Origin: Nanobdellota archaeon | GTDB taxonomy: Archaea > Nanobdellota > Nanobdellia > Pacearchaeales > GW2011-AR1 | Length of the DNA stretch: 64,000 nt | Reading direction: 5' to 3' | Assembly: GCA_027858295.1 (NCBI GenBank) | Contig: JAQICZ010000014.1 | Coordinates: 1,293-65,292, forward strand | Shown: positions 1 to 64,000 of the stretch, one piece after another | How positions within the stretch are numbered: the stretch's first letter is position 1 | Layout of the letters: every line of letters starts with the position of its first letter | Position numbers and translations under genes: made by a program | The notes under the pieces: model-generated | What the model was told of the DNA's origin: nothing | The model's database searches: none | What the model saw: only the letters and a program-made list of their open reading frames with translations

Positions 1-3000
1 GAAATTATAATTTCACTATTGTAACCTCAAACTCAACAAGCATAGTAAACACTACAAATATTTCTGTAACTGTTAATGATACAACAGCGCCTTATTGGAT
101 TGATTTTGTAGACCCCACTCCAGCAAATAATACAAATTTATCTCAATCATATATCGAAGCAAATATTTCTGTTAATGACAGTTTTAGTAATATAAGTACA
201 ATAAGAATCTACCTTTACAATACAACTGGATTAGTAAACAACACAAATGTTTCTGCAGTTGGTGGATTAAATGCAACAGGCTTTGTTAATTTTTCATCAG
301 TAACCTTACCAGATGGAATTTATTACTTGAATGCAACAGCAAACGATACTGCAGGAAATGAGAACTTAACTGGACCAACAAGAACAATAACACTAGATAC
401 AACAGGACCGGTTATTACTTTGTTTAATTATACAAATGCAACATTAAAATCAAATTATTCAACTTTGGCTCTTAATGTTTCAGTTGTGGATACTATTTCG
501 AATGTAAGCGCGTGTGTTATTAATGTGAATGATAAAACAAATCAAACAGTTGCCTATAATTCCACTGGTTGGTGTAACGCAACAGCAATTTCATTAACAG
601 GTTTGGCTGATGGAAATTATACTATTAATGTTTATGCTAATGATACGTTGGGGAATTTTGCCTTGAATGATTCTTATGTCGTACAAATTAATACTGCAGC
701 TTTCTTTCAATCAGCAGTTGATTTGGGGAATGCATCAAATTTTACAATTCTTTCAAAGAGTGCTATAAGCACAACGGGAGAAACTACAATTACGGGAGAC
801 ATTGGTATAAGTCCACCTGCTGCGACGTATATAACTGGTTTTGATTTGGTGATGGATGCTGGTGGCGCATTCGCGACATCAACTTATGTAAATGGAAGTG
901 TATATGCATCTGACTATGATGTTCCCACTCCTGCCTATATGACTGATTCCATAGGTGATATGGAAACTGCTTATACAGATGCTGCTGGAAGAACAAATCC
1001 AGTTGCTACTGAGCTTGGAGCTGGAGATATTAGTGGAATGACTCTTTACCCTGGAGTATACAAATGGTCAAGTGGGCTCACAATACAAACTGACGTTACT
1101 CTAGATTGCCTTGGAAATTCAAGTGCAGTTTTCATTTTCCAAATAGCACAAACCTTAACAGTTGCTAATGGAAAAGTAATTACTTTAAGTGGCAACTGTC
1201 AAGTAAACAACATATTCTGGGCAGTTGAAGGCACAACGACACTTGGAACAACTTCCCAATTTAAAGGAAATATATTAAGTGTAACGGATATTATTATGCA
1301 AACTGGAGCAACTTTAAGCGGAAGGGCACTAGCACAAACAGCTGTTGCATTGGATGCTAATACTGTTTCTTCAACTGGAGCAGAAATTGTCTCTGTAGCT
1401 CCTGGTATTACTTTGCCACTTTATGTAAATGGAACAGCTTATACAAATTTACAAAATTTAACTTTAAATATTTCTCTTAGTAATGAAGGCACAGGTAGAA
1501 GTGCTTGTGTTGTTAATCTGAATGGAGTAACAAATCAAACAGCAAATCAAACAATTGCTTATGTAAATGGGTCAAATGGTACTGGCTGGTGTAACACAAC
1601 AGCAATTGCATTAACAGGTTTGGTTGATGACAATTATACTATTAATGTTTATGCAAATGATACACTAGGGACATTCGGATTAAATGATTCTTATGTTGTT
1701 CAAGTGGATTCAACATATCCTTTAATTGACTACGGCACTGGAGTAGAAGACAACAATACTAATATATCTCAATCGAATATTTATGTTAATGTTTCAGTAA
1801 CTGAGGCAAATGAAAAAAATATTACCTTCTTATTACATAATTCAACGGGATTCGTTAACTCAACAACCTATACAACTGCCGTAAGAACAATTAATTGGAC
1901 AGGCTTGCCTAATGGTGTGTACACATATAATGTTACAGTTGTTGATTATGCAGAAAATTCAAATACAACATTAACAAGAACAATAACTCTTGATCCAACA
2001 GCACCACTAGTTGATTATGGACTTGGTGTAGAAGTTGATGATGCTAATGTTTCTCAATCAAATATTTATGTTAATATTTCAGTAACTGAAACAAATGAAA
2101 AAAATATTACCTTCTTATTACACAATTCAACAGGATTAGTTAACTCAACAACCTATACAACTGCCGTAAGAACAATTAATTGGACAGGTTTGCCTAATGG
2201 TGTGTACACATATAATGTTACAGTTATCGATGATTCAGAAAATTCAGCTATAACTACAACAAGAACAATAACTTTGGATTCAACAGCGCCTACTGTTACT
2301 TTCAGCTGCGATAGTTCAGTAGATTTGTGGGCAACATTGGTATGTTCTTGTACAGGGGTAGATGCTGGTGGTTCAGGAGTTGAATCAACAACAATCACAA
2401 GGCCATCATCGACACTTGGAGATAATACAGCAACTTGTGCAGTTACAGATTACGCAGGAAATTCAATATCCTCTGACGTTTCATATACAGTTAGTGCTGC
2501 TAGTAGTAGTTCTGGAGGTGGAGGATACCCAACCTATTCATCAAGCCAAAATGAATTGACTACAGGCTCCCAAAAAACTATGCGAGAAAACTGGAAAATA
2601 TCCTTTAAAGTTGGAGGCGAGTCACATACATTCGAAGTTGACGAAATCGGATTAACAACTGTAAAAATAACTATCACCTCAGACCCTCAAGAAGCAACAC
2701 TTTCAATTGGAGAAGAAAAGAAATTTGATGTTACTGGAGATGGTTATTATGATGTTTCAGTAAAATTAGACTCAATAGACAACAGTAACACACAATATCC
2801 AAAAGCAGATTTTACAATAACAACAATACATGAAGAAATTGCACAAGAAATTGTTCCAGCTGCTCAACCAAAGACTGCTCCTGTTCCTGCTCCAACAGTT
2901 CCAGAGACTACTAGCCCGCCAGAACAAACAAGAGGAATGACTGGAAGAGTAATTGATGATTTTAGCCAAAGCCCTTTCCCTTGGATAATATTGGTAGTAC

Positions 3001-3098
3001 TTTTAATCGCCTTAGTTGTCTTTTTCATTATTAGAAAAAGAAACAAGGACTTAAAGAAAAAAGTTAAAATTTCAAACCCATTAAAGAAAAGAAGATAA
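1..3098 (+). CDS. Large surface glycoprotein-like protein, 5'-truncated by the window edge. Contains tandem Ig-like modules, an embedded DUF3494 domain, a Gly/Ser linker, a ~80-aa C-terminal beta module, a Pro-rich stalk, and a C-terminal TM helix with a basic tail.
   Basis: Reading frame 3 is open from nt 3, and my hand translation shows the same NxS/T-rich repeat style upstream. The TTG at 327 used by the ORF track is therefore internal. The C-terminus reads PWIILVVLLIALVVFFII followed by RKRNKDLKKK. The repeats resemble those of the 6119-aa protein (ITLD..P...NITF.L.N..G...S.....R.INWTGL.DG.Y.YNVT..D..N). Confidence 0.85.
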   Translation, partial: NYNFTIVTSNSTSIVNTTNISVTVNDTTAPYWIDFVDPTPANNTNLSQSYIEANISVNDSFSNISTIRIYLYNTTGLVNNTNVSAVGGLNATGFVNFSSVTLPDGIYYLNATANDTAGNENLTGPTRTITLDTTGPVITLFNYTNATLKSNYSTLALNVSVVDTISNVSACVINVNDKTNQTVAYNSTGWCNATAISLTGLADGNYTINVYANDTLGNFALNDSYVVQINTAAFFQSAVDLGNASNFTILSKSAISTTGETTITGDIGISPPAATYITGFDLVMDAGGAFATSTYVNGSVYASDYDVPTPAYMTDSIGDMETAYTDAAGRTNPVATELGAGDISGMTLYPGVYKWSSGLTIQTDVTLDCLGNSSAVFIFQIAQTLTVANGKVITLSGNCQVNNIFWAVEGTTTLGTTSQFKGNILSVTDIIMQTGATLSGRALAQTAVALDANTVSSTGAEIVSVAPGITLPLYVNGTAYTNLQNLTLNISLSNEGTGRSACVVNLNGVTNQTANQTIAYVNGSNGTGWCNTTAIALTGLVDDNYTINVYANDTLGTFGLNDSYVVQVDSTYPLIDYGTGVEDNNTNISQSNIYVNVSVTEANEKNITFLLHNSTGFVNSTTYTTAVRTINWTGLPNGVYTYNVTVVDYAENSNTTLTRTITLDPTAPLVDYGLGVEVDDANVSQSNIYVNISVTETNEKNITFLLHNSTGLVNSTTYTTAVRTINWTGLPNGVYTYNVTVIDDSENSAITTTRTITLDSTAPTVTFSCDSSVDLWATLVCSCTGVDAGGSGVESTTITRPSSTLGDNTATCAVTDYAGNSISSDVSYTVSAASSSSGGGGYPTYSSSQNELTTGSQKTMRENWKISFKVGGESHTFEVDEIGLTTVKITITSDPQEATLSIGEEKKFDVTGDGYYDVSVKLDSIDNSNTQYPKADFTITTIHEEIAQEIVPAAQPKTAPVPAPTVPETTSPPEQTRGMTGRVIDDFSQSPFPWIILVVLLIALVVFFIIRKRNKDLKKKVKISNPLKKRR
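696..1375 (+). other. DUF3494 / type-1 ice-binding-protein-like beta-helix domain embedded in the surface protein.
   Basis: The motif string matches the IBP/DUF3494 family as I remember it: LGNASNFTILSKSAISTTG..ITGDIGISP, DMETAYTDAAGR, ELGAGDISGMTLYPGVYKWSS, VFIFQI, NNIFWAVEG, QFKGNILS, GATLSGRALAQTAVALDANTV. Confidence 0.8.
1716..2285 (+). repeat. Two near-identical tandem 285-bp (95-aa) Ig-like modules.
   Basis: YPLIDYGTGVE...TRTITLDPT is followed by APLVDYGLGVE...TRTITLDST. The core DNA at 1784..1950 and 2069..2235 differs at only a few positions. Confidence 0.9.
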
Positions 3099-3234
3099 TT
3101 CGATTTTCCAGACTATAACTTAAATCCAAATATTCATTATTATCCCTAATACAATTCATCTAATTCTATACGAATATATTCCCTGGTTATATTATCTATA
3201 TAACTATCTTCTATAAATAAGGAGGTAACATATA

Positions 3235-3435
3235 ATGAATAAAATACTATCAAAAACTGCTTTAATTTTGCTTATTATTGGTGGATTAAATTGGGGACTT
3301 GTTGGAATTTTTAATTTCAACTTAGTTTCTGCAATTTTCGGTGAGATGTCTCTTCTCTCAAAAATCATCTATTCACTAGTAGGAATTTCAGGGATTGTTC
3401 AGATAATAGAACTTTTAAGCCCTAGTGAAATGTAA
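3235..3435 (+). CDS. DUF378-family small membrane protein.
   Basis: Carries the IIGGLNWGLVGIFNFNLVSAIFG signature. An AAGGAGGT Shine-Dalgarno box lies about 8 nt upstream of the ATG. Confidence 0.85.
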   Translation: MNKILSKTALILLIIGGLNWGLVGIFNFNLVSAIFGEMSLLSKIIYSLVGISGIVQIIELLSPSEM

Positions 3436-3585
3436 TTTCTATGAAAATTATTTTTTATTTTTAATTAATTTAACCCATTATATTCAGTTCTAAACCTCTT
3501 GGGTTTGGGACTTACAGATATTATTTTTTAAAAAAATTAAGTTCATAATTGATAGCCCAAAAAAGAATTGACAAAACTTACCAAT

Positions 3586-4020
3586 TCATAAAAAGGAAGA
3601 GATTTGCAAAACGGTTAAGACTACAAAACTCCACCAAGACAAGAAGCTAAAAACTAGACTAACAGAAATCATTATTTGTAGCTTATTTGGTAACAACACT
3701 TTCTTCCCAATTAACTTATCTAATCTTGGACTAACAAAAAAAGAAAGAAAAGCTCCATTAATCAACATAACCAACAGAATCAAAGTCTTTATCAAATAAA
3801 TTCCTTCAAAACCATTCTTCAATAAAACAAACATCCAACTAAAAAACACAATCAAAGTTCCAATCCAGATTAATGGTTTTGTTATATGGTGTGCATGAAT
3901 CGTTACTTGAGTCATCTCCCTACTCTTCCTAGAAAAGAAACCAAGAGTATCAATAACAGTAACTGCACCAAGCCCAATAATAAGACCCACAATATGAATA
4001 AACAAAATCCAACTAAACAT
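3586..4020 (-). CDS. Polytopic membrane protein (about 4 TM helices), function unknown.
   Basis: The ORF has four long hydrophobic segments. I recognised no family motif. Confidence 0.55.
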   Translation of the reverse strand: MFSWILFIHIVGLIIGLGAVTVIDTLGFFSRKSREMTQVTIHAHHITKPLIWIGTLIVFFSWMFVLLKNGFEGIYLIKTLILLVMLINGAFLSFFVSPRLDKLIGKKVLLPNKLQIMISVSLVFSFLSWWSFVVLTVLQISSFL

Positions 4021-4165
4021 AAATAAAACAACATTTTAAGATTAACATATTCTGTGGCGAATATGTTCTACAAAAATAATTAAAAAAACACTAATTACAA
4101 TTATATAAATTCTAAAGCCAATAATTGAAGTACCTTCATTCATGGGAAGTAAATTTATATAAGAA

Positions 4166-4636
4166 TCAAGCATTCAACTTCCAAATTGAATAATTCAAAA
4201 GGCTAGCAAAGCCTACCCAAAAGAAATAAGGGATTAGTAAATAGCCAGAAGAACTATTAACAACAAAGAAATAAACTCCAGTAATAGCAATAAGCAACAA
4301 CAAAATTAATATCTCAATAAAAGCCAATATCGGATTGTGCATTCCAAAGAACAAATAACTCCATAAAATATTAAATACAAACTGTACACCAAACAGCACC
4401 AAAGCAATAGTTCTAATATTGGAGGACGGAGAAGTCCAAACTAAATACAATGCAATTCCCATTAAAGTAAATAACAAAGTCCATGCTGGCCCAAAAACCC
4501 AACTCGGAGGATTAAAACTTGGCTTCTTTATCTGATTATACCAAGAACGATCAGAAGACGTCCATATTGCACCCAAAGAGCCAATTAGATTACACAAAAC
4601 AACAAATCCAATCAATAACATCCAATTAATCTTCAT
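4166..4636 (-). CDS. tspO: TspO/MBR family tryptophan-rich sensory protein.
   Basis: Contains WYNQIKKPSFNPPSWVFGPAWTLLFTLMGIALYLVW. It has five TM segments, is Trp-rich, and is about 155 aa long. Confidence 0.85.
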   Translation of the reverse strand: MKINWMLLIGFVVLCNLIGSLGAIWTSSDRSWYNQIKKPSFNPPSWVFGPAWTLLFTLMGIALYLVWTSPSSNIRTIALVLFGVQFVFNILWSYLFFGMHNPILAFIEILILLLLIAITGVYFFVVNSSSGYLLIPYFFWVGFASLLNYSIWKLNA

Positions 4637-4683
4637 TTATAAAAAAGTCAAACAATGTATTTATAATTTTCCCCTAACAAAAA

Positions 4684-5193
4684 TCACATCTTTCTAGAAT
4701 CATAAGCCCAATGTAACAAAGCCTGCCTCTGCCTTGGACGACACAAAAAACTTCCCCTAGGACAATTTTTCTTCAATTGAGCAATATGCCTAACCATCTG
4801 CTTCCATCTCTTAATTTGAATCTTATCATAACCAGGAATCCGACGCCCCATATAATACCTACAATACCATTGAAACCAACCACGAGGATCGTGCTCAAAA
4901 TTAATCCAACCCCGATCAACCCAATACTTCAAAGGCTTACTTGCATTTACTTTGAAAAAATTCAAATCAGCATCTCTCCCATCTTTAGCCAACTTCGCTT
5001 TTACCCACCAACTTCTTGGAAACTCCCTATTACAATCCCTCATATAAACACCACCAAACACACCCAAAGAAAACATCTGGGGAGGTGTCAACTCCGGTTT
5101 AAAGTCCTCCGCAAAATTCTTCCCTACAGGTTCTGTCAAATAATAAACATATCCTCTCTGCATTTTATCCGTAACACTTTTTTTCTTTTTCAC
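4684..5193 (-). CDS. Conserved hypothetical cytoplasmic protein. Possibly DUF4385-like, but that family name is from memory and uncertain.
   Basis: 169-aa ORF with the motifs GVFGGVYMRDC and DPRGWFQWYCRYYMGRR. The overlapping plus-strand ORF 4777..5199 is low-complexity and treated as antisense. Confidence 0.6.
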   Translation of the reverse strand: MKKKKSVTDKMQRGYVYYLTEPVGKNFAEDFKPELTPPQMFSLGVFGGVYMRDCNREFPRSWWVKAKLAKDGRDADLNFFKVNASKPLKYWVDRGWINFEHDPRGWFQWYCRYYMGRRIPGYDKIQIKRWKQMVRHIAQLKKNCPRGSFLCRPRQRQALLHWAYDSRKM

Positions 5194-5278
5194 AGATAAA
5201 CAAACCCTTTAAAATTTATAAAATAATAGACAAATTGAAATAAACCCTTCACCTTAAAGAAATTATTATCAAATATAA

Positions 5279-6001
5279 TTAATCCAATTCCACATATAAA
5301 TAATAAGCAGTAGAACCACTAAACCCACTAGCCCCATTTTCAGGAACAATCATTTGAAAATCATAAGCAGTCCCGTCATAACCAACAGCATCCTCTTCTA
5401 AAATAGCAGCATAAACAATATCTGCACTATCATATAACGCAACTTCTTCAAAAGATGAACTTGATTGCCCTGTGCTATTATAAGTATTAACAGTATGCTG
5501 ACAATTTGTAAATTGAGTCCCCGCAACAAAGAAAGGAGAATGAACATTATCATCAAATGTAGCAGTAATATTGTCTGAAATTCCTGAATGACTCATCGCA
5601 GTATTTTCCGTCTCTAAATCAGTACTATCAGCACAAGCAATTGATCCCCAAACCGGAGTAGTTATTTTTCTCGTAGCATAAACACGCCCACTCACAGAAG
5701 CCAAAGTCCAATCATAAATAGTATTTGCTGAAGAATCCTCCAAAGTAAAAGCCCCCACAACATTTCCGACAAAAGCCTTCCACTTATAATTCTGCATATT
5801 AGCCGTTAAATTAAAAGTTGAAATAATCCCACCAGAAACATTAACCATCTGAGCCCCCACTGCTGTCTTCGTCTCATTAGTCCCAAAAACCAATCCATCA
5901 GGACCACTCGGAGCAACCGCCGAAATAAATGCAGCACATAAAATAAACATTAAGCCTGCTACTAAAAGTAAACCCCCTCTCTTCCCATTTGTTCTCCCCA
6001 T
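5279..6001 (-). CDS. Family A secreted protein (paralog of 17337..18128, 18203..18928 and 62582..63268).
   Basis: The start is placed at the ATG at 6001 (MGRTNGKRGGLLLVAGLMFILCAAFISAVA). That gives a Sec-type signal peptide and a length matching the paralogs. The track's 341-aa ORF reads through upstream repeat DNA. The C-terminus is YYLYVELD. Confidence 0.8.
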   Translation of the reverse strand: MGRTNGKRGGLLLVAGLMFILCAAFISAVAPSGPDGLVFGTNETKTAVGAQMVNVSGGIISTFNLTANMQNYKWKAFVGNVVGAFTLEDSSANTIYDWTLASVSGRVYATRKITTPVWGSIACADSTDLETENTAMSHSGISDNITATFDDNVHSPFFVAGTQFTNCQHTVNTYNSTGQSSSSFEEVALYDSADIVYAAILEEDAVGYDGTAYDFQMIVPENGASGFSGSTAYYLYVELD

Positions 6002-6277
6002 AAACCTTTTTTCCGACAAATCGCTTCCCCAGACTGATTTACATTGAAAACTTTTCCAAGGGTTTTCAATTGTCTGTAAAGTAGTCAACAATCGATTTGA
6101 CCTGTCTGAAAAAAGTTTTCTCATACGCAACAGCGAATGATTCCTTCTTTTATCTCCCATTCTCCCCCTAAACCTTTTTTCCGACAAATCGTTTCCCAAT
6201 CGATTTGACCTGTCTGAAAAAAGTTTTCTCATACGCAACAGCGAATGATTCCTTCTTTTATTTCCCATTCTCCCCCA
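5995..6277 (-). repeat. Tandem upstream modules, each carrying its own GGGGGAG SD and ATGGG. Two 108-bp units plus a 54-bp C-box insert.
   Basis: Units start at 6090 and 6198 (aatcgatttgacctgtctgaaaaaagttttctcatacgcaacagcgaatgattcc...cattctccccc). ATGs lie at 6268, 6160 and 6001. The C-box gaaaacttttccaagggttttc is at about 6046..6067. Confidence 0.85.
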
Positions 6278-6285
6278 TGTTTTTA

Positions 6286-6474
6286 TCATTTTTTTGCCAA
6301 CCAAAGATTTCCTTTTTTACTCAACCAGCCCCGAGTATATAACTTTTGAAGATATTTATCAGCAGTATTCCAACTCATATTCCCAGACTTTGCAATTTCA
6401 GAAGCATTCAACCAATGATTCTTCTTAAGCAAAATTACCAAAATTGTTTTTTCAAAATGACTTAACTCAATCAT
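6286..6474 (-). CDS. Small winged-helix DNA-binding protein (62 aa).
   Basis: Shows the HTH-like pattern LNASEIAKSGNMSWNTADKYLQKLYTRGWL. It resembles 33823..34026 in size and pattern, and overlaps the upstream ORF by 4 nt. Confidence 0.55.
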   Translation of the reverse strand: MIELSHFEKTILVILLKKNHWLNASEIAKSGNMSWNTADKYLQKLYTRGWLSKKGNLWLAKK

Positions 6475-6710
6475 TTTCCAATTCGATAAGTAACCTCTCC
6501 CTTCTCCTCATCTACCACCATCTTCACAACATCCCCTTTCTTAATATCAAAATCATACATCCTCGTAACCTTCCTAGGCAAAGGAAACTTTATCTGATGC
6601 TTCTCAACAATCGGTTTCACATCAAAAACCGCCTGCTTCTCCTCTTTCTTATTCACATCCAGCTCATCCAGTATCAACTGGGGAATCTTCTCTTGCCTCT
6701 TCATATTCAT
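6471..6710 (-). CDS. Small AbrB/SpoVT-like DNA-binding protein (79 aa).
   Basis: KFPLPRKVTRMYDFDIKKGDVVKMVVD resembles the swapped-hairpin motif (IPkevr...GD.v). The 4-nt overlap with 6286..6474 suggests an operon. Confidence 0.45.
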   Translation of the reverse strand: MNMKRQEKIPQLILDELDVNKKEEKQAVFDVKPIVEKHQIKFPLPRKVTRMYDFDIKKGDVVKMVVDEEKGEVTYRIGK

Positions 6711-6754
6711 TAGACTATTTTATCATATATAAATGTTTTTTAAGTCTACATTTT

Positions 6755-6923
6755 TTTAGTCTAAAAATACAGAAAAACACCCTGAAAATAAAGAAAATTA
6801 GTCTAAAAACACATAATAACGGAACCATCAAGAATATTAGTCTAAAAAATCACACAGTCTCCTCTTGACTATAAAATATTGCTCTAAAAATCACATACTC
6901 AATTGTAAAATATTAGTCTAATA
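6755..6923. promoter_or_regulatory. Array of five direct repeats, AATATTAGTCTAAAAATCACA-like, spaced 34-42 bp apart in a divergent intergenic region.
   Basis: TTAGTCTAAAAA occurs at 6755, 6797 and 6836. TTGCTCTAAAAA is at 6878 and TTAGTCTAATAA at 6912. The array lies between the AbrB/wHTH operon (-) and the subtilase (+). Confidence 0.6.
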
Positions 6924-6989
6924 ATCCATAATTAAAAACCCAAACCCATTTTCCCCAATCTATAAAAAACAACATGCTCTATTTATATT

Positions 6990-9890
6990 ATGAAAAAGGT
7001 GCTATTAATAATCATAATCCTAAGTCTATTATTCTTACCAGTTATTGCAGCAAAAAACGTAGAAGTAATAATAGAACATAAAACAACTCAGTCAACAGTT
7101 CACAATCAACAATTTACGGTCAACAATTTACGGTCAGCAGTTCCCCCGCAAAAATATGAAATAAAAACAATTACAGAAGAAAAATTCGCACAACTAAAAC
7201 AAGATACTTCAATACTAGTTCAGGAGAATATTCCAAAACATATTTTCCTTAGCGAATCTGTCCCATTAATCGAAGCAGATAAAGTTTGGAATTTAACAGA
7301 AAGCTCAAGCAATATAACAGGTGAAGGTCAAACAGTTTGTATTTTAGATACTGGAGCACAAACAACACATCCAGTCTTAATAGGAAAAAATGCAACCTGT
7401 AATATAGATTGTATTAACACCGACTGTATAGAAGATTGCTCAAAAACAGATCCCAATGGCCATGGAACACACGTCGCAGGAATAATTGTTTCAACCGACA
7501 CAATCTATCACGGAGTAACACAACAAACAAAATACATTCCAGTAATGGTTTGTGATTCTGGAGGAGTTTGCTCAAGCCTTGATGTATTAGAAGGAATTGA
7601 TTGGTGTATTACAAACAAAGATGCATACAATATCTCGGTAATCTCAATGAGTCTCGGAGTGGGACAAGAGACCTCCTATTGTGATAATAGTTACCCCGAT
7701 GACGCAGCAGCAATAAATAATGCAGTTGCTAATAACATCACCGTCGTGACTGCCACAGGAAATTTAGACGGCGCACATGGAATCACTAATCACTCTGCAG
7801 GAATCTCAGAACCTGCCTGCATTGAAAATGCAACAAGAGTCGGAAACACAGACGATACCGACAACATGGCAGACTCCGGTTTAAGACACAATTTCTTCAC
7901 AGACATAATTGCCGCACCAGGTGTGAATATTCATTCAACATGGTCTTCAGATAGTAATTCTGGAACTGTGTGTGATGGACAATCCTATTGTATTTCAACA
8001 GGAACCTCCATGTCAGCACCTCACGTCTCTGGAGTAATTGCATTGCTAAACCAATACAAAAAATTAGAATCAAATACAATCCTTTCACCATCAACAATAA
8101 AATCATTATTGCTCTCTTCAGGTGTTGAAATCGATGACATGTCAGAAAGTGGAATAAACTATTCAAGAGTAAATGTCTACCAAGCAGTCAACTATGCTAA
8201 CAACTCTATTTTAACAAAAATAAATTCCCCATCAAACAATTTAAACACAAATATTAGCAATATTACTTTCAATTGCTCAGCCGACTCCTTTAATGAAACA
8301 GAAATTACACAAATGCAATTAAACATTTTCAAAAACAATTCTATATATTATAACGAAACAAAAATTACTTCTGCCCTAAAAACCACTCAAACATTTACTT
8401 TCAATTTCACAGAAGAAAACTTTTACACTTGGAATTGTGAATCAATAGATTCAAACAATATAAAAAATTCCACTCAAAATTATTCTATAACTTATGATTC
8501 CTCTAATCCACAAACAACTCTTACAGCACCAAACGACTCTCTATTAACCTCAATAGGCAACCAAACATTTTCTTGTAACGCAACAGACAATTTACAACTT
8601 ACAAACCTAACCTTAAACATTTACAACTCAACAGGACTCTTCTATAACACAACAAACTCCTCTCCAACAAGCAACACCCTAATCATTAACAAATCTATAA
8701 ATCTCTCAACAGCAGACACCTACACTTGGAACTGCCTAGGCTACGATAACCAATCGCTCTACAATCAAACAGTAAACAGAACTCTCTCAACCTCATCAAT
8801 CCAAGCAACTCTAACACCAACAAATAACACATTCACAAACATAAATGAAACAACCTTCAACTGCTCCGCCCAATCTACAAATAATTTATCAAACATAACA
8901 CTAAATATCTATAACGGTACACAGTTAACAGTCTACAGTCAACCAGTAACCGGCCTTTCAAATTACTCAACCTTCAACCACACCTTCCCTTCGGAAGACG
9001 GCCAACCGTCAACCGTCTACCAATATAACTGCCTAGCAACAAATAACCTCTCACAATCCTCCACAACAGAAAATTACACTATCACCTACGACATCATAGC
9101 ACCACAAATAAACTTAACCTCTCCCACAAACGGAGCTTCAGAAGGAACAACATCAACATTAACAAAAGAGTTCAAATACAATGAAACTGAAATAAACAAA
9201 AACTTTTGTAATCTAACATTAAATGGGGTTTCTAAATCTTCTTTTACACAATCACTCTCACCAGCAACATATACTTGGTCTGTGAACTGCACCGACAAAG
9301 CCAATAATACAAATACATCAGATGAGCGAACTTTCATAGTAACACAAACTATTATTAATACTCCCTCAACTAGCAGCAGCGGCGGAGGCGGCTCATCAAC
9401 ACCTAGAACATACACCCCAACAGAGACCCAAATAAAAGAAGGCTACAAACAAACATTAAGAGAAAAAGAAATTATAAGTTTTAAAATAAAATCAAGTTCT
9501 CACAAATTAACATTAAATAAAATAGAGAATGGCCTTGCAGAAATAACTCTAGAATCTGACCCTATAACCCTAACACTTTACCTCAACTCCACAAAAAAAA
9601 TAAACCTAGACAACGACGAAACCTTCGACCTAGAACTAACACTTCTTGAAACAAATTCCAGAGCAGATATTAAAATAAAAGAAATCAACGAGACTATTCC
9701 AGTAAAACACATCCTAACCCCCGAAGCAAATAATATAAATGATACAAAAGAAATTCCAATTTCAACAACGGAAAACAAAACAAAAGAAATAAAACTCTTA
9801 GAAGAAAATAACAACCTCTTGAAGCAAATAATAGTACTACTAGAAAGAATCATCCAATTCTTTAAAAAATTATTCCCATTTTACATGTAA
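6990..9890 (+). CDS. Secreted subtilisin-like serine protease (S8) with a long Ig-like repeat tail and a C-terminal beta module.
   Basis: Signal peptide MKKVLLIIIILSLLFLPVIAA. Catalytic triad motifs are CILDTGAQ (Asp), GHGTHVAGII (His) and GTSMSAPHVSGVIALL (Ser). Repeats of about 95 aa follow, with FNCSA/FSCNA and YTWNC. Confidence 0.9.
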   Translation: MKKVLLIIIILSLLFLPVIAAKNVEVIIEHKTTQSTVHNQQFTVNNLRSAVPPQKYEIKTITEEKFAQLKQDTSILVQENIPKHIFLSESVPLIEADKVWNLTESSSNITGEGQTVCILDTGAQTTHPVLIGKNATCNIDCINTDCIEDCSKTDPNGHGTHVAGIIVSTDTIYHGVTQQTKYIPVMVCDSGGVCSSLDVLEGIDWCITNKDAYNISVISMSLGVGQETSYCDNSYPDDAAAINNAVANNITVVTATGNLDGAHGITNHSAGISEPACIENATRVGNTDDTDNMADSGLRHNFFTDIIAAPGVNIHSTWSSDSNSGTVCDGQSYCISTGTSMSAPHVSGVIALLNQYKKLESNTILSPSTIKSLLLSSGVEIDDMSESGINYSRVNVYQAVNYANNSILTKINSPSNNLNTNISNITFNCSADSFNETEITQMQLNIFKNNSIYYNETKITSALKTTQTFTFNFTEENFYTWNCESIDSNNIKNSTQNYSITYDSSNPQTTLTAPNDSLLTSIGNQTFSCNATDNLQLTNLTLNIYNSTGLFYNTTNSSPTSNTLIINKSINLSTADTYTWNCLGYDNQSLYNQTVNRTLSTSSIQATLTPTNNTFTNINETTFNCSAQSTNNLSNITLNIYNGTQLTVYSQPVTGLSNYSTFNHTFPSEDGQPSTVYQYNCLATNNLSQSSTTENYTITYDIIAPQINLTSPTNGASEGTTSTLTKEFKYNETEINKNFCNLTLNGVSKSSFTQSLSPATYTWSVNCTDKANNTNTSDERTFIVTQTIINTPSTSSSGGGGSSTPRTYTPTETQIKEGYKQTLREKEIISFKIKSSSHKLTLNKIENGLAEITLESDPITLTLYLNSTKKINLDNDETFDLELTLLETNSRADIKIKEINETIPVKHILTPEANNINDTKEIPISTTENKTKEIKLLEENNNLLKQIIVLLERIIQFFKKLFPFYM
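7085..7147 (+). repeat. Degenerate heptanucleotide array (9 units) inside the subtilase CDS, just after the signal peptide.
   Basis: aactcag tcaacag ttcacaa tcaacaa tttacgg tcaacaa tttacgg tcagcag ttccccc. Confidence 0.8.
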
Positions 9891-10034
9891 CCATTAAACA
9901 ATAATTTACCACATCCTTCTCCCAAAAACACCATTTTGAATTATTTTTGCGTTTAGACTAGGCATTTTATTACGTTGTGTAGTTCCTCTACACGAGGAAT
10001 GAAATAACGACGTATAAACCAAAAAAAACCAAAA

Positions 10035-10487
10035 TTAAATGCAAGTACCAGAGGCGTCAGGATAACCCCTCCCCTCATAATCACAAGTCAAACCCTCTTC
10101 ACAAATAAAACCAGCAATACCACCACACATCCCACCTTCAACAACTTTCTCACGAGCACATTTAGGCTGAACTGGACTTTCACAGAACATCTCCGTACAT
10201 CCACCAATCTTTCCATCAGTAATAAAACAGCTATTACAACCATCAAAATAAGAAGAACATTTATTCAAATCAATAACCTCTCCACTCTCCAAAAAAACCA
10301 TATGCCCAAAAGCACACTGCCCCTCGACAAAAACGTCACCGCCACTTTCCACACAACCAGCAAAACTATCCATCGCCAAATCTCTTCCATTAAGAACAAA
10401 AAATAACAAAACCCCAAGTATAACCAACACAACAACAGAACCAACAATCATATACACGCCTTTCCTCTCCATATAAATAACAAACAT
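10035..10487 (-). CDS. Small Cys-rich membrane-anchored or secreted protein. The start may instead be an internal Met at 10472 or 10451.
   Basis: N-terminal hydrophobic segment IVGSVVVLVILGVLLFFVL followed by many Cys residues (..CGGIAGFICEEGLTCDYEG..PDASGTCI). No family recognised. Confidence 0.5.
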   Translation of the reverse strand: MFVIYMERKGVYMIVGSVVVLVILGVLLFFVLNGRDLAMDSFAGCVESGGDVFVEGQCAFGHMVFLESGEVIDLNKCSSYFDGCNSCFITDGKIGGCTEMFCESPVQPKCAREKVVEGGMCGGIAGFICEEGLTCDYEGRGYPDASGTCI

Positions 10488-10527
10488 TCCACTTTTATAA
10501 AGAATAGTGAAACATGTTAGTTAAAAT

Positions 10528-10660
10528 TTCACAGTCAACGGCAAACGGTAAACAGTCAACGGTCAACGGTTCACGGTCAACAGTCAACAGTCTACAGTCA
10601 ACGGTCAACAGTTTACGGTTCACGGTTCACGGTCTACAGTCAACGGCCAACGGTCTACAC
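10528..10660. repeat. Heptanucleotide tandem array, 19 units, consensus TCAACGG / TYWACRG.
   Basis: The array was parsed unit by unit. The 67-aa ORF at 10514..10717 is only its translation. Confidence 0.95.
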
Positions 10661-10774
10661 TTTACTCAACCCAATTTTGAATTATTTTTTATCAAGATGT
10701 GCTTAAATTATTTTTAATAAATCGTCTGATTGTTAAAAATCATTTGAGGGCATATTGGTAAAAAAGAAACAAAA

Positions 10775-11695
10775 TTACTTAGTCGTAAACTCGACAGTGA
10801 CCAAATCCTTAAGCCTATGATTAAGCCCAACAATCTGTCCACCAAACTTAGACCCAGGACCCCAAATCTTAATCTTCTTAACCCTCTTAGAAAAACCCTT
10901 CAAAATCTTTTCAGCCACGTCTTTAACCGTAGAATCAGGTGTCAGAATTACAGGCAAAGGCGACCTTACTTTTCCAGGCTCTTTAGTATGAACTCTTATA
11001 ATATCAAACGACTCAAAAATCTTCTTCTTCAACTCATCAATTCCATTTTCCGGCCAATGAGGAATACAAGAAATCATTTGAAATTTATACTTATTACTCT
11101 GAAAACGAGCCTTCAATTTCCTCTTCTCCTTAGGAGTCAACAAATCAATTTTATTTAAAACAATAATAATTTTACCCGTAACCATGTACAACTTCTCCTC
11201 AAGCTCCTTAATATCCTCAAACTTATCAACCATCATCAAAACAGTATCCGCAGTATGCGCCATAGACTTATCAAAATAATCCCCCTCAACTGCAGGAACC
11301 TCAATTATTTGAACTTGACAATTCATATAATGCATCATCCCAACCTGTGGCTCATTAGTCGTATACTTAATGTTAGAAACCCTAGGCCCTGCATTAGTCA
11401 AAATATTCAAAAGAGAAGATTTCCCAACATTCGTCTTCCCAACCAAAATAGCCTGCATATCATCCTTACGAATCCCAACCTTCGTTCCCCGACCAGACTT
11501 CTTCTTCTTCTCAATCTGTCCCTCAAGCCTCTTCCTCTTCGTAGTCAACTGCTGTCTCAAGTTCTCAGCACCCTTATGCCCAGGCATATGGGAAATCATC
11601 TTACTCAAGAACAACAACTGCTCCTCGACTGTAGAAGCTTCATAAAAAGCCTTCTCAGCCTTCACATATTCCGGGTCATTTACATTAATTGGCAT
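10775..11695 (-). CDS. DRG/Obg-like GTP-binding protein with a C-terminal TGS domain.
   Basis: P-loop GKTNVGKSSLLN, NKID G4 motif, and a C-terminal TGS-like segment. The start is placed at MPINVNDPEY (Met 32 of the track ORF). The upstream part of that ORF is heptamer-repeat DNA. The start coordinate may be off by about 1 nt. Confidence 0.85.
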   Translation of the reverse strand: MPINVNDPEYVKAEKAFYEASTVEEQLLFLSKMISHMPGHKGAENLRQQLTTKRKRLEGQIEKKKKSGRGTKVGIRKDDMQAILVGKTNVGKSSLLNILTNAGPRVSNIKYTTNEPQVGMMHYMNCQVQIIEVPAVEGDYFDKSMAHTADTVLMMVDKFEDIKELEEKLYMVTGKIIIVLNKIDLLTPKEKRKLKARFQSNKYKFQMISCIPHWPENGIDELKKKIFESFDIIRVHTKEPGKVRSPLPVILTPDSTVKDVAEKILKGFSKRVKKIKIWGPGSKFGGQIVGLNHRLKDLVTVEFTTK

Positions 11696-11813
11696 AATTT
11701 CTCGCTTACCGCAAACAGCTAACCGCTTACCGCACAACATTAAATAGATTTCGCCATTTTTAAGATTTCGCAGACTAAAAACTATCAATGCCCCTTAGTT
11801 CAAAGACGAAATG

Positions 11814-11904
11814 GCTCGCGGATTGAACGGATGTTACGGATATATCAAAAACAAAATAGTATCGTCCCCTGCCCTCATCCGTCAAATCCGTTTCATCCGC
11901 GAGC
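11814..11904. repeat. Inverted pair of a 28-nt element containing CGGAT three times at 9-nt spacing.
   Basis: GCTCGCGGATTGAACGGATGTTACGGAT at 11814..11841 on the plus strand. Its imperfect reverse complement is at 11877..11904. A third copy lies at 12360..12387. Confidence 0.8.
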
Positions 11905-11923
11905 AAAAATGCCTTAATAAAAA

Positions 11924-12298
11924 TTAAACTCTAGCTCTATCAAAAATCTTCCGCTTAAACTTAGCTTGCCGACCATAATTTAAAATTAAACCAATTTCCT
12001 TATCAGTAGCTCTTAAATAATTTAATAACTGAGCTTCATCAGAAACAGAAAGCTCCCTACTGGCCTTAATTTCAACAACAACATTTCCCCCAACTACAAA
12101 ATCAGCAATATAATCACCAACCACAACCCCCTCATAATAAACCTTAATCGGAAACTGATTTTCATAAGTTAAACCAGACTTCTCAAATTCAATCATCATA
12201 GCCCTCTCATAAACCTTCTCCAAAAAACCATAACCCAAAGTATTATACACCTTGTAAAATATTCTAATAACCTCCTTAGTTATCTCTTCATGCTTCAT
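11924..12298 (-). CDS. GxxExxY protein (PD-(D/E)XK_3-like small protein).
   Basis: Carries GYGFLEKVYERAM (the GxxExxY motif), VVVEIKA and GLILNYG. Confidence 0.8.
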   Translation of the reverse strand: MKHEEITKEVIRIFYKVYNTLGYGFLEKVYERAMMIEFEKSGLTYENQFPIKVYYEGVVVGDYIADFVVGGNVVVEIKASRELSVSDEAQLLNYLRATDKEIGLILNYGRQAKFKRKIFDRARV

Positions 12299-12359
12299 AG
12301 AATACCCCTCTTCTAAATATTAATAAGTTATATCAAAAACTTTTATCCCTCATATCTCA

Positions 12360-12408
12360 ATCCGTAACATTCGTCCAATCCGCGAGCAAAAATGCCATAA
12401 TAAAATAA
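12360..12408 (-). repeat. Direct-repeat partner of 11877..11925, flanking the GxxExxY gene.
   Basis: Both copies end in ATCCGCGAGCAAAAATGCC(T/A)TAATAAAA. Confidence 0.8.
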
Positions 12409-12411
12409 TTA

Positions 12412-12590
12412 CAAAAAAAAAGGAGGACTCAAAACCGAAATTTCTTGTCCTCCAACCTAAGAACCGAAGCTCAAAGGAATCCAAAACCGAAGTTTTGAAT
12501 CTCTACCTCAACCGAAGTTGGGCAGGAGACCATACCGAAGTAAGGTCCTCAGTCAACCGAAGTTAACTGGAACTAACCGAAGTTAGTAAC
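12412..12590 (-). ncRNA. Candidate ncRNA made of 7 consecutive hairpins, 6 capped by UUCG (CGAA on the plus strand). It ends in a GC-rich stem plus a U-tract.
   Basis: Stems on plus-strand coordinates: 12572..12587, 12550..12569, 12528..12547, 12507..12522, 12479..12500 and 12456..12477. The terminal hairpin GGAGGAC...GTCCTCC is at 12422..12453, followed on the minus strand by T9. Confidence 0.6.
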
Positions 12591-12608
12591 AAACAAAGAA
12601 AATGTCAG

Positions 12609-12617
12609 TTAATAAAG
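12609..12617 (-). promoter_or_regulatory. TATA-like box CTTTATTAA, 21 nt upstream of the first hairpin of the minus-strand hairpin RNA.
   Basis: The same box, (C/G)CTTTATTAA, lies at the same distance from the plus-strand copy at 34661..34668. Confidence 0.5.
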
Positions 12618-12817
12618 CTTTGGATTAGCAAGATTATCCAAAGTTTTCTCTAAAATACCGCCTAGTTAAGTTAATCATTATCTTCATTATCTCTTCATTT
12701 GTCTTTAATACTCCGATACTCCTTATCTCATAGCACAATCTTTTAAATTCGACATCATTTTCAATTCTCATCCACAATATAGTGGAATATGCATATATAA
12801 AACTTTCCACAATATAG

Positions 12818-13072
12818 TTGATGACCAAACGAAGTACAACAGAAATAAAAATATCTATTCTAAGAACGCTCACAAACACAAAAGATTGTTCATATGGAGA
12901 ACTAGAAAGAAGAATTAATACAAATTGGAAAACCATTAGAAGTCAATGCCAAGAACTAGAATTATTTAAAACCATAAATATATCCGAAGACAATAGAATA
13001 AACATAACAAAGAATGGCCAAATAATTATAAAAGAATCAAAAGAAAAATATCCTTCTAAAAATTATAAATAA
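12818..13072 (+). CDS. Small putative winged-helix DNA-binding protein (84 aa).
   Basis: ISILRTLTNTKDCSYGELERRINTNWKTIRSQCQELELFKTI has an HTH-like pattern. It overlaps the antisense ORF 12634..12936, which looks less protein-like. Confidence 0.45.
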   Translation: MMTKRSTTEIKISILRTLTNTKDCSYGELERRINTNWKTIRSQCQELELFKTINISEDNRINITKNGQIIIKESKEKYPSKNYK

Positions 13073-13196
13073 AAAACCAGCAACAACCACCTCAAAACTA
13101 CCCTGCCATGACGAACAATTCCCTCGCTCGAAAAGCAACATTAATTCAACTGTCCTTATATCAATCTACCTTATGCCTTCAATATAAATAAATCCT

Positions 13197-13478
13197 CTAC
13201 CCCCTCAACTTCTTACGCACATAGATTCGCTCATCCCAAACATCAATCAAAGTCCTATGATTAACAAACAACTTCCACAACAAATAACCAAACAAAGCAA
13301 ACAATCCGAAGCCCAAAACAATCTTCAACAAAAACAAACCAACAGCCAATACAAAACTAAAAACCACAAACAAAATAATCAGCATTAAAACAATCCCACT
13401 AAAAATAAAAAGACGCCGCCCTTCGTGCCTCAACTTCTTTTCTAAATCTTTAAATTCCATAGACAAAGAAATATTCAA
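13197..13478 (-). CDS. Small two-TM membrane protein.
   Basis: Two long hydrophobic segments. It lies 17 nt downstream of 13495..14403 on the same strand. Confidence 0.5.
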   Translation of the reverse strand: MNISLSMEFKDLEKKLRHEGRRLFIFSGIVLMLIILFVVFSFVLAVGLFLLKIVLGFGLFALFGYLLWKLFVNHRTLIDVWDERIYVRKKLRG

Positions 13479-13494
13479 ACACTTTTAATCTTTC

Positions 13495-14403
13495 TCAATG
13501 AGAATAAACATAAACATAAACCCAATACCTCTCATAATCTAATCTCTCACTTGCAAGATATGTCTCATGACTAAACTCATCAGGAAACACATACTCCAAA
13601 ATATAGGTCTTGTCTCCAACCTCTACAATTTCATTTAATTTATTCTCCTCCAGAAAGCTCTCATTCAAAGAAAAATCATTAAAAAATGTAATATTATTAC
13701 CAAAATCAAATCCAAACTCCTTGCTCTTATTATTATTAGCCAAATAATAGCCATCTTGATTAATTACAAATATATTCTCTTTCTGCAAATTTCTCACATT
13801 ATCCAAAAAATAATCTGCATAAATATTCATAACAATTATTCCAACTGATTTATTTTTCTCATTAAATACAGGAGTAGAATAACGAACTACAGGAACATAA
13901 ATCGGATTTTCCTCTGTCCCTTTATTCTCTAAAGCATTATTCTCAACATTTAAATCTAAAGTAGATATAAAAACCTCTCCCTTCTGCAAACTCATTGTTT
14001 TAATAAAATAATCTCTATTACTTTTATTTTGTAAATCCTCCCTCAGAATGGCTTTCAAACCATCATCTTCAAAAATAACCTTAACTTTTTCCATTCCAAA
14101 TTCATCAATATATCTTAATTGATAATACGCAGTTTCACCTCTCATAAAATTCAAAAAATTATCCTCCATACCCACATAATCCAACTTGTCAGTACTATCC
14201 ATGTCTGCAAAGAATACAGTCATCTTACTATTATAAAATAAAAAAGATGTCGCATCTAAAGCTAAACCCTCTAAAATAATTTCAGAAAAATGAATCTCTG
14301 TTTCCATTGTACTTTTTTTCTGACAAAATGAACCTAAAATAAAAACACTTGTGATTATTAAAACAATTAAGACATAAAAAAATAAAGAAAATCTCTTTTT
14401 CAT
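13495..14403 (-). CDS. Membrane-anchored extracytoplasmic protein with a Cache/PDC-like sensor domain and no output domain.
   Basis: N-terminal TM LFFYVLIVLIITSVFILG. SNRDYFIKTMSLQKGEVFIS and VPVVRYSTPVF...SVGIIVMNIYADYF resemble the Cache motifs DR.YF and G.l..di. Confidence 0.45.
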   Translation of the reverse strand: MKKRFSLFFYVLIVLIITSVFILGSFCQKKSTMETEIHFSEIILEGLALDATSFLFYNSKMTVFFADMDSTDKLDYVGMEDNFLNFMRGETAYYQLRYIDEFGMEKVKVIFEDDGLKAILREDLQNKSNRDYFIKTMSLQKGEVFISTLDLNVENNALENKGTEENPIYVPVVRYSTPVFNEKNKSVGIIVMNIYADYFLDNVRNLQKENIFVINQDGYYLANNNKSKEFGFDFGNNITFFNDFSLNESFLEENKLNEIVEVGDKTYILEYVFPDEFSHETYLASERLDYERYWVYVYVYSH

Positions 14404-14478
14404 TAGAATTAAAACAGAAACAACTAATTATAGTATACACCGAATATATTCTAACTGGCCTTTATTAAAGACTAACAA

Positions 14479-15507
14479 CTACTTACTCTCTTCCGGATAA
14501 GATCTCTTAGAAATCTCTTCCAACTCTTCCCGATTCTCATCAATCAAAGAAAGCATCTTAATAATTTCAGAAGCACAACCCATTTTAACATCAAGTGGAT
14601 GAACACTCTTTTCAATAACAGCCTTCTTCAAATCTTCAAAAGTAGCAAATTCTAAATTCCCACCAAACTTCTCAGGCCTTTCAACAACTAAACCTTCACC
14701 TCGAGTTTTTTTCAATTCAAAAATAATATTCTCAAAGAAAGCCATAATCCCATTCTCCGGATTACCTTCCTCAAAGTCAGCACCATTAATCTTCTTCTTA
14801 ATTTGCTTAGGAGTATCCAAGAGACCAATCTTCCCACCAGCGACAGAAGAACTCATCTTATCTCCAATCAACCCAGGAATCAACGGATTCAACAATTCAA
14901 TTCTTTTAGCATAACCAATTTGAGGTAATTTTTCTCTAGCCAAAACCATAATCTTTCTCTGATCAGTTCCACCCATCTGCATATCAACACCCAAATATTC
15001 CTCATCAATAGCCTGCATTAAAGGATAAATATAACCAGACAATTTAGGACTTCCACCAAGCTTAACAACTTCACTAGCAGCCTTATGACAATCATGAACA
15101 GAAGTCAAAGAAGACATCTTAAACAAATCCATCAGATATTCTTTACTTAATTCAAAATCACTTCCACGGACAAATTCTAACTTAGAAACATCAGCACCCA
15201 TTGCCTGAATCATCAACGGAATAATTTTAGAATAAAACTCATATCTCTCACTCAAAACTTCCCAAGGAGTATTATCAAGAGCCGCATGTAAATCAGCCAA
15301 AAGAATCTTAACCCTAAACCCAGCCTTCAATAAATCAGCAACCTTTAATCCCCAAATAAAATATCCAATATGCGGAATCCCAGTCGGAGCAGTTCCCAAG
15401 TAACACGACGGCTCTTCCTTATCCTTCAATAACTGCATCAAATCTTCACGACCAATAATCTCCGCCACATTTCTCTCAACAAGCTTAAATCTTTCTTCAA
15501 TATCCAT
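14479..15507 (-). CDS. tyrS: Tyrosyl-tRNA synthetase, archaeal/eukaryal type.
   Basis: It aligns end to end, from memory, with Methanocaldococcus TyrRS. Shared features are a class I HIGH-like PHIGY, ILLADLHA, and KMSSS within GDKMSSS. Confidence 0.92.
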   Translation of the reverse strand: MDIEERFKLVERNVAEIIGREDLMQLLKDKEEPSCYLGTAPTGIPHIGYFIWGLKVADLLKAGFRVKILLADLHAALDNTPWEVLSERYEFYSKIIPLMIQAMGADVSKLEFVRGSDFELSKEYLMDLFKMSSLTSVHDCHKAASEVVKLGGSPKLSGYIYPLMQAIDEEYLGVDMQMGGTDQRKIMVLAREKLPQIGYAKRIELLNPLIPGLIGDKMSSSVAGGKIGLLDTPKQIKKKINGADFEEGNPENGIMAFFENIIFELKKTRGEGLVVERPEKFGGNLEFATFEDLKKAVIEKSVHPLDVKMGCASEIIKMLSLIDENREELEEISKRSYPEESK

Positions 15508-15550
15508 AATAACTAAAAAGAAAAATCATTAATAAGCATTTCCATTAAAG

Positions 15551-15578
15551 TTTTTAGTATTTAGTTATTAGTTGTTAG
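15551..15578. repeat. Heptamer array (4 units) overlapping the stop codon of the four-helix-bundle gene.
   Basis: tttttag tatttag ttattag ttgttag. Confidence 0.7.
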
Positions 15579-15934
15579 AAACTTCTCTCCAACTTTACAA
15601 CAAATCCTCTAATCATCATACCTAATTCATTAAATTCCCTTTCCAGCATGCAACAAACTTCTTTTGACAAATATCCCAATTTTTCAGCAATAATTACTTG
15701 ACACTCCACTTCCTTCAAACTTCCTGTCGCATTATACAAAAAATTACGGAATTCTTTTCCCGTCCTCTTCCCACTACTCTCTGCAATATTAGATGATATA
15801 CTAACAACTGCCCGCCTCATCTGACTAATCAATCCATAAATCTCCTCCTTAGGAAAACTCTTAGTAATAAAATAAATATCTTCTGCTATACCAACAGATT
15901 TCTTCCAAATATATAATTCCTTAAAATCTTGCAT
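15575..15934 (-). CDS. Four-helix-bundle protein (the so-called 23S rRNA intervening-sequence protein family).
   Basis: FKELYIWKKS, SQMRRAVVSISSNIAES, GKEFRNFLYNATGSLKEVECQ. Confidence 0.85.
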   Translation of the reverse strand: MQDFKELYIWKKSVGIAEDIYFITKSFPKEEIYGLISQMRRAVVSISSNIAESSGKRTGKEFRNFLYNATGSLKEVECQVIIAEKLGYLSKEVCCMLEREFNELGMMIRGFVVKLERSF

Positions 15935-16019
15935 GAAAAAATTCGATTAGAAAACTTAATAACATTAACCGAAAACTCGGGATAAAAATTCAACTTACTT
16001 GCCTTCTGCTCCCGGTCTT

Positions 16020-16054
16020 AACTGATAACCGAAAACTGACAACTCAAAACTAAA
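16020..16054. repeat. Heptamer array (5 units, AACNNNN) upstream of the four-helix-bundle gene.
   Basis: aactgat aaccgaa aactgac aactcaa aactaaa. TAACCGAAAACT is also repeated at 15966 and 16025. Confidence 0.7.
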
Positions 16055-16069
16055 AAAATCAAAGATTTT

Positions 16070-16117
16070 TTACGCCACCGGAGCTACACGCCCACCAAAC
16101 TCAATATTACCTTCACT
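16070..16117 (-). pseudogene. Remnant of the last 15 codons plus stop of a family B gene.
   Basis: It encodes SEGNIEFGGRVAPVA*, against CEGNIEFGGRVAPSN* at the 3' end of 16328..17335. The core ccaccaaactcaat(a/g)ttaccttcac is nearly identical. An upstream module directly precedes it. Confidence 0.7.
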
Positions 16118-16119
16118 AA

Positions 16120-16300
16120 ATAAAATTTCGTCAAAACTTTTCCAAGGGTTTTGACTGCATATAAATTTTCATTTTCCTATACACCAAAGCGAATAGAATT
16201 TTTTCTTTAAAACTTTCCCCCGACGAATTTACATTGAAAACTTTTCCAAGGGTTTTCAATTGCCTGTAAATTTGTCCACAAGGGTTTTAAAGTGTCTCTA
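16120..16300 (-). repeat. Two copies of the recurrent upstream module (A/B/C boxes).
   Basis: aaaacttttccaagggttttgac is at 16133..16155 and gcgaata at about 16189. A second C-box, gaaaacttttccaagggttttcaattgcctgtaaa, lies at about 16237..16270. About 55 nt of it nearly match 6035..6085. Confidence 0.8.
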
Positions 16301-16327
16301 AAAAATGTTTTAATTAAACCTAAAGGT

Positions 16328-17335
16328 TTAATTTGAAGGTGCCACTCGTCCACCAAACTCAATGTTACCTTCACAAGTCCCCGCAAGTCCTTTAGGTACA
16401 TAAATTCTCCAATAAGTTGGTTTAACAGCCTCGTTAAAACCATCATTCTGTCTATAATCTAAATTAAACTCCATAACAGCTGGGTTTAAACTTGAAGTCA
16501 AATTCACATGTGCAGCCTCAAATTCACTTAGACTCAGAATCCCAGGATTAGTATCAGTCAAATTAAACTTTTCATATTCAATGTCAATAAACTTATAAGA
16601 TCCCTTAGAACAATTCATAGCATGACCATCATTAGGACCAGCACCCAAATTTGAATAACCATTCAAAGTCAAGTTTAACTGAGTGTTACCCACATTTGAA
16701 ACATTCACTAATTGCTCATCTGAAACTTCAGTCGAATTAACAATCCCATAATCAATAGAATCTTGTAAACCAATCGCAAGTAATGTGTTTATACTTCCTT
16801 CATCAATTTCCATATTGCTACGAGCCGTAGCATCCTCTATATAAACAGAACAATTCCAATTCCCAGGATTAGCATAATATTGAACCTCGAAAGTACAATT
16901 TGCAATTGCATGCCATTCATCTTCAGACTTACCAAATAAGTCAGTAGTATCATTTTGCTTTATACATGAAGCATTAGTATAATGAGTATTATTGTCATCC
17001 GCACTATCCCAAGTAGCTAAAGAGACATCAAACAAAGTTGCATTAATCAAAACAATATCACTATCATTATTCCAATCCTGAATCAAAGCTTGACATAGAA
17101 CAGTCTTAGTCGCATTCGGAGTCAAAACAACAGGAACTCCATCGTTAACAGAAATATTCAAAATCTCAGGAAAAACAGCCCCCACTTCCAATGAAGTAGA
17201 AACCGTAACATTCTGTGCAGCCCCACTCGAAGCCATTGGAACAATAGCCGCAGCCAAAAGTACAACTAAAGCTATTCCAAAAACAAAATAACTTCCAACA
17301 ATTCGTTTATTTTTTTTATTAACATTTTTTTCCAT
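16328..17335 (-). CDS. Family B secreted protein (paralog of 57248..58438).
   Basis: It has a signal anchor. The shared C-terminus is TYWR(I/V)YVP...G.CEGNI.FG. It starts 1 nt after the stop of the family A gene 17337..18128. Confidence 0.75.
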   Translation of the reverse strand: MEKNVNKKNKRIVGSYFVFGIALVVLLAAAIVPMASSGAAQNVTVSTSLEVGAVFPEILNISVNDGVPVVLTPNATKTVLCQALIQDWNNDSDIVLINATLFDVSLATWDSADDNNTHYTNASCIKQNDTTDLFGKSEDEWHAIANCTFEVQYYANPGNWNCSVYIEDATARSNMEIDEGSINTLLAIGLQDSIDYGIVNSTEVSDEQLVNVSNVGNTQLNLTLNGYSNLGAGPNDGHAMNCSKGSYKFIDIEYEKFNLTDTNPGILSLSEFEAAHVNLTSSLNPAVMEFNLDYRQNDGFNEAVKPTYWRIYVPKGLAGTCEGNIEFGGRVAPSN

Positions 17336-17336
17336 T

Positions 17337-18128
17337 TTAATCTAATTCCACATATAAGTAGTAAGCAGTCGACCCACTAAATCCATTTGCCCCATTTTCA
17401 GGAACAATCATTTGAAAATCATAAGCAGTCCCATCATAACCAGTTGCATCTTCTTCTAACAAACCAGCATAAACCGCATTCCCACCATCCCACAAAGCAA
17501 CTTCCTCAAAAGCAGTAGTAGAAACATCTCCAACATAAGGATTAACAGTATGAGTACATTGATTTGCATTTATCTGTATCCCAGCTGCGAAAAATAAACC
17601 GTGAGTAACATCTGAAAAAGTAGCAGTAATATTGTCGTTAGCACCTGAATGACTCATTGCCGTATTTTCTGTTTCTAAATCGGCAGTTGAAGCACAGGCA
17701 ATTGAACCCCAAGTTGGAGTTGTTAATTTTGTTGTCGCATAAATACGGCCTGTAACAGATGCCAAAGTCCAATCATAAATAGTATTTGCTGAAGAATCAT
17801 CCAAAGTAAAAGAACCAATCACATTTCCGACAAAAGCCTTCCATCTCGGATTCTGCATATTTGCAGTTAAATTGAATGTAGAAATAACTCCCCCAGAAAT
17901 ATTAACTTCAGTTCCCGCTGTAACCGACTTTGTCTCATTAACACCATAAACCAATCCATCAGTACCAGTCGGTGTAACCGCCGTAATAAACATAAGTGAA
18001 GTCACAACCATTAAAGTTGCAACTAATAATAAAATTCCTCTCTTCTCAATCTTGTTTTCTTTATTGTTTTTCATCTCTTCGCTTAGGATTTTATTAAAGC
18101 CTTCCTGTGGCTTTTGGGATTTTTTCAA
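17337..18128 (-). CDS. Family A secreted protein. An alternative start lies at 18074.
   Basis: It is very similar to 5279..6001 along the mature protein and ends in YYLYVELD. Confidence 0.8.
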   Translation of the reverse strand: MKKSQKPQEGFNKILSEEMKNNKENKIEKRGILLLVATLMVVTSLMFITAVTPTGTDGLVYGVNETKSVTAGTEVNISGGVISTFNLTANMQNPRWKAFVGNVIGSFTLDDSSANTIYDWTLASVTGRIYATTKLTTPTWGSIACASTADLETENTAMSHSGANDNITATFSDVTHGLFFAAGIQINANQCTHTVNPYVGDVSTTAFEEVALWDGGNAVYAGLLEEDATGYDGTAYDFQMIVPENGANGFSGSTAYYLYVELD

Positions 18129-18202
18129 GGCCCCACACCTCCAGGTTTACGCCCCACGGCGAAAAAAAGAAAAAAGGTAAAAATAAAAATAAAACTGTAA
18201 CC

Positions 18203-18928
18203 TTATTCTAACTCTACATAAAAGTAGTATTGTCTTGTAGCTGTATCTATGTCATGTCCATCTTCTGGAACTAACATCTGAAAGTCATGATCCTTTTGAT
18301 CAAAACCTATAATACTAGCTTCTTCAATAATTGCTGTCCAAATAACTTCTCCACTTCCACCTTCAAGAATAACTTCTTCATAATCTGCTGCTTCACCTTT
18401 ACCATTGCTGTTAAAGATTCTTGTACTATTACAAGAATTAGCATCAATCTGAATATTATTCACAAAGAACTCACTATGAGTTGTCCAATTAAATGTTTCA
18501 TCCACACCATCAACATCATTACTTACAATGTCATATGACGCTTCTAAAGCCGCATTATCAGTGGCCATATCCCAACACTTAATACCTGTCCAATTGATAG
18601 TATCACCAGTTTCCGAAGCATACACTTCACCTTCTGGGTCAGCCAAACTCCAATTATACATTACGTTATCTGCACCATCTACTAATTGAATAGTACCTGA
18701 AACATTACCGAAGTAACCTTGCCAAGCCTGAGTAGTAGAAAAACCAGTAATTGTTAATTCCGTAACATTCCCTGCAATCGCAGTAGTAGAATCCGCCAAA
18801 TCAATTCCGGCTCTTGTTGAAGAACCTTCAACAATTGTTTCAACACCAAAAGGTTGAACAGAACTAACTGTAGATAAAGCTAACACACAAACTACAAGCA
18901 TTCCTATAAATAACTTATTATATCGCAT
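18203..18928 (-). CDS. Family A secreted protein, divergent paralog.
   Basis: Signal peptide MLVVCVLALSTVSSVQ. It carries AWQGYFGNVSG and HDFQMLVPEDG and ends in YYFYVELE. A GGAGG box lies upstream. Confidence 0.8.
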   Translation of the reverse strand: MRYNKLFIGMLVVCVLALSTVSSVQPFGVETIVEGSSTRAGIDLADSTTAIAGNVTELTITGFSTTQAWQGYFGNVSGTIQLVDGADNVMYNWSLADPEGEVYASETGDTINWTGIKCWDMATDNAALEASYDIVSNDVDGVDETFNWTTHSEFFVNNIQIDANSCNSTRIFNSNGKGEAADYEEVILEGGSGEVIWTAIIEEASIIGFDQKDHDFQMLVPEDGHDIDTATRQYYFYVELE

Positions 18929-19162
18929 CTTTCCTCTTTTTTCATCCTCCTTTCAATACCTTGTATCTTAAGGTTTATTCTCCCCTTGAGAGATATCACA
19001 CTAATCTATACGTACATATCTTTATAAACATTTCCCAGCTTTTGCCCCCCCGAAAAAGTGAAAAAATAGATTTGCCGAAGACAAATTTGTCCCTAAAAAA
19101 GAATTAACAAATATTATACAGCACCATCAACACTATCAGCATACAATATATGGTATGAAACA

Positions 19163-19239
19163 CTAACGGTCAACGGTTTACAGTTTACAGTCTTCAGTAA
19201 TCAGCACTCAAAACTGACAACTGACAACTGACAACTGTA
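19163..19239. repeat. Heptamer array (11 units) between the giant gene's stop and the family A gene.
   Basis: ctaacgg tcaacgg tttacag tttacag tcttcag taatcag cactcaa aactgac aactgac aactgac aactgta. Confidence 0.85.
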
Positions 19240-19259
19240 AAATTGCAAAGCAATTTTAC
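19237..19259 (-). terminator. Perfect 10-bp hairpin overlapping the stop codon of the 4849-aa gene.
   Basis: GTAAAATTGC aaa GCAATTTTAC. The downstream minus strand includes AGTTTTG within the heptamers. Confidence 0.4.
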
Positions 19260-22200
19260 TGCAGCTCAACATAAAACACCGCTTCACTTCCAGCCCCACT
19301 ATATTCTCTTAACTTTGCCGGCACACGAAGTTCATAATCATAAGTACCATAATTACCAACAGCACCTTTGTTAATTTTAGAAACAAAAATCAAATCCTCT
19401 GCCTCTGCTATATCAAATTCACCATTAGTGTCATCAGATGAATCCCACAAAATACCAGTCTTAAAATTATTATTAGACGTAGACTGAGTCACAGGAACCG
19501 CCGGAAGGGTTCTACCAAAAACAGAAAAGCTATCCACCTCATTTGGAACAAAAGCTGTCAAATACAAGGCAGAGATAGAATCAGGAAAATCCACCATAGA
19601 AAGCAAACTATCAACTTCTAAAAAATCATCAACAGAATAAGCACTTACATTATTATAACCAAATGCCAAAACACTATCCCAGGAAACAGAACTATCCTTA
19701 TCACTCATAAACACGCTTGCACTAGCAAACCAATTAATCACAGAATTATTTTCTAAATCAGCCAACTCAAGTTCACTTGCCGACTCAATGTTACCATAAA
19801 AGAACTGCCAGGCCCCCACAGAAACATTCTCATTACCTAAATTATTATTTTCATCTCCCTCGGTAAAAGAATCTGCCCCGTCAACAACAACCCACAGCTC
19901 ATTCAAACCAATCACAGTATCATAACTATAATTAACATACAATACATCCGACACATTCAAATCAATAATCCGCTCCCCAATTTTAAAACCCGTAGCAGGA
20001 TATCCAGAATAGAATTCAACCAAAACCCCACTCGCATCAGCTATCCCAATATTGGAGACAGTCGCGTTAATCAAAATAGATTTTCCTTCCACCGGAGTTG
20101 AATCATTTAATGTAACAGCAGAAACAAAAAAGTCCGGATAACCATAACTAAAATTATAAATTTCACTAGTATTTACATTCCCAGTCAAATCAACACACTC
20201 AACTGACCAATTATGATTTCCTACAGAAATTCCATTTACATTTGATTGCCCAATACTATCATTACCTGCCCAAATATTATTTCTAACTTTTATATCATCA
20301 ACCAAGAGATCACACTGTATTGCAGTTGCCAAATTATCCGTTGGTCTCCACTGAAACTGCAATGGATCAATATTAGCATCTACCTTTGCATCAGCAACAG
20401 GGGCAACTAAACTTGCAAAAGGCGGAGTCACATCACGAGTAAAAATTGAATTTTCTACCCAAGCAACATTCGAATCCACATCTGAACAGGAAATGTTCCA
20501 ATAATGATTCCCCTCACTTATTCCGTTAACCTCGAACATATTTTCAACATTATTTTCAATCACCACATCTGCCCCCAAAGAACTACCGTCAAAAAACATT
20601 TCACACTGAGTTAATCCAGAACCATCTTTCGGGATATATGTGAAATTTACAGATGAATTTGTATCAAATGTATTATTCGTGGGTGAAACTATATCGATCA
20701 CAGGAGGAGCAGTCATTGTAAAACTCTTTTCTAAGGTCTCAAAAGAATTACCAGCCTCATCACCACATCTAATACTCCAACTATAATCTCCATCATGCAC
20801 ATCAACAAAACTCTCTGAAACCGTATTATTACTTGCCAAAACTCCAGATTCATTAAATCCATTAATTAAAATTTCACAATTTCCAACAGAATCTAAATTA
20901 TCAATATAAGTAAAATTAAATTTAAGATTATTCCAATCAAAAGTTTCACCACCAGTTGGATGATGGGTGATAATGTTAGGAACATGAGAATCAATACTCA
21001 GAAAAGAAGTTTCAGAATACCCAACCAAATTTAAATTATTATAACATTCAATACTCCAATTATGATTATTCTCGGTCAAAGTTTCTGTAAAAGAATTAGA
21101 TACCCAATTCTCAATATTTGTATCTACCGAAACAAAAACAGAATCCACATAAAGCGAACAATTAGCAAGACCACTGTTGTCTCCAACAGTGTAAGAAAAT
21201 GTCACATCTGTATCATTCGTCCAAACATTATTTTCAGGAGAATCAATTGCAACTTGAGGCGCTGCAAAATTTTCAAATTCATATTCTAAACTCGAAACAT
21301 AATTTTCTCCCAAGTCAACACAACTAGCACCCCAAGTATGATTATTAGAATTTAATGAATGAACAAAAGAAACGTTAACTCCTTCACTTGCCAAAATACT
21401 TTCATTAACAATTACATCATCAATAGTTAAATTACAATATGCTTCAGATGAATATAAATCATCAAACCAAAAAGTAAAATTAACTTCACCGCTATAAACT
21501 TCACTATTATTTAATGGATATGCTAAAGTTAAATTAGGCGCAGTTAAATCTTTATAAAAAAATCTATCTTCACTAATTGATTCCAATAAATAAACATCTG
21601 TACAATTTACAGCATAATCAAAATATCCTTGTGAAAGTGAAGTAATGTCAAAAATATTTTGTGAATCAGTCACAATTGAACTGATCGTATCAAAAACTAC
21701 GCCTCCAATTATAAGCGAACAAGAGGTAATATTGCTATTATCATTTGGTGTATATTCAAGAGAATTAGTCAAATAAGAATTATTTGCATCATTCAAATTA
21801 ATAGTTGGTGACTCAGCAATAGTGATTACTTGCTGTTCACTAAATTCAACATTATTATCCATATCAATACATGAAACATTCCAATATTTTGGACCATCAC
21901 CTAAAGAATTAACAAGATAATTAATTAATGTATTATTTGGAGCAGTAATTCCAGAATACGAAACATCCCCAACATAAAGAGTACAATCCATAGAATCATC
22001 TGTATTATCTATAACAGTAAAATTAAAATTAACTGAAGAACTAGATGAAGTAAAAGAATCAATTGGTAAATTTAAAGTAATAACGGGACCAACGGTATCC
22101 ATATCACGAATAGTAATACTCCTGTCTCCAGTTGTACCAATTAAATCAGAAGAATCTCTCGCCAAAACAGAATAATCATAATCCCCATAAGTCAAATTAT

Positions 22201-25200
22201 TAAATTCGATATTAAAATAATATTTATCCAAATCTTTTTTATAAAAATTTGTTCTATTCTTAATTATTAATTCAGATGAATTCAAAATCTTATCATAAAT
22301 TTTAACCTCATCTATATAACCATCAAAAAAGTAAGAAGGAGTTATTCCATTATATCCCATTCCTAAATTAAATTTCAAATCACTTGGTAAAGTCACCGTA
22401 GTTGAAAAAGTTCGGACAACCTCACCATCATAGATAATTGATATATTTTTACCTTCATAAAAAGCAAAACCAATTTGATGCCAATCCCCATCAACCAAAA
22501 CTGAATTTGAAATAGTTCTTCCATAAGAATCTGCCACACTCAAAAAATTAGAACCAGCAGCATGACCAATAGATAAAAGGGTATTTCCCGCGGAGTCATC
22601 AATAGACAAAATGCTTTCCTCATTGACAATAGAGCTTGTTTTAACCCAAGAAAGAATTGTTATATTCTTTGAAACAAAATTATAGGGCGCTCCAATTTCT
22701 ATATAATCCGAATCTCCTCTAAAAAATCTATAAGCACCAAGACCATCATGTCCTTCTCCACTAATCCAACTAGCACCGTTATTGTCACCAAGCGCCCCAC
22801 TTACATAATCATAAATATTATTACTATTCTCCGAAAAAGTCGCCAAATTATCAAGACCAATAAGTCCAATCAAAGAACCATCATAAATAAAATTATTAGT
22901 TCCATTAAAATCTAAAACTACTTCTTCTAAATTTGCTTCAGTTAAATCAACATCAATAATTAATCCATCTGGCAAATGATCCGAAGAATCTGCTGGAGTT
23001 AAACTTCCAAAAACAAGAGATGGGTTAATCGTATCAATTGCAAAATTGTAAATTGTCAAATTTTCATTATTAGAAGAATCACGACAAGAAAATGCAATTA
23101 TGTGATTTCCCTCAGAAACAGAATTTAATGTCATATCAAAATGAGTATCATTAACACGATTCATAGAAACAGAAGATGCAGAATCTAAAACATATGAACA
23201 ACTATTTCCATATTCGTCTAAGTAAACATCAATATTAAAATTTCCTGTTGTGTAAGCACCTTCATTTTCAATTCCAGTGATTACTAATTGGGGTGCAACA
23301 ACATCTCCAAATTTAGTAGAAACCGTTCTAGTTATTTGACGAACACCCCCATAATAATTTTCAGCATAAGTAGTGAACATATAATCATCATTAATGAGAG
23401 AAGTTTCATTTACAAAAAAAGTTCTCTGACCAGTATACAATTCTTTAGCTTCCTCATCGCTAATTACTCTATCATAAACTACAAACTTATCAAATGACCC
23501 ATTAAAATATTCAGGTGTTCCACCTGTATCTTCAATACGACCAAAGGAATAAAAATTATTAGTAACGTTTCCAATATAAGAAATAGCTTGTTGATTTAAT
23601 TCCCCATTAATATAAATCTTTGAGGAACCATTATTTGCATAACGACTAATTACAATATGCTTCCAAGTCCCATCATTAATTGGGACTGTTGATTTTACTG
23701 CCGCAGAATTCGCAACAGTATATCCAATATGCCCAGTTGCATCAAGCCAACCAATAAAAATATCATTTCCTCCTCCTGCTTCTTCAATACCAGTCACTCC
23801 AGGAGCCATCCACATAGTGTCATCCCCTACTTGTGTTGTCTTTACCCAAAAAGATAATGAAGAAGTTGAACCCAATACAGGGGTTAAAGAAACGTCAGTT
23901 TGAATGTAGTCATTAACTCCATCAAAACTTAACGCAAGCCCCTCATATCCAGTTGTATAATTAGCACCATAAATTGTTCCATCAATTCCCCCAACAAAAG
24001 AAGAAACATGAGTATCATTCTCTCCCCTAAATTCTTCACGATCTAAATTATATCCAAGCATGATTAATGAATTGAATAAAGTCTGATTTACACCATTAAA
24101 ATCTAAAATAACTGTGTTCAAATCGGTTTCATTAACACTAATATTAATTGGAATAAAATCTTGTGGAACTTCAATGCCATTAACAGGTGTAGGATTAATA
24201 TAAGATGCTCGCGGAACTTTAATGACATCTACCGTAGGCATTAAAAAACCAAAAGCATTTCCATAATCATATCTAGCATAACATCTAAGAATTGCATTTC
24301 CAGGTGAAATAGCCATTACAGGTATATCTTCAGACACAGAACCATAATTAATTGTTCCCAAATCCCGCCACTCATATCCGTCACCAAAAATCAAATGCTC
24401 ATTATTATTATGAACATTGACCCACACAGAATCATTCAAATATTGCAAAGTCAAATCCACATTTACACATTCCCCAATAGAACAATTAACTTGACAAGTA
24501 AAATTATCTTCTTCCGCTTCCGTCATAACTTTGTCATTAACAGGATAAAGAAAATCAGTATATAATTGCCCAATCAATGAAAAATCCGAAAACTCAACGA
24601 AAGAAGCTTTTAATCCATCCCAACGATGAATTAATGTTACATTTCCAACATTATCATTATATCCAGAAATCACAAGTTTTATTTTATCAGAATTTTTTAA
24701 AATGAATTCATTAGGAACAATACAATTTGAAGTCCATACTCCAGAAGTCGCACTAACACGCAATCCTCCAGTATAATCATTTCCAGATTGACAAATTAAA
24801 TTATCACCACTTGAATTTTCAAAATATAATTTCCATGTTAAATAAACTGCATTCACAGTATCAACCTCTGTATATGAACTGAAACTTACAGTAGCTCCAG
24901 TTGGAATTCTCATACCATTATTTCCTAAATATGTTGTCATCGGAATAACAAAATCAGTAACAGAAGAACCAGATAAATTAATGGATAAATAATTTTCAAT
25001 TAAATCTCGCTTATTCTTTAAATTTATTTGGGCAACATTTCCAACAAAATTTGAAGTCGAAGATTCATACAGCCGATTATTCCAATCAATACTATACTCT
25101 CCAGTAACATTAATTTGCCTTGATGAACTAATCACTTCACGATTAGAATAATCAAGACAACTAACAAACCAATCATGAATACCATTAGAAACAAAAGTTT

Positions 25201-28200
25201 GAATATTTTCAACTGTATCATTTAAAATATTATAATTTGCTCCAGAGATTTCTGAATCCAAGAATAAAGAACATTCTTTAATTCCATAATTATCATCTGC
25301 TATAAAACCAAAATCAATTGTATTTGAAGTTGTATTATAATGATCTATTGGAGCATCCAAAATAATTCCTGGATTTGTTAAATCAATATTAAACTCAACT
25401 AAATCACTTACATACTCGACTGAAGAAGGATCAACACAATAAAATACTGCAGTATGATTTCCTTCTGCTAAACCATAAACACTATTAACAAATGACGTCG
25501 GTGTGACTAATGTCATTGAAACATTTGCGGCAAAATCTAATGAATATTTACAACTAACGGAAGCAAGTTTTGTATTTACTTTGAAATCCACATCACTAGA
25601 ATTATAAGATTCATTTTGTGGAGTATCTAAAATCACAAACGAGTTTATCGGGACTCCCATTTCAATAACTTGCCAGAAAGCATCATTGGTTTGATCACCA
25701 GTTCCCTTATAAAATTCTAAATTAGTGTCACTAGTTAAATAATTTGTTAATGCAGAATTTGCAAAAGTTGTTCCACCACCAGTTGAATCATGTGATTCCA
25801 GACTGAAAGCTTTAGACGAATTCACAGAAGAAATTGGTTGATTGATTGCACTAGATCCAGAAATACTCCTAGTTCCATTTTGAACACCGATTTCTAAAGA
25901 CTCAACAACAAACCAAGACACAGTAGAGTCACCAGTAGTTCCAGTCCGATTAAAATCAATTTTATTTGAAAATAAAGTAGAACGAACATTGAGCTCATCA
26001 AGTCCAGTAGCACCAGAATCAAAACTATTTGAAGTGATTAAAAATGCAGTTGAAGTGTCAACGCTCTTACTCAAAGAAACAGTTCCAGAACTTCCGGAAA
26101 AAGTAGTTGCACCTACCTGAACTTTAGAACCACTCCATTCTATTGCCTGCCAAGCAATTTCACCAAAAGCCCCAACCTGACTTCTCTCGAAATTTAAATA
26201 AGAGGTATTACTAAATTTAGAATTAAAAAATCCATAAACATTTTCAGCAGTATCTGTTGAGGATAATTTGTTTGATGAAATAATAAAACTTTTACTCAAA
26301 TTAAAATTCTCTGTAAATGCAGTCACCGCAGAATCACTTGCTAAAAATGGAGAAATTCCACGACGCACAAAAATATTTGAAGATTCTATAACCTGCCAAT
26401 CAATATTAACAACTCCTGAAGTAGAATAGCGACTAAAAGTAATATTGTTTTTATTCAAAACTCCTTCAATTTGAATCTGTGCAGGAGTACTAGTTGACGA
26501 ACGAATTGAAAATAATAAAAAAGCATTTGCTAAATAATCAGTAGTTAAAGGAATGACTGTTTCACTCTCCCCGTTGGCAATTATTGTTCTTCCTTTTACT
26601 ACTTCTGGAGAAAAAGTAGTAACAATATTAAAATTACTAGAATTAATTCCTGCACGACCATTCTCTCCTAAACAAGAAAAATTAACATAATTAGCTCCAT
26701 TACGAACATAATCATCTGATGCAGAATAAAAAGTTGTATTTATTTGAGTCATCAAAACAGGCGGACCAGAATTTAAAGAATAAGTACAATTTTCAATTGT
26801 CACGTTGCTCTGTACTGCAAAAACAACTGGACTAGAATTTATTTGCCCAAAAGGAGAAACAACTTCTATTACTGGAGCAGATAATTTTTTCACCGTCACA
26901 AATCGATTATTTCTTGCATAAGACATTTCCCCTATAATATTTTCACATCGAATATTCCAATCAAAACTAACATTAGACAAATTTGTTAAAGTGAATTGTA
27001 CAGTAGCACTTTTTCCACTTACAGATTTAGTTTCACCTAATTGTAAAGAACCACTAGCACTATGAACCAAATTACATTCTTTCAAATTCGCTTTTGCTTC
27101 AACATTTGCAACAAAAGTTAAATTTGCTGGATCCAAATCATATTCTGCATAATTATTCTCTGGACTAACAAGACTTATTTGAATTGCATCTTTTCTCGTT
27201 GGCCAAGTAACAACTTCACAATTAATGTTATGAGACGGATCAGTATTTCCCGTTCTTCCTCTTTCAAATTGAATAGTAGTATTATCATAATAAAATGCAG
27301 GGTATTCTCCTCTAGACGAAGCTGTCCCTTCCCCATTAAGGAAAGAATAAGAACAAAATAAACTACTTGCATTCAAATCAATTTGCGATGGCAAAGTTGA
27401 ATTAAATATTGTATTATCTCCAATTTCTAAATCTGTTGGTGTATGATGTATAGCAGAAGAATAAACTCCTTCTTCAAATTCCACAACATAAATTTCACAT
27501 TCTTGAGGAGCAGTTCCGCCTGTACCCAGTTCTGAAGTTAAACAAGTAACTGTTGATGAATCTTTAAATTTACATTGTATATTTACATCTTCAATTCCAT
27601 ACTCTTCAGAACGACAAGAATGAATTAAAAATGAATTATTCAAGTTAACAGATTTTCCAATATCAAAATCAACCCCTGTATCCAAATGCACTTCTCCAGT
27701 ACTAATATTAGTAACTCTCGAGTTATCATTAAAACACACAACATCCGCCCGCACTTCCCGATTTCCACAAGCCCTTGTATTCGCCTGCACAGATAAAATA
27801 TTTTGAGATTCAAATTTACCCATAAAAAGTCCTTCTCCTCGACAAGAAGCATCTGAACTTGAAGACATCACATTATTTCTAACTGAAACAAAGCATTTAT
27901 CTTTGTAATTGCTTGGCATAAAAGCACAAGCAGAAGCCAAACTAATATTTAATTTATCAATTCCATTACCAACAATTCCCTCGACGTGACATGTATCAAT
28001 ATATTCCGTTTCCAAAAGACTATAAGACCCCACCATCGAATCAGTAGTCCCAATACGTTCAATAGTTAATTGATTTGAATAACCTCCAGTAATATTTGAA
28101 AAATAAAACATTCCATCTGCATTATTTGGAGCAGTGTTTGTTGATGCAGATATCTGACTATCCACAATCATAAATGCATGATTAACATAATAATTATTCT

Positions 28201-31200
28201 CTAAAGTTATATTTGTTTGAGTTCCAGAAACATATCCGAAACCAGATTCAGCTTGAACTTGCGCCCTCAAAGAAAAATCAGAAATAATAAAATCAGCAAT
28301 AGCAATATTAATTTTATTTGTTTCATCCAAAACAACATCTAATGCATAATTTACAGGATTATAAATAACAAAAAATTCCCAAATAGAATATAATGGACCA
28401 GTTGCATTAACAGCCCACTTAGAATTACAATAATCCCCTCCTTTCATACCAGATAAACAAGGCAAATTTAATGGGCTCAAAGGATTCTGCATTATTGTAT
28501 AAAATGGAACTCCAGAATTCATTGGTACTATTCCCTTGCTATTAACATCTGCCCACCTTTCAAAATTTCCAATTGAAATTAAATTTGCTTGATTTTCAAT
28601 TAATTGATATGTCTGATTAATCCAGTCTGCACTTCGTGAAATTCCAGAGATTGTTACTTCATCAATTGTCCCCACATATCCTTGTCCCCCATCAGTCATA
28701 TCTCCAATTGCTAACCCATCAATTCCATCATAATCTGCAATCCCGCCAGTATGTGCAACAGTACTAAACAAAACCCCATCCACATAATACATCGCATGAG
28801 TCCCATTATAAGTACCAGTCAATAAATACCATGTTCCATCCGCCATAGTATATGTTGCAGAACTTGTTGCCGTTGTTGTACTTGCAACATGCCACATTAA
28901 ATCAGTATCGCTTCCAGCATTTAATTCAAATCCATAAGCTCCCCACGGAGAATTATCGTTAGGACCATACCATAATGGTTTTGCATAATCTACTTGAGCC
29001 CCATTTCTTTTAAGCCAAAGTGAAACCGTTATTGCACTAGTAGGTTCCAAATCTATTGTTCGAGGTACTTCAATTACATCTGCTCCATCAAACTCTTGTG
29101 CTAGTCCAATCTTTCCAGTCGTTTCAACTGCTCCACTATTTACTGCATCATTTGCATTAATAGTTGAATCATATTTTGTTCCAGTTGTTCCATTCAAATG
29201 CCAAACTCCCAAATGATTTGAATCCCAAACTCTCGAAACATCCTCGCCAGAAACAGCCAAAGAATTATTGTAATACATACAAATTGAATTAACTCCTGCT
29301 GAAAACAAAGGCGCCCTAACCCAAACATCGGCATAAAGCGTATCATAATTTTCAATTTCAAAATCCATTTCTACTCCACCTTCAGAAGAACAACTTCCAT
29401 TAACAAACCTCAAATCCGCCAAATCTGTTTGCATTTCAGATTCTACTGGAAGTTTCAAATGAACTGGAAAATCAATTAGTGATGATACTCCACCATTAGT
29501 AATATTAATTTCTTTTCTTAAAACCCAAGAAGAATTCCACCAAATAAGTTCAGGGTCCAGCGTTGCATTGATGTCACCACATTCACCTCCGGAACAAGTT
29601 ACTCTTGATGTTATATTAAAAAAATCATTTTGTAAAACACTCGCACTCGTTGACGGAGAAACAAAATATGAACTTAATGTTCCCCAAGGAATAAACCAAT
29701 TAGAAGATCCATAATCAACATGAGAACCATTATCATAACATTCAATATTCAATGCAAAATCTCCAGAATCCTCAACTACCCAATTAAGATTATCACGAAT
29801 CCAATAATCACTCACATTTGACGTAGAATTCACATTAAAAATTGTGCTACTATCTGGAATATTTAATAATTCAAAATTTACTCCTACAACACTTCCCTTA
29901 TTACTTGTGCAATTTGCTCTAACTCTAGTAATAACCTCACCATAATTAATATCAGAACAATTTTTCCAAATACTATTCTCTTCACAGTCTATTGAATTTA
30001 TCACAGAATTTCCAAAACTTGTTGTTGTTGAAATAGTCAAATTTATCGAAGGAGTTTGAGTTGTATTAACATAAGAACTATAATTTATTGAATCATAAAT
30101 TGTAAAAAATTCCCAAGAAGAATCCAATCCACCAGTTGCATTAACAATCCAACTATTCACACAAGAATCACCATCTTTCATATCTGCCAAACAAGCAGTA
30201 TCTATGTAATTCACAGGATTTTGACTTGTAGTATAAAATGGAACACCTGTATTCATTGGGATTATTCCTTTGAAATTTTCACTAGCTTCTCCATATAATA
30301 CCAAATTATTTTGATTTTGAATTAATTGATATGATTCATTAATCCAGTCTGCGCTTCGAGGCGTATCTGAAAATCTCAATTCATCAACTTGCCCATCCAA
30401 ATGAGTTTCTTCTACAGCAGTTGATCTATAACCAAATCCTGACCGCAAAGGTTCTCCCGAAATAACATTCAATGCCTGTCCAGAACAAGTTGTACTTGTA
30501 GCAACACTTTGACCATCAATATATGCCGTAGCTGTAGTCCCATCAAAAGTCAAAGCATAATGATACCACTCACCCAAATTCACAGCACCACCTGCAAAAT
30601 ATCCTTCTGTTCCACCACAAGTTACCCCAAAAGTTGGAGCTCCAGCACTTACAGCAATTCTAAAAAGATAGTTTGCCCCCCAACCCAATTGTGACCCTTT
30701 CCATAAAATCGGATTATGGTCTGGCGTCGTCCATGTGTCAGCCTTTGCCCAACCCTCTGCTGTAAAAACTTGTTTTTGTAAATCAGTAGAATCAGGTACT
30801 TCAATTCTTTGTTGATTATTTCCTCCAAGGTCATAACCAGAAGCAACTTTCGCAGATGCTAAATAAGTAGGAGTAGTTCCTAGTGGTGCTCCATTATTAC
30901 CATTTCCCGTTGAATCTAATAAAAAATCTCCAGTCCCGCTAGCTTCTTCTAAATGCTGAACTGTCATATAATTGGAGTTCCAAACTCCAGCTGCATTCCC
31001 CCGATTAACTGCATTCGAGTTATCATAATACATACAAATTGAATTTATACCAGAATAAAAATTTGGTACTCTTAACCAAACATTTGCAAAAGTAGAATTA
31101 TAACTTTCAATCTCAAAATCCACCTCAGAACCACCACCCGTTTGACACGCGCCATCCACAAATCTTAAATCATCCAAATTTGAACCCATTTGTGATTCAA

Positions 31201-33805
31201 TTGGAAGTTCTAAATAAATGGGAAAATTCGTTAATATTGACGCCCCCACATTTGTAACATTAATTTCTTTTCTAAAACCCCAAGAAGAATTCCACCAATT
31301 CTCCAATGGATCAAGTGTCGCATTTACATAACCACACTCCCCCCCCATACAAATAACATTTGACGTGAAAGTAAATAAATTATTTTGAGCAACTGTTTCA
31401 TTTTGGTTGGGTACAACCAATTCTGATGTCAAAACTCCCCAATCAACAAACCAAGTTGATTCACCAGGACTAGGCAAGGGAACATCATCAAAACAAGTAA
31501 TATTCAAAACAAAATCTCCTGAATCATCAATTAAAACATCTGAATTATCATACGTCCAAAAATCTCCTGCATTTGAAGTTGAATTAGAATTAAAAAAGAC
31601 ATTAGAATCAGGGGTATTTAATAATTCAAAATTTGCTTCGCTAATTGCCCCCCCAATACTTGTACAATTTACCCTAACTTGAGTTATAGTTTCTCCAAAA
31701 TCTATTTCATTACAATTTTTCCACGAACCAGACTCTTCACATTGAATTTCATTTACTTGTGCAGAACTACTTTGTTCATCTACCCTAAATACCACATCAT
31801 CGGTATCACTCCACGTTTGAACATCTCCACATGTATTTGTGACATCCCCATTATATTGAATAATTCCTCTAACTACATGATCTCCAGAAGAACCAGTCAA
31901 AACAAAATCAGAACTAAATAAATAGAAACCCCCATTTACAGGACAAGTGCCAACCGAATCAATAATCGTCCAAGAAATACTAGACGCATCATTAGCATAG
32001 ATTAAATTTAAATTATCATTCGCATTATTATAACAATATGCCCAAACATCTACCCTCACAGTGTCCCCATCCTCTATAGAACTACCATTCAAGCTAGTTA
32101 TAGTAATGTTTTCTATATTCTCATCCGTTAGATATGTCCCATCAGAAGTACCATCAATACAGGAATCTACTGTATTTGGATTGTTTGGCTCAGAAGTCCC
32201 CCCCATGCCCTCTTCTGCAATCAGCAAAGTTGTTGGTGCAACACAAGGAGAATCTGAAATAGAACAATACGGCGCCCCAAACCCAGGATTATATGCTGCA
32301 GTAGGATCTACAACATAATCAAAATAAACACTCCCTTCTTTAACCAACAAATCAAATGTATTTTGATCTCCAACCAACTCTTTCAAAAATATTTGGTATT
32401 TTTTATCCTCTTTAATTATTCCAAAGTCTGCAATTAAAACATCTGAATCTTTTTCATAAACTTCTACGCTTGCACCTTCGTCTGATTTCGCATAAATTGT
32501 TATATCTTTTGAGCTATCCAAAAGTTTTTCAAAAACAACACGTATGTATTCTCCTGCAGGAATTGCTACAAAAATATTATCTCTTTCCCTCACCTCTTCA
32601 TAAATATTTTTAATAAAATTTCTTTCACTGTCTAAATGTTCAGCTGCATTAATTATAATTATTTCAAACGTCTGCGTAGACAAATGGGGAACGACAAAAT
32701 AAATCTCATCAATAAAACCATTTCCATCAGTATCATTAACTTCAAAATCTAAACTTTGATTTTCTTCAACCCAATTAAGCTTAATCTCTTTCTTATCTTT
32801 AGCATATTCATTAATTTTCGTAGAAGTATAAACGTTTTTGTAACCCAAATAATCAGGAGCACTAACAACCACTTCTTTTGCTTTCTCACCTAATTCTTTC
32901 TCACTTATTTCTGGAGCAGGAGTTTCATATTCGATTCTGACTTTTCCTAAAGACTCATTTAAAACGACTTCTCTCTTAGCTACCTCCTTAGAAAAAACAG
33001 AAACAACCTTGTTGTAAATATTCACATCAGCCCCAGCCCCAACCAAGCTCCCATTTTGAACAAAACTCACATTACTAGCAGCATATGGAATTAAAACATT
33101 CCCCGAACTGGTATTTACCCACTCACTCCAACGCACATTCTCCCCAACCCTAATTACACCAATAACAACCAAAGCCCCCTCCTCTCCAATCTCATCAATT
33201 TCTTTCAATGATTGGACATTCAACTGTGACACTATAGAATTACTCGTATTCTCATTCTTTTTAGTCACACCTCTAGTTGTAATATTTGTATTTTCCTCCA
33301 ATAACCCATTAACCTCCTCGTCCTCACTAATATTTTCCACAGGATCTATTGGATAAGTTAGTGTGACATCCTGCTCTAAACTCTTAACCCTTGCTGTTTC
33401 TACCTCCTCTTCTGTTTCAAAAACTTCAAAATAATTAATTTCCTTACGTCCCTCAGACTGAATCGTGAATTTATACTCTCCAATCTCAATCAACTCAAAC
33501 AAAAAAGTATCTTCAGTCCCCTCTTTCAAAAACACATTAGAGGGGGTATCAATCCTAAGTTCATAATCGACATAATCCGACAAATCAACTCTCAAATTTT
33601 CCCCAACAACATAGCCCTCTTTCTGAATAAAATTAGCCCCAGCAAAAGACAAAGTTAAAATTAACAATAAAGCTAACAGAAAACCGCTAACAGAAAACCG
33701 CTGCCTACCTAACTCTTTGCCCCTCAAGCTTCTAGCCTCCAGCTTACAGCTTACAGCTACCTGCCCCATTCCTTCTTTCTTATCCCCCATATTATTATCT
33801 CTCAA
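19256..33805 (-). CDS. Giant surface protein, 4849 aa. An alternative start is Met13 at 33769.
   Basis: Single uninterrupted ORF. It has an N-terminal signal anchor FLLALLLILTLSFAGA and a head of about 450 aa paralogous to that of the 6119-aa protein. Also present are two DUF2341+LamG modules, further LamG-like domains, Ig-like repeats, a CARDB-like domain and a C-terminal family A domain. Confidence 0.9.
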   Translation of the reverse strand: MRDNNMGDKKEGMGQVAVSCKLEARSLRGKELGRQRFSVSGFLLALLLILTLSFAGANFIQKEGYVVGENLRVDLSDYVDYELRIDTPSNVFLKEGTEDTFLFELIEIGEYKFTIQSEGRKEINYFEVFETEEEVETARVKSLEQDVTLTYPIDPVENISEDEEVNGLLEENTNITTRGVTKKNENTSNSIVSQLNVQSLKEIDEIGEEGALVVIGVIRVGENVRWSEWVNTSSGNVLIPYAASNVSFVQNGSLVGAGADVNIYNKVVSVFSKEVAKREVVLNESLGKVRIEYETPAPEISEKELGEKAKEVVVSAPDYLGYKNVYTSTKINEYAKDKKEIKLNWVEENQSLDFEVNDTDGNGFIDEIYFVVPHLSTQTFEIIIINAAEHLDSERNFIKNIYEEVRERDNIFVAIPAGEYIRVVFEKLLDSSKDITIYAKSDEGASVEVYEKDSDVLIADFGIIKEDKKYQIFLKELVGDQNTFDLLVKEGSVYFDYVVDPTAAYNPGFGAPYCSISDSPCVAPTTLLIAEEGMGGTSEPNNPNTVDSCIDGTSDGTYLTDENIENITITSLNGSSIEDGDTVRVDVWAYCYNNANDNLNLIYANDASSISWTIIDSVGTCPVNGGFYLFSSDFVLTGSSGDHVVRGIIQYNGDVTNTCGDVQTWSDTDDVVFRVDEQSSSAQVNEIQCEESGSWKNCNEIDFGETITQVRVNCTSIGGAISEANFELLNTPDSNVFFNSNSTSNAGDFWTYDNSDVLIDDSGDFVLNITCFDDVPLPSPGESTWFVDWGVLTSELVVPNQNETVAQNNLFTFTSNVICMGGECGYVNATLDPLENWWNSSWGFRKEINVTNVGASILTNFPIYLELPIESQMGSNLDDLRFVDGACQTGGGSEVDFEIESYNSTFANVWLRVPNFYSGINSICMYYDNSNAVNRGNAAGVWNSNYMTVQHLEEASGTGDFLLDSTGNGNNGAPLGTTPTYLASAKVASGYDLGGNNQQRIEVPDSTDLQKQVFTAEGWAKADTWTTPDHNPILWKGSQLGWGANYLFRIAVSAGAPTFGVTCGGTEGYFAGGAVNLGEWYHYALTFDGTTATAYIDGQSVATSTTCSGQALNVISGEPLRSGFGYRSTAVEETHLDGQVDELRFSDTPRSADWINESYQLIQNQNNLVLYGEASENFKGIIPMNTGVPFYTTSQNPVNYIDTACLADMKDGDSCVNSWIVNATGGLDSSWEFFTIYDSINYSSYVNTTQTPSINLTISTTTSFGNSVINSIDCEENSIWKNCSDINYGEVITRVRANCTSNKGSVVGVNFELLNIPDSSTIFNVNSTSNVSDYWIRDNLNWVVEDSGDFALNIECYDNGSHVDYGSSNWFIPWGTLSSYFVSPSTSASVLQNDFFNITSRVTCSGGECGDINATLDPELIWWNSSWVLRKEINITNGGVSSLIDFPVHLKLPVESEMQTDLADLRFVNGSCSSEGGVEMDFEIENYDTLYADVWVRAPLFSAGVNSICMYYNNSLAVSGEDVSRVWDSNHLGVWHLNGTTGTKYDSTINANDAVNSGAVETTGKIGLAQEFDGADVIEVPRTIDLEPTSAITVSLWLKRNGAQVDYAKPLWYGPNDNSPWGAYGFELNAGSDTDLMWHVASTTTATSSATYTMADGTWYLLTGTYNGTHAMYYVDGVLFSTVAHTGGIADYDGIDGLAIGDMTDGGQGYVGTIDEVTISGISRSADWINQTYQLIENQANLISIGNFERWADVNSKGIVPMNSGVPFYTIMQNPLSPLNLPCLSGMKGGDYCNSKWAVNATGPLYSIWEFFVIYNPVNYALDVVLDETNKINIAIADFIISDFSLRAQVQAESGFGYVSGTQTNITLENNYYVNHAFMIVDSQISASTNTAPNNADGMFYFSNITGGYSNQLTIERIGTTDSMVGSYSLLETEYIDTCHVEGIVGNGIDKLNISLASACAFMPSNYKDKCFVSVRNNVMSSSSDASCRGEGLFMGKFESQNILSVQANTRACGNREVRADVVCFNDNSRVTNISTGEVHLDTGVDFDIGKSVNLNNSFLIHSCRSEEYGIEDVNIQCKFKDSSTVTCLTSELGTGGTAPQECEIYVVEFEEGVYSSAIHHTPTDLEIGDNTIFNSTLPSQIDLNASSLFCSYSFLNGEGTASSRGEYPAFYYDNTTIQFERGRTGNTDPSHNINCEVVTWPTRKDAIQISLVSPENNYAEYDLDPANLTFVANVEAKANLKECNLVHSASGSLQLGETKSVSGKSATVQFTLTNLSNVSFDWNIRCENIIGEMSYARNNRFVTVKKLSAPVIEVVSPFGQINSSPVVFAVQSNVTIENCTYSLNSGPPVLMTQINTTFYSASDDYVRNGANYVNFSCLGENGRAGINSSNFNIVTTFSPEVVKGRTIIANGESETVIPLTTDYLANAFLLFSIRSSTSTPAQIQIEGVLNKNNITFSRYSTSGVVNIDWQVIESSNIFVRRGISPFLASDSAVTAFTENFNLSKSFIISSNKLSSTDTAENVYGFFNSKFSNTSYLNFERSQVGAFGEIAWQAIEWSGSKVQVGATTFSGSSGTVSLSKSVDTSTAFLITSNSFDSGATGLDELNVRSTLFSNKIDFNRTGTTGDSTVSWFVVESLEIGVQNGTRSISGSSAINQPISSVNSSKAFSLESHDSTGGGTTFANSALTNYLTSDTNLEFYKGTGDQTNDAFWQVIEMGVPINSFVILDTPQNESYNSSDVDFKVNTKLASVSCKYSLDFAANVSMTLVTPTSFVNSVYGLAEGNHTAVFYCVDPSSVEYVSDLVEFNIDLTNPGIILDAPIDHYNTTSNTIDFGFIADDNYGIKECSLFLDSEISGANYNILNDTVENIQTFVSNGIHDWFVSCLDYSNREVISSSRQINVTGEYSIDWNNRLYESSTSNFVGNVAQINLKNKRDLIENYLSINLSGSSVTDFVIPMTTYLGNNGMRIPTGATVSFSSYTEVDTVNAVYLTWKLYFENSSGDNLICQSGNDYTGGLRVSATSGVWTSNCIVPNEFILKNSDKIKLVISGYNDNVGNVTLIHRWDGLKASFVEFSDFSLIGQLYTDFLYPVNDKVMTEAEEDNFTCQVNCSIGECVNVDLTLQYLNDSVWVNVHNNNEHLIFGDGYEWRDLGTINYGSVSEDIPVMAISPGNAILRCYARYDYGNAFGFLMPTVDVIKVPRASYINPTPVNGIEVPQDFIPINISVNETDLNTVILDFNGVNQTLFNSLIMLGYNLDREEFRGENDTHVSSFVGGIDGTIYGANYTTGYEGLALSFDGVNDYIQTDVSLTPVLGSTSSLSFWVKTTQVGDDTMWMAPGVTGIEEAGGGNDIFIGWLDATGHIGYTVANSAAVKSTVPINDGTWKHIVISRYANNGSSKIYINGELNQQAISYIGNVTNNFYSFGRIEDTGGTPEYFNGSFDKFVVYDRVISDEEAKELYTGQRTFFVNETSLINDDYMFTTYAENYYGGVRQITRTVSTKFGDVVAPQLVITGIENEGAYTTGNFNIDVYLDEYGNSCSYVLDSASSVSMNRVNDTHFDMTLNSVSEGNHIIAFSCRDSSNNENLTIYNFAIDTINPSLVFGSLTPADSSDHLPDGLIIDVDLTEANLEEVVLDFNGTNNFIYDGSLIGLIGLDNLATFSENSNNIYDYVSGALGDNNGASWISGEGHDGLGAYRFFRGDSDYIEIGAPYNFVSKNITILSWVKTSSIVNEESILSIDDSAGNTLLSIGHAAGSNFLSVADSYGRTISNSVLVDGDWHQIGFAFYEGKNISIIYDGEVVRTFSTTVTLPSDLKFNLGMGYNGITPSYFFDGYIDEVKIYDKILNSSELIIKNRTNFYKKDLDKYYFNIEFNNLTYGDYDYSVLARDSSDLIGTTGDRSITIRDMDTVGPVITLNLPIDSFTSSSSSVNFNFTVIDNTDDSMDCTLYVGDVSYSGITAPNNTLINYLVNSLGDGPKYWNVSCIDMDNNVEFSEQQVITIAESPTINLNDANNSYLTNSLEYTPNDNSNITSCSLIIGGVVFDTISSIVTDSQNIFDITSLSQGYFDYAVNCTDVYLLESISEDRFFYKDLTAPNLTLAYPLNNSEVYSGEVNFTFWFDDLYSSEAYCNLTIDDVIVNESILASEGVNVSFVHSLNSNNHTWGASCVDLGENYVSSLEYEFENFAAPQVAIDSPENNVWTNDTDVTFSYTVGDNSGLANCSLYVDSVFVSVDTNIENWVSNSFTETLTENNHNWSIECYNNLNLVGYSETSFLSIDSHVPNIITHHPTGGETFDWNNLKFNFTYIDNLDSVGNCEILINGFNESGVLASNNTVSESFVDVHDGDYSWSIRCGDEAGNSFETLEKSFTMTAPPVIDIVSPTNNTFDTNSSVNFTYIPKDGSGLTQCEMFFDGSSLGADVVIENNVENMFEVNGISEGNHYWNISCSDVDSNVAWVENSIFTRDVTPPFASLVAPVADAKVDANIDPLQFQWRPTDNLATAIQCDLLVDDIKVRNNIWAGNDSIGQSNVNGISVGNHNWSVECVDLTGNVNTSEIYNFSYGYPDFFVSAVTLNDSTPVEGKSILINATVSNIGIADASGVLVEFYSGYPATGFKIGERIIDLNVSDVLYVNYSYDTVIGLNELWVVVDGADSFTEGDENNNLGNENVSVGAWQFFYGNIESASELELADLENNSVINWFASASVFMSDKDSSVSWDSVLAFGYNNVSAYSVDDFLEVDSLLSMVDFPDSISALYLTAFVPNEVDSFSVFGRTLPAVPVTQSTSNNNFKTGILWDSSDDTNGEFDIAEAEDLIFVSKINKGAVGNYGTYDYELRVPAKLREYSGAGSEAVFYVELQ
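19259..19816 (-). other. Family A domain forming the C-terminus of the giant protein.
   Basis: GAWQFFYGNI, FKTGILWDSS and AVGNYGTYDYELRVP, ending in AVFYVELQ-COOH. These align with family A's W.(G/A)(Y/F)(F/V)GNV, FEEVALWDGG and ATGYDGTAYDFQMIVP, ending in YYLYVELD-COOH. Confidence 0.75.
19817..20131 (-). other. CARDB-like domain (approximate bounds).
   Basis: VEGKSILINATVSNIGIADASGVLVEFY...NELWVVVD...EGDENNN is the typical CARDB pattern. Confidence 0.6.
28590..29550 (-). other. DUF2341 plus LamG/ConA-like module number 2 of the 4849-aa protein (approximate bounds).
   Basis: WWNSSWVLRKEINITNGG..FPVHLKL..DLRFVNG..MDFEIENYD..VWVRAP..ICMYYNN..VWDSNHLGVWHL, then LamG-like sequence ending in SRSADWINQTYQLIENQ. 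Confidence 0.7.
30310..31300 (-). other. DUF2341 plus LamG/ConA-like module number 1 of the 4849-aa protein (approximate bounds).
   Basis: WWNSSWGFRKEINVTNVG..FPIYLEL..DLRFVDG..VDFEIESYN..VWLRVP..ICMYYDN..VWNSNYMTVQHL, ending in PRSADWINESYQLIQNQ. Confidence 0.7.
33672..33769 (-). repeat. Fourteen in-phase heptamer units inside the 5' coding end of the giant gene. They include two perfect 14-mers and two perfect 7-mers.
   Basis: gctaacagaaaacc occurs twice (33672..33699) and gcttaca twice (33742..33755). All units from 33672 to 33769 keep one 7-nt phase. The stretch encodes MGQVAVSCKLEARSLRGKELGRQRFSVSGF. Confidence 0.85.
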
Positions 33806-33822
33806 TTTTCCCTTTTAACGAT

Positions 33823-34026
33823 TTATTTAATAAATGACCACAAGTTCATTCGCCCGACTCTAAACCCATTCACCTTTCCAGCAATCTGAAGCATCAAACA
33901 ACGAGTCTGCACAGAATGCCACGGCTTATTTAATTTAATAGAAATATCTTGAGTAGAAACAAGCTGCTCGCTAGAACTTAATAATTTTACAATTTTCCCC
34001 TGTAATTCATCCCCTTTAACAGTCAC
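33823..34026 (-). CDS. Small winged-helix DNA-binding protein (67 aa, GTG start) directly upstream of the giant gene.
   Basis: KIVKLLSSSEQLVSTQDISIKLNKPWHSVQTRCLMLQIAGKVNGFRVGR has a wHTH-like pattern. An AGGGGAAG SD lies 8 nt upstream. Confidence 0.55.
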   Translation of the reverse strand: MTVKGDELQGKIVKLLSSSEQLVSTQDISIKLNKPWHSVQTRCLMLQIAGKVNGFRVGRMNLWSFIK

Positions 34027-34034
34027 TTGATTCT

Positions 34035-34131
34035 TCCCCTAAATTTTTTCATTTAAATCGTTTTCCAATCGATTTAAACTTGCATGAAAAAGTTTTCTCA
34101 TACGGCAAAGCGAATGAGATCCCCAAATCAT
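34035..34131 (-). repeat. Copy of the recurrent upstream module ahead of the wHTH gene.
   Basis: cccctaaatttttt...aatcgatttaaact..tgaaaaagttttctcatacggcaaagcgaatga. The box order matches that at 6090..6190. Confidence 0.8.
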
Positions 34132-34552
34132 ATAATAAACAGCCTAAAAATCTTTTTAAACATTGCGAAGTTTCGCACGAATAACCGTACGATGTATTGC
34201 AAAAAAAGAAATGAAGAAACTCACTTTCATAAAAAAAAGCCGCCTACACATCTTACCTTCTTAACCACAAAGTCAGGCAAATCTGCCCTTGCTATTCTCC
34301 AACAGTTCAATCTTTTTTACAATAACTAGTTCCATATAATTCTAGAAACCAATTTAATATTTAGATCGATAACTCCCCCAGATTATGGGGCAATACTTAA
34401 TTCCAATAAGGCTCCATTGAGTGGTTACAGTCGAACAATTCATGCACGCACCACGAGGGATAATTCAAAATGTTTTGGCAACAATTAGGGCGGGTGTGAC
34501 GTGTTTCCAAAATTCGGGACGCGAATAATAATTGCCAAAACTGCTTTCTATT

Positions 34553-34637
34553 TTCTGCCTTCTGCCCTCCTTAATTCACAGTCTACCGTCAACCGTCTAC
34601 GGTTCACAGCCAACGATCTGCCATCAACCCTTCCCTT
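34553..34637. repeat. Heptamer array (about 12 units).
   Basis: ttctgcc ttctgcc ... ttcacag tctaccg tcaaccg tctacgg ttcacag ccaacga tctgcca tcaaccc. Confidence 0.8.
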
Positions 34638-34660
34638 TCACTTCCAAGTTACCCTAAACC

Positions 34661-34668
34661 TTTATTAA
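34661..34668 (+). promoter_or_regulatory. TATA-like box TTTATTAA, 22 nt upstream of the first hairpin of the plus-strand hairpin RNA.
   Basis: The sequence context is CCTTTATTAATC. The paralogous box lies at 12609..12617 on the minus strand. Confidence 0.5.
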
Positions 34669-34689
34669 TCAAAAACTCATAAATTCCTT

Positions 34690-34975
34690 ACTGCCTTCGG
34701 GTAGTTTTTGTCAACTTCGGTTGTCAAAACGAACCAGTCTTCGGACAGGTTCAGAGTTCGACTCACGTCAAACTCAGAGTAACCTTCGGGATACTCAGAA
34801 TTAACTTCGGTTAATTCATTAAGTACCAAAATTTATTTTGGTCACCACAGATCTTCGGATCCAACGGTCAGACCGATCCTTCGGGATCAGTCGAGTTGAA
34901 TTTATTCAACTCAGAATAACTTCGGTTATTCTCGGGGGCAAGATTTTCGGATTTAGCCCCCTAAATTTTTATTTT
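34690..34975 (+). ncRNA. Candidate ncRNA of about 11-12 back-to-back hairpins: 9 capped by UUCG (including the terminal stem) and 2 by UUUA. It ends in the stem GGGGGC...GCCCCC plus a T-rich tract.
   Basis: Stems: 34690..34705, 34706..34729, 34731..34752, 34777..34796, 34798..34817, 34825..34842, 34850..34861, 34871..34892, 34893..34912, 34913..34932 and 34934..34961. Three 8-bp stems are perfect, and the others have at most one mismatch. Confidence 0.65.
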
Positions 34976-35409
34976 ATATAAATATTAATGTTTTATTTTT
35001 ATTATAGGATTTTTAATTCTATTATATATATGCGAACGCCCACGCCGAGCATTAAACCACTACAATATTATCTATCAATAAATCATCAATAAATCAAAAC
35101 TACTCTGCTAATCAGAAACAATCTGTGCACGCACTACGAGGGATAATGAAATTAGTCGTTCTGGGTGGGTGAGCATCTTCTAAAATTTTTTAATAAATAG
35201 AAAGTCCCATTGATTTAAAGAAAGATTTCACGGAGTGCGAATTATCAAAAATTATTAAAGAATTTTTTGCAATAATTACAAAATGACGAAAAGCCATCGG
35301 ATATATTGCGGAGGCCGGGGGAACGAACAGTGTGGGTGAGAATCTTCTGGCGCCCTCAATTAAAACCTTCTTGGCAACACGAAGTTTGAATAGGGAGGGG
35401 CGGCCTTAA

Positions 35410-37374
35410 TTATATTAATTTACCTACCCAACTCAAAACCCTAACCCTAAACAAATTCCACTCGATAAACCTATCCCAAATATTCAATTTAATCTTCTCA
35501 CCATAAATCACAATATTTCTATAAACCTCTTCAGAATTAAAACTATATTTTAAGTCATCACCCTCAATACTAATAGCCATACCAGTCAATAGACTACGCT
35601 TCCCATTTGTATCAGTTCCATAAAATTTCAAATCCTTAACCCCACTATTCTCTAGCTCCTTTTTATTAGCCTTATACTCAAAAGCAAACCTCCCAGAATT
35701 AGAACCCAAATTATTTTCAAATGAATATCCATCAACGAATGTCATCTTCCTATCATACCAATTATTCTTCACATCAAACCCAAAAATATCAAAAGCTCCA
35801 CGACTAGAAAAATTCTTAGAATAAAGAGCACCAGTAAAATTATTCATTTTGCTAATCAAAGGATGCTTATCTGTAACTTTAGATTTATTCTTTGGCAAAT
35901 AATAATATCCGCCTCCGCTACCGCCACTACTCTTTCCAATAGGCTTAACATAATCATATACCGAGATATTCTCTTCATCAATTTTCTCACCTCCAAGTGA
36001 ACTCATAAAAGAAAAATCACCCGCGACAGATGGAACTAAAGAATAACTAAACTCAAGATTATCACCAACAACATCCCAAACAATCACATTATAAGACGAA
36101 CTAGAAATTTCAACTACCCCTCCATCACTCACAGAGTTTATCTCAAATTCGACAGGGATATATTCCCTAAATTCAACAGAAACATTCCTTGAGATATTCC
36201 CCCTTAGTGATATAAAAATCCCTTCTTTATTTTTAATCTTCTTTCCCATATCCCTTGAAAAATTAACCGATTCAACTAAATACATGGATATATCAGTGCT
36301 AAAATTACAAACAGACCAAAAATCATTCACCTTCAAATCAATGCTAGCAACTGATAACTGAGTACTTAGAACTGTATCTCCAGCTCCCAACTCCCAGCTC
36401 CCAGCTCCGAAGGAACAACTGTTTAGTTTAGTCTTTGGCTTAATCAAATAACTATAATTAAAATCTGTTGAACCATTTTCTTTCCACTCAATTGAATAAT
36501 AACCGTCTTCTTCATAAACTCGTCCGCCATTACTAACATTAAACACCTCATATTCATTTGCAACAAAATCAACAACAGGGACATTTTTGTCAGACCTATT
36601 ACCATAAAAATCTACAGTCAACTGTTCACCATCAACTGTTAACTGTTTTTCATAATCTACCCACTCTCCATTCGCAAAATAATCCTGTGGAATACTACCC
36701 TTCTTCTCCCTAATTCCAGTATGACAATCTGTAACAATCTCCAATTCATTCAAGCCAAAACTTCCGTTAAGAAAATCATCATAATCACATCCATCCCAAC
36801 AGAACTGTTTACTCGTACTATTTTGAACAATAAAAGAATCACACCCATCATAAACATTTAACTGCAAATTAACCTTTGACAACTTTGAGACATACAATTC
36901 CTGGTTTGGTTTACCCACCTGAACAACTTCACGAAATTCCATTTTATAAAAAATATCACAATCAGAACAACTGTAATCTTTATTATTTACAGCAGCCAAA
37001 TTCATATCCACAGGCCCACCCGCAAAACCATTCTCAAAATCCAAAATCTCTGCACGAACAATCGCATCGTCTTTAAATTTTGGCCTATCATTCAATGGAA
37101 CATTTACAAAAGAATATTTATTCTCATCAGGACTAACTAAAACTTCTCGATAACTTCCCACATCATTCATATCATAAACAAAAACATTCTGCCAAGCAGG
37201 ACTAACTGTTTCTCTGCTCGAAGACACAACAACCCCACCAATAACTTGAGCAGAGACTAACCCAATTAACATTACAAACAATACACTGTAAACCGTAAAT
37301 CTTAAACCATAAACAGACTTTCTTTTTCTCCCCATTAATCTTTCTCTCATCTTCGCTTTATTTTCTTTTCTCAT
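35410..37374 (-). CDS. Secreted or membrane-anchored beta-rich protein, 654 aa, function unknown.
   Basis: N-terminal anchor FTVYSVLFVMLIGLVSAQV and an SSGGSGGGYYY linker. It lies immediately downstream of the 6119-aa gene on the same strand. Confidence 0.7.
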   Translation of the reverse strand: MRKENKAKMRERLMGRKRKSVYGLRFTVYSVLFVMLIGLVSAQVIGGVVVSSSRETVSPAWQNVFVYDMNDVGSYREVLVSPDENKYSFVNVPLNDRPKFKDDAIVRAEILDFENGFAGGPVDMNLAAVNNKDYSCSDCDIFYKMEFREVVQVGKPNQELYVSKLSKVNLQLNVYDGCDSFIVQNSTSKQFCWDGCDYDDFLNGSFGLNELEIVTDCHTGIREKKGSIPQDYFANGEWVDYEKQLTVDGEQLTVDFYGNRSDKNVPVVDFVANEYEVFNVSNGGRVYEEDGYYSIEWKENGSTDFNYSYLIKPKTKLNSCSFGAGSWELGAGDTVLSTQLSVASIDLKVNDFWSVCNFSTDISMYLVESVNFSRDMGKKIKNKEGIFISLRGNISRNVSVEFREYIPVEFEINSVSDGGVVEISSSSYNVIVWDVVGDNLEFSYSLVPSVAGDFSFMSSLGGEKIDEENISVYDYVKPIGKSSGGSGGGYYYLPKNKSKVTDKHPLISKMNNFTGALYSKNFSSRGAFDIFGFDVKNNWYDRKMTFVDGYSFENNLGSNSGRFAFEYKANKKELENSGVKDLKFYGTDTNGKRSLLTGMAISIEGDDLKYSFNSEEVYRNIVIYGEKIKLNIWDRFIEWNLFRVRVLSWVGKLI

Positions 37375-37526
37375 TTTTTATTCTCTGCCTTTGCCATCTC
37401 TGCGCCACCCCTGCCACGTTTTGTTTTTATTTTTAGGCTAGTTTGGATTTTAAAAATTTCAATAAATCGTCTGATTATCGAAATTTTTAACAATTCAAAA
37501 TAGTCAAAAAGAAAGACAAAACCAAA

Positions 37527-40500
37527 TCATTGCTGTAGCCATGCATAATCCTCAGTCATGCTAACCTCAAACCCTTCCTCCATATTTACTTCAAAATTCC
37601 GACCTATACACGGTCCAAAAGGGTAACAAATCTGCCCTAGACTATCCTGAGACGCACTATCCCATCCACTAATTGCATCTTCAAAATCAATAGACGCTCT
37701 CAATTCACTTGCGCTAGTAATTACTGTAGAAGCAGTCATCCCAATCCAATTTTTATTAAATCTTGTTCCACTTTCATCATAAACCAAATCAACCCATACC
37801 GGACTATTGACAATCCCAACACCAGACCAGTTAATACTCACAGGACCAGAAGTATTCATAATAACCTCATACCCTTCACCAGCTTTCAAATCAAAATTAC
37901 AAGCTGTATCAGTACAACTAAAACTCTCCGGACAACTAAACTCGTTACAGCTAACTTGCTTCTGAGTTGCTGTGTCTAGTCTAGAAATAGAAGTAATCCC
38001 AGTAATCTTACCCAAACTTTCATTAGCATTAGAGATACTAGTAAAATTTGTAGGGAACGATATCCAATTCCGATTCGTAATGCTCCCTACCGGGCTAACT
38101 ACATTATGGTTCAGTGTATAAACATGTGCTCCATATGTTTCAGTACTAATATTAGCACTTGAAGGGTTCCAAGCTTCAACCTTATAGAATCTTCTTCTCT
38201 GGCCTACAAATGTTGTATCTGTATAATTTGTATTCGCAGTCTCAGCAATCATGCTCAAAGCCCCCATATCGCTTCCAGCATAAATACGATAAGTCAATGC
38301 GTCAACACTAGCATTCCAATCAATAAAAATATCTCCAGTCCCGTTATTTGCACTTTGGGTTATATTCGTAAATGCTGGCCTTGTCGGAGGTAAGAATGCT
38401 CCAAATGTATTATTTGCCGTCATACCCAAATTTCCATAAATATCATAACATTCAACAGTCCAATTATAAAATCCGCCAACTCCAACATTTACACTAGCAA
38501 AATCAACTTCATAATAAACAGTTTGATTCAAATGCCAACCGCCATTCCACGAACCATAAAGCGAGCAATTACTCATAGAACTTTCATCTGCAAAACTATA
38601 ACCAAATGACGGGATAAAATAAGTTGAAAAATTATAACTATTCGTAGGACTCGTTAGCTCAACAGCAGGAGCATTCAAATCACGCATCTCAACTGCAAAC
38701 CACGTACTCATTCCAGCCCCCGCATTTGCCCCTTTCTGCAAAGCCAAAGTATTATTATTCTTTATCTTCTGTGTCAAAGATGAAGTCGAATAATCCGTAG
38801 CAGAACCATCATTATAATGAGAATTTAAATTAAATGCACGCGAACTATTAATCAGATCACTACCCAACGAAACATCTTGCTCTGCAGTAGAAACTAAATG
38901 CGCATAATCTCCACTCTGAACATCAAATAAATCAGATTCCAAAACAAAATAATTAATACTAACATTTCCTGCCGTCCCAACCCTCTCAAAGCTAATATTG
39001 TTATTAGTTTCAAATCCTCCACGAATCATAGAACTATCAACAACATTTGAGCCATTAATGTTATTTGAAAATACCAAGAAGGACTTCGTTAAATCAACAC
39101 CATTAATAATTGCATTATTCACACTATTTCCAACACCAAGTTCCAGACTTCCAGATTGCACGGAGATGTCTGCCCAATCAACAACTTGGAAAGAAAGTTC
39201 TCCCGAGGACCCATTAACCCCTCTACTGAACCGAATAGTAGTATCATCCAAAAATTCTGCAGAAAACATTCCATCAATGTTCTGGGCAGATCGCGGAGAA
39301 TTAACTCGAGAATTTACAATAATAAAACTACTTGATAAATTCACAGCATTAATTGAGGTATCGATATAACTCTCCGAACCGAAATCCAATTCTCCACGCT
39401 GCACACTAATATTAGGACCGACTACTAAATTCCACTCAACAAAAACAGGCTCTCCACTAATATAATTTTCAAAAGCAATTGTATTCACATCCAAAAATTT
39501 AGAAAGAACATTCAATGTATCAGCTCCCTTATCTCCTCCACGAGCCGTATGTAAAATAAACGACTTGCTCATATCAATCTGATCAACTGCTTCTTCCTGA
39601 TAACCGTCAACATATGATGTTCCACTAATTACTCTATATGTTGGAGTAAAAATCAAACTTGAATTAACAAAAAAAGTTGCACTTGTATTATTCAGATATC
39701 CCATAGTATCGTTAGCATATAATTCAAGCGTATGAGATGAAAAATCATCCACATTAATCGAAGTATCGAAACAATTTGGAAGAGTAATATTCACTTCGCC
39801 ATCAAGATTATACCAACACTTATCTAAATGAACATCAATGGCATCATAACTAATTCTAATCCCATTTGCGTAACTATAATTTGTACTTTGTGGGCTCTCC
39901 AGAATAAGCCTCGGGTTCGTAACATCAATCAAACTAATATTCCTAGTTACAACAGAACGAACATTCCCCGCAAAATCATAAGCACTCACATTATATTGAT
40001 AAGTCTTATTTTCACTTGATGCTGTAAAATTTATAGAAGTCACAGGAGTATTATAAACAGTTTCATTTACTAAACCGTTTCCATCATAAAGCCCATACCT
40101 TATTTCTTTAAAATTATTTTCTAAGATTGCAGTCTCTACAAAAATCCAATCACGCTCAACCACATATCCATCAGCTTCAGTATTAACAGTATAACTCAGA
40201 ACTGGCAAAGTAGTATCTAAATTAATTCTTCTCGTATTCAAGCTCACACCATGACCCGCCTTATCATAAACAGTTACATTATAATAATAACTTCCATCAA
40301 CCAGCCCAGTCCAATTAATCTCTCGTGTTCCATTTGAGAATGTCTGACTAGTAATAATTGATGTATCATTACTTAAAATAAAAGTCATATTCGCGAAATT
40401 CGTATCCACAACTGTTGTGTTAACATAAACCCAACTCTCACTTTTATTCGCAGAATCAACTTCTACCCCACCAGCATAATTAACAACCGGCAACAATGTA

Positions 40501-43500
40501 TCAAGCGTAATATTTCTCGTCTCACTCGAATTAACATTTCCTGCCTTATCCCAAACAGTAACATTATATAAATATTCGTCATTAGGCAAAAGCGTCCAAT
40601 TAATATCTCTTTTAGAATTTGAGAATGAATTGATTGATACTGAATTCGCTGAACTATCAAATAAATTAAATGTAATATTATTATAATTTATTTCATTAAC
40701 AGTTGTATTCAAATAAATGAAATCCTGAGACATGTACACTCCACTATTTTCCGTAGGATTCACAAATGTAACCACTGGTAAAGTTGTATCAATTGTTATT
40801 GAATTATTAGTCGTATTATATAAATTAGCAACAGAATCTTCTGCCTGATAAAACCAGTCGTAAATCCCATCAACCAAGAAATCATAAACAACTCCAACAG
40901 TCGCACTCAAAGTTCCACCTAACGAAATAGGAGAACTGTAAACAAAGCCTGTCGAGTTGAAAATATATAACATCACTCCCGCAAGGCCATTCTCATCAGC
41001 AAAATTACCTGTCAAATTCTGATTTGCATTATTCGTAATTACCCCACTATCTGGAGAACTCAAACTACCTGTAGGAGCCTTTGTGTCAAGCATAATTTTT
41101 CTAGTAGGAGAATAATCACTCCTGTCCGCCTTATCATAAACCGTCATATTATAATAATAAGTTCCATCCGCTAAATTTGTAAAAGTATAATCTCGAGTCG
41201 AATCATTAAAAAACTTACTCGTAACCTCGATCCTAGACTCATCGAACAATCTAAAAGTTATATTCTTATAATTATTTTCAACAATAGAAGAATTTACATA
41301 AATAAAATTCTGACTAATATTTATATTATCAACTAGTGTATTCAAACCAAAATCAACAACAGGATTAGTAACATCAAAAGTAATTGAATAATTACTAACT
41401 GCCCAAGTATAATATCCTTTTGTATCATTACATTCGACATTCCAATAGTGAGTTCCCTCCTCACTCAAATTCAAATAAAATAGAGGTGAAACAAATGTCT
41501 CTTCACTCCCTGCCAAATAAGTTGGCTCGACTAAAAGAAGTTGACGAACTTTAATAAAATCCCAATAAGCAGTAATAAAATCAGTCGTCGTATGTGATGT
41601 CGATGAAAAGCCTATTTCAACTGGATCCGTGACCCCTATATCTTGATTTACTCCCAACTGATTCCAAGTATCACCACCATCAACTGAATAATAACTGGAT
41701 ATTATTGAACCCGATTTTATTAATCTAAATAATGTTGGGCCAGAAGTTGCAGCACCTATAACATTTCCTGCATAATTCCACTGAAATCCCATTCCATTTC
41801 CCATTGTGTCACCAACCATGGCATAATTAGTGCCTTGGGTTGCTGCATCTTTAACAATTAGTGATGCTTTTCCCCATGCGTTTGTAGCCCAAGTGGTCGA
41901 AGACAATTCTGCTTCCGCAATAAAATCTCCATTTAAAGGTTGAGAAACAAGTCTCTGGTCATCCTCTGCTCCCCAAATATCTGCACCTTGACCTGAAACT
42001 GCTAAAAGCCCACCTGCCTCAGTAGTACTACCTACACCAGTTTGAATATTATAACTAGTCCATTCATTTGAAATTGTTCCATCATTAAAATCATCATAAA
42101 CAGAAAATACATTACTTTCATTCTGTGGTGGGTTTGTAGCAGTAGGATTATTATAATAAACATAATAATTACCATCACTTCCAAACCCAGCAATACTTGC
42201 TTGTATACTAAACCAAATTTCCGTATTTACATTATTAAATGCCGTTTCATTATGTCTATCCAATTCTAGAGAAGTGCTCCCTTCCACATAAACAATTCTC
42301 ACATCCTCACCATTTGTTTTAAAATCACTTCCAGTTGTATCCATTGTTAGCATCATACTATAACCTTTATTAATAACGACAGAGTCTAAATTGGTAATAT
42401 TTATCATTTTTCTTTTAGAATATCCAGAATTCCACCAACCAACATCGGTTGTTTGATTCAAATGCCACCCGCCATTCCAATCACCATATAATGAGCAGGC
42501 GACTGCTCCATCTGGATCTTCAGCCGTATAGTTAAAAACGACAGATTGCGCTGAAGAATAAAAAACATTATCCGCTGGCTTCAACAATTGAATTGCAGGT
42601 CCCGTTGTCGAAATCAAAAATGTAACATTTTCATAATTCATATTTCCAAGTGTATCATTTGCATAAAAATGTAAAGTATGCTGCCCATCACTTGTGTTGA
42701 AATTTGACGGACCGGAACAACTCACAGTTGTATTCACACCATTATCTAAATTATACCAACAAACATCATTGCCAACAATTGCATCCGTAACAACATAGTC
42801 AAGTGGCAAGCTCAAGTTATATCCATATGCTTTTGCCTTTGGATTAATCAAACTAATTACCGGACCAACATAATCAAGCCCACTCTTTCTCAAAGTTGTA
42901 TTTCCAACCACTCCTGCCTTGTCAGAGACACTAATATTATAATAATAAACAGCGGACGCAAGTCCTGTAAAATTAAAATCTCTAGTTGTATTTGTGAATG
43001 TCTTGCTGGAAACTTCACTCATCAATCTATCAAACAATCTAAATGTAATATTATTAAAATTACCCTCAACAACACTAGCATTCACATAAATCCAGTTGTC
43101 AGTATTATTAATTCCATCCGCCAAAGTTCCAACCCCAAAATCAACTATAGGCGCGACATTATCCAAAACCAGAACCCGAGTCAAAGTACTAGCTTTGTTT
43201 CCTGCCTTATCATAGGTAGTTGCATTATAATAATAAGTTCCATCAGATAGACTAGTCCAATTATATTCACGAGTCGTGTCAGAAAAGCTCTGACTACTAA
43301 CAATTGAAGACTCATTACTCAGCGTAAGAGTAACATTTTTAAAATTACTTTCAACAAGATTCACATTAAAATACACCCAATCGCGAGCAAAACTAGTATC
43401 ATTATTCTCTGTTCCAAAAGCATATGTAATCACAGGCAAAGTATTATCCAAAATAATTGAACGAGTTGAGGTAGAAGTTTTATGACTCACTTTATCAACA

Positions 43501-46500
43501 ACAGTTACATTATAATAATAAGTCCCCTCTGAGAGTAAATTCCAAGAAATACTCCTTCGCCCATCACTAAAAGTATTTTTCTTCACATTAAATCCAGTTG
43601 CATTATACAAATTAAAAGTTATATTCGCTTCATTTGCTTCAGTCACCACTGTGTCAACATACACAGTATCTCCCGCCCCATATGCCCCATCAACTTTAGT
43701 TCCCGCACCAAAATCAACAACAGGGTTCAAATTATCAAATGTAATATTTCTAGTCTCCGTTGTGTTAGAATTCCCAGCCAAATCATAAGCCGTAACATTA
43801 TATTCATAAAATCCATCTGGAAGAAGTGCCCAATCAATTTCTTTTGTGCCATCATTGAAAGAGTTTTCAAATAACAATCCTAAACTATCATACAGCCTAA
43901 AAGTTAAATTATCAAAATATATTTCATTATATGTTACATTAACGTAAACATTTTCTCTTCCAAATACAAGACCCGAATTTTCAACACCCAAAGAATAATC
44001 AATTAATGGCTTCGTTGTGTCCACAGTTAAAGTATTATTAGCTGTATTGTAAACATTCCCCACATTATCCTCAACCTTATAAAACCAAGAATAAATTCCT
44101 TCTTTCAAAAAAGTAAAAACAAGCCCTACAGTAGCACTGGTTGCCCCCAGAAGATTTTGATATGAAGTATAAATTAAACTCCCTGTTTCGTTAAACACAT
44201 ACAACGTTGCATTCAAAAGGCCTGTTGAATCTGCGAATGCCCCTGTCAAATTCTGTAAAAGATTATTCACATAACCTCCATTAACAGGAGAAGCCAAAAT
44301 TCCCGTTGGCGGAGACAGATCTAAATTAATATATCTAGTTTGTGAATATCCAAAATGCTCAGCTCTATCATATACAGTAATATTATATCGATAATCCCCA
44401 CTCGAAAGTCCCGTAAAGTTAACTACCCTAGTATTGTCCGTAAACTGTCTACTGTCAACTGTCAACCCATTTTCGTCGTACAACGAAAATGTAATGTTCT
44501 TAAAATTATTCTCGATAACATTCGCATCAAAAGAAACCCAATCTTTCCCGACAATTGAATTATTTACTTTAGTGCCCGCTCCAAATAAAACAACTGGACT
44601 GGTAACATCCATAATAAAAATATAATTGTCAAGCCCAAAAGAAGAATAACCAATTGTGTCATTACATTTTACATTCCAGCTATAAGCGCCTTCGCTACTA
44701 ATACCAACAGAAAATGCTATAAATGTTTCTTCAGATAAAAAGGTTGTAGTATCTGCAGAATTTGCAACCTGCTGATAACTCTGATTAATCCAGTCTCCAC
44801 TTCTATCAATTGAAGAAACTTTAATCTCATCTAAAGAACCAATCAATCCATGGGCCGTATTATCATTAAAGACTGGGTTTGCCGAATTTGCCGAACCAAT
44901 TCTCGCGTCATCAGTTCCAGACAAACCATCTCCCTGAGTTGCAGAATTAGAAAGTTCACCATCAACATATAAAAATTGAACAGATCCAGTATGCCCACCA
45001 CAAACATAATGCCAACTATTATCTGAATATGAAGTTCCACTATCCAAGAAATTCGCCACACCATTATACATCTCTGCATATCTAAATTCACCAGTCGAAG
45101 TCACTCCCATTCCAGTACCATCTGTCAAACCCCCATCTTCAAGAATGGTCCCAAAATGTCCCACAGAAAATTTTGCCCAAGTACAATATGTGTGCGCCCC
45201 ATCAACATTCCACTCCGGATTCGTACCCAGATAATCAGACCCATCAAAATAATCAGCTCCACCAACAACCCCTGCAATATTCATATTAGAATCTGGAGTA
45301 ATCCCATCTTCGGCGTCCCAATTACCAAGAGAATCATAAGCCACTCCACTTGTCTGGTCTAAGTGATAAACACTTGTATAGGCCGAGGACCAAACACTCA
45401 AAGCATCTTCATCACTCTCAGCATCAGAATTCCCATAATACATACAAATTGTATTTTCTCCTACTCCAAAACTTGAAATCTTTACCCAAATATTTCCATT
45501 GCTCTCACTATAATCTTCAATCTCATAACTCAAAGCAGCTCCTGCAGAGTCACAAGTTCCACTAAAAAATCTCAAATCATTATAATCACCAGAAGTTGTA
45601 TGATCTGAGCTAATATTCAAATAAGCTGGAAAATCTGTAAGAGTTGAAGCCCCTATATTTGTAAGAACAACTTCTTGACGATGAGAGTACCCGACATCAA
45701 ACCAATCTCCAGAATAAACTTGCTTCTCATTCCAAGCTCCAGCCCAATCACCATAAAGAGAACATGTGTCCACCGAGTCTGGGTCATTGGCTACAAAACT
45801 AAAATTAATATCTTGCGCGCTTCCATAAAAAGTATCATTTGCTGGTGCTAAAAGTTCTACTGCAGGCCCCGTAACTGAGATGAAGAAAGATACTGAATCA
45901 AAACCTAAATTACCAAAAGTATCATTTGCATAAAAATTAATTGTATGGGGAGCCACACTTGCATCAAAAATTGTTGCTGTATTACAAACGATTGTCTGAT
46001 TCGTTCCACCATCAAGATTCCACCAACAGGCATCCACACTACTAACAGTATCACTAACCGTATGCTCTAAAGGAAGACTTGTATTGTATCCATAAGTCTT
46101 TGACTTCGGCTTAATCAAATTCACGATTGGCCCAGAGCCATCAAGACCAATACTTCTAGTACTTGTATTCGCAACATTCCCCGCCCAATCCGAAACTGTT
46201 ACATTATATTTGTAGTTCCCATCTGATACACTTGTAAAATTATATCCTCTTGTTGAGTCAGTAAAAACAGCCTCATCATTAAAACCATCAGAATCATAAA
46301 GGCTAAATTTAATTTCCTTAAATGAAGCTTCAACAACACTTGTATTTACATAAATCCAATCTCTGTTTCTAACCACTAAATCACTTTCAGTTGGAGAAAC
46401 AAAATTAACAACAGGCTTAACCGTATCTAAACTTATCTTTCTCGTTGTTGTATCCCCCTTCTGGCCCGCCAAATCATAAACTGTTACATTATAATAATAA

Positions 46501-49500
46501 ACTCCATTCGCAACGCCTGTAAAATTGTAGGCCCTAGTAGAATCCGTGAATATCATACTCGAAACCTCACTCATCGAATTATCGAACAATCGAAGCGTAA
46601 TATTCTTAAAATTATTTTCCACAACACTTGTATTCACATAAATCCAATTTTGACTTTTATTCCCGCTATCGTTCTCAGTTCCAGCAGAGAAACTAACAAC
46701 AGGTGCAGTATTATCCAATGTTATTTTTCTTGTAATAGTTGATCCCTTCAAATTGACATCATCAACAACTGTTACATTATAGTAATATATTCCTTCTGGT
46801 ATAAGTGTCCAATTAACATTTCTTCTTCCATTAAGAGAAGTAGTCAACGGCTTTGCAAGAGTTCCAAAAGAATCATATAGCGCAAAAGTAATATTAGCCT
46901 CATTAACTTCAACAACAGAAACCTCAACTGTAATACTCGTTCCAGAAATTACAGAATCATTAACTTTTGTCGCTCCAGTAAAAGAAACCATAGGTGCAAT
47001 ATTATCAAGTATTATTGAACGAGTTGGTGAATAACCAACGTTCCCAGCCAAATCATACGAGCTTACATTATAATAATAAACATCATCTGCGAGGTTAGTC
47101 CAATTAATTTGCCTAGTCCCATCTGAAAAAGTATTCGGACTTGGAGAAACAATCCCCTCATCATTAAACAATCCAAAAGTCATGTTCTTGTAATTCTTTT
47201 CATACATGCTCGTATTTACAAAAATATTATCTTGTAATTTCACAACCCCATCATTTTCTGTTGCTGCAATAAATGTAATAACTGGTGCCGTATTATCAAT
47301 TTCAATACTATTAGCAGTCGTATTATATTCATTATCAACCGAATCTCTCACCCTATAAAACCAACTAAATACATCATCATACAAAAAAGTATACACAACT
47401 CCAATTGTTGCAGAACTCATGCCAATCAAAGACACAAGAGAAGTAAAGACAACATTCCCCGTAGAATTATAAATATATAACATTGCATCTTTCAATTCCA
47501 CACTATCAACAATAGTAGCTGTCAAATTCTGAGTAGGATTCTTAGTGAAATATCCATCTCCTGGAGTATTGGAAACCCCTGTCGGTTTTGTCGTATCAAA
47601 CTCAACAGACCGAGTGCTACTATTACCAATTCTTCCAGCCTTGTCATAGACCGTAATATTATATTTATAAATTCCATCAGAGAGTCCAGTAAAGGTATAA
47701 TTTCTTGTTGAGTCTGAATATGTCTGACTCCCAACATTCACTCCAGCCTTATACAAGTCAAACGTAATATTTTTCAAATTTGTCTCGACTACCAAAGCGT
47801 CAACATACAAACTACCTTGACTTACTCTAATGCCATCATTCAAAGTCCCAACTCCAAAGTCTACAATAGGATTTGTCAAATCAAGTGAAACTGAATAATT
47901 AGCAATAGCTGTACCAATAAAACTCAAACTATCATTACATTTTACATTCCATTTATAATTTCCTTCACTATCGAGATTTAATGAAAATTTAACTACCTCA
48001 AATATTTCTTCACTACTAACAGTATAAAATGATTCTGGACTTTCTTGATTTTGATATGATGTTGCAATCCAGTCGGCGCTCCTAGGTGTAGACGATATTT
48101 GTACTTCATCCAACACTCCTGTCCAATAAGAATCCGTATTTGCACTTTTACCCAATGTAAGTGGATAATCATTTGTTGTTATTGTGCTTCCTGCTCCTGC
48201 AGAATAAGTGTTTATCAATATTCCGTCACTATACACTCTAGCAACCCCCCCCTCAACTACAGATGTTATTAAATGCCAAGACCCATCATTAACTGTTCCA
48301 AAACTCGCAGCAGGATCCCCCCCCCATCCAGATACCCAATACCCAACAAATCCATAAGCATTAACTTTACTTCCTATACCATAACCTGTAGTCCATCTAC
48401 CTAATTTATCAATAATCTTTGCCCAATCTCCACTCGCATCAGTCGTTTGCATCCAGGTTGAAATTGTAAAATCATCAACAAAATCAACTGGTGTATCAGC
48501 AGTTGTAATATAATCAGTAGAACTTCCAACGAAATTTATACCCGAACCAATTCTTGCGCCGATTACATTAGTTGAATCCATGCTTGTTGCCGTCCCATCA
48601 TTCGCATTTGCAGTTGAATCTTGAATATTTATTTCTGTCATATGCCACACTGCAGAATAATTTGAATTCCAAACTCCAGCTGAATCCTCTTGATTTATTG
48701 CATTAGAATTATTATAATACATAAACAATTTCATATCTGAAACTGACGATAAATTAACTTTCACCCAAGCGACCAAATGAGCATGAGTTGAATTATATGT
48801 CTGATTAAAAGATTCCATTTCATAAGAAAGCTTTGTGGTGCCGTCAGAAAAAGTAAATAAAATATCTGCACCATCACTCCTTGTAAAATCATGTAAACCC
48901 TCATCATACAACTCTACCAAAAAAGGAAAATCTGTTAAACTCGATTGCACGCTTCCAGAATCAATAGTAATCGTCTTTCTTTTTTCCCAACTAGAATTAT
49001 ACCACGGAGCGACAATCTTTAATGTTTGATTCAAATGCCATCCCCCTCTCCAGTCACCATACAATGAACAATAATCTAGCCCATCAGGATCAACGGCTGA
49101 ATAATTAAAATCAAATAATGTTTGCACTGAATAAACAGTATCATTAGCTGGTTCGTTTAATGTCACCGCAGGTCCTGCTGTTGAAACCAAAAAAGTAACC
49201 TGCTTCGTTCCTAAATTTCCAAAAGTATCATTTGCATAAAAATAAACAGTATGCTGCCCATCCTCAACAGTTATGGCAGAAGATCCCAAACAGTCTGTAG
49301 TTGCATTCGCTCCACCATTAACATTATACCAACAAGTATTCACACCAGCAATTAGATCAGTCACACTATAGTTTAAAAGTAAGTTTGTTCCATTTCCATA
49401 AGCCTTAGCTTGTGGACTAATTATATTAATTGATGGGCCACTAACATCCACCCCAATTCTTCTAGTCACACTATTACCTAAATTACCCGCCTTATCATAA

Positions 49501-52500
49501 GAAGATATATTATATTCATAAAATCCCGTAGACAAACCACTAAAATTAAATGACCTCGTACTATCACTAAAGGTCTGACTCACAACTTCATTTCCAAAAT
49601 TATCGAATAATCCAAACGTAACATTTGAGAAATAAGGCTCCGTTACCACCCCATCAACAAAAACCCAATTATGACTAACATTGTTATTATCAGCTTCGGT
49701 TAAAACACCAAAATCAACAACAGGGGCTGAATTATCAAGTGTTATCTTACGAGTTGCAGGGTTCCCAAGATTTCCTGCTTTATCATAAACAGTTACATTA
49801 TAATAATATTCTAAATCATCAAGTCCAGTAAAATTAAAACTTTTCGTCCCGTCAACAAAAGTTTGACTACTAATAACCGACGACTGATTACTCAAAATAA
49901 AAGTAATATTTTCAAAATTGTCTTCAACATAGCTAACATTTACATAAATATAATTTCTTGCAAAATATGAATCATCTGCTTCAACACCTTCACCATAGCT
50001 AACAATTGGCAAACCATTATCCAAAGTAACCGTTCTAGTTTCTGTCGAATTAGAATGCCCATAAATATCATAAACAGTCACATTATAATAATAAAGACCA
50101 TCAGCTAACAACACCCAAGGAAGAACTCTTCTCTTATCAGTATAGGCAACAGGTGTACTTGCTAAATTAAAAGACGAGTCATATAAATAAAAAGTAATAT
50201 TCGCTTCATTTGGTTCCACAACATTGACTTCTGCCGTAATTGTGTCTCCAGAAACAATCAATCCATCCGCCAAAGTAACCCCACTAAAAGAAATCAAAGG
50301 ATTTTCAGAATCTACATTAATTTTTCTTGTTTCTGAAACTCCAAGCTGACCAGACAAGTCATAAGCAGAAACATTATAATAATAATCCCCAGAAGAAAGT
50401 CCAGTAAAAACATATCCTCTAGTTGTATCTGTAAACCGTCCATTGTCTACCATCAACCCCATTTCGTCGTACAACGAAAATGTAACATTCTTAAAATTAG
50501 CATCAACAACACTCACGTTTACAGAGAAATAACTCTCACCAATCTGTGTATCATTCAAAGGCGTGTCTGGAGAAATAAAAGTAATCACCGGACCTGCCGC
50601 GTCACAAGCCGTTGCTACCCCCCCAATTAAAGTCAAATTATATCTCAAAGGATAACCATCATCAATTGCATCCGCAATAGTAAGGTCAACATTCGCATCA
50701 TCAGTTAAACAAGTAAAATCATAATACCACTCATTACCAGCACCCGAAACAAATCCATTGCTCCCGCCATTAACAGTTCCATTAACTGATGCAATTGAAT
50801 CCGTCCCATCAGCGACATCAATGCTAAACCTAGCTATATCATTCAATCCAACAAAACTGCTATTTACCCTAGGATTAGAAAAGACAGGTGCATCTAGATT
50901 CTCATCATAAGGTAATTCTAAAACTTGCCAAGCGTATTCTCTATTCTGCCCTCCATAAGTTCTCTCAATATGAATTCCCGTGACAGGGTCTCCACCATTA
51001 AAACCACTCCACTCTGTATGACGAGGCTTCGCCGTACCATCTCCGTTTGAAGTTCCAGAAACAAAGAACAAACTTCTGTTCCTTGAAAAGCTGCTTAAAA
51101 AAACAACATCATCTACATAATCTGCACTAGCCCAATCCGTATGGATTCCTTCTTCTCTCTGCGTCGCTCCTGATAAATCAATTACATACCACTTAACACC
51201 CGCATCATTAATACCATCAAAATCATAAAAGCAAACAAAATTATCATCCTGTATATAACCAGCCCTTGTAGAAGAATCAAGACCACCAGTATTTAGATGC
51301 AAAGAATTACTTTGGTGAAATAAAATAGATGTACTCTTATTTATTGTCTTACCAATGCTAAAACAATCTGGAGCCGTATCAGGACCACTAATCGCTCCGG
51401 TATAACCCTTTGCAAAATTATTTATTTTATCAATATCCCAGCTAACAACAACCCACCTGAAATCAACATTAAGAGCAGTCCCCGAATTTCCCCTTGTAAA
51501 AGTAATAGTATTTGCATCTGTAATATCAGAATAAAATTGGATTAAATCCCCATTATTTCCAGTGTAAGTCGTACTAATATAAAACCAAGACATTGAATTT
51601 GCAACATTTACTGGTGTTGGAATTGTCGCAGTTGTTGTAGCTGCTGTCCCTGAATAACTATGAACTTCTCTTTGCACAGAAAATTCCCCATTCATTGCTT
51701 CCAAGACTTGCCATGAAACAACAACTGGACCATCTGCAGCATTCCCCCTCTGTGCCCGAATGTGGGTAGAATTATATAAATACAAAGAAACAAAAGAAGT
51801 GTCTGATGTTGTTGCCGGGTCTCCACTTGTTCCCGCCGTTGTATTCTCCTGATTCCCTTTATTCTGAGAAAGAACAAAAGATGAATTAATATCCACTACA
51901 AAATCAAGCGGAATAAATTCATCTGTCCCTACAAAATTATAAAGCCCACTTTGAGTTTGGTACCCCAATTTATCTGAACCACCTAAATCTTCAAAATTAA
52001 CAACTATTGTATTTAGAGTTTTCAAATCTTCATAACCAAAAGCTGAACCCAAACAAGATACATTATAATTATAAGCCCCATATGTCGAAAAGTTTCTATT
52101 ATATTCAAACAAATAAGATGATGCATTGTAAACCATTTCTACTTTTTCATCTTCAAAGCTAATGTTACAACTTGCAGTGTCAATTGCTTGTCCTGTCGTT
52201 AAATTGCTATAATTTGCATAAAATGAAACATTGTCCAAAGGGTAAACTGTTTTAAATTCCGTTGTATCAGAGACTTGCAGCTTACTATTAGCACCTAATG
52301 TATAAGTACTAAAAGAACTAACATTGAAAATTAGAACTCCACCAGCATATGAATTGATTTGACAATCCTGACAAATAACACCATCCTTCAAAACCTTTGG
52401 CACAAACTGATAATTCAAATTATACATCTCAATCGTCGCGGACCGATTCATTCTCTCCTCTACTAAAGAGTTCACACCCACCTGTTCTTCTCCTATTACA

Positions 52501-55500
52501 ACCAAGGAATCAAAATCCACTCCACCTGTCAAATTCAAATTTTGATTATAACTAATTTTACCATAACTTGGATTTTCCAAAACAAACTTTGAGACGTCAT
52601 TCAAGTCAACAGTTGAAAAATCAGTTGTATTTCCAGAAAAAGAATTCACACCAACTACATCGAAAAATCTAATTTCTGATTGCGCAAAATTCTCCGCTTC
52701 ATCATAACAAACAACACTAAAATTATAATGCCCAATAGGCAAACCACTGTAATCCAAAGACTCGGCAACTCCCTTTGAGACAATCGTATCATTTAGAACA
52801 TAATTATTATTTATTATCAAACTACAATTCTTTATGCTTGATAAAACATCTGAAACATTATACTTAAAGCTCATAACTCCATCAACATCTCCTGAATTGT
52901 TCAAAATTGATTTCAAAACAATTGTTGAGGGTATCGTATCAATTGTAATTGTATTATTTGTTGTATCGTACACATTATCTGCCAGATCAGAAACTCTATA
53001 GAACCAAGAATAAACCCCATCAGAAACAAAATTATAAACAATTCCTACCGTCGCAACAACTCCAGAAACCAAGACTGTTGTCGTATTTATCAAACTTCCA
53101 CTTGAATTAAAAATTGACAAAGCTGCCCTTTTTAAGCCAAGAGCATCAGAGACATCAGCGGTTAAATTTTGATTTCTTTTACTTGAATGTTTATTGCTAG
53201 TCGGTGTACTTAATGTCGCAGAAGGATTTACAGTGTCAATCGTTATATTTCTTGTCGTTGTTACGTTTAAGTGTCCCGCCTTATCATAAACAGTCACATT
53301 GTAAAAATAAAGTTTACTCAAAAGACCATTCCAAGTAACACTCCTTGTCGAATCAGTAAAAGTATCACTATTCAAAACTCCTGTTCCATCATACAACTCA
53401 AAAGTTATATTCTCAAAATTATCTTCAATAATACTTATGTTTACGAAAATAGAATTTGCGTTTACAACACTCCCATCATTTAATGTTCCAGAAGCAAAAT
53501 CAGCCATTGGATTAGTGTGATCTATTGTCAACCCACTCTGGAGAGTATAATTTCCAAGAGAGCTATCACTCCCCCAAAAATCAATCGCTTCACAAGTAAA
53601 ATTAACCCCCGTTGTTTCTGGAGCCAAAGAAGTGTCCCAAACAAAACTACTACCCCCTGTGTGGCTCCCGATATTACCATTTGTATCATTTACCATATAC
53701 GTTACGACATCTCCTTCCGGATCAACAGAACCAGAACAATTCAATTGAACATTCCCATCAATAACAACATCACAACTGCCTCCATTACACGTTAAACCCG
53801 TTGGTACCGAGGGCGCCGCGTTTGGAAGAACTTGAAATGCTAAATCATCTGTATCGCTCCATGTTTGTGTATTTCCACACGTATCTGCCGCATTCCCATT
53901 ATATTGCATTACTCCTCTAACAACATGATCTCCAACTCTTGAGGAGAGCACAATATTTCTTGTTACAAGTTCATATCCTGCCCCTGCACAAGTAAACGCC
54001 GGACCTACTATTGTCCAAATTGGACTTTGAGCATTGTCAGAATAAACCACATTCACGTTATCTGTAGCTCCATAACAATAAACCCATATATCTGCTTGAA
54101 TTGTATCCCCAACTTCAAACGTAGCACGCCCCAAATTTGTCACAGTTATATTTTCAACACTCTCATCACTTGCATATGTCCCGGCACTAGTACCATCAGT
54201 ACAGGCATCTACAGTATTTGGAGAATTAGGTTCTGCTGTTCCACCCATATTTGCTTTAGCAATTAAAAGAGAAGTCGGTGCAACACATGGAGAATCTCCA
54301 ACAGAACAATAAGGCGCACCAAATGTAGAATTATATGTTGCTGTAGGATCCACAATATAATCAAACTGAACAGAGCCATTTACAACTTTTAAGTCATACG
54401 TATCCTGCACCCCTAACAAGCCAGAAAGATATATTTTGTTCCCAACATCATCTTTCAATAAATCAAATTTAGTAATCATCACCTCGCCATCTTTTTCATA
54501 CACTTCAACCCAAGGCGTACCATTAATCACTTTTGGATAAATAGTAATATCTTTTGTCTTATCTAATTCTCTCTCAAAAGTAATTCTAACAAATTCTCCA
54601 TCGTTAATAGTTGGCGAATAAACCCCATCTAAATCTTCAACTTGAGAATAAATATCTTCTATGTAATTTCTATTGACGTCTAAATGCTCTGCAAGGTTAA
54701 TAACAATAATCTGGAATGTCTGATTTGATAAATGAGGTACATCCCAACTAACATAATCATAAATTCCATTCTCATCCCTATCTTCCAATTTCTCACTCTG
54801 AATTTTTACACCCTCTTCAACCCAATTAATAACAACTTCTCTTTTATCTCTAACATTCAATGCTTCATCAATCTCAGTAGAAACAATTACATTAGTATAA
54901 TGTTCTTCTGAATAAACTAAAACTTCTTTCCCATTCTTCAAAATCTTTTCTTCTTTATTTGGTGCAGCTGTTTCATATACCACTTCAATATGACCTTGTT
55001 CCACCTCCTCTACTTCCGGAATATCCCTTACTTCTTCTACACTTAGACTCCTTAAACTAAGACTCTTCTTACTAGTAGCAATATAGGTTCCTGTATCTGA
55101 TTCCTTATAACTAATTTCCTTCCCTTCCTTTGGGATTTTAACATTAACCTTCTTACCTTCATTGTAAACTTTCTTAGTCCATCTAACCGGTTGCCCCACT
55201 TCTGCCGCCCCTTGGACTATTTCAACTGTAAAATCCTCTTCCTCAAAAATTTCTTCTAAAGAATTATTAACAGTCTCATTTTCAAAAACATTTCCAACTT
55301 GTTCACCCGCAGAAAAATCAAAAGAAACATTGGCAGAACTATTTTCTTTTTTAGTCAAATTATCTAGCGCTATAGTGCTCTCATTAATTACAGAACTAAA
55401 AGAATTATTTTCGGCACCAACGCTCTCATTCCCAACCTGTTCACTTGAATCATTGCTTTCCGTGATACTCTCATTAACTTTATCCAAAACATCAGAATCA

Positions 55501-55886
55501 TTTTCAACCGTTATACTTTCTCCCCCTACCGCCGAACTATTCATCAAACTTCCAACTTCAACAATATCCTCCTCTCCGTCTTCCAACCCCTTATCACTTC
55601 CATTAAAATCCCCTGCAGAATCTAACGGGTGGATGGGTGGGGCACTGGGATTACTACCCTCAACTTCCAAAATAGAATTATCTGTTACTGGCCCATCTAC
55701 TATCAATCCATCACTAGCACCAACAACTTGTAACTCAATAATTGAATTATCAAAAATCTCCCCTCCCGCCCCAGCAAAAGCTAAGTTCGACATAAACAAT
55801 ACATATATCAAAACACATCCAATTATTGAATGCCAATTTTCCCTTTTCATTTTCCCCATATTTAATCTGATTTTCGAAAAAAACAA
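37527..55886 (-). CDS. Giant surface protein, 6119 aa. The track uses a TTG start at 55886, but the ATG at 55859 or 55850 is more likely.
   Basis: Single uninterrupted ORF with signal anchor IIGCVLIYVLFMSNLAFA. The N-terminal head is paralogous to that of the 4849-aa protein. Four super-repeats are each marked by CSLYG(D/S)W.G.W. There are three DUF2341 modules and a C-terminal FN3-like domain. Confidence 0.9.
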   Translation of the reverse strand: MFFSKIRLNMGKMKRENWHSIIGCVLIYVLFMSNLAFAGAGGEIFDNSIIELQVVGASDGLIVDGPVTDNSILEVEGSNPSAPPIHPLDSAGDFNGSDKGLEDGEEDIVEVGSLMNSSAVGGESITVENDSDVLDKVNESITESNDSSEQVGNESVGAENNSFSSVINESTIALDNLTKKENSSANVSFDFSAGEQVGNVFENETVNNSLEEIFEEEDFTVEIVQGAAEVGQPVRWTKKVYNEGKKVNVKIPKEGKEISYKESDTGTYIATSKKSLSLRSLSVEEVRDIPEVEEVEQGHIEVVYETAAPNKEEKILKNGKEVLVYSEEHYTNVIVSTEIDEALNVRDKREVVINWVEEGVKIQSEKLEDRDENGIYDYVSWDVPHLSNQTFQIIVINLAEHLDVNRNYIEDIYSQVEDLDGVYSPTINDGEFVRITFERELDKTKDITIYPKVINGTPWVEVYEKDGEVMITKFDLLKDDVGNKIYLSGLLGVQDTYDLKVVNGSVQFDYIVDPTATYNSTFGAPYCSVGDSPCVAPTSLLIAKANMGGTAEPNSPNTVDACTDGTSAGTYASDESVENITVTNLGRATFEVGDTIQADIWVYCYGATDNVNVVYSDNAQSPIWTIVGPAFTCAGAGYELVTRNIVLSSRVGDHVVRGVMQYNGNAADTCGNTQTWSDTDDLAFQVLPNAAPSVPTGLTCNGGSCDVVIDGNVQLNCSGSVDPEGDVVTYMVNDTNGNIGSHTGGSSFVWDTSLAPETTGVNFTCEAIDFWGSDSSLGNYTLQSGLTIDHTNPMADFASGTLNDGSVVNANSIFVNISIIEDNFENITFELYDGTGVLNSDTFTDSTRSVTWNGLLSKLYFYNVTVYDKAGHLNVTTTRNITIDTVNPSATLSTPTSNKHSSKRNQNLTADVSDALGLKRAALSIFNSSGSLINTTTVLVSGVVATVGIVYNFVSDGVYSWFYRVSDLADNVYDTTNNTITIDTIPSTIVLKSILNNSGDVDGVMSFKYNVSDVLSSIKNCSLIINNNYVLNDTIVSKGVAESLDYSGLPIGHYNFSVVCYDEAENFAQSEIRFFDVVGVNSFSGNTTDFSTVDLNDVSKFVLENPSYGKISYNQNLNLTGGVDFDSLVVIGEEQVGVNSLVEERMNRSATIEMYNLNYQFVPKVLKDGVICQDCQINSYAGGVLIFNVSSFSTYTLGANSKLQVSDTTEFKTVYPLDNVSFYANYSNLTTGQAIDTASCNISFEDEKVEMVYNASSYLFEYNRNFSTYGAYNYNVSCLGSAFGYEDLKTLNTIVVNFEDLGGSDKLGYQTQSGLYNFVGTDEFIPLDFVVDINSSFVLSQNKGNQENTTAGTSGDPATTSDTSFVSLYLYNSTHIRAQRGNAADGPVVVSWQVLEAMNGEFSVQREVHSYSGTAATTTATIPTPVNVANSMSWFYISTTYTGNNGDLIQFYSDITDANTITFTRGNSGTALNVDFRWVVVSWDIDKINNFAKGYTGAISGPDTAPDCFSIGKTINKSTSILFHQSNSLHLNTGGLDSSTRAGYIQDDNFVCFYDFDGINDAGVKWYVIDLSGATQREEGIHTDWASADYVDDVVFLSSFSRNRSLFFVSGTSNGDGTAKPRHTEWSGFNGGDPVTGIHIERTYGGQNREYAWQVLELPYDENLDAPVFSNPRVNSSFVGLNDIARFSIDVADGTDSIASVNGTVNGGSNGFVSGAGNEWYYDFTCLTDDANVDLTIADAIDDGYPLRYNLTLIGGVATACDAAGPVITFISPDTPLNDTQIGESYFSVNVSVVDANFKNVTFSLYDEMGLMVDNGRFTDTTRGYVFTGLSSGDYYYNVSAYDLSGQLGVSETRKINVDSENPLISFSGVTLADGLIVSGDTITAEVNVVEPNEANITFYLYDSSFNLASTPVAYTDKRRVLPWVLLADGLYYYNVTVYDIYGHSNSTETRTVTLDNGLPIVSYGEGVEADDSYFARNYIYVNVSYVEDNFENITFILSNQSSVISSQTFVDGTKSFNFTGLDDLEYYYNVTVYDKAGNLGNPATRKITLDNSAPVVDFGVLTEADNNNVSHNWVFVDGVVTEPYFSNVTFGLFDNFGNEVVSQTFSDSTRSFNFSGLSTGFYEYNISSYDKAGNLGNSVTRRIGVDVSGPSINIISPQAKAYGNGTNLLLNYSVTDLIAGVNTCWYNVNGGANATTDCLGSSAITVEDGQHTVYFYANDTFGNLGTKQVTFLVSTAGPAVTLNEPANDTVYSVQTLFDFNYSAVDPDGLDYCSLYGDWRGGWHLNQTLKIVAPWYNSSWEKRKTITIDSGSVQSSLTDFPFLVELYDEGLHDFTRSDGADILFTFSDGTTKLSYEMESFNQTYNSTHAHLVAWVKVNLSSVSDMKLFMYYNNSNAINQEDSAGVWNSNYSAVWHMTEINIQDSTANANDGTATSMDSTNVIGARIGSGINFVGSSTDYITTADTPVDFVDDFTISTWMQTTDASGDWAKIIDKLGRWTTGYGIGSKVNAYGFVGYWVSGWGGDPAASFGTVNDGSWHLITSVVEGGVARVYSDGILINTYSAGAGSTITTNDYPLTLGKSANTDSYWTGVLDEVQISSTPRSADWIATSYQNQESPESFYTVSSEEIFEVVKFSLNLDSEGNYKWNVKCNDSLSFIGTAIANYSVSLDLTNPIVDFGVGTLNDGIRVSQGSLYVDALVVETNLKNITFDLYKAGVNVGSQTYSDSTRNYTFTGLSDGIYKYNITVYDKAGRIGNSSTRSVEFDTTKPTGVSNTPGDGYFTKNPTQNLTATIVDSVELKDAMLYIYNSTGNVVFTSLVSLIGMSSATIGVVYTFLYDDVFSWFYRVRDSVDNEYNTTANSIEIDNTAPVITFIAATENDGVVKLQDNIFVNTSMYEKNYKNMTFGLFNDEGIVSPSPNTFSDGTRQINWTNLADDVYYYNVSSYDLAGNVGYSPTRSIILDNIAPMVSFTGATKVNDSVISGTSITVEVSVVEVNEANITFALYDSFGTLAKPLTTSLNGRRNVNWTLIPEGIYYYNVTVVDDVNLKGSTITRKITLDNTAPVVSFSAGTENDSGNKSQNWIYVNTSVVENNFKNITLRLFDNSMSEVSSMIFTDSTRAYNFTGVANGVYYYNVTVYDLAGQKGDTTTRKISLDTVKPVVNFVSPTESDLVVRNRDWIYVNTSVVEASFKEIKFSLYDSDGFNDEAVFTDSTRGYNFTSVSDGNYKYNVTVSDWAGNVANTSTRSIGLDGSGPIVNLIKPKSKTYGYNTSLPLEHTVSDTVSSVDACWWNLDGGTNQTIVCNTATIFDASVAPHTINFYANDTFGNLGFDSVSFFISVTGPAVELLAPANDTFYGSAQDINFSFVANDPDSVDTCSLYGDWAGAWNEKQVYSGDWFDVGYSHRQEVVLTNIGASTLTDFPAYLNISSDHTTSGDYNDLRFFSGTCDSAGAALSYEIEDYSESNGNIWVKISSFGVGENTICMYYGNSDAESDEDALSVWSSAYTSVYHLDQTSGVAYDSLGNWDAEDGITPDSNMNIAGVVGGADYFDGSDYLGTNPEWNVDGAHTYCTWAKFSVGHFGTILEDGGLTDGTGMGVTSTGEFRYAEMYNGVANFLDSGTSYSDNSWHYVCGGHTGSVQFLYVDGELSNSATQGDGLSGTDDARIGSANSANPVFNDNTAHGLIGSLDEIKVSSIDRSGDWINQSYQQVANSADTTTFLSEETFIAFSVGISSEGAYSWNVKCNDTIGYSSFGLDNYIFIMDVTSPVVLFGAGTKVNNSIVGKDWVSFDANVIENNFKNITFSLYDENGLTVDSRQFTDNTRVVNFTGLSSGDYRYNITVYDRAEHFGYSQTRYINLDLSPPTGILASPVNGGYVNNLLQNLTGAFADSTGLLNATLYVFNETGSLIYTSYQNLLGATSATVGLVFTFLKEGIYSWFYKVEDNVGNVYNTANNTLTVDTTKPLIDYSLGVENSGLVFGRENVYVNVTYNEIYFDNLTFRLYDSLGLLFENSFNDGTKEIDWALLPDGFYEYNVTAYDLAGNSNTTETRNITFDNLNPVVDFGAGTKVDGAYGAGDTVYVDTVVTEANEANITFNLYNATGFNVKKNTFSDGRRSISWNLLSEGTYYYNVTVVDKVSHKTSTSTRSIILDNTLPVITYAFGTENNDTSFARDWVYFNVNLVESNFKNVTLTLSNESSIVSSQSFSDTTREYNWTSLSDGTYYYNATTYDKAGNKASTLTRVLVLDNVAPIVDFGVGTLADGINNTDNWIYVNASVVEGNFNNITFRLFDRLMSEVSSKTFTNTTRDFNFTGLASAVYYYNISVSDKAGVVGNTTLRKSGLDYVGPVISLINPKAKAYGYNLSLPLDYVVTDAIVGNDVCWYNLDNGVNTTVSCSGPSNFNTSDGQHTLHFYANDTLGNMNYENVTFLISTTGPAIQLLKPADNVFYSSAQSVVFNYTAEDPDGAVACSLYGDWNGGWHLNQTTDVGWWNSGYSKRKMINITNLDSVVINKGYSMMLTMDTTGSDFKTNGEDVRIVYVEGSTSLELDRHNETAFNNVNTEIWFSIQASIAGFGSDGNYYVYYNNPTATNPPQNESNVFSVYDDFNDGTISNEWTSYNIQTGVGSTTEAGGLLAVSGQGADIWGAEDDQRLVSQPLNGDFIAEAELSSTTWATNAWGKASLIVKDAATQGTNYAMVGDTMGNGMGFQWNYAGNVIGAATSGPTLFRLIKSGSIISSYYSVDGGDTWNQLGVNQDIGVTDPVEIGFSSTSHTTTDFITAYWDFIKVRQLLLVEPTYLAGSEETFVSPLFYLNLSEEGTHYWNVECNDTKGYYTWAVSNYSITFDVTNPVVDFGLNTLVDNINISQNFIYVNSSIVENNYKNITFRLFDESRIEVTSKFFNDSTRDYTFTNLADGTYYYNMTVYDKADRSDYSPTRKIMLDTKAPTGSLSSPDSGVITNNANQNLTGNFADENGLAGVMLYIFNSTGFVYSSPISLGGTLSATVGVVYDFLVDGIYDWFYQAEDSVANLYNTTNNSITIDTTLPVVTFVNPTENSGVYMSQDFIYLNTTVNEINYNNITFNLFDSSANSVSINSFSNSKRDINWTLLPNDEYLYNVTVWDKAGNVNSSETRNITLDTLLPVVNYAGGVEVDSANKSESWVYVNTTVVDTNFANMTFILSNDTSIITSQTFSNGTREINWTGLVDGSYYYNVTVYDKAGHGVSLNTRRINLDTTLPVLSYTVNTEADGYVVERDWIFVETAILENNFKEIRYGLYDGNGLVNETVYNTPVTSINFTASSENKTYQYNVSAYDFAGNVRSVVTRNISLIDVTNPRLILESPQSTNYSYANGIRISYDAIDVHLDKCWYNLDGEVNITLPNCFDTSINVDDFSSHTLELYANDTMGYLNNTSATFFVNSSLIFTPTYRVISGTSYVDGYQEEAVDQIDMSKSFILHTARGGDKGADTLNVLSKFLDVNTIAFENYISGEPVFVEWNLVVGPNISVQRGELDFGSESYIDTSINAVNLSSSFIIVNSRVNSPRSAQNIDGMFSAEFLDDTTIRFSRGVNGSSGELSFQVVDWADISVQSGSLELGVGNSVNNAIINGVDLTKSFLVFSNNINGSNVVDSSMIRGGFETNNNISFERVGTAGNVSINYFVLESDLFDVQSGDYAHLVSTAEQDVSLGSDLINSSRAFNLNSHYNDGSATDYSTSSLTQKIKNNNTLALQKGANAGAGMSTWFAVEMRDLNAPAVELTSPTNSYNFSTYFIPSFGYSFADESSMSNCSLYGSWNGGWHLNQTVYYEVDFASVNVGVGGFYNWTVECYDIYGNLGMTANNTFGAFLPPTRPAFTNITQSANNGTGDIFIDWNASVDALTYRIYAGSDMGALSMIAETANTNYTDTTFVGQRRRFYKVEAWNPSSANISTETYGAHVYTLNHNVVSPVGSITNRNWISFPTNFTSISNANESLGKITGITSISRLDTATQKQVSCNEFSCPESFSCTDTACNFDLKAGEGYEVIMNTSGPVSINWSGVGIVNSPVWVDLVYDESGTRFNKNWIGMTASTVITSASELRASIDFEDAISGWDSASQDSLGQICYPFGPCIGRNFEVNMEEGFEVSMTEDYAWLQQ
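41540..42440 (-). other. DUF2341 plus a different ConA-like (DUF1349-like) jelly-roll, module number 3 of the 6119-aa protein (approximate bounds).
   Basis: WWNSGYSKRKMINITN...YYVYYNN, then DDFNDGTISNEWTSYN..GGLLAVSGQGADIWG..DFIAEAEL..WGKASLIVKD..FRLIKSG..YYSVDGGDTW. Confidence 0.55.
44770..45700 (-). other. DUF2341 plus LamG module number 2 of the 6119-aa protein (approximate bounds).
   Basis: GYSHRQEVVLTNIGAS..FPAYLNIS..DLRFFSG..LSYEIEDYS..IWVKIS..ICMYYGN..VWSSAYTSVYHL, ending in DRSGDWINQSYQQ. Confidence 0.7.
48040..49006 (-). other. DUF2341 plus LamG module number 1 of the 6119-aa protein (approximate bounds).
   Basis: WYNSSWEKRKTITID..FPFLVEL..ILFTFSDG..LSYEMESFN..VAWVKV..LFMYYNN..VWNSNYSAVWHM, ending in PRSADWIATSYQNQ. 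Confidence 0.7.
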
Positions 55887-55977
55887 CAGATTTTGCTGCC
55901 AACTTTCCCATCACCTCTGAAAACTAGAATAAGATAAATCAGAGTGCCTTATCTTAATATTTCAGCGCTTTTTCCGT

Positions 55978-57171
55978 TTATATAGATTTATATCCTCCAT
56001 CTTTATCGTCGTTAAAACCCTTATTACTACTCTGATTCAATGACACATTTTTGTTGTACTCTTTTATTGATTTTATATCAAAAGCACTATCCATTGAGTC
56101 CGAAAAGAACTCCTCTTCCGTCTTTGATTTTGCAAGCAACATCATACCCCAAATTACAAAAACAGCACCAAAGATTATAGTACTTATCACCAGATTGTCT
56201 GAAAGCCCCAAAGCTCCCAAATCTCTTGATATCGCAGATAAATTAAACCCAATCATCAAAAGACCAATCTCCTTCAAGAACTTTCCACCCAAAAACAGTA
56301 ATACTACCGCAAGTAAAAGTGGTAGCAAAATTCCCCCTAGTGTTACCATCGGAGTAACCTTCCCATCGGCACATAAAATCTCTGTATGAAATAATCCCCC
56401 CTCATACACAATCTTCTGATAATCACAATCATAAAACTTAGAGGTTGAAAGATGTCCTAATTCATGAATAGCGACGGTTCCAATAAAAACAAAATTTGCA
56501 AGAATTATAATAAAAGCCAAATGACTAAACAATTTAACCATATATGATTTTCCTACACTCATTTTAACATCTACTGGTATAGAATAAACTTTCAAATCAC
56601 AAATAAGCAAATATAAAAAAAAGAAAAAAAGAATCACTGACGCAATTGTAAGCATATAAAAGTTCCCGAAACCCGCCATAAAAAGAACTACGAGCAACAA
56701 TGAAACAGCAGAATAAACAATCCCAAATAATCCAACTCTACGATAAACATCTGCTCTAATTGAAAATTCTGTAAACAAAATAATACTAAACAAAAAAGAA
56801 TCAACAATAAACAACAGTACAGAAGTATGCGCTACTAAAAAAAGCAAAGGAATTGAAATTAAATACAATGCCAACAAATAATACAACTTCTTATTTTTTG
56901 AGAACATGTAAGACACCTTAAATAAAACACCATTCTGTATCAATAAAAGGATTGCAAACATCACTGAATAATCTGCAAAGGAATATTTCAAATAATCAAA
57001 AAACCAAAAAAAAGAAAGCACCGAGACAACCAAATAACAAAAAGCCGCAACCGCCAGATATCTAACTGCCCTCAAGGCAGAATTTTCATTATAATGAACA
57101 AATAATTTTACCAGCAAGAAAATAAAAATAGCTAAGCTAATAATCCCACCAATCAAAAACATAAAATTCAT
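55978..57171 (-). CDS. Polytopic membrane protein with HExxH in a hydrophobic segment. Possible S2P/M50-like intramembrane metalloprotease.
   Basis: It has about 10 hydrophobic segments. It carries GTVAIHELGHL and a later FNLSAISRDLG, which loosely resembles the M50 motif FNLLP..PLDGG. Confidence 0.45.
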   Translation of the reverse strand: MNFMFLIGGIISLAIFIFLLVKLFVHYNENSALRAVRYLAVAAFCYLVVSVLSFFWFFDYLKYSFADYSVMFAILLLIQNGVLFKVSYMFSKNKKLYYLLALYLISIPLLFLVAHTSVLLFIVDSFLFSIILFTEFSIRADVYRRVGLFGIVYSAVSLLLVVLFMAGFGNFYMLTIASVILFFFFLYLLICDLKVYSIPVDVKMSVGKSYMVKLFSHLAFIIILANFVFIGTVAIHELGHLSTSKFYDCDYQKIVYEGGLFHTEILCADGKVTPMVTLGGILLPLLLAVVLLFLGGKFLKEIGLLMIGFNLSAISRDLGALGLSDNLVISTIIFGAVFVIWGMMLLAKSKTEEEFFSDSMDSAFDIKSIKEYNKNVSLNQSSNKGFNDDKDGGYKSI

Positions 57172-57247
57172 GTTAATGCCACCTTTACTTTGTATTTCTG
57201 TCTATTTGCCTTATCTAAAGACCAATAACTAATAACTAATAATTTAT

Positions 57248-58438
57248 TCATACACTCATCACCGCCCCAAAAACAATATTTCCCTCACATACCCCCCCCA
57301 CCTTTTCAGGGACATAAACTCTCCAATATGTTGATTTATATGCATCCTCGAATAAATCGTTCTGTCTATATTGCAAATTAAAATTATTCGTAAAAATATT
57401 ACTAGTCAAATTGTTGTAGTTGATCTCGAACTCCCCAAGTGTTAAATCCCCAAAAATTGAAGAAGCTAAATTATACTTTTCATAATAAACTGGCAAATTA
57501 TTACCAGTAGAACAATTCATAGCAAGGTTATCTCCGGGTGTTGATCCATACCCATACAAATTCAAATCAACCTCGACATTCCCTCGATTAAGGATAACGA
57601 CTTCAGACTCATTAGAGACTTCCTGGCTAGACAAGTTTCCAAATGAAATAGCCTCTTGAATTTCCAAAGATAGTAAAGGATTAACATTTACATCATCAAT
57701 TCCAGAGCCTGTACTGGATGGATCGTCAACTCTCATCTGACAATTCCAATTTCCAACATTAGCATAATACCAGACATCAAAAGAACAGGTAATCTTAGAC
57801 TGATTTTCATCTCCATAACTATTATTGATTTCACAACTTGAATTTGAATAATGTTTATTATTGTCATTTGTATCTCCAATAAAGGAATTTGAAGTATCAT
57901 AAAATTCAGCAACAGCATTGCTTAAGACTTGTCCTTCATACTCACGAGCAACTCCCTCACAAACAACTTCCCTCGTGAAATTCGTAGCTAAATCTATTTC
58001 ATTTACAGTTAAATTGAAAGAATCATCGACCAAAACAAATTCAAATTCCGGAGCAACATTCAAAGTTAAATTGGGAGCAATATTATATCCGGCTCCAGTA
58101 ACTAATACATTTACAGCACTAGACAACATCTCTCCAGTCGCTTCAAACACACCCACACTTAAAACATCGCCTACTATACAAGGTGTTGCAAGCATTTCAC
58201 AATCAATCAAATAAAAATCATCGGTATAAGAATTACCATTCGGACCAACAACATCACTTGCATTATCGAGCCCATCACTTGTAAAATTCCATAAAGTAAC
58301 AACCTTATTATTTGCACTCCCAGTCCCACTTCCCCCATCAACATACCCAGTAATCCAATGCGCAGAACTCACCATCGGTAAAATAAACAAGAAACTAATA
58401 ACTAATAACCAACAACCAATAACTAGCTTACTTCCCAT
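57248..58438 (-). CDS. Family B secreted protein.
   Basis: The start is placed at MGSKLVIGCWLLVISFLFILPMVSSA (ATG at 58438), preceded by GGGGGATTTTAAGA. The C-terminus is TYWRVYVPEKVGGVCEGNIVFG. Confidence 0.75.
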   Translation of the reverse strand: MGSKLVIGCWLLVISFLFILPMVSSAHWITGYVDGGSGTGSANNKVVTLWNFTSDGLDNASDVVGPNGNSYTDDFYLIDCEMLATPCIVGDVLSVGVFEATGEMLSSAVNVLVTGAGYNIAPNLTLNVAPEFEFVLVDDSFNLTVNEIDLATNFTREVVCEGVAREYEGQVLSNAVAEFYDTSNSFIGDTNDNNKHYSNSSCEINNSYGDENQSKITCSFDVWYYANVGNWNCQMRVDDPSSTGSGIDDVNVNPLLSLEIQEAISFGNLSSQEVSNESEVVILNRGNVEVDLNLYGYGSTPGDNLAMNCSTGNNLPVYYEKYNLASSIFGDLTLGEFEINYNNLTSNIFTNNFNLQYRQNDLFEDAYKSTYWRVYVPEKVGGVCEGNIVFGAVMSV

Positions 58439-58676
58439 TCTTAAAATCCCCCATACAAAATTTCGTAAAAACTTTCCCAAGGGTTTTTACCTGGCTGAAA
58501 TTTTGGCACGCCATATTACCAAAACGAATGGCCGGGATTTTACTTCCCATCCTTAAAATCCCCCATACAAAATTTCGTCAAAAACTTTTCAAAGGGTTTT
58601 TGACCTGCCTGAAATTTTGGCACCCATATACCCAAGCGAATGGTCGGGATTTTACTTCCCATTCTTAAAATCCCCC
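58425..58676 (-). repeat. Tandem 112-bp upstream modules: two full units plus flanking partial copies. Each ends in GGGGGATTTTAAG(A/G)ATGGGAAGTAA.
   Basis: ATG triplets lie at 58438, 58550 and 58662, an exact 112-nt spacing. I estimate about 88% identity between the units. Confidence 0.9.
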
Positions 58677-60829
58677 TTAACCTGCTCAAACAAAGGTAAA
58701 ATCCTTTCTTTAACAGAAGGCGACAACAAATTAAATTGTTTCTCTAACTTTCCAAACAAGACAGCATCCTTTGTTTTCCTGAATTTCTCAAGACCAGCTT
58801 CAATCTCTGAAATCAATATTCCATTATACAAATGCTCGGTCTTCGAATATAACTGATTCCTTTCTTTCCCAGCCAACCTAGCATAACTCATCTTAACCTT
58901 AGAATACATTTCTTTTGCTTTCTTAATTTCACCCGAATCCAACAAATCTTGCGCCTCAGTAATTCTATTTGTTGCCCTAAAATAATCATCAGATAAGCTT
59001 CCATTTCTAAAATAGACAAAATAAATAATCAGCACAACTAAAAGAATGGCCCCAAAGATTCCGAGATAGCCTTGACTCGAAGAGTTAAAGACAGAGAACC
59101 CAGTGATGCTACCACTATCAGAATCTTCTTTTACAACTTTAATAAAACTAAATTCAATCTCTTCCAAATCCGCAAAATTAGTAACCTTAGACAAAACATA
59201 AGAAATTGCCTTAGTATCAGTAGCAAATGAAATAACATTATCACTAACTAAATTGTAATTCCTATTATTCACCTCTATTCCTTCTGCAATTGATGAATCC
59301 AAAACTTCCATAAAATAAGCATCTTCTATACCTTCCAGCTTTGAGTTCAAACTACGCTTCACAATTGAGAACTTTTTACTAGAACTGTCCAGATTTAGAA
59401 CCTCAACATTATAAAATTCACTCTCAACAACCAAAGGTGTCTCTTTCAAAATAGCAGCCGTTTCCTTCATGCTTTTTTCCAGATCTTTTTCGCTAATAAC
59501 TTCATCAATTTCCAGAATTGATTTTCTTTGCTTTTCTTCACTTAATTCCTCTCTTCTTTTTTTCTCGTCTAAAATTGTTAAATACTCAGGAACCCCTTTT
59601 TCAATAACTCCAAGTCTAACTCTAGAAGATTCAATTTTTTTCTCCAAATCTTCTCGTGTTAAATCTTGATCCTTCAGATTCAAAGAACTAATTCTAATAC
59701 TTTCAATTTCCTTTTTTGCATTTTCAATTTCCTTATCAAGTCCCAACAACTTAAACAACATATCCTCAGACTCACTAAAACCCCCAACTGCATCAACCCT
59801 TTCAACCAGATTATCAATTTCAGATAAGAAAGAATCAACTTTCCCCCTAAGCTGCGGATTCAATCCACTATTCAAATCAGCATCATCAAACAAACTAATC
59901 CCTTCGACCTCTCTAGACATGCTTCCTTCATTCCCGGCATCATCCACTGCAGAAACTCTATAATAATAAGTTGTCCCATCTTCTACAGAAGTATCAACAA
60001 AATCCGTATCATCTGTTTCCTCATAATAATCCATATAATCTTCATTTGAAAGTTCAGATCGATAAATTCTATAATCACTAGCATCTTCTACCGGCTCCCA
60101 ATCTAATTCAATCCTACCTTCCTTACTAATTGCTTTGATTTCCGCAACCAATCTCGGCTCAACAAAATCATATGAGAAATAAGCACCCTCAACAACATCA
60201 GTCCCCAATCTTCCCTCTAAATCATTCGCTCTAAACTTAAATGACAAAACACCTTCTTCTAAATTATCAGGCATAACAATCTTTCCTATCCAACTCATTC
60301 CAGCGCCTGTTACAACCAGGTCATTATAACTAACACCATTAAAAGAATATTGAACTATCGGAATACTCGAAACATATTTAGAAGTCTCCACCCCCACTTC
60401 AAGTTCATTATCATTTATGGGCTCTGACTTATCCAAATGAATTTTAGCTGAAATTAAAGAATTAACTCTCAAAGCTACCTCAAATTCTTCAGGATCAGGG
60501 TCATTATCATCAACTTTACATTTTATATAATAATAATATGTTCCATCCTCCAAATCATAGAAACTCTTTTCGTGGCTCGTTCCACCATTCACATCAAATA
60601 AATTAGACATAATACTATAACTATCTCCTGAATCCATCGAGTATCTACAGATTGTTCTATTGTCTGTTGTAATTTTCATCATTGCAGAATTATAGTCAAC
60701 AGTTCTCTCAAAATATCCACCTTCATCAAAATTATAATGTATTGTAAATGACTGATCCTTAGCACTCCCAAAAGCCAAAGTCGCAACTAACAAAAATACC
60801 AAGATCATTATTGATCCTATCCTTCTCAT
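58652..60829 (-). CDS. Type I membrane protein, 725 aa: signal peptide, beta domains, FN3-like domain, coiled coil, TM helix and helical cytoplasmic tail.
   Basis: Signal peptide MILVFLLVATLAFGSA. The FN3-like segment is IELDWEPVEDASDYRIYRS...TYYYRVSAVDDAGNEG. The TM helix is LGIFGAILLVVLIIYFVYF. Confidence 0.75.
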   Translation of the reverse strand: MRRIGSIMILVFLLVATLAFGSAKDQSFTIHYNFDEGGYFERTVDYNSAMMKITTDNRTICRYSMDSGDSYSIMSNLFDVNGGTSHEKSFYDLEDGTYYYYIKCKVDDNDPDPEEFEVALRVNSLISAKIHLDKSEPINDNELEVGVETSKYVSSIPIVQYSFNGVSYNDLVVTGAGMSWIGKIVMPDNLEEGVLSFKFRANDLEGRLGTDVVEGAYFSYDFVEPRLVAEIKAISKEGRIELDWEPVEDASDYRIYRSELSNEDYMDYYEETDDTDFVDTSVEDGTTYYYRVSAVDDAGNEGSMSREVEGISLFDDADLNSGLNPQLRGKVDSFLSEIDNLVERVDAVGGFSESEDMLFKLLGLDKEIENAKKEIESIRISSLNLKDQDLTREDLEKKIESSRVRLGVIEKGVPEYLTILDEKKRREELSEEKQRKSILEIDEVISEKDLEKSMKETAAILKETPLVVESEFYNVEVLNLDSSSKKFSIVKRSLNSKLEGIEDAYFMEVLDSSIAEGIEVNNRNYNLVSDNVISFATDTKAISYVLSKVTNFADLEEIEFSFIKVVKEDSDSGSITGFSVFNSSSQGYLGIFGAILLVVLIIYFVYFRNGSLSDDYFRATNRITEAQDLLDSGEIKKAKEMYSKVKMSYARLAGKERNQLYSKTEHLYNGILISEIEAGLEKFRKTKDAVLFGKLEKQFNLLSPSVKERILPLFEQVKGDFKNGK

Positions 60830-60925
60830 TTTAGTCTTTATCCCCTTTACAATCGAGCCCTACTTGCCCAAATAATCTGGGGGAGTTATCGACTTTTTCA
60901 CCTAATTGTCTGCCCATACTTAATT

Positions 60926-62122
60926 TCATTTTAACCTCCTCAATTTCTCCCTATAAACTCTCTTTTCTCTTCTAACTTTGAAAAACATCATTGCAACAAA
61001 TACAATAAGAACAAAATACAAGAGCGGTAAGAAAGAAAAACTTCTTCCTGTAACATCTATCGCAGAGCTCGCTTCAAATGTTCTCTTCCCATCATAATAA
61101 ACTCTACCACTAATCACATACCTTCCTTCTTTCTGTGGAGTAAAATACATTAAAAATTTCTCAACACTCCCCTGATCCACAATTAATTCTTCACTCTCAA
61201 ACACTTGAACAATCTGACCATTATATGTAGCCTTCCCCTTAAACCTGGCTTTAACGTCTTTTTCTCCCGTATTCTTAAAACTAGCTTCAAACGGAACCGT
61301 CTCTTTTGTCTTAACATCTCTTTTAGATAAAATACTCTGCAAAATTCCCTGAGACTTCAATGCACCCTCGGCTAAAATATCAAATGTCAAAAGACTACTC
61401 TGCAAACAATCCGGCAAAGACAAATCTCCCCAATACTGACCCAATTCAAAATCAGTAGAATCAATTCTAAATTCTATGTCCCGGTCAATAGTTGGTAGAA
61501 TACTCTCCCCAATAAAATTTTCCTTACTAACAAGGTCAATCTGTTCAGAGTCCCAGATATCAAACAAAACTTCTGGACTAAGTCTTACATTCCCCTTATT
61601 CAAAACATTCATTCTTAAAACAACATCATCACCAACTTCCGCAGAAGAAACTTCAAAGTTCTTTGCAAAACAAGCTTTCGACTCAACATCTGTAACACTT
61701 ATAGTTATTGCCAAATCCAAAGTAGATTTAATCTTTCCAACAGCGTGGTCTTCAACACTCTCAGCAATAGACTCCGTAAACACCTTCATGAAACCAGTAT
61801 AATTTCCATTAGGCGTATCTGATGGTGGAATAATTGAAATTTTCAAATACTTTAACTCATTCTTAGAAACCGCAAAAGTTTCCTCCGGATAAGTCAACCA
61901 CTCCGCAATATTCCCACGAGCTTCCAGCCTCACATCAACTGGCTGCTCACTATCCGCAGAAATGGCAATATAGTCCTCTGCATAACCAGAACGCATTACA
62001 TCCTCAAAATTCAACACCGCAGGACTAACCCCAATGTTAACCGCACTCACAAAAGAAAAAGTATGAATTAAAATTACCATTAAGACTAAAGTACGAACTA
62101 AATTATTATTTCTTTTTTTCAT
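60926..62122 (-). CDS. Secreted two-domain beta-sandwich protein with a C-terminal TM anchor (398 aa from the ATG at 62122).
   Basis: MKKRNNNLVRTLVLMVILIHTFSFVSA, then VNIGVSPAVLNFEDV...PNGNYTGFMKV, an Ig-like adhesin or chaperone-like pattern. The C-terminus is LPLLYFVLIVFVAMMFF followed by KVRREKR. The track's upstream 39 codons are module DNA. Confidence 0.7.
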   Translation of the reverse strand: MKKRNNNLVRTLVLMVILIHTFSFVSAVNIGVSPAVLNFEDVMRSGYAEDYIAISADSEQPVDVRLEARGNIAEWLTYPEETFAVSKNELKYLKISIIPPSDTPNGNYTGFMKVFTESIAESVEDHAVGKIKSTLDLAITISVTDVESKACFAKNFEVSSAEVGDDVVLRMNVLNKGNVRLSPEVLFDIWDSEQIDLVSKENFIGESILPTIDRDIEFRIDSTDFELGQYWGDLSLPDCLQSSLLTFDILAEGALKSQGILQSILSKRDVKTKETVPFEASFKNTGEKDVKARFKGKATYNGQIVQVFESEELIVDQGSVEKFLMYFTPQKEGRYVISGRVYYDGKRTFEASSAIDVTGRSFSFLPLLYFVLIVFVAMMFFKVRREKRVYREKLRRLK

Positions 62123-62139
62123 TATTATTTCCATCCAGA

Positions 62140-62235
62140 CCCTAAACCTTTTTCCCCGTTGAAAGTTTTCCAAGGCTTTCACCCTGTCTGAAAAAAGTTT
62201 TCCCATACACCGAAGCGAATGGTTAATTTTAGCCC
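62140..62235 (-). repeat. Copy of the recurrent upstream module.
   Basis: ccctaaaccttttt..gaaagttttccaaggctttc..ctgtctgaaaaaagttttcccatac..gcgaatgg. Confidence 0.8.
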
Positions 62236-62242
62236 CCAAGCT

Positions 62243-62534
62243 ATTTTGTTTTTTATGAGTTCTTCGATATCAGACTTTCGTCATTGACATCAATGATGTT
62301 TTTTGTGAGTACAGCAATAAGTTTTTCAAGTCGCCCCTTATTTTAGAGCGACTCTTTTCCCCTATAGCCGTTATTTGTTTTCGTGAGTATAAAGGGCATC
62401 CGAAGATGCCCAAGGTATCAAAAGTGTGCGAGACACTTCAGTTATTTATAGACTCTGTAATCCGTCACCTCTAACTTTTTACCCAGTCTGCGATTTGTGT
62501 TTGTTTGCGAATATGAATGGGCTCCTTAGAGCCC
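62243..62534 (-). other. ORF-free structured spacer: five hairpins interleaved with four copies of ACTCAYRAAAACAAAT (minus-strand reading).
   Basis: Motif copies lie at 62243..62260, 62297..62311, 62373..62389 and 62493..62513. Hairpins lie at 62281..62296, 62329..62353, 62394..62411 (GGGCATC-CGAA-GATGCCC, which is UUCG on the minus strand), 62422..62438 and 62519..62534. Confidence 0.6.
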
Positions 62535-62581
62535 GTAATCATAAAAAAAAGAAAAAAGTTAAACTAAAAATAAAAATAACC

Positions 62582-63268
62582 TTAATCTAATTCCACGAAA
62601 AAGTAATAGTCTTTTGTATCACTATTACCATGCCCATCTTCTAATACAAGCATCTCAAAATCATGTGACTTATTGTCATACCCTGTTGCGTCGTTTTCTA
62701 AAATAGAAGCAAACACAGCAGCTTCACCATCCCACAATAAAAGCTCTTCGAAACTTGAACCACTTGTCCCTGTACTATCATAAACATTTGTACTTGAACA
62801 ACTATCCAATGTAGACCCCGCAATGATATGTGATCCCGCAGTCCCTACAAAAGTTTCATCAACACCGTCTGTTCCTGTCGCTTGATATGCTGTCTCCAAT
62901 GCTGTTATGTTCGCAGCACTCGCACAAGCAATATTTGACCAATCAACAGTTTGATTTACCGATGCCAAAACCTTCCCTGATGGATTTGCAGCAGACCAAT
63001 TATACATAACTTTTCCAGCCGCATCAGATAGCTCAATTGCACCTGAAACATTACCGAAAAAACCAGTCCAAGTTTGAGTAGTCGTTGACCCTGAGATTAC
63101 TAATTCTGTAACGTTCCCCGCCAAAGCAGGAGTTGAAGTCGCAGCAGTAATAGCAGCAGTTGTTGAATTTTCAACATCAACAGTTGAAGCACCATTAACA
63201 GCTAAAGCAAAGCTCGCACTAAGCAGAACACTCATAATCATTACAGCAAATAAATATATTTTTTTCAT
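62582..63268 (-). CDS. Family A secreted protein, divergent paralog.
   Basis: Signal peptide MIMSVLLSASFALA. It carries TWTGFFGNVSG and HDFEMLVLEDG and ends in YYFFVELD. A GGGGGAAA SD lies directly upstream of the ATG. Confidence 0.8.
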   Translation of the reverse strand: MKKIYLFAVMIMSVLLSASFALAVNGASTVDVENSTTAAITAATSTPALAGNVTELVISGSTTTQTWTGFFGNVSGAIELSDAAGKVMYNWSAANPSGKVLASVNQTVDWSNIACASAANITALETAYQATGTDGVDETFVGTAGSHIIAGSTLDSCSSTNVYDSTGTSGSSFEELLLWDGEAAVFASILENDATGYDNKSHDFEMLVLEDGHGNSDTKDYYFFVELD

Positions 63269-63302
63269 TTTCCCCCAGATTCCCCCTTTTTAACTCTATG
63301 TT

Positions 63303-63920
63303 TTAACTTTGTTCCCCTTTAGCTCTAACAATCTCTCCCAAGATATTCTCAGGGTCATACAATGGCAAAATAGAATCTAACGAAAGCGTAGATAGATTGC
63401 CCTTCGTAATGAAGGAGCAATCTATCTGCTTGTCAAGTGTCTTGATAAATGAGTTTACTTTCTGTTTCACCTCTTTTGACCCAGAAAGAACCAGAACCCG
63501 CGTTAACGAATTCTCCTCTAAATAAACACCCTCTATTTTACCCAAGTATTCATCCAACTTCCAAAACAACTTTTCTATTGGATAATGTAATGTTGAATCC
63601 GCAACCATCCAGATATTCAATATCGCTTTGTGATGTGCGGTTAAGTATAATAGTTTCTTCTCAGCAACGTCTTTCGTTAAAATACTCAGTTGCGCCATCT
63701 CCTGAGTAAGACTATAAACATTTCTGGGCTTGCCTTTTTCAGCAGCCCCAGTTCTCGTTTTATATATAATCCCAGAAACTTCCAAAAGTTTCAACTGCTG
63801 GCTCACGTATGAGACCGTTGTTGATAATTGTTCAGATAATTCGATTGGAGACGAAGGTTTCTTCGCCAAAATCGTTAATATCTCCCACCTCTTTTCGCCC
63901 AGGAACAAATCTATGTTCAT
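63303..63920 (-). CDS. ArsR-like winged-helix transcriptional regulator with a C-terminal domain of unknown function.
   Basis: RWEILTILAKKPSSPIELSEQLSTTVSYVSQQLKLLEVSGIIY is a typical ArsR/wHTH pattern. Confidence 0.65.
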   Translation of the reverse strand: MNIDLFLGEKRWEILTILAKKPSSPIELSEQLSTTVSYVSQQLKLLEVSGIIYKTRTGAAEKGKPRNVYSLTQEMAQLSILTKDVAEKKLLYLTAHHKAILNIWMVADSTLHYPIEKLFWKLDEYLGKIEGVYLEENSLTRVLVLSGSKEVKQKVNSFIKTLDKQIDCSFITKGNLSTLSLDSILPLYDPENILGEIVRAKGEQS

Positions 63921-64000
63921 TATAACCTCTATATCAAGTACAGACCGAAATACTATTTAAACGTTTTGTTTATTTTGTTAAAAAGAACACTTAATTAAAC

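Follow-up and report, generated by a model that had tools for sequence, protein, structure and literature searches.

A C-terminal domain of a giant archaeal surface protein shared with small secreted neighbours and, in relatives, with a HerA-type membrane ATPase

The last 184 residues of a giant secreted protein of a Nanobdellota archaeon, a tiny symbiont of the DPANN group, are, on the evidence of profile comparison, a diverged copy of an uncharacterised domain, predicted to be extracellular and beta-rich, which we designate the A domain. The same domain was observed in small free-standing secreted proteins (family A), encoded directly downstream in a conserved order with a further secreted protein (family B), and on a membrane ATPase in related loci. 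Our preferred reading, to which we give a probability of about one half, is a module for homotypic co-assembly or docking, by which adhesins would be tied to a surface structure consisting of A, A' and B. The window is the whole 64,000-nucleotide stretch of DNA that was analysed; the coordinates of its features are collected in Table 1.

Table 1. Positions of the features discussed within the window.
Feature	Position	Strand	Description
Giant secreted surface protein	19256..33805	-	ORF, 4849 aa; protein ends AVFYVELQ-stop
A-like C-terminal domain of giant	19259..19810	-	W4666-Q4849; ends FYVELQ-COOH
CARDB of giant	19841..20137	-	Residues 4557-4655, directly before A-like domain; Pfam PF07705, E 2.1e-7
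Family A1	18203..18928	-	241 aa, secreted; ends YYFYVELE
Family A'	17337..18128	-	263-aa ORF; ends LYVELD; famA HMM E 5.8e-46
Family B	16328..17335	-	335-aa secreted glycoprotein; starts one nucleotide past A' stop
Family A' paralogue	5279..6304	-	Ends LYVELD; 71% identical to 17337-18128
Family B paralogue	57248..58480	-	410 aa; 38% identity to B, E 2.5e-57; famB HMM E 3.9e-104
Family A paralogue	62582..63268	-	228 aa; ends FFVELD; famA HMM E 4e-74
Winged-helix regulator	63303..63920	-	HVO_A0114/ArsR-like; Pfam

A sequence-only reading of the window had claimed that the last ~185 residues of the giant align with the family A proteins down to the terminal YVEL, and profile comparison bears this out. 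A profile of 14 giant-type C-termini (A2) aligned by hhalign with a profile of 37 family A proteins (A3) at a probability of 97.7% (E 1.7e-12, 188 columns), both reaching the C-terminus at YVEL-x, while the negative control, A2 against family B, gave 0.4% (E 0.14). The comparison that could have refuted the claim thus found the giant's C-terminus homologous to family A, not unrelated to it. Pairwise similarity is weak; against a BLAST database of window ORFs only, the giant's C-terminus matched the window's family A proteins at E 8.5e-4 to 0.46. In a MAFFT alignment of this C-terminus with family A, 19 invariant columns are spread over the whole length, and an HMM of the C-terminal domain, run against the window ORFs, recovered the giant (3.8e-95), all four family A ORFs (1.9e-6 to 3.7e-4) and nothing else. 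The copies share whole-domain profile homology and a common end motif, aromatic-x-aromatic-V-E-L-x. The boundary, earlier placed at 19259-19816, was essentially right and is set here at 19259-19810, with W4666 (in AWQFFYG) as the first residue of the core. The giant's copy does not have the N-terminal extension that is present in the free-standing proteins.

The giant combines an N-terminal Sec-type signal, four LamG_3 stretches (Pfam Laminin_G_3, E 2e-68), Ig-like repeats, CARDB and the A-like C-terminal domain, and carries 126 N-glycosylation sequons. Where CARDB (PF07705) precedes the A-like domain it scores 31.5-38.1 bits against a cut-off of 22.7, with 31.5 bits in the giant, and it is the sole Pfam/NCBIfam match among A, A', B and the giant's tail. 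The only hydrophobic segment of the giant is N-terminal and contains a good predicted signal-peptidase site, SFA/GA; no C-terminal anchor is seen in the sequence. A second giant (37527-55886) has no A-like domain at its end. A search of the whole window against Rfam gave no match.

Among the free-standing proteins, A1 consists of a Sec signal, a conserved mature N-terminus (VxPFG), a tail of ~30 residues and the A domain, and A' represents a second, distinct orthologous group of family A with a mature N-terminus of the TPTG / ADPxGP type. Ordinary Sec signals are present in 40 homologues of A1 and 31 of A'. Judged from the sequences alone, a standard hydrophobic region without a conserved [KR]G ahead of it is succeeded by conserved V-x-A / L-x-A sites. 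These are signal-peptidase I sites of the A-x-A type, and the mature N-terminus behind them is conserved as well, as VxPFG in A1 and as ADPxGP in A'. A type IV pilin idea, prompted by a KRG that precedes the hydrophobic stretch in the A' of the window and by faint Pilin_N matches of B, was ruled out, since this motif is not conserved in homologues and the signals are of the ordinary Sec kind. In the A' paralogue, the long N-terminal extension of the ORF corresponds to a repeated DNA element and is probably untranslated.

We found 893 homologues of A1, every one named 'hypothetical' and none with a Pfam domain. Conservation is very high over the entire A1 domain, and N-glycosylation sequons are frequent in the family. 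A Pfam scan of 37 family A members returned scattered noise only, with no family match and no TasA/camelysin match. The AF2 model of A1 has a mean pLDDT of 80.4 (about 80-96 in the core); the tail and the AGNVTELxIxG strand, despite their strong conservation, reach only 46-63 in this monomer model. Foldseek of the family A model gave a best E of 0.37 against the PDB (TM<0.2), with chaperone-usher entries only at E>1, and, against the PDB and viral predicted structures, nothing below E 0.05 and TM<0.25 throughout; weak FimA-usher, CFA/I and adenovirus-knob rows were dismissed as noise. Profile, Foldseek and Pfam comparisons revealed no similarity of the A domain to a known carbohydrate- or wall-binding fold, and neither A nor B had a match when used as query in sequence-profile searches of the PDB. 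Among known filament subunits, none is similar to the family A model.

Family B consists of two tandem Ig/FnIII-like beta-sandwich domains (AF2 pLDDT 91.5). It has 112 homologues with no Pfam assignment, and a Pfam/NCBIfam scan of 55 members yielded scattered noise only. Foldseek of the B model retrieved RbmA, FimH, CfaE, CsuE, AgI/II and HPI S-layer at E 3e-5 to 1e-3. The idea that B is a distant relative of A was rejected (hhalign 29% over 10 columns).

As the sequence-only reading had suggested, we looked in related genomes for other giant ORFs that end in this domain, and they proved to be abundant. The combination of CARDB and A-like C-terminal domain matched 689 protein clusters at E<=1e-30, in hosts of 400 to 7158 aa and several per genome, and in 150 of the 150 matches listed the domain ends at most 5 residues from the protein's C-terminus. 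CARDB precedes it in nine of ten complete mid-size relatives checked, and exactly one residue follows the EL motif in the free-standing A proteins and in most C-terminal-domain sequences read. Its range is confined to Nanoarchaeia-type DPANN archaea labelled Pacearchaeota, Woesearchaeota or Nanoarchaeota. Because hundreds of surface proteins carry the domain as a general module, including ~620-aa ones that are not adjacent to A genes, the earlier wording of a surface anchor into which the giant is docked fits better than that of a dedicated tip adhesin.

The genes around the giant's C-terminus form a conserved cassette. The family A gene reported downstream of the giant, with an A-B operon behind it, was confirmed, with A1 327 bp past the giant's stop and A' and B one nucleotide apart. 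On a 322-kb contig of a relative, a giant (3643 aa, ending FYVEVY), A, A', B and TyrRS follow in an order identical to that in the window. Exactly A, A' and B follow on the same strand after 33 of 44 long domain-bearing proteins from other Pacearchaeota and Woesearchaeota (species-representative genomes, at least 3.5 kb of downstream sequence), a count biased towards orthologues by the ranking of the top 80 genome loci on similarity to this giant's domain. A' keeps its second place across relatives. These loci and the 322-kb contig indicate that the link between the giant and its downstream genes is not a local accident. The linkage is strong but not obligatory, because none of the 21 mid-size (~620-aa) domain-bearing proteins has the full A, A', B set and nine of the 44 long ones lack an A gene within 4 kb. 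The family A paralogue at 62582 opens another conserved cassette, which lies upstream of the second giant and has a matching context in two related loci (L087, L089).

In related loci outside the window, a two-pass membrane HerA-type ATPase bears an A-like domain on its outer face, just past the first membrane helix. Its ectodomain aligned with family A at 99.0% (hhalign, E 3.4e-18, 177 columns; 96.2% and 96.7% with single sequences) and with the giant's C-terminal domain at 94.9% (E 4.5e-8). In two loci (L085 and L089) the ATPase matches PF01935 (DUF87/HerA central) at 38.9 bits against a cut-off of 23.2 and HerA_C at 28 against 22; its Walker A and B motifs read VAGATGMGKS and LLVFDEVHRL, and the nearest solved chains are HerA helicases. 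The A-like domain comes first in an ectodomain of ~630 residues, the catalytic part is cytoplasmic, and genes for two coiled-coil proteins come next. The chain runs on beyond the last strand of the A-like domain (YYFFTDP...), so that a free YVEL-x C-terminus, strictly conserved elsewhere, is not needed for the fold. One or more family A genes lie 1-3.5 kb downstream on the same strand in all nine long-form ATPase loci with enough downstream sequence, the A gene of L085 overlapping the preceding gene by 4 bp, and short-form ATPases adjoin ~628-aa domain-bearing proteins.

A counterpart of the window's winged-helix regulator lies in relatives between two family A genes, downstream of the ATPase. 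Assemblies of this genome end ~100-200 bp upstream of the regulator gene, at the window's right end; judging from these relatives, we infer that the organism has the ATPase. Membrane ATPases of the HerA/FtsK superfamily occur in archaeal DNA-transfer systems, for example CedB of the Ced system, and the linked ATPase resembles these in being a membrane HerA-type P-loop ATPase encoded beside cell-surface or appendage genes. It differs, in the related loci where it occurs, in its ~630-residue ectodomain opening with the A-like domain and in the two coiled-coil proteins that follow, and no Ced or VirB2-type pilin is present. Our literature search found no description of family A or of a DPANN HerA-type surface system.

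In the mechanism that we propose, A1 and A' would be exported by Sec and cut by signal peptidase I, after which the domain would be preceded by the conserved N-terminus and a tail of ~30 residues. These two proteins and the tandem-Ig protein B may build a cell-surface structure such as a short fibre, stalk or lattice, on which the giant LamG/Ig adhesin-like protein and other CARDB/A-like proteins would be mounted through their own A-like domains. The tail-less copy of the giant would then serve as an end piece, and the two-pass HerA-type ATPase of relatives is the most evident candidate for a membrane-side partner or assembly platform. No recognisable membrane anchor is seen in the giant, A, A' or B after signal removal, and these proteins must therefore owe their retention to binding to some other component. 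The three-way homology, the architectures, the gene order, the Sec-type signals and the lack of known relatives are observed; mutual binding of A domains, formation of a structure, its polarity and any role of the ATPase are what we infer here. Donor-strand exchange is an unlikely mode of joining. A wider scheme, which we consider doubtful, would make the A domain the common connector of an undescribed cell-surface apparatus of Pacearchaeota/Woesearchaeota-type DPANN archaea, with a HerA/FtsK base that displays an A domain outside the membrane, an A1/A'/B polymer and a giant LamG/Ig cap joined by its tail-less A domain, serving host attachment and, in view of the ATPase family, possibly DNA or macromolecule transfer between the cells; its polymerisation might possibly proceed through strand complementation by the conserved N-terminal tail or the AGNVTEL strand.

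The alternative that survives best is an independent envelope anchor, in which all A domains attach to one common non-protein constituent of the cell envelope (for example a glycan, a lipid or an S-layer sugar) and the proteins are retained separately, following the logic of SLH or CWB2; A1 and A' would be domain-only envelope proteins, possibly the surface layer itself. SLH and the CWB2 of Clostridioides difficile SlpA and Cwp proteins are shared wall-anchoring modules, and the A domain is like them in that one module occurs on small abundant structural surface proteins and on many large diverse ones, although there is no homology and the A domain is also fused to a membrane ATPase. Such an anchor would suit a module found on hundreds of proteins of all these sizes, many of them not beside A genes, as well as the membrane-adjacent place in the ATPase, right after the first helix, and secreted partners that have no other anchor. 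However, it leaves unexplained the two conserved domain-only paralogues and B in fixed order at 33 of 44 loci, and also the conserved N-terminal tail of the free proteins, which is missing in the fused copies; moreover, the A domain is unlike known carbohydrate- or wall-binding folds. We regard an envelope anchor as a serious possibility, though one on the unlikely side.

If the giant were instead held by an uncleaved N-terminal signal-anchor, its A-like domain could form the far tip that binds the host, with the free A proteins acting as soluble or competing binders of a lectin-like kind. Such a head is favoured by the presumed role of DPANN giants in host contact, by the giant's single N-terminal hydrophobic segment, with no C-terminal anchor, and by the adhesion-type domains, CARDB and LamG, beside the domain. 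But the signal-peptidase site SFA/GA in that segment argues against retention by it, a host-binding head would be expected to vary, yet the domain is among the most conserved parts of the proteins bearing it, the same domain is membrane-proximal on the ATPase, and an operon with domain-only proteins is common to many species, all of which makes this arrangement improbable. An export or sorting tag recognised after Sec by a machine including the HerA-type ATPase, on type IX logic, would account for the strictly C-terminal position, with exactly one residue past EL, the diverse cargo and the translocase superfamily of the linked ATPase, but it is highly improbable: 184 residues are large for a tag, cargo-less A1 and A' would be senseless as tags, the ATPase has its catalytic part in the cytoplasm and its A-like domain outside, no peptidase or sortase partner is seen in the cassette, and the weak CHU_C matches that might favour it (two of 37 family A members, E 0.05) are at noise level and do not place family A in a type IX C-terminal-domain family such as CHU_C or Por_Secre_tail.

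For the proposed co-assembly through A domains, the closest parallels are in known filaments. In the threads of Sulfolobus acidocaldarius the subunit is Saci_0406 and the related Saci_0405 is a putative cap (PMC9715654). Family A and the threads have in common Sec export, a signal peptidase I cut with a conserved N-terminus after it, an N-terminal tail, a beta-rich head of ~11 strands, heavy N-glycosylation, a neighbouring gene for a protein of related fold proposed as end piece, and no known assembly machine (PMC9715654). As judged from the signals, processing of family A by signal peptidase I, with no class III signal peptidase, agrees with that of threads. There is, by contrast, no detectable sequence or structural similarity (PDB profile search empty; Foldseek best E 0.37), and the end piece here would be the tail-less C-terminal domain of a 4849-aa protein, whereas Saci_0405 has a tail and is without an acceptor site (PMC9715654). 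The earlier likening to donor-strand filaments such as threads and bundling pili found no support in structure comparison, as family A has no match in the PDB; for the bundling pili/TasA superfamily neither Pfam (37 members) nor Foldseek gave a match. Type IV pilins differ from A1 and A', which have no class III signal peptide with a retained hydrophobic helix.

The suggested likeness to chaperone-usher tip adhesins holds in part. Like FimH, PapG, CfaE and CsuE, the giant carries a subunit-like domain without the subunit's N-terminal extension, the adhesin and subunit genes are clustered in both cases, and FimH, CfaE and CsuE are among the generic Foldseek matches of the tandem Ig-like B model. 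The likeness fails in that no chaperone or usher is seen among the window's proteins, that the archaeon has no outer membrane and that the A fold does not match chaperone-usher pilins (Foldseek, E>1, TM<0.2). One adhesin is typical of a chaperone-usher operon, whereas the A domain is carried by hundreds of different proteins. Pfam and NCBIfam scans detected no chaperone, usher, sortase or type IV pilus machinery among the window proteins.

DPANN archaea make up a large share of archaeal diversity, and most are thought to live attached to other cells. We know of no cultured representatives of Pacearchaeota and Woesearchaeota, nor, to our knowledge, is it known how their giant proteins are retained or how they contact hosts. 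Defined here are an unannotated, lineage-wide domain family that lacks structural relatives, a cassette of four genes (giant, A, A' and B) whose order is conserved, and a genetic link to a membrane HerA-type ATPase bearing the same domain. That the giant, the A proteins and the ATPase have one domain in common suggests a hitherto undescribed means of attaching giant adhesins to the cell surface. A, A', B, the giant and the ATPase provide concrete targets for studying an attachment apparatus, and surface adhesins in these genomes can be located by the C-terminal domain, which makes a simple sequence marker. Should A domains polymerise, they would represent a further, non-homologous class of archaeal surface filament.

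We confirmed that giant 1, the 4849-aa surface protein, ends in a domain homologous to family A, a set of small secreted domain-only proteins. Pairwise BLAST between its tail and the four family A ORFs was weak, and a MAFFT alignment spanned the full length. A profile built from 14 relatives of the tail, mostly C-terminal fragments at contig ends and three of them carrying CARDB, matched a family A profile of 37 proteins with a probability of 97.7% (E 1.7e-12) over 188 columns, reaching the C-terminus in both, against 0.4% for a control with family B, the tandem-Ig protein. This bears out the sequence-only reading, which had aligned the giant's C-terminus with the free-standing family A proteins along its length. 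Within the window, which is AT-rich (~35% GC) and carries almost all its genes on the minus strand, the giant-tail HMM matched all four family A ORFs and nothing else.

Features of the window and related ATPase genes
Feature	Position	Strand	Description
923-aa protein	327-3098	plus	Ice-binding-like domain PF11999 (E 9.5e-72) and Ig-like domains
TspO/MBR membrane protein	4166-4636	minus	
A' paralogue	5279-6304	minus	Family A ORF ending [YF]VEL[DE]
Repeated DNA element	6089-6168, 6197-6276, 16215-16311, 34030-34117, 62140-62224	gene-sense	~85 nt
Subtilase	6990-9890	plus	966 aa; PF00082
A'	17337-18128	minus	Family A ORF ending [YF]VEL[DE]
A1	18203-18928	minus	Family A ORF ending [YF]VEL[DE]
Giant 1	19256-33805	minus	ORF, 4849 aa; N-terminal Sec-type hydrophobic segment; four Laminin_G_3 domains (E 2e-68); many Ig-like repeats; CARDB domain, residues 4557-4655; C-terminal end AVFYVELQ
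Core common to giant 1 and family A	19259-19810	minus	W4666 to Q4849
67-aa ORF	33823-34026	minus	Immediately upstream of giant 1
Giant 2	37527-55886	minus	6119 aa
397-aa protein	55978-57171	minus	
B'	57248-58480	minus	Family B paralogue
725-aa protein	58652-60829	minus	
437-aa protein	60926-62239	minus	
Family A paralogue	62582-63268	minus	Family A ORF ending [YF]VEL[DE]
Winged-helix regulator	63303-63920	minus	
ATPase genes	L085:3164-6847, L089:855-4289		On related contigs outside the window; two-pass membrane HerA/DUF87-type, 1144-1227 aa

A profile search run exhaustively over 1.84 billion cluster representatives established that this A-like domain is a general C-terminal module, matching 2480 proteins at E<=1e-3, 1214 at E<=1e-10 and 689 at E<=1e-30. 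It ended within 5 residues of the protein C-terminus in 150/150 matches listed, and host proteins ranged from a few hundred aa upwards, the domain being found at the end of other large ORFs in relatives, in proteins of up to 7158 aa. CARDB lay immediately N-terminal to it in nine of ten complete mid-size examples (~520-650 aa) checked. In species-representative genomes, 290 loci encode the domain, several of them in some single genomes, and their labels are almost exclusively Pacearchaeota, Woesearchaeota or Nanoarchaeota. Complete examples of ~520-650 aa have Sec signals. This large class (P0271, P0274, P0283, P0285, P0303, P0325 and similar) has a common, conserved N-terminal domain after the signal peptide, AHYIxGYVxDAxDGxSANG...LWNPxxGxxDNxTD...DCExLxxPC, without a Pfam match.

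The order of an A gene downstream of the giant followed by an A-B pair, as first read from the window, is conserved. A 322-kb relative contig encodes a giant (3643 aa, ending FYVEVY), A (241 aa), A' (246 aa), B (330 aa) and TyrRS in the order of the window. HMMs for A, B and the C-terminal domain were run over 80 genome loci, a sample ranked by similarity to the giant 1 domain and so biased towards orthologues. Downstream sequence of at least 3.5 kb was available for 44 long domain-bearing proteins, and behind 33 of these lay, on the same strand, precisely two genes of family A and one of family B. The full set followed none of the 21 mid-size domain-bearing proteins, one of which had two family A genes without family B. 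With the A1-model HMM, the first A gene of the cassettes scored ~1e-105 and the second ~1e-45, and A1 and A' are therefore two distinct, separately conserved groups.

Contigs with other family A paralogues revealed a second conserved gene context, comprising a 1144-1227-aa DUF87/HerA protein, two coiled-coil proteins (~108 and ~280 aa), sometimes a ~600-aa and a small protein, then A, a winged-helix regulator, A, four more genes, one of them a B paralogue, and a giant. The right end of the window is the second half of this context, and its order from the regulator to giant 2 is identical in the related contigs L087 and L089. The 437-, 725- and 397-aa proteins had no Pfam match, and giant 2 ends in a C-terminal domain (...EGFEVSMTEDYAWLQQ) different from the A-like domain. 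The ATPase was not seen in the source genome because its assemblies break ~100-200 bp upstream of the regulator, and the link to it comes from related loci. It has a hydrophobic helix near residues 30-55, a ~630-residue ectodomain, a second helix near residues 680-705 and a P-loop domain on the cytoplasmic side (motifs VAGATGMGKS and LLVFDEVHRL); among solved structures, HerA helicases are closest to the ATPase. The ectodomain begins with an A-like domain: single sequences gave 96.2% and 96.7% against family A, and a profile of 11 orthologues gave 99.0% (E 3.4e-18, 177 columns) against family A and 94.9% (E 4.5e-8) against the giant-type domain. Family A genes followed 1-3.5 kb downstream on the same strand at 9/9 long-form ATPase loci with enough downstream sequence. 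A shorter form (~780-820 aa) lacks the A-like domain and is adjoined in four loci by a convergent gene for a ~628-aa domain-bearing protein. At several loci the giant-A-A'-B cassette reaches, with its B gene, to within a few kb upstream of the ATPase, which places both cassettes in a single, larger region of surface genes.

The 241-aa A1 protein matches 'hypothetical protein PF542_02240 [Nanoarchaeota archaeon]' at 100% identity and has relatives in Pacearchaeota, Nanoarchaeota and Woesearchaeota bins, which marks the source as a Nanoarchaeia-type DPANN archaeon. Neither family A nor family B had a Pfam or NCBIfam match, all source names being 'hypothetical protein'. As read from the sequence, A1 and A' are both led by an ordinary Sec signal that ends in a cleavage site of the A-x-A type; the mature protein then starts with a conserved sequence, VxPFG in A1 and ADPxGP or TPTGP in A'. 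Neither has a class III pilin-type signal. The AF2 model of A1 (mean pLDDT 80.4) shows a signal helix, low confidence at residues 23-56 and a confidently predicted core with one helix and about 11 strands. Conservation is very strong across the entire domain; hardly any variation is seen in the tail ends or in the strand AGNVTELxIxG, both of uncertain placement in the model (pLDDT 46-63). Free-standing family A proteins also share a nearly invariant HDFxMLVxEDGH (A1 residues 214-225), absent from the giant's copy, where the giant-type domain reads YDYELRVPAKLREY, and invariant C118 and C166, which that domain lacks; only the free subunits may thus have a metal site and a disulfide here. The first ~100 residues of ORF 5279-6304 are repeats of GRMGNKRRNHSLLRMRKLFSDRSNRL, a translated repeated DNA element, and translation probably starts near MGRTNGKRGG, which would bring the protein to the usual size for the family.

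The core of that element, AATCATTCGCTnTnGCGTATGAGAAAACTTTTTTCAGACAGGTnAAATCGATTGG, is a short imperfect hairpin plus an A/T run without an Rfam match. The pair in tandem has 98.8% identity, against 77-82% for the remaining copies. Copies precede the A' paralogue and giant 1, another closely follows B, and ORF 60926-62239 carries one at its 5' end; the element may serve the surface-gene cluster as a common terminator, promoter or leader. By eye, the 67-aa ORF resembles a small winged-helix DNA-binding protein (…LVSTQDISIKLNKPWHSVQTRCLMLQIAGKV…) and might be a local regulator.

The sequence-only reading likened the arrangement to chaperone-usher adhesins, archaeal threads and bundling pili. Foldseek searches with the A1 model gave no structural match to these or to any other PDB entry (best E 0.37, TM<0.2), and none to viral models. 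On sequence profile, predicted fold and signal type, the A domain did not group with chaperone-usher pilins, threads, TasA/bundling pili, type IV pilins or type IX secretion C-terminal domains. The nearest functional parallel is the Sulfolobus thread, a heavily glycosylated filament whose subunit is cut at a signal-peptidase I site, keeps a conserved N-terminus and consists of an N-terminal tail and a beta-rich head; a related protein encoded next to it is the proposed end piece, and its assembly has no known machinery (PMC9715654). The family A system likewise combines such a site and N-terminus with a tail and beta-rich head, a related neighbour as candidate end piece, predicted heavy glycosylation (N-glycosylation sequons are plentiful in giant 1, A, A' and B) and no known machinery, although homology to the thread is not detectable. 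The family B model (pLDDT 91.5) has two tandem beta-sandwich domains matching RbmA, FimH, CfaE, CsuE, AgI/II C-domains and the HPI S-layer protein (E 3e-5 to 1e-3, low TM); it reads as a generic tandem Ig/FnIII surface protein with no relationship to family A.

The A domain thus occurs alone on secreted proteins with an extra N-terminal tail, without the tail at the C-terminus of many adhesin-like surface proteins, and membrane-proximal on the outer side of a HerA-type ATPase, and genes for all three settings are linked in many species. No membrane anchor is recognisable in the giant, A, A' or B after signal cleavage. From sequence, predicted structure and gene order, we infer that the simplest account would be A domains binding one another, directly or via a common partner, with A1, A' and B forming a surface structure on which the giant would be mounted; we give such co-assembly or docking a probability of roughly 0.5. 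The main rival, an independent anchor domain binding a common envelope component, fits the breadth of the module yet fails to account for the conserved domain-only paralogues and their tails, and we consider it somewhat unlikely. A distal host-binding head is improbable, and a sorting tag marginally more so. The principle that a large adhesin has a module in common with small structural subunits, or with an anchor, is already known; the literature searched contained no description of the A fold, of the components of this system or of the link to a HerA-type membrane ATPase, and a new type of apparatus altogether seems decidedly unlikely. Within the docking account, strand exchange in particular is unlikely. 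Were the AGNVTEL-type strand or the tail to act as donor, the polarity would be consistent: the giant, as acceptor only, would be distal, A1 and A' would act as donors and acceptors alike, and the ATPase ectodomain would lie at the membrane end, with its strand beside its membrane helix.

Follow-up and report, generated by a model that had tools for sequence, protein, structure and literature searches.

Window positions 34690-34961 on the plus strand hold a row of consecutive short hairpins, most of them capped by UUCG, which raises the question of whether the locus encodes an RNA and, if so, of what kind. The window is the whole 64,000-nucleotide stretch that was analysed, from a Nanobdellota archaeon (GCA_027858295.1, contig JAQICZ010000014.1, positions 1,293 to 65,292). 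An earlier note, made from the sequence alone, proposed a stand-alone novel ncRNA with its own TATA box and terminator, a paralogue, and no known family. Each of these points held up, although transcription is inferred from the sequence in the absence of expression data. We consider it highly likely that the locus belongs to a real, independent family of structured non-coding RNAs.

Two hairpin arrays in the window

The sequence and the minimum free energy fold give 12 stem-loops between 34691 and 34961 on the plus strand (array A). Their loops are, in order, three UUCG, one UCAC, two UUCG, one UUUA, two UUCG, one UUUA, and two UUCG. The linkers are mostly 0-5 nt long, with two longer gaps of 6 and 9 nt around the eighth hairpin. 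Three 8-bp stems are perfect (34798-34817, 34893-34912, and 34913-34932). The hairpin that the earlier note listed as a weak twelfth is located at 34754-34775 and has the UCAC loop. Hairpin 1 (34690-34705, ACUGCC-UUCG-GGUAGU) occupies the conserved 5' hairpin position of the family described below. The terminal hairpin (34934-34961) has a GC-rich base (GGGGGC/GCCCCC), a 1x1 internal loop, an AU-rich top, and a UUCG loop. It is followed by the T-run TTTTTATTTT (34966-34975), which is the presumed archaeal termination signal. The sequence CCTTTATTAA (34659-34668) ends 22 nt before the first hairpin and is part of a BRE/TATA-like promoter box, AAACCTTTATTAA (34656-34668). The predicted transcript of RNA gene A is about 285 nt long (34688-34975), with ends inferred from the promoter spacing and the T-run.

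The paralogue that the earlier note placed at 12412-12617 is real, but it lies on the minus strand, which the note did not state. It contains seven hairpins, all with UUCG loops (12422-12587, array B). Its BRE/TATA-like box, AAAGCTTTATTAA read on the minus strand, is at 12609-12621. The predicted transcript of RNA gene B is about 175 nt long (12413-12590, minus strand) and includes the terminal hairpin 12422-12453 (GGAGGAC..UUCG..GUCCUCC) and the U-run 12413-12421. The sequence CTTCGG occurs 28 times in the window against 8.8 ± 2.8 expected, and eight copies lie in 34695-34925 (plus strand) and six in 12464-12582 (minus strand). The fold energy of array A is -107.9 kcal/mol against -63.9 ± 4.5 for shuffled sequences (z = -9.8), and array B has z = -5.5. 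Two small open reading frames overlap array A, one of 50 aa on the minus strand and one of 47 aa on the plus strand. We judged them spurious, because conservation follows base pairing and not a reading frame.

Rfam 15 (4227 models) gave no hits in the window at gathering thresholds. Permissive scans of both arrays and of a canonical family member gave only sub-threshold matches of 19 bits or less, against thresholds of 33 or more, and a scan of a bacterial look-alike produced nothing relevant. In 12 family loci only tRNA and small SRP RNA were found, and these lie elsewhere in the loci. ARAGORN detected no tRNA or tmRNA in the window. The stems all differ and there are no repeat/spacer units, which is not consistent with a CRISPR array. 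A scan for sigma-70 promoters and intrinsic terminators, which is uninformative for an archaeon, found no more sites than in shuffled sequences. Six full-text literature searches combining UUCG/tetraloop, small-RNA, and hairpin terms with DPANN, Woese-, Pace-, and Nanoarchaeota names found no description of such an RNA.

A conserved hairpin-array family in DPANN archaea

Pattern scans recovered members in 11 DPANN MAG contigs and more than 20 low-GC metagenome contigs. The family was recovered from 39 distinct gene copies in DPANN MAGs and metagenome contigs labelled Woesearchaeota, Pacearchaeota, or Nanoarchaeota; loci outside the window are denoted by L numbers. Each copy has 2-13 hairpins with stems of 4-10 bp joined by 0-3 nt linkers, and the last hairpin is longer. 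The commonest form is a three-hairpin RNA of about 80 nt, and the window holds expanded forms. Arrays grow by internal duplication, as in L239. An AAA + TTTAWA-type box sits at -34 to -22 in the 39 distinct copies, about 27 nt before the first hairpin, with TTTAWA starting at -29 to -27 in 26 of 39. This spacing places the transcription start at the foot of the first hairpin. Gene B and the gene A orthologue L254 carry the identical CTTTATTAA. Almost all copies inspected end in a hairpin with a G/C-rich base followed by a T-run.

Many hits of the pattern scans were chance matches in GC-rich bacteria, or tandem repeats of CAACTTCGGTTG-type units that look protein-coding (L098, L128, L184, and L240), and these were excluded. 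The scan of IMG/VR gave 10 loci; none of the 6 searched with the family model matched, and 2 others are plain tandem repeats. None of the 4 Patescibacteria loci from the scan matched the model.

A structure-blind MAFFT alignment of 21 three-hairpin members from other organisms contains 24 base pairs, 16 of which show compensatory changes. In this alignment 93.1% of cells are paired against 81.4% in shuffles, and the covariation score is 0.539, a value that 0 of 500 shuffles reach, against 0.298. Slid controls gave 26-56% paired. The invariance of AACUUCGGUU in this alignment is partly forced by the search patterns, and only arrays found by gene order are free of that bias. A covariance model built from the 21 members without window sequences (R1) finds only the two arrays in the window below E = 0.001, and only on the predicted strands. 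In array A, it hits 34892-34970 (50.2 bits, E 3.5e-8), 34687-34761 (35.0 bits), and 34775-34839 (28.6 bits). In array B, it hits 12415-12500 (55.7 bits, E 3e-9) and 12518-12590 (48.0 bits). The next best hit in the window scores 13 bits. Hairpin 1 and the terminal hairpin of gene A align with the corresponding hairpins of the model.

The discrete hairpins, short linkers, and freely varying number of units could indicate a precursor that is cut into many small hairpin RNAs acting singly, for example loaded into a protein. However, the commonest form has only three hairpins, and two-hairpin genes exist. The first and last hairpins have distinct, conserved identities, which suggests that the whole molecule is the unit. 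Stems of 4-10 bp are probably too short for known dsRNA-processing enzymes, and no conserved cleavage motif is visible in the linkers. We therefore regard processing into small RNAs as unlikely.

Strand, gene order, and separation from neighbouring genes

All hairpins of a gene are oriented with its TATA box and T-run. The alignment contains about 72 G-U cells against about 10 A-C cells, and the sense strand is more stable in 26 of 30 members, by 9 kcal/mol on average. UUCG stabilises RNA, whereas TTCG does little for DNA (Weinberg et al. 2010, PMC2864571). For array A itself, the sense and antisense fold energies are nearly equal (-107.9 against -108.0, and -102.7 against -101.2 on trimmed coordinates) and do not discriminate between the strands, so that the strand assignment of this copy rests on the promoter, the T-run, the UUCG orientation, and family membership. 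The fixed orientation, the excess of G-U pairs, and the greater stability of the sense strand in most members rule out DNA palindromes in random orientation, which the earlier note had named as a possible refutation. The inverted repeats could still act as DNA, either as binding sites for a dimeric protein, such as a divergently encoded winged-helix (wHTH) protein, or as cruciform or recombination sites. In favour of this, a conserved 67-aa wHTH gene lies divergently next to the long arrays in 5 of 8 wHTH loci examined, a distant wHTH paralogue lies next to array B, AAC..GTT around many loops is palindromic, and the DNA fold is also far better than shuffles (z = -9.2). However, the stems differ in sequence while pairing is preserved, the many G-U pairs would be A-C mismatches on the other strand, and most family members have no such wHTH gene nearby. 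A DNA-level function is thus improbable.

In the window, the 67-aa wHTH gene (33823-34026, minus strand) is transcribed divergently from gene A and is followed by the gene of a 4849-aa surface protein. The arrangement of a 654-aa gene, a long hairpin RNA on the opposite strand, the wHTH gene, and a giant gene recurs in L254 and L257, whereas L258 and L262 show at least the part from the RNA to the giant gene. These four loci were fetched through the neighbouring 654-aa protein or the wHTH protein, and not by sequence pattern, and they carry 9-13 hairpins at the same position and orientation. In gene A and these arrays, 41 of 59 loops are UUCG, and the rest are mostly one-step variants such as UUCA, UUCU, UCCG, and CUCG. 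The second conserved gene order is that of gene B. Its orthologue (L079:6589-6762) sits directly upstream of a DRG-type GTPase gene whose product is 70% identical to that of window 10775-11788. In the window, a PD-(D/E)XK gene (11924-12298) lies between gene B and that GTPase gene. A tblastn search with all window proteins found only the GTPase synteny with L079 to be relevant to the arrays.

Several copies occur in different contexts, with two paralogues in the window, two in L172, two in L192, and two in L257. This could indicate a selfish or mobile repeat, similar to MITE or SINE, without function for the host. A 31-nt direct repeat brackets gene A at 34434-34464 (plus strand) and 35117-35147, and its presence is unexplained. 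However, the repeat was not found in any other locus. Copies sit at the same syntenic positions across deeply diverged genomes, before the DRG GTPase, aIF5B, or PC4-like gene, or between the 654-aa and wHTH genes where neighbour identity is 42-45%, which indicates vertical inheritance. Furthermore, paralogues differ in stem sequence, and there are no terminal inverted repeats and no transposase. A mobile origin is therefore improbable.

The neighbours differ between loci and include aIF5B, a PC4-like protein, DRG GTPase, aIF2-beta, tRNA, and SRP RNA. An all-against-all comparison of flanking open reading frames identified no universal partner. Many short copies lie 38-62 nt upstream of a co-directional gene such as aIF5B, the PC4-like gene, or the DRG GTPase gene, where they could act as 5' leaders or attenuators. 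However, a separate TATA-like box lies between the T-run and the downstream ATG in these cases, about 25-30 nt before the ATG, the downstream genes are unrelated to each other, and gene A and its orthologues are convergent with the next gene. The leader function is very unlikely.

Alternatively, the element may be a promoter-plus-terminator cassette that works in cis, insulating tightly packed genes, blocking read-through, or protecting adjacent 3' ends, with the RNA as a by-product. The intergenic spaces are very tight, and in L254 and L257 the end of the RNA lies 14-18 nt from the stop codon of the convergent 654-aa homologue. Single GC-rich cUUCGg hairpins followed by T-runs occur in other spacers of these genomes, including L121 and L156, and the lineage therefore seems to use such hairpins at gene ends. 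In the window, the isolated hairpin at 62394-62411 reported in the earlier note is real and located on the minus strand, between two minus-strand genes (GGGCAUC-UUCG-GAUGCCC), but it is not a family member (R1 score 13 bits, E 0.67). The one that the note listed near 19068-19085 is weaker, with a 5-bp stem and a 7-nt loop followed by a T-run. Nevertheless, a terminator does not need a conserved BRE/TATA box placed exactly one promoter distance before the first hairpin, nor 2-13 hairpins kept by compensatory changes over deep divergence. On the opposite strand, the terminal hairpin is preceded by an A-run rather than followed by a U-run, and many copies have co-directional neighbours with their own promoters. 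The cis-acting cassette is unlikely, although it is the least unlikely of these alternatives.

Possible function and comparison with known systems

The explanation that we favour, with moderate confidence, is that the two arrays are genes of an undescribed family of stand-alone non-coding RNAs. If transcribed, the RNA is probably very stable, because both its ends are buried in hairpins. About 70% of its nucleotides are paired and no single-stranded seed exists, and we infer that it acts by being bound rather than by base pairing. We tentatively propose a multivalent platform or sponge for a protein that recognises cUUCGg-capped helices. The variable number of similar hairpins, the loops more conserved than the stems, and the paralogues within short distances are consistent with this possibility. 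However, no partner protein is identified, UUCG loops are compact caps that are more often structural than protein-binding, and selection for sheer stability could explain them without any ligand.

Beyond rRNA, tRNA, SRP RNA, and RNase P RNA, almost nothing is known about the non-coding RNAs of DPANN archaea, which have some of the smallest cellular genomes. The family is conserved and covarying, has its own promoter, is kept in several copies per genome, and often sits among translation-factor, tRNA, and SRP RNA genes, and is therefore likely to matter to the cell. UNCG tetraloops are reported to be rare in natural RNAs outside the ribosome (PMC4937326), whereas these RNAs are built almost only from them. 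Model R1 would enable the annotation of these genes in MAGs, where they are currently blank spacers or spurious small open reading frames, and the natural arrays could serve as templates for recombination-resistant stable RNA scaffolds.

We speculate that the long arrays could be the ligand of the wHTH protein encoded next to them, which would read the Z-like CpG step contained in every cUUCGg loop (D'Ascenzo et al. 2016, PMC4937326). The RNA would then titrate or deliver this regulator and so control the adjacent giant surface-protein genes of the symbiont. This would be the first sponge-type RNA-protein regulatory circuit in archaea, and a cellular use of Z-turn recognition outside innate immunity. 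The evidence is weak and the reading is improbable, since the linkage holds in 5 of 8 wHTH loci and the short family members have no such neighbour. The AlphaFold model of the 67-aa protein (pLDDT 91.6) has a predicted minimal winged-helix fold similar to the Z-alpha domains of ADAR1 and PKZ (Foldseek TM 0.83-0.86, rmsd 1.1-1.5 Å over 63-65 residues), but MarR/ArsR regulators and the Hop2 winged helix score equally well. In a profile alignment with an hhalign probability of only 3.9%, the Z-alpha signature residues Asn173 and Tyr177 (ADAR1 numbering) correspond to Gln40 and Leu44, and only Trp195 is kept, as Trp63.

The bacterial protein-sponge RNAs CsrB, CsrC, and RsmX-Y-Z are also stand-alone genes with their own promoter, a terminal hairpin plus U-run, many short hairpins sharing a loop motif, a unit number that varies between paralogues and species, and no base-pairing seed. 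However, their loop motif is GGA, bound by CsrA/RsmA, whereas none of the 59 loops counted in gene A and its synteny-found relatives is GGA-type. Rfam Csr/Rsm models do not match the arrays, and the genes described here are archaeal, with BRE/TATA-like boxes. The resemblance is one of logic only, and not of ancestry. The last hairpin and U-run of the family look like a hairpin-plus-U-run terminator, but a terminator explains only the last roughly 40 nt, and not the promoter or the 1-12 preceding conserved hairpins. REP/BIME elements of bacteria are clusters of intergenic hairpin-forming palindromes that can stabilise RNA ends. They share sequence, occur in both orientations and in hundreds of copies, lack their own promoter, and depend on RAYT transposases, whereas in the arrays the stems differ, the orientation is fixed relative to a promoter and terminator, and the positions are syntenic. 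The STAXI motif is a tandemly repeated unit often capped by UUCG tetraloops, which its authors also used as an argument for RNA rather than DNA function (Weinberg et al. 2010, PMC2864571). The STAXI unit is a pseudoknot that occurs in bacterial DNA next to genes for DNA-manipulating proteins, whereas the units described here are plain hairpins in archaeal housekeeping or surface-protein contexts, without an Rfam hit to STAXI. The A-repeat of Xist contains tandem short AUCG-capped hairpins, with a conserved UNCG-like tetraloop, that serve as a multivalent protein-binding platform. It is part of a eukaryotic long ncRNA with near-identical repeat units and long U-rich spacers, and there is no evolutionary relation to the arrays.

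Two hairpin arrays in the genome of a DPANN archaeon

Inspection of positions 34400-35200 and folding of positions 34680-34985 showed twelve consecutive stem-loops between 34691 and 34961 on the plus strand (array A). The loops are, in order, UUCG, UUCG, UUCG, UCAC, UUCG, UUCG, UUUA, UUCG, UUCG, UUUA, UUCG and UUCG. The linkers are mostly 0-5 nt long, and about 71% of the nucleotides are paired. The fold energy is -107.9 kcal/mol, compared to -63.9 +/- 4.5 kcal/mol for dinucleotide shuffles (z = -9.8). The box CCTTTATTAA (34659-34668) is located 22 nt before hairpin 1, and the last hairpin, GGGGGC..UUCG..GCCCCC (34934-34961), is followed by TTTTTATTTT. The paralogue that the earlier note placed at 12412-12617 is real, but it is encoded on the minus strand (array B). 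It contains seven hairpins, all with UUCG loops, including a terminal GGAGGAC..UUCG..GUCCUCC hairpin followed by nine U, and it is preceded by the same box, AAAGCTTTATTAA, at the same distance. The motif CTTCGG occurs 28 times in the window, whereas 8.8 +/- 2.8 occurrences are expected, and fourteen of these are in two clusters, at 34695-34925 on the plus strand and at 12464-12582 on the minus strand. Of all TTCG-capped stems of at least 4 bp in the window, seven of the nine on the plus strand are in array A, and six of the sixteen on the minus strand are in array B.

The window has a G+C content of 35% and encodes giant proteins of 4849 aa and 6119 aa, a DRG-type GTPase with a TGS domain, a class I Tyr/Trp-tRNA synthetase and other genes. 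The 654-aa protein encoded next to array A is identical to an NCBI protein labelled "MAG: Nanoarchaeota archaeon" from a 75.5-kb contig. The host is a DPANN archaeon, and archaeal promoter rules apply; the results of a sigma-70 scan are irrelevant. The two giant ORFs (19256-33805 and 37527-55886, both on the minus strand) flank the array A locus. Their homologues in related contigs carry Laminin_G_3, CARDB, MAM and Big domains, and they are presumably cell-surface proteins of the symbiont. Array A is bracketed by a 31-nt direct repeat (34434-34464 and 35117-35147; 27 of 31 positions identical, 683 nt apart), which was not found in any other fetched locus, and the spacers around the array are several hundred nucleotides longer than those in the orthologous loci. 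Elsewhere in the window, a 112-nt unit is repeated 2.2 times with 91% identity at 58428-58676, mostly in the spacer between the genes ending at 58480 and 58652. The genes at 327-3098 (plus strand) and 15575-15934 (minus strand) encode, respectively, a 923-aa protein with an ice-binding-like domain and an internal 285-nt duplication, and a 23S-rRNA-IVS/bAvd-like four-helix-bundle protein, near which no reverse transcriptase was seen.

A family of hairpin-array elements with conserved structure

Most hits of the pattern scan were chance matches in large GC-rich bacterial genomes. However, eleven contigs from MAGs labelled Woesearchaeota, Pacearchaeota, Nanoarchaeota or "archaeon" carried the same kind of element, and a stricter pattern applied to metagenome contigs added more than 20 low-GC members; the range and copy number of the family derived from these scans are lower bounds. 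The commonest form is about 80 nt long and consists of hairpin 1, usually (G/A)UCUAAC-UUCG-GUUAGAU or GUUCAAC-UUCG-GUUGAAU, one variable hairpin, a terminal hairpin with a G-rich/C-rich base (GGAAGG..CCUUCC, GGAGG..CCUCC), a small internal loop and an AU-rich top capped by UUCG, and a T-run. Other loci recovered in this way, designated by L numbers, contain two hairpins (L172:8536-8596 and L192:7800-7861), four hairpins (L076 and L081), six hairpins (L097), seven hairpins (L079) or a tandemly duplicated unit (L239).

A MAFFT alignment of 21 three-hairpin members (alignment A1) gave a consensus of 24 base pairs, 16 of which show compensatory double changes. In the alignment, 93.1% of cells are paired, compared to 81.4% in column shuffles, and there are 80 double-change cells, compared to 26.7 in shuffles. 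The covariation score is 0.539, which was not reached by any of 500 shuffles, against 0.298 in shuffles, and slid controls gave 26-56% paired. The scan patterns required AACTTCGGTT and two more CTTCGG(T), and therefore the invariance of those columns is by construction, whereas the stems were free to vary. A covariance model built from A1 (model R1), which contains no window sequence, was searched against the window without filters. It matched array B with scores of 55.7 and 48.0 bits, and array A with scores of 50.2, 35.0 and 28.6 bits. All of these hits are on the predicted strands, and the next hit in 64 kb scores 13 bits, although the calibration of the model was short, so that its E-values are rough. 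The last three hairpins of each array align with the whole three-hairpin unit, including the terminal hairpin and U-run. Therefore, the window copies are expanded versions.

Orthologues of both arrays were also identified from gene order. L079, a Woesearchaeota MAG, contains a seven-hairpin RNA directly upstream of a DRG GTPase gene, the product of which is 70% identical to that of window positions 10775-11788. Hairpin 1 is identical to that of array B, and the other stems differ with pairing kept. For array A, contigs were fetched through homologues of the neighbouring 654-aa protein, which are 42-53% identical. Two of these contigs, L254 and L257, keep the gene order giant gene, 654-aa gene, hairpin RNA on the opposite strand, 67-aa winged-helix gene and giant gene. 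L254 carries twelve hairpins and L257 carries ten, and L257 also has an additional three-hairpin gene. Contigs fetched through homologues of the winged-helix protein provided two more long arrays, with 13 hairpins in L258 and 9-11 in L262, whereas three further loci have short upstream spacers and no array. In gene A and these synteny-found arrays, 41 of 59 loops are UUCG, and 19 of 59 have the apex AAC-UUCG-GUU. The remaining loops are mostly single-step variants (UUCA, UUCU, UCCG, CUCG, UUUA, UUAU, CUUG), and none is GNRA. The preference for cUUCGg is therefore real and not an artefact of the search.

Strand, gene boundaries and comparison with known RNAs

In every member, the TTCG loops, the upstream box and the downstream T-run have the same orientation. 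In A1, about 72 cells are G-U or U-G, whereas about 10 are A-C. The sense strand folds better than the antisense strand in 26 of 30 members, by 9 kcal/mol on average; the difference is 25 kcal/mol for array B, but only about 1.5 kcal/mol for array A. UUCG is a stabilising loop in RNA, whereas TTCG is not notably stabilising in DNA (Weinberg et al. 2010). Together, these observations argue for function as RNA on the stated strand, and against DNA palindromes.

We anchored 39 distinct upstream regions on hairpin 1. They share AAA at positions -34..-32 and a TTTAWA-type box, which starts at -29..-27 in 26 of 39 regions. This corresponds to the usual layout of an archaeal BRE/TATA promoter with a start at the hairpin foot, although, in the absence of expression data, transcription is inferred and the gene ends are predictions. 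Where a co-directional gene follows 38-62 nt downstream, another TATA-like box is located between the T-run and its ATG, which fits separate, leaderless transcripts. The neighbouring genes differ between loci and include aIF5B in nine loci, a PC4-like protein in at least six, DRG GTPase, aIF2-beta with DUF5679, tRNA genes directly adjacent in four loci, and a small SRP RNA 1.2 kb away in two loci. Therefore, the RNA behaves like a stable-RNA gene and is not the leader of one particular gene. The SRP RNAs of the DPANN contigs L121 (2569-2666) and L239 (2298-2384) match the bacterial small (4.5S-type) SRP model rather than the archaeal model, which implies a reduced SRP RNA, and they are located in a cluster with a tRNA gene and the UUCG-hairpin RNA gene. 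The aIF5B gene downstream of the RNA in the Pacearchaeota MAG L086 (4416-7754, minus strand) appears to carry an intein, with the insertion directly after the P-loop (GHVDHGK|C...HN|TSILD).

Searches of Rfam 15 gave no hit at gathering thresholds and only noise below them, and ARAGORN found nothing. The element is not a CRISPR array, because it has no identical repeats. Six full-text literature searches found no description of it. The nearest analogies are the bacterial CsrB/Rsm sponge RNAs, the STAXI motif, REP/BIME elements and the Xist A-repeat, each of which fails on defining features. Nine human-gut metagenome contigs (L134, L146, L157, L165, L168, L174 at 3525-3720, L212, L217 and L218) hold an unrelated bacterial array of about nine GGAARC-UUCG-GUUUCC hairpins spaced by YGUUGA, which is nearly identical across the nine contigs. 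A permissive Rfam scan of this array gave no hit, and it may be another undescribed hairpin-array element.

Possible function and a speculative link to a winged-helix protein

The element is a conserved, strand-specific, modular hairpin chain bounded by promoter and terminator motifs. It occurs in several paralogues over short distances, and the number of units changes by duplication. Both ends of the RNA are inferred to be locked in hairpins, so that it should resist exonucleases. With about 70% of bases paired, 4-nt loops and 0-3-nt linkers, it is also inferred to have no seed for base pairing with targets. The loops are more conserved than the stems, and the number of units floats. Since these are the traits of a multivalent ligand for a protein that reads a capped helix, we tentatively speculate that the RNA is a sponge or scaffold, but selection for sheer stability without a ligand cannot be excluded. 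A purely cis-acting insulator or terminator, a precursor of small hairpins and a selfish repeat are alternatives, as are the DNA-level sites and the leader considered in the previous section. Single GC-rich cUUCGg hairpins (GGGCAUC-UUCG-GAUGCCC, GGGCCC-UUCG-GGGCCC) are present in spacers at window positions 62394-62411, near 281 in contig L121 and near 6534 in contig L156, all on the minus strand, and in the related contigs they are followed by a T-run. This suggests that the lineages use hairpin-plus-U signals at gene ends, which is unusual for archaea.

The 67-aa stand-alone winged-helix protein encoded divergently from the long arrays (33823-34026, minus strand; homologues in L254, L257 and L258-L262) is always encoded directly upstream of a giant surface-protein gene. 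Its recognition helix (PWHSVQTRCLxLQ) and wing (GFRVGRMNLW) are nearly invariant. The predicted structure of the protein (pLDDT 91.6) superposes on ADAR1/PKZ Z-alpha domains with TM 0.83-0.86, and about as well on MarR/ArsR regulators and the Hop2 winged helix. The Z-alpha signature tyrosine is replaced by leucine. Since cUUCGg loops contain a Z-like CpG step (PMC4937326), a link between the protein and the RNA is conceivable but remains speculative, and short family members lack this neighbour. Heptamer tandem repeats, (GTCAACG) x17, (AACTGAC) x3.7 and related C-rich, G-poor heptamer-like stretches, are present in spacers at window positions 10534-10655, 19212-19237 and about 34575-34640, and also upstream of the winged-helix gene in L258 and L262. 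They resemble the short tandem repeats of cyanobacteria and could be operator sites.

What the first reader, a model, noticed from the sequence alone, without database searches (positions are those of the whole stretch)
55978..63920. Second locus repeats the parts list: regulator, family A, two anchored beta proteins, family B, membrane HExxH protein, giant, 654-aa protein
Read in the minus direction, the order is as follows: ArsR-like wHTH (63303..63920); family A (62582..63268); a 340-bp structured spacer; module; 398-aa two-domain protein with a C-terminal anchor; 725-aa FN3/coiled-coil membrane protein; modules; family B; HExxH membrane protein; 6119-aa giant; 654-aa secreted protein.

The first locus (16328..34026) has wHTH, giant, A, A and B. 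The recurring co-localisation of A, B, wHTH, module and giant argues for one functional surface-appendage or adhesion system with accessory assembly factors. None of the small components has a name I recognise. Small secreted paralogs alongside an Ig-like TM-anchored protein and a very large surface protein loosely resemble bacterial WxL/DUF916 clusters, but only by analogy.
Basis: inference. Interest (0 to 1): 0.75.

Follow-up and report, generated by a model that had tools for sequence, protein, structure and literature searches.

The report
DPANN giant-adhesin surface gene supercluster
The genes are real and form one conserved 48-kb cluster of tiny symbiotic (DPANN) archaea that most likely builds a cell-surface attachment complex, in which giant sticky proteins and small secreted proteins share a previously undescribed C-terminal domain.

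Summary
All listed ORFs exist on the minus strand. Families A (3 copies) and B (2 copies) are true paralogs. No curated Pfam or NCBIfam model names A, B, the HExxH protein or the 654-aa protein.

In 46 species-level loci of at least 14 kb seeded with A, 98% carry a giant gene and 59% carry B. In 30 metagenome loci of at least 12 kb seeded with B, 83% carry A and 90% a giant.

The "two loci" are two halves of one collinear supercluster, window 16328-63920. They are not a duplication: A paralogs are orthologous by position across genomes.

New points:
- The A domain always sits at the extreme C-terminus of proteins from 230 to about 1,700 aa.
- Giant 1 ends in a degenerate copy of the A domain.
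- The HExxH protein is a divergent M50/site-2-protease-like intramembrane protease.
- The A model has no structural neighbour in PDB or BFVD.

Most likely this is a Pacearchaeota/Woesearchaeota-specific surface adhesion complex, held together through A domains and matured by the protease. The function is inferred, not shown.

The 112-nt "module" is a strain-specific repeat, not a conserved part of the system.

The parts
63303..63920 (-). 205-aa ArsR/HVO_A0114-like winged-helix regulator with a C-terminal extension. It is conserved between two family-A genes in block II.
   Evidence: HTH_5 E 8e-7 (29.2 bits, cut-off 22) and HVO_A0114 29.4 bits. Present in 50% of A-seeded loci of at least 14 kb.
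62582..63268 (-). Family A paralog of the 'post-wHTH' positional class: signal peptide plus A domain only. It ends in YYFFVELD-COOH.
   Evidence: 388 homologs, all labelled hypothetical, with no Pfam match. Positional orthology is shown. AF2 model: pLDDT 73.9, core 67-228.
62240..62581 (-). Structured, hairpin-rich spacer that includes a cUUCGg hairpin. It is lineage-specific, not a conserved part of the system.
   Evidence: Fold z = -5.9. The spacer is only 34-80 bp in many relatives. No Rfam match.
62158..62238 (-). Partial copy of the 112-nt 'module' repeat in the 5' leader of the 398-aa gene.
   Evidence: nhmmer E 3.9e-6.
60926..62122 (-). 398-aa protein: signal peptide, tandem ASH/CARDB-type Ig-like domains, and a C-terminal TM with a basic tail. 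Optional block with the 725-aa protein and B2.
   Evidence: CARDB matches 11 of 14 members (best E 3.7e-5) and ASH matches 4 of 14 (6.7e-6). TM at 362-380. Sequons are not enriched.
58652..60829 (-).
   Evidence: Weak fn3 and Fn3_SaeA_3rd matches. TM positions. Always follows the 398-aa gene in related loci.
58427..58676 (-). Tandem 112-nt module repeat, 2.2 copies. It spans the stop codon of the 725-aa gene and the start codon of B2. Copy number is 1, 2 or 4 in three assemblies of the same population.
57248..58438 (-). Family B paralog B2 (396 aa): the long class, with an extra N-terminal domain.
   Evidence: B1/B2 E 8e-58. The 385-421-aa size class always follows the 725-aa gene.
55978..57171 (-). 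Polytopic membrane HExxH protein, a divergent M50/site-2-protease-like intramembrane metalloprotease candidate.
   Evidence: Invariant H236, E237, H240, C249, C267 and D317. Peptidase_M50 matches weakly in 8 of 30 members (best 0.0025) and M50B in 1 (5.7e-4). The match covers the HExxH region of the model. About 8 TM segments.
37527..55886 (-). Giant 2 (6119 aa): signal peptide, conserved N-terminal region, Ig-like repeats (Big_13, Big_3_2, PKD), DUF2341 and LamG. It has its own C-terminal domain, which is not A-like.
35410..37374 (-). 654-aa secreted protein, a divergent member of a family usually encoded between the HExxH gene and the small wHTH/giant pair.
   Evidence: phmmer E 3e-23 to 4e-7 against loci ORFs. 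Synteny. No Pfam match.
33823..34026 (-). 67-aa small winged-helix protein, encoded immediately upstream of giant 1.
   Evidence: Conserved upstream of giants in related loci. No Pfam hit.
19256..33805 (-). Giant 1 (4849 aa): signal peptide, four LamG_3 stretches, Ig-like repeats, and a CARDB domain (4557-4655) followed by the A-like C-terminal domain.
19259..19816 (-). Degenerate A-like C-terminal domain of giant 1 (residues 4664-4849). It matches A-profile positions 67-238 and lacks the AGNVTEL segment, both Cys, and the DGVDETF and EDGHG motifs. It ends in FYVELQ-COOH.
   Evidence: hmmsearch --max E 1.2e-6. phmmer with this C-terminus finds family A proteins at E 1e-5 to 1e-7 and the C-termini of giants lying just upstream of A genes. 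Alignment.
18203..18928 (-). Family A paralog of positional class 'giant+1' (241 aa).
   Evidence: nearest neighbours are G+1 genes, 71-72% identical.
17337..18128 (-). Family A paralog of positional class 'giant+2' (263 aa), from a separate divergent clade.
   Evidence: all 36 G+2 genes fall in one clade.
16328..17335 (-). Family B paralog B1 (335 aa): signal or anchor plus two beta-sandwich domains. Its start lies 1 nt after the stop of the preceding A gene.
   Evidence: 112 homologs, no Pfam match. AF2 pLDDT 91.2. Only generic two-Ig-domain matches in the fold search.

Best explanation
Window 16328-63920 is one conserved supercluster of Pacearchaeota/Woesearchaeota-type DPANN archaea. It most likely encodes a multi-protein cell-surface attachment complex.

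**Adhesive parts.** The giants carry LamG, DUF2341 and Ig-like repeats and are the proposed adhesins.

**Assembly and anchoring module.** The roughly 215-aa A domain is always at the free C-terminus. It occurs alone in four positionally conserved small paralogs. It also occurs at the end of passenger-bearing proteins of about 340-1,700 aa, and in degenerate form at the end of giant 1.

**Proposed mechanism (inferred).**
1. A domains associate with one another. This ties the giant to a defined set of small A subunits.
2. The Ig-like B proteins and, where present, the membrane-anchored 398-aa and 725-aa proteins form the membrane-proximal base.
3. The M50-like intramembrane protease matures or releases subunits. 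It would cut their N-terminal signal-anchors, which have the N-in/C-out orientation that site-2 proteases prefer, near the invariant Gly that follows the hydrophobic segment.
4. The two wHTH proteins regulate expression.

**Shown:** gene content, paralogy, conserved synteny, obligate C-terminal position of A, the A-like end of giant 1, and surface-type features.

**Inferred:** A-A association, the protease substrates, and adhesion.
For: **Conserved synteny.**
- Of 46 A-seeded species-level loci of at least 14 kb, 98% carry a giant, 74% carry two or more A genes, 59% B, 57% the HExxH gene and 50% the wHTH.
- Of 30 B-seeded metagenome loci of at least 12 kb, 83% carry A and 90% a giant.
- Gene order is fixed. 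Block I is [wHTH67]-giant(A-like end)-A-A-B. Block II is A-wHTH205-[A]-[398-725-B395]-HExxH-[654]-wHTH67-giant.
- Block II runs straight into block I in several genomes, for example L081, L053, L060 and L085.

**The A domain.**
- Among 1,325 clusters at 50% identity, the 150 listed all end within 3 residues of the protein's C-terminus, apart from a few apparent fragments. About 17% of them carry N-terminal passenger domains, up to 1,724 aa.
- The C-terminus of giant 1 matches the A profile (E 1.2e-6) and finds A proteins by phmmer.
- A paralogs are ancient and position-specific. In 124 of 148 cases the nearest neighbour from another locus has the same positional class. All 36 G+2 genes form their own clade. 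This argues for non-redundant subunits.
- Nearly all A-domain proteins seen are encoded inside the cluster. Only 1 of 46 large loci has an isolated A gene.

**Surface features.**
- Signal peptides and anchors are present on all non-regulators.
- Sequons are enriched about 1.5- to 3-fold in B, the 654-aa protein, the giants and two of three A copies, and not in cytosolic controls.
- LamG, Ig-like and CARDB domains are present.

**The protease.** The HExxH protein has invariant HExxH and Asp residues and recurrent weak M50 hits over the correct region of the model.
Against: - There is no experimental or structural evidence for A-A association.
- The A model has only moderate confidence (pLDDT 73.9, from a 45-sequence alignment). 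It matches nothing in PDB or BFVD, so its fold gives no functional clue.
- The M50 assignment is below Pfam's threshold (16.5 bits against 27.2). A profile search of PDB sequences found nothing.
- Giant 2 has no A-like end, so A cannot be the only attachment route.
- The 398/725/B395 block and the 654-aa gene are absent from many loci, so they are not core components.
- The retrieved loci are the best 80 matches in each scan. Very distant relatives were not sampled.
Confidence: 0.5

Rival explanations
1. Polar fibre or pilus. A proteins are repeating subunits that polymerise, for example by strand exchange through the conserved AGNVTEL segment. Giant 1 has the A core but lacks that segment, so it can only accept a strand and sits at the distal tip. 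B forms the base or adaptor. The gene order giant-A-A-B mirrors the assembly order.
For: - The A-like domain of giant 1 starts at profile position 67, after the conserved N-terminal segment.
- That segment (residues 24-64) is highly conserved yet has low confidence in the monomer model.
- B's fold weakly resembles two-domain tip adhesins of chaperone-usher pili (CfaE, CsuE, FimH) at E 1e-4 to 1e-3.
- Small paralogous subunits are encoded right after the adhesin gene.
Against: - The A model matches no pilin or any other solved structure (best E 0.9).
- In proteins of 340-1,724 aa the whole A domain, including the 'donor' segment, is internal and follows passenger domains. It is therefore not a free N-terminal extension.
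- The low confidence may simply reflect the shallow alignment.
- No chaperone, usher, sortase, or pilus ATPase/peptidase gene was seen in the cluster.
- There are four equally conserved paralogs rather than one dominant major subunit.
- B's matches have TM-scores of 0.33 or less and are generic Ig tandems.
Confidence: 0.22
2. Sorting signal. The A domain is a C-terminal secretion or attachment signal, functionally like the T9SS C-terminal domain, sortase or archaeosortase signals. The cluster's membrane protease recognises it and perhaps removes it, and cargo is then fixed to the envelope.
For: - A has a strictly C-terminal position with a conserved extreme C-terminal motif (YYFYVELE-COOH).
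- A dedicated membrane protease is encoded in the same cluster.
- Passenger domains of very different kinds (beta-helix, Ig-like) precede A.
Against: - Most family members are A-only proteins with no cargo.
- A-bearing genes are concentrated in the cluster rather than scattered through genomes.
- A is about 215 aa, with conserved Cys pairs and acidic motifs. It looks like a folded functional domain rather than a tag.
- CHU_C hits are noise (3 of 45 members, E 0.05).
- A has no C-terminal TM or PGF-type motif.
- M50-type proteases cut within membrane helices, and the A domain has none.
Confidence: 0.1
3. Lattice. The small A proteins, with B, form the S-layer-like surface lattice of these archaea. 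The giants are plugged into it through their A-like ends.
For: - The S-layer protein of these lineages is unknown (my own knowledge, not searched here).
- A proteins carry conserved acidic motifs (DGVDETF, EDGHG) of the kind that often bind Ca2+ in lattices (the Ca2+ link is inference).
- Both A and B are predicted glycoproteins.
- The same domain occurs on the small proteins and on anchored giants.
Against: - No abundance data exist.
- Four divergent paralogs in fixed operon positions next to regulators and a protease look like a specialised organelle rather than a bulk envelope protein.
- The fold matches no known S-layer protein.
Confidence: 0.06
4. No functional unit. The genes are merely neighbouring surface-protein genes, or the second locus is a recent local duplication of the first.
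For: Strong strand bias and generally dense packing of surface-protein genes in this contig. Other surface proteins lie at 327-3098 and 6990-9890.
Against: - Order and content are conserved across dozens of species with A identities of only 37-59%.
- Paralogs are positionally orthologous and not recent duplicates. A copies within the window are 31-44% identical to each other, against 57-72% to their positional orthologs.
Confidence: 0.02

Closest known systems
WxL / Csc cell-surface complex clusters of Lactobacillales (WxL proteins with WxLIP = DUF916/DUF3324 proteins)
   Same: - Clusters encode both small and very large secreted proteins that share an obligately C-terminal domain of about 200 aa.
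- They include a protein with a signal peptide, tandem Ig-like domains and a C-terminal TM anchor (compare the 398-aa protein).
- Several paralogous sets occur per genome.
- The proposed role is non-covalent surface display and adhesion.

The description of the WxL system rests on my own knowledge of that literature.
   Different: - There is no sequence relationship. No WxL hit was found, and WxLIP_HBD matched in 1 of 14 members at E 0.17.
- The hosts are archaea without peptidoglycan.
- This cluster adds an M50-like protease, two wHTH regulators, family B and giants of 4.8-6.1 thousand aa.
Donor-strand (chaperone-usher-type) pili, including archaeal threads and bundling pili
   Same: - An adhesin ends in a subunit-like domain that lacks the N-terminal segment of the free subunits.
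- Several small paralogous subunit genes lie directly downstream.
- A two-beta-sandwich protein (B) resembles tip adhesins weakly.
   Different: - The A model does not match any pilin fold in PDB.
- No chaperone or usher equivalent is present.
- The putative donor segment is internal in many family members.
Site-2 protease / Peptidase M50 family
   Same: - Polytopic membrane protein with HExxH at the end of a TM helix and an invariant downstream Asp.
- Weak M50 and M50B profile hits over the HExxH region.
   Different: - Scores are below Pfam's cut-off.
- There is an extra N-terminal block of about six TM segments and two invariant Cys after the motif.
- No PDZ or CBS domains appeared in the Pfam scans.
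- No PDB sequence match.
Archaeal 'huge proteins' with Laminin_G_3 domains (PMC11573180)
   Same: Giants 1 and 2 carry Laminin_G_3 (E 2e-68 and 5.5e-20) and Ig-like repeats. The paper reports this as the commonest archaeal huge-protein architecture, 'function not understood'.
   Different: The paper does not describe the accessory families, the shared C-terminal A domain or the conserved supercluster.
Pacearchaeota lineage-specific protein-family modules without annotation (Castelle et al. 2021, PMC8204110)
   Same: The paper reports lineage-specific, mostly membrane or extracellular families of unknown function in Pacearchaeota. Families A and B plausibly fall among these.
   Different: In the passages read there is no gene-cluster, domain-position or mechanism analysis. 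Whether A and B are among those families was not checked.

Membership tests
WxL/Csc surface complex | C-terminal WxL domain (Pfam WxL) in the small and large secreted proteins | tested here: not met
   No WxL hit for any A protein. Tested on 3 window copies at E<=0.1 and on 45 family members at E<=5.
WxL/Csc surface complex | WxLIP protein with DUF916 (PGBD) and DUF3324 (HBD) domains and a C-terminal TM | tested here: not met
   The 398-aa family has the same architecture (signal, two Ig-like domains, TM). However, only 1 of 14 members touches WxLIP_HBD, at E 0.17, and none touches PGBD.
Chaperone-usher / donor-strand pili | Subunits with an incomplete Ig-like pilin fold completed by a neighbour's N-terminal strand | tested here: inconclusive
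   The A model has no PDB neighbour (best E 0.9). The N-terminal segment has low confidence but is internal in multi-domain members. No multimer prediction was possible.
Chaperone-usher / donor-strand pili | Periplasmic chaperone and usher, or an equivalent assembly platform, encoded in the operon | tested here: not met
   No PapD, usher or related Pfam/NCBIfam hits in any cluster protein.
Peptidase M50 (site-2 protease) | HExxH within or adjacent to a TM helix, plus a downstream conserved Asp as the third metal ligand | tested here: met
   HELGH at 236-240 directly after TM 217-235. H236, E237, H240 and D317 are invariant in 30 sequences.
Peptidase M50 (site-2 protease) | Significant match to the Pfam Peptidase_M50 model (gathering score 27.2 bits) | tested here: not met
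   The window protein gives no hit. 8 of 30 relatives hit weakly (best E 0.0025; 16.5 bits in L004).
T9SS-type C-terminal sorting domain | CTD model match (for example CHU_C or Por_Secre_tail) and dispersed cargo genes | tested here: not met
   CHU_C matches in 3 of 45 members at E 0.05. A-bearing genes are clustered, not dispersed.
ArsR/SmtB-type winged-helix regulators | HTH_5 domain above the Pfam cut-off | tested here: met
   29.2 bits against a cut-off of 22, residues 9-54. The NCBIfam metalloregulator subfamily cut-off is not reached (31 against 55), so metal sensing is not implied.
Archaeal LamG-type huge surface proteins | Laminin_G_3 domains in a protein of several thousand residues with a signal peptide | tested here: met
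   Giant 1: 4 stretches, E 2e-68. Giant 2: E 5.5e-20, plus DUF2341.

The most novel reading that the evidence does not exclude
The A domain is a new archaeal C-terminal surface-assembly domain with a fold not seen in solved structures. Together with family B and a dedicated site-2-protease-like maturase, it defines the host-attachment organelle of Pacearchaeota and Woesearchaeota. This would be a DPANN-specific machine, unrelated by descent to pili, WxL complexes or sortase systems, that displays 5,000-6,000-aa adhesins and takes up roughly 48 kb of a very small genome.
Probability: 0.3. Interest if true: 0.8.

Novelty: new variant of a known kind. Interest (0 to 1): 0.66.

Why it matters
How Pacearchaeota and Woesearchaeota, which are abundant, uncultured, ultra-small archaea, attach to hosts or surfaces is unknown. 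Their huge LamG proteins are explicitly described as not understood (PMC11573180).

This analysis turns an anonymous stretch into a defined, testable system:
- a fixed parts list of about ten families;
- an obligate C-terminal domain linking the small proteins to the giants;
- a candidate maturation protease and two regulators.

It supplies profiles for annotating at least 1,300 clusters of 'hypothetical' proteins. It also names the specific complexes to predict, purify or look for by cryo-ET.

Tried and rejected
1. **Free N-terminal donor strand in A.** Rejected as stated. In proteins of 340-1,724 aa the same segment is internal.
2. **A domain shared among B2, the 654-aa protein and the giant-2 C-terminus.** This appeared after one profile iteration. 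The B profile hits neither the 654-aa protein nor giant 2, and BLAST shows nothing, so I read the cross-hits as probable contamination of the iterated profiles.
3. **Remote homology A-B and B-398.** hhalign probabilities were 39% and 27%, covering only a generic 'V.N.GNV.L' Ig motif.
4. **Curated families for A, B, HExxH and 654.** Pfam, NCBIfam and PDB sequence profiles gave nothing usable.
5. **Structural neighbours of A.** PDB and BFVD gave none. AlphaFold DB was not available.
6. **The 'module' as a component of the system.** Rejected. It is found only in this organism's assemblies. It also occurs at 6039-6271, outside the cluster, and at 16122-16276, just past the end of B1. No Rfam match.
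7. **The 340-bp spacer as a conserved RNA.** Not conserved in relatives.
8. **Literature.** Searches for a prior description of the cluster found only general statements.

Full report
**1. What is there**

The window comes from a MAG labelled Nanoarchaeota archaeon (locus tags PF542_022xx, contig 75.5 kb). It has about 35% GC and a strong strand bias.

Reading the minus strand from 63920 down to 16328, the ORFs are:

| Gene | Coordinates | Size |
|---|---|---|
| wHTH | 63303-63920 | 205 aa |
| Family A, A3 | 62582-63268 | 228 aa |
| 398-aa protein | 60926-62122 | 398 aa |
| 725-aa protein | 58652-60829 | 725 aa |
| Family B, B2 | 57248-58438 | 396 aa |
| HELGH membrane protein | 55978-57171 | 397 aa |
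| Giant 2 | 37527-55886 | 6119 aa |
| 654-aa protein | 35410-37374 | 654 aa |
| Small wHTH | 33823-34026 | 67 aa |
| Giant 1 | 19256-33805 | 4849 aa |
| A1 | 18203-18928 | 241 aa |
| A2 | 17337-18128 | 263 aa |
| B1 | 16328-17335 | 335 aa |

- The A copies are paralogs (E 4e-48 to 2e-31). So are the B copies (8e-58). The giants share a 46%-identical N-terminal region.
- Every non-regulator starts with a hydrophobic signal or anchor. The 398-aa and 725-aa proteins have a second TM near the C-terminus. The HExxH protein has about eight TM segments.

**2. None of the small families is named**

- Pfam and NCBIfam give nothing for A, B, the HExxH protein or the 654-aa protein. Scanning 45 A and 43 B relatives one by one gives only noise.
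- The large protein collection holds 388 A and 112 B relatives. All are 'hypothetical', and every named source is Pacearchaeota, Woesearchaeota, Nanoarchaeota or an unclassified 'archaeon'.
- A profile search of 1.84 billion cluster representatives finds 1,325 A clusters.

**3.

I fetched 77 loci around A from species-representative genomes. I fetched 79 loci around B from metagenomes. I then annotated their ORFs with profiles built from the window's proteins.

- In A-seeded loci of at least 14 kb (n=46): 98% have a giant, 74% have two or more A genes, 59% have B, 57% the HExxH protein and 50% the 205-aa wHTH. Only one locus has an isolated A gene.
- In B-seeded loci of at least 12 kb (n=30): 83% have A and 90% a giant.

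So A, B and the giants do not occur apart, and the refutation fails.

**4. One supercluster, not two repeats**

Two blocks recur with fixed order:
- Block I: [wHTH67]-giant-A-A-B(about 330 aa).
- Block II: [about 1,200-aa A-bearing protein]-A-wHTH205-[A]-[B]-[398-725-B(about 395 aa)]-HExxH-[654-like]-[wHTH67]-giant.

In several genomes block II runs directly into block I, for example L081, L053, L060 and L085-87. The window has the same layout, with an extra giant (giant 2) after the HExxH gene.

The A paralogs are not recent copies. For 124 of 148 A genes, the nearest relative in another locus occupies the same position (before wHTH, after wHTH, giant+1 or giant+2). The giant+2 class forms a separate clade, 36 of 36. 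The window's A1, A2 and A3 each group with their positional class.

Flanking housekeeping genes are also syntenic: TyrRS lies next to B in the window and in L003. This argues against a mobile element.

**5. New observation: A is an obligate C-terminal domain, and giant 1 ends in one**

- In all 150 best representatives, apart from a few apparent fragments, the match ends within three residues of the protein's C-terminus.
- About one in six is longer (343-801, 1,635 and 1,724 aa). In these the whole A domain follows passenger domains such as beta-helix repeats or Ig-like domains.
- The last 186 residues of giant 1 match A-profile positions 67-238 (E 1.2e-6).
- Used as a query, the giant-1 C-terminus finds A proteins (E 1e-5 to 1e-7). 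It also finds the C-termini of giants that end just upstream of A genes in other genomes.
- The alignment shows shared W..FYGN, NW, ILWD, YD[FY]E..V and FYVEL[EQ]-COOH motifs. The giant's copy has lost both conserved Cys and the DGVDETF and EDGHG motifs. It also lacks the conserved AGNVTEL segment.
- Giant 2 ends in a different domain.

**6. Structures**

- **A.** pLDDT is 73.9 from a 45-sequence alignment. The core (residues 67-228) is beta-rich with two short helices, and residues 24-64 have low confidence. There is no neighbour in PDB (best E 0.9) or BFVD (best E 0.2).
- **B.** pLDDT is 91.2, with two beta-sandwich domains. It matches only generic two-domain Ig proteins: RbmA, the CfaE/CsuE/FimH adhesins and AgI/II C-domains, at E 4e-5 to 1e-3 and TM-scores of 0.33 or less.
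- These results fit extracellular structural or adhesive proteins but identify no family.

**7. Other parts**

- **HExxH family.** H236, E237, H240, C249, C267 and D317 are invariant. Eight of 30 members hit Peptidase_M50 weakly and one hits M50B. The hit covers the HExxH part of the model. I read it as a divergent site-2-protease-like intramembrane metalloprotease. Membership by Pfam score is not met.
- **398-aa family.** This is the best conserved of the accessory families aligned (54% mean column identity). It consists of ASH/CARDB-type Ig domains plus a TM anchor.
- **Giants.** They carry Laminin_G_3, DUF2341, CARDB, Big_13, Big_3_2 and PKD-like domains.
- **Sequons.** N-glycosylation sequons are about 1.5- to 3-fold over compositional expectation in A1, A3, B1, B2, the 654-aa protein and both giants (A2 shows none). 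They are not enriched in the 398-aa and 725-aa proteins. Cytosolic controls have 0-1.

**8. Mechanism**

My best reading (confidence about 0.5) is a surface attachment complex.
- A domains associate with one another. This links giant and mid-size passenger proteins to a fixed set of small A subunits.
- B and, where present, the 398-aa and 725-aa membrane proteins form the base.
- The M50-like protease processes N-terminal signal-anchors. These have the N-in/C-out orientation that site-2 proteases cut. The A family also has an invariant Gly just after the hydrophobic segment.
- The wHTH proteins regulate expression.

Conserved linkage, the shared C-terminal domain and surface features are shown. 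The interactions and the protease substrates are inferred.

The main rival (about 0.22) is a polar fibre with giant 1 at the tip. The giant lacks the N-terminal A segment, which fits that idea. However, the segment is internal in many family members, and no pilin-like fold or assembly machinery is present.

A sorting-signal model (about 0.1), an S-layer model (about 0.06) and mere adjacency (about 0.02) fit less well.

**9. Comparison with known systems**

These also have small and large proteins sharing a C-terminal domain, plus a TM-anchored tandem-Ig protein.
- Every membership feature that could be tested fails.
- The literature at hand notes archaeal LamG giants as 'not understood' (PMC11573180). 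It also notes unannotated extracellular Pacearchaeota-specific families (PMC8204110). I found no description of this cluster or of the A domain.

**10. The 'module' and spacer**

- The module is a 112-nt unit with three hairpins.
- Its first 25 nt hold both the stop codon of the 725-aa gene and the start codon of B2.
- The number of full copies is 1, 2 and 4 in three assemblies whose flanks are 99.98% identical. This is either real variation or an assembly artefact of short reads.
- Other copies lie at 62158-62238, about 34030-34117, 16122-16276 and 6039-6271. None is found in other species' loci.
- The A3-to-398 spacer is strongly structured (z = -5.9) but is only 34-80 bp in many relatives.
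- Both features belong to this strain, not to the system.

**11. Verdict**

- The mechanism is plausible but untested.
- The families have no curated model, and I found no published description of them.
- The kind of system, a surface-display cluster with a shared anchoring domain, has known analogues. I therefore rate it a new variant of a known kind, with moderately high interest.

Noticed in passing
window 34681-34961 (minus-strand fold) and 12430-12590: Arrays of 6-10 consecutive short hairpins with variable stems and a constant C-UUCG-G / CCGAAG loop. The motif recurs about every 23 nt in the 12.5-kb array and every 20-48 nt in the 34.7-kb one. One array sits in the 1.38-kb gap between the 654-aa gene and the small wHTH (281 nt, -101.9 kcal/mol). 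The other lies directly after the stop of the 100-aa gene at 12634-12936 and ends in a hairpin plus a T-run. The UUCG sense is on opposite strands in the two arrays. No credible Rfam match.
   Followed up: partly
window 58427-58676; L001 14593-14704; L002 5349-5796: The 112-nt tandem repeat between the 725-aa gene and B2 has 1, 2 or 4 full copies in three assemblies of the same population (flanks 99.98% identical). Each unit encodes an overlapping 40-aa mini-ORF whose ATG lies 8 nt before the previous TAA, which gives a chain of translationally coupled mini-ORFs. This may be real copy-number variation or an artefact of short-read assembly.
   Followed up: partly
window 327-3098 (+): A 923-aa ORF that probably continues beyond the window start. 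It has an Ice_binding-like domain (E 9.5e-72), Ig repeats 38-45% identical to the giant-2 repeats, and a C-terminal TM anchor. A 285-nt tandem repeat lies at 1759-2287. It is another surface protein built from the same repeat type as giant 2.
   Followed up: partly
window 6990-9890 (+): A 966-aa secreted subtilase (Peptidase_S8, E 4e-36) with a weak match to giant-2 repeats. It could process surface proteins. This was not examined.
   Followed up: no
L001 1-9350 (beyond window end, past 64000): Upstream of the 205-aa wHTH, this genome has a DnaJ / Fe-ADH / GrpE / DnaK insertion. In other genomes a 'pre-wHTH' A gene lies directly next to the wHTH. Here that A gene (about 240-265 aa) sits about 7 kb further on, next to a gene of over 614 aa.
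   Followed up: partly
L097 (whole locus, 15256 bp): The contig is a near-perfect inverted duplication of a B-B-398-673aa-624aa block (mirror-image gene order on the two strands). It is probably an assembly artefact or a hairpin-like contig.
   Followed up: no
window 13495-14403 (-): A 302-aa protein with a bacterial histidine-kinase sensor / dCache-like extracellular domain (E 4e-19) and apparently no kinase domain in the ORF. This is an orphan sensor domain near the cluster.
   Followed up: no
window 10531-10659: A 7-nt (GTCAACG) tandem repeat of about 17 copies just upstream of the 150-aa ORF 10035-10487. A shorter AACTGAC repeat lies at 19212-19237, just downstream of the giant-1 stop.
   Followed up: no
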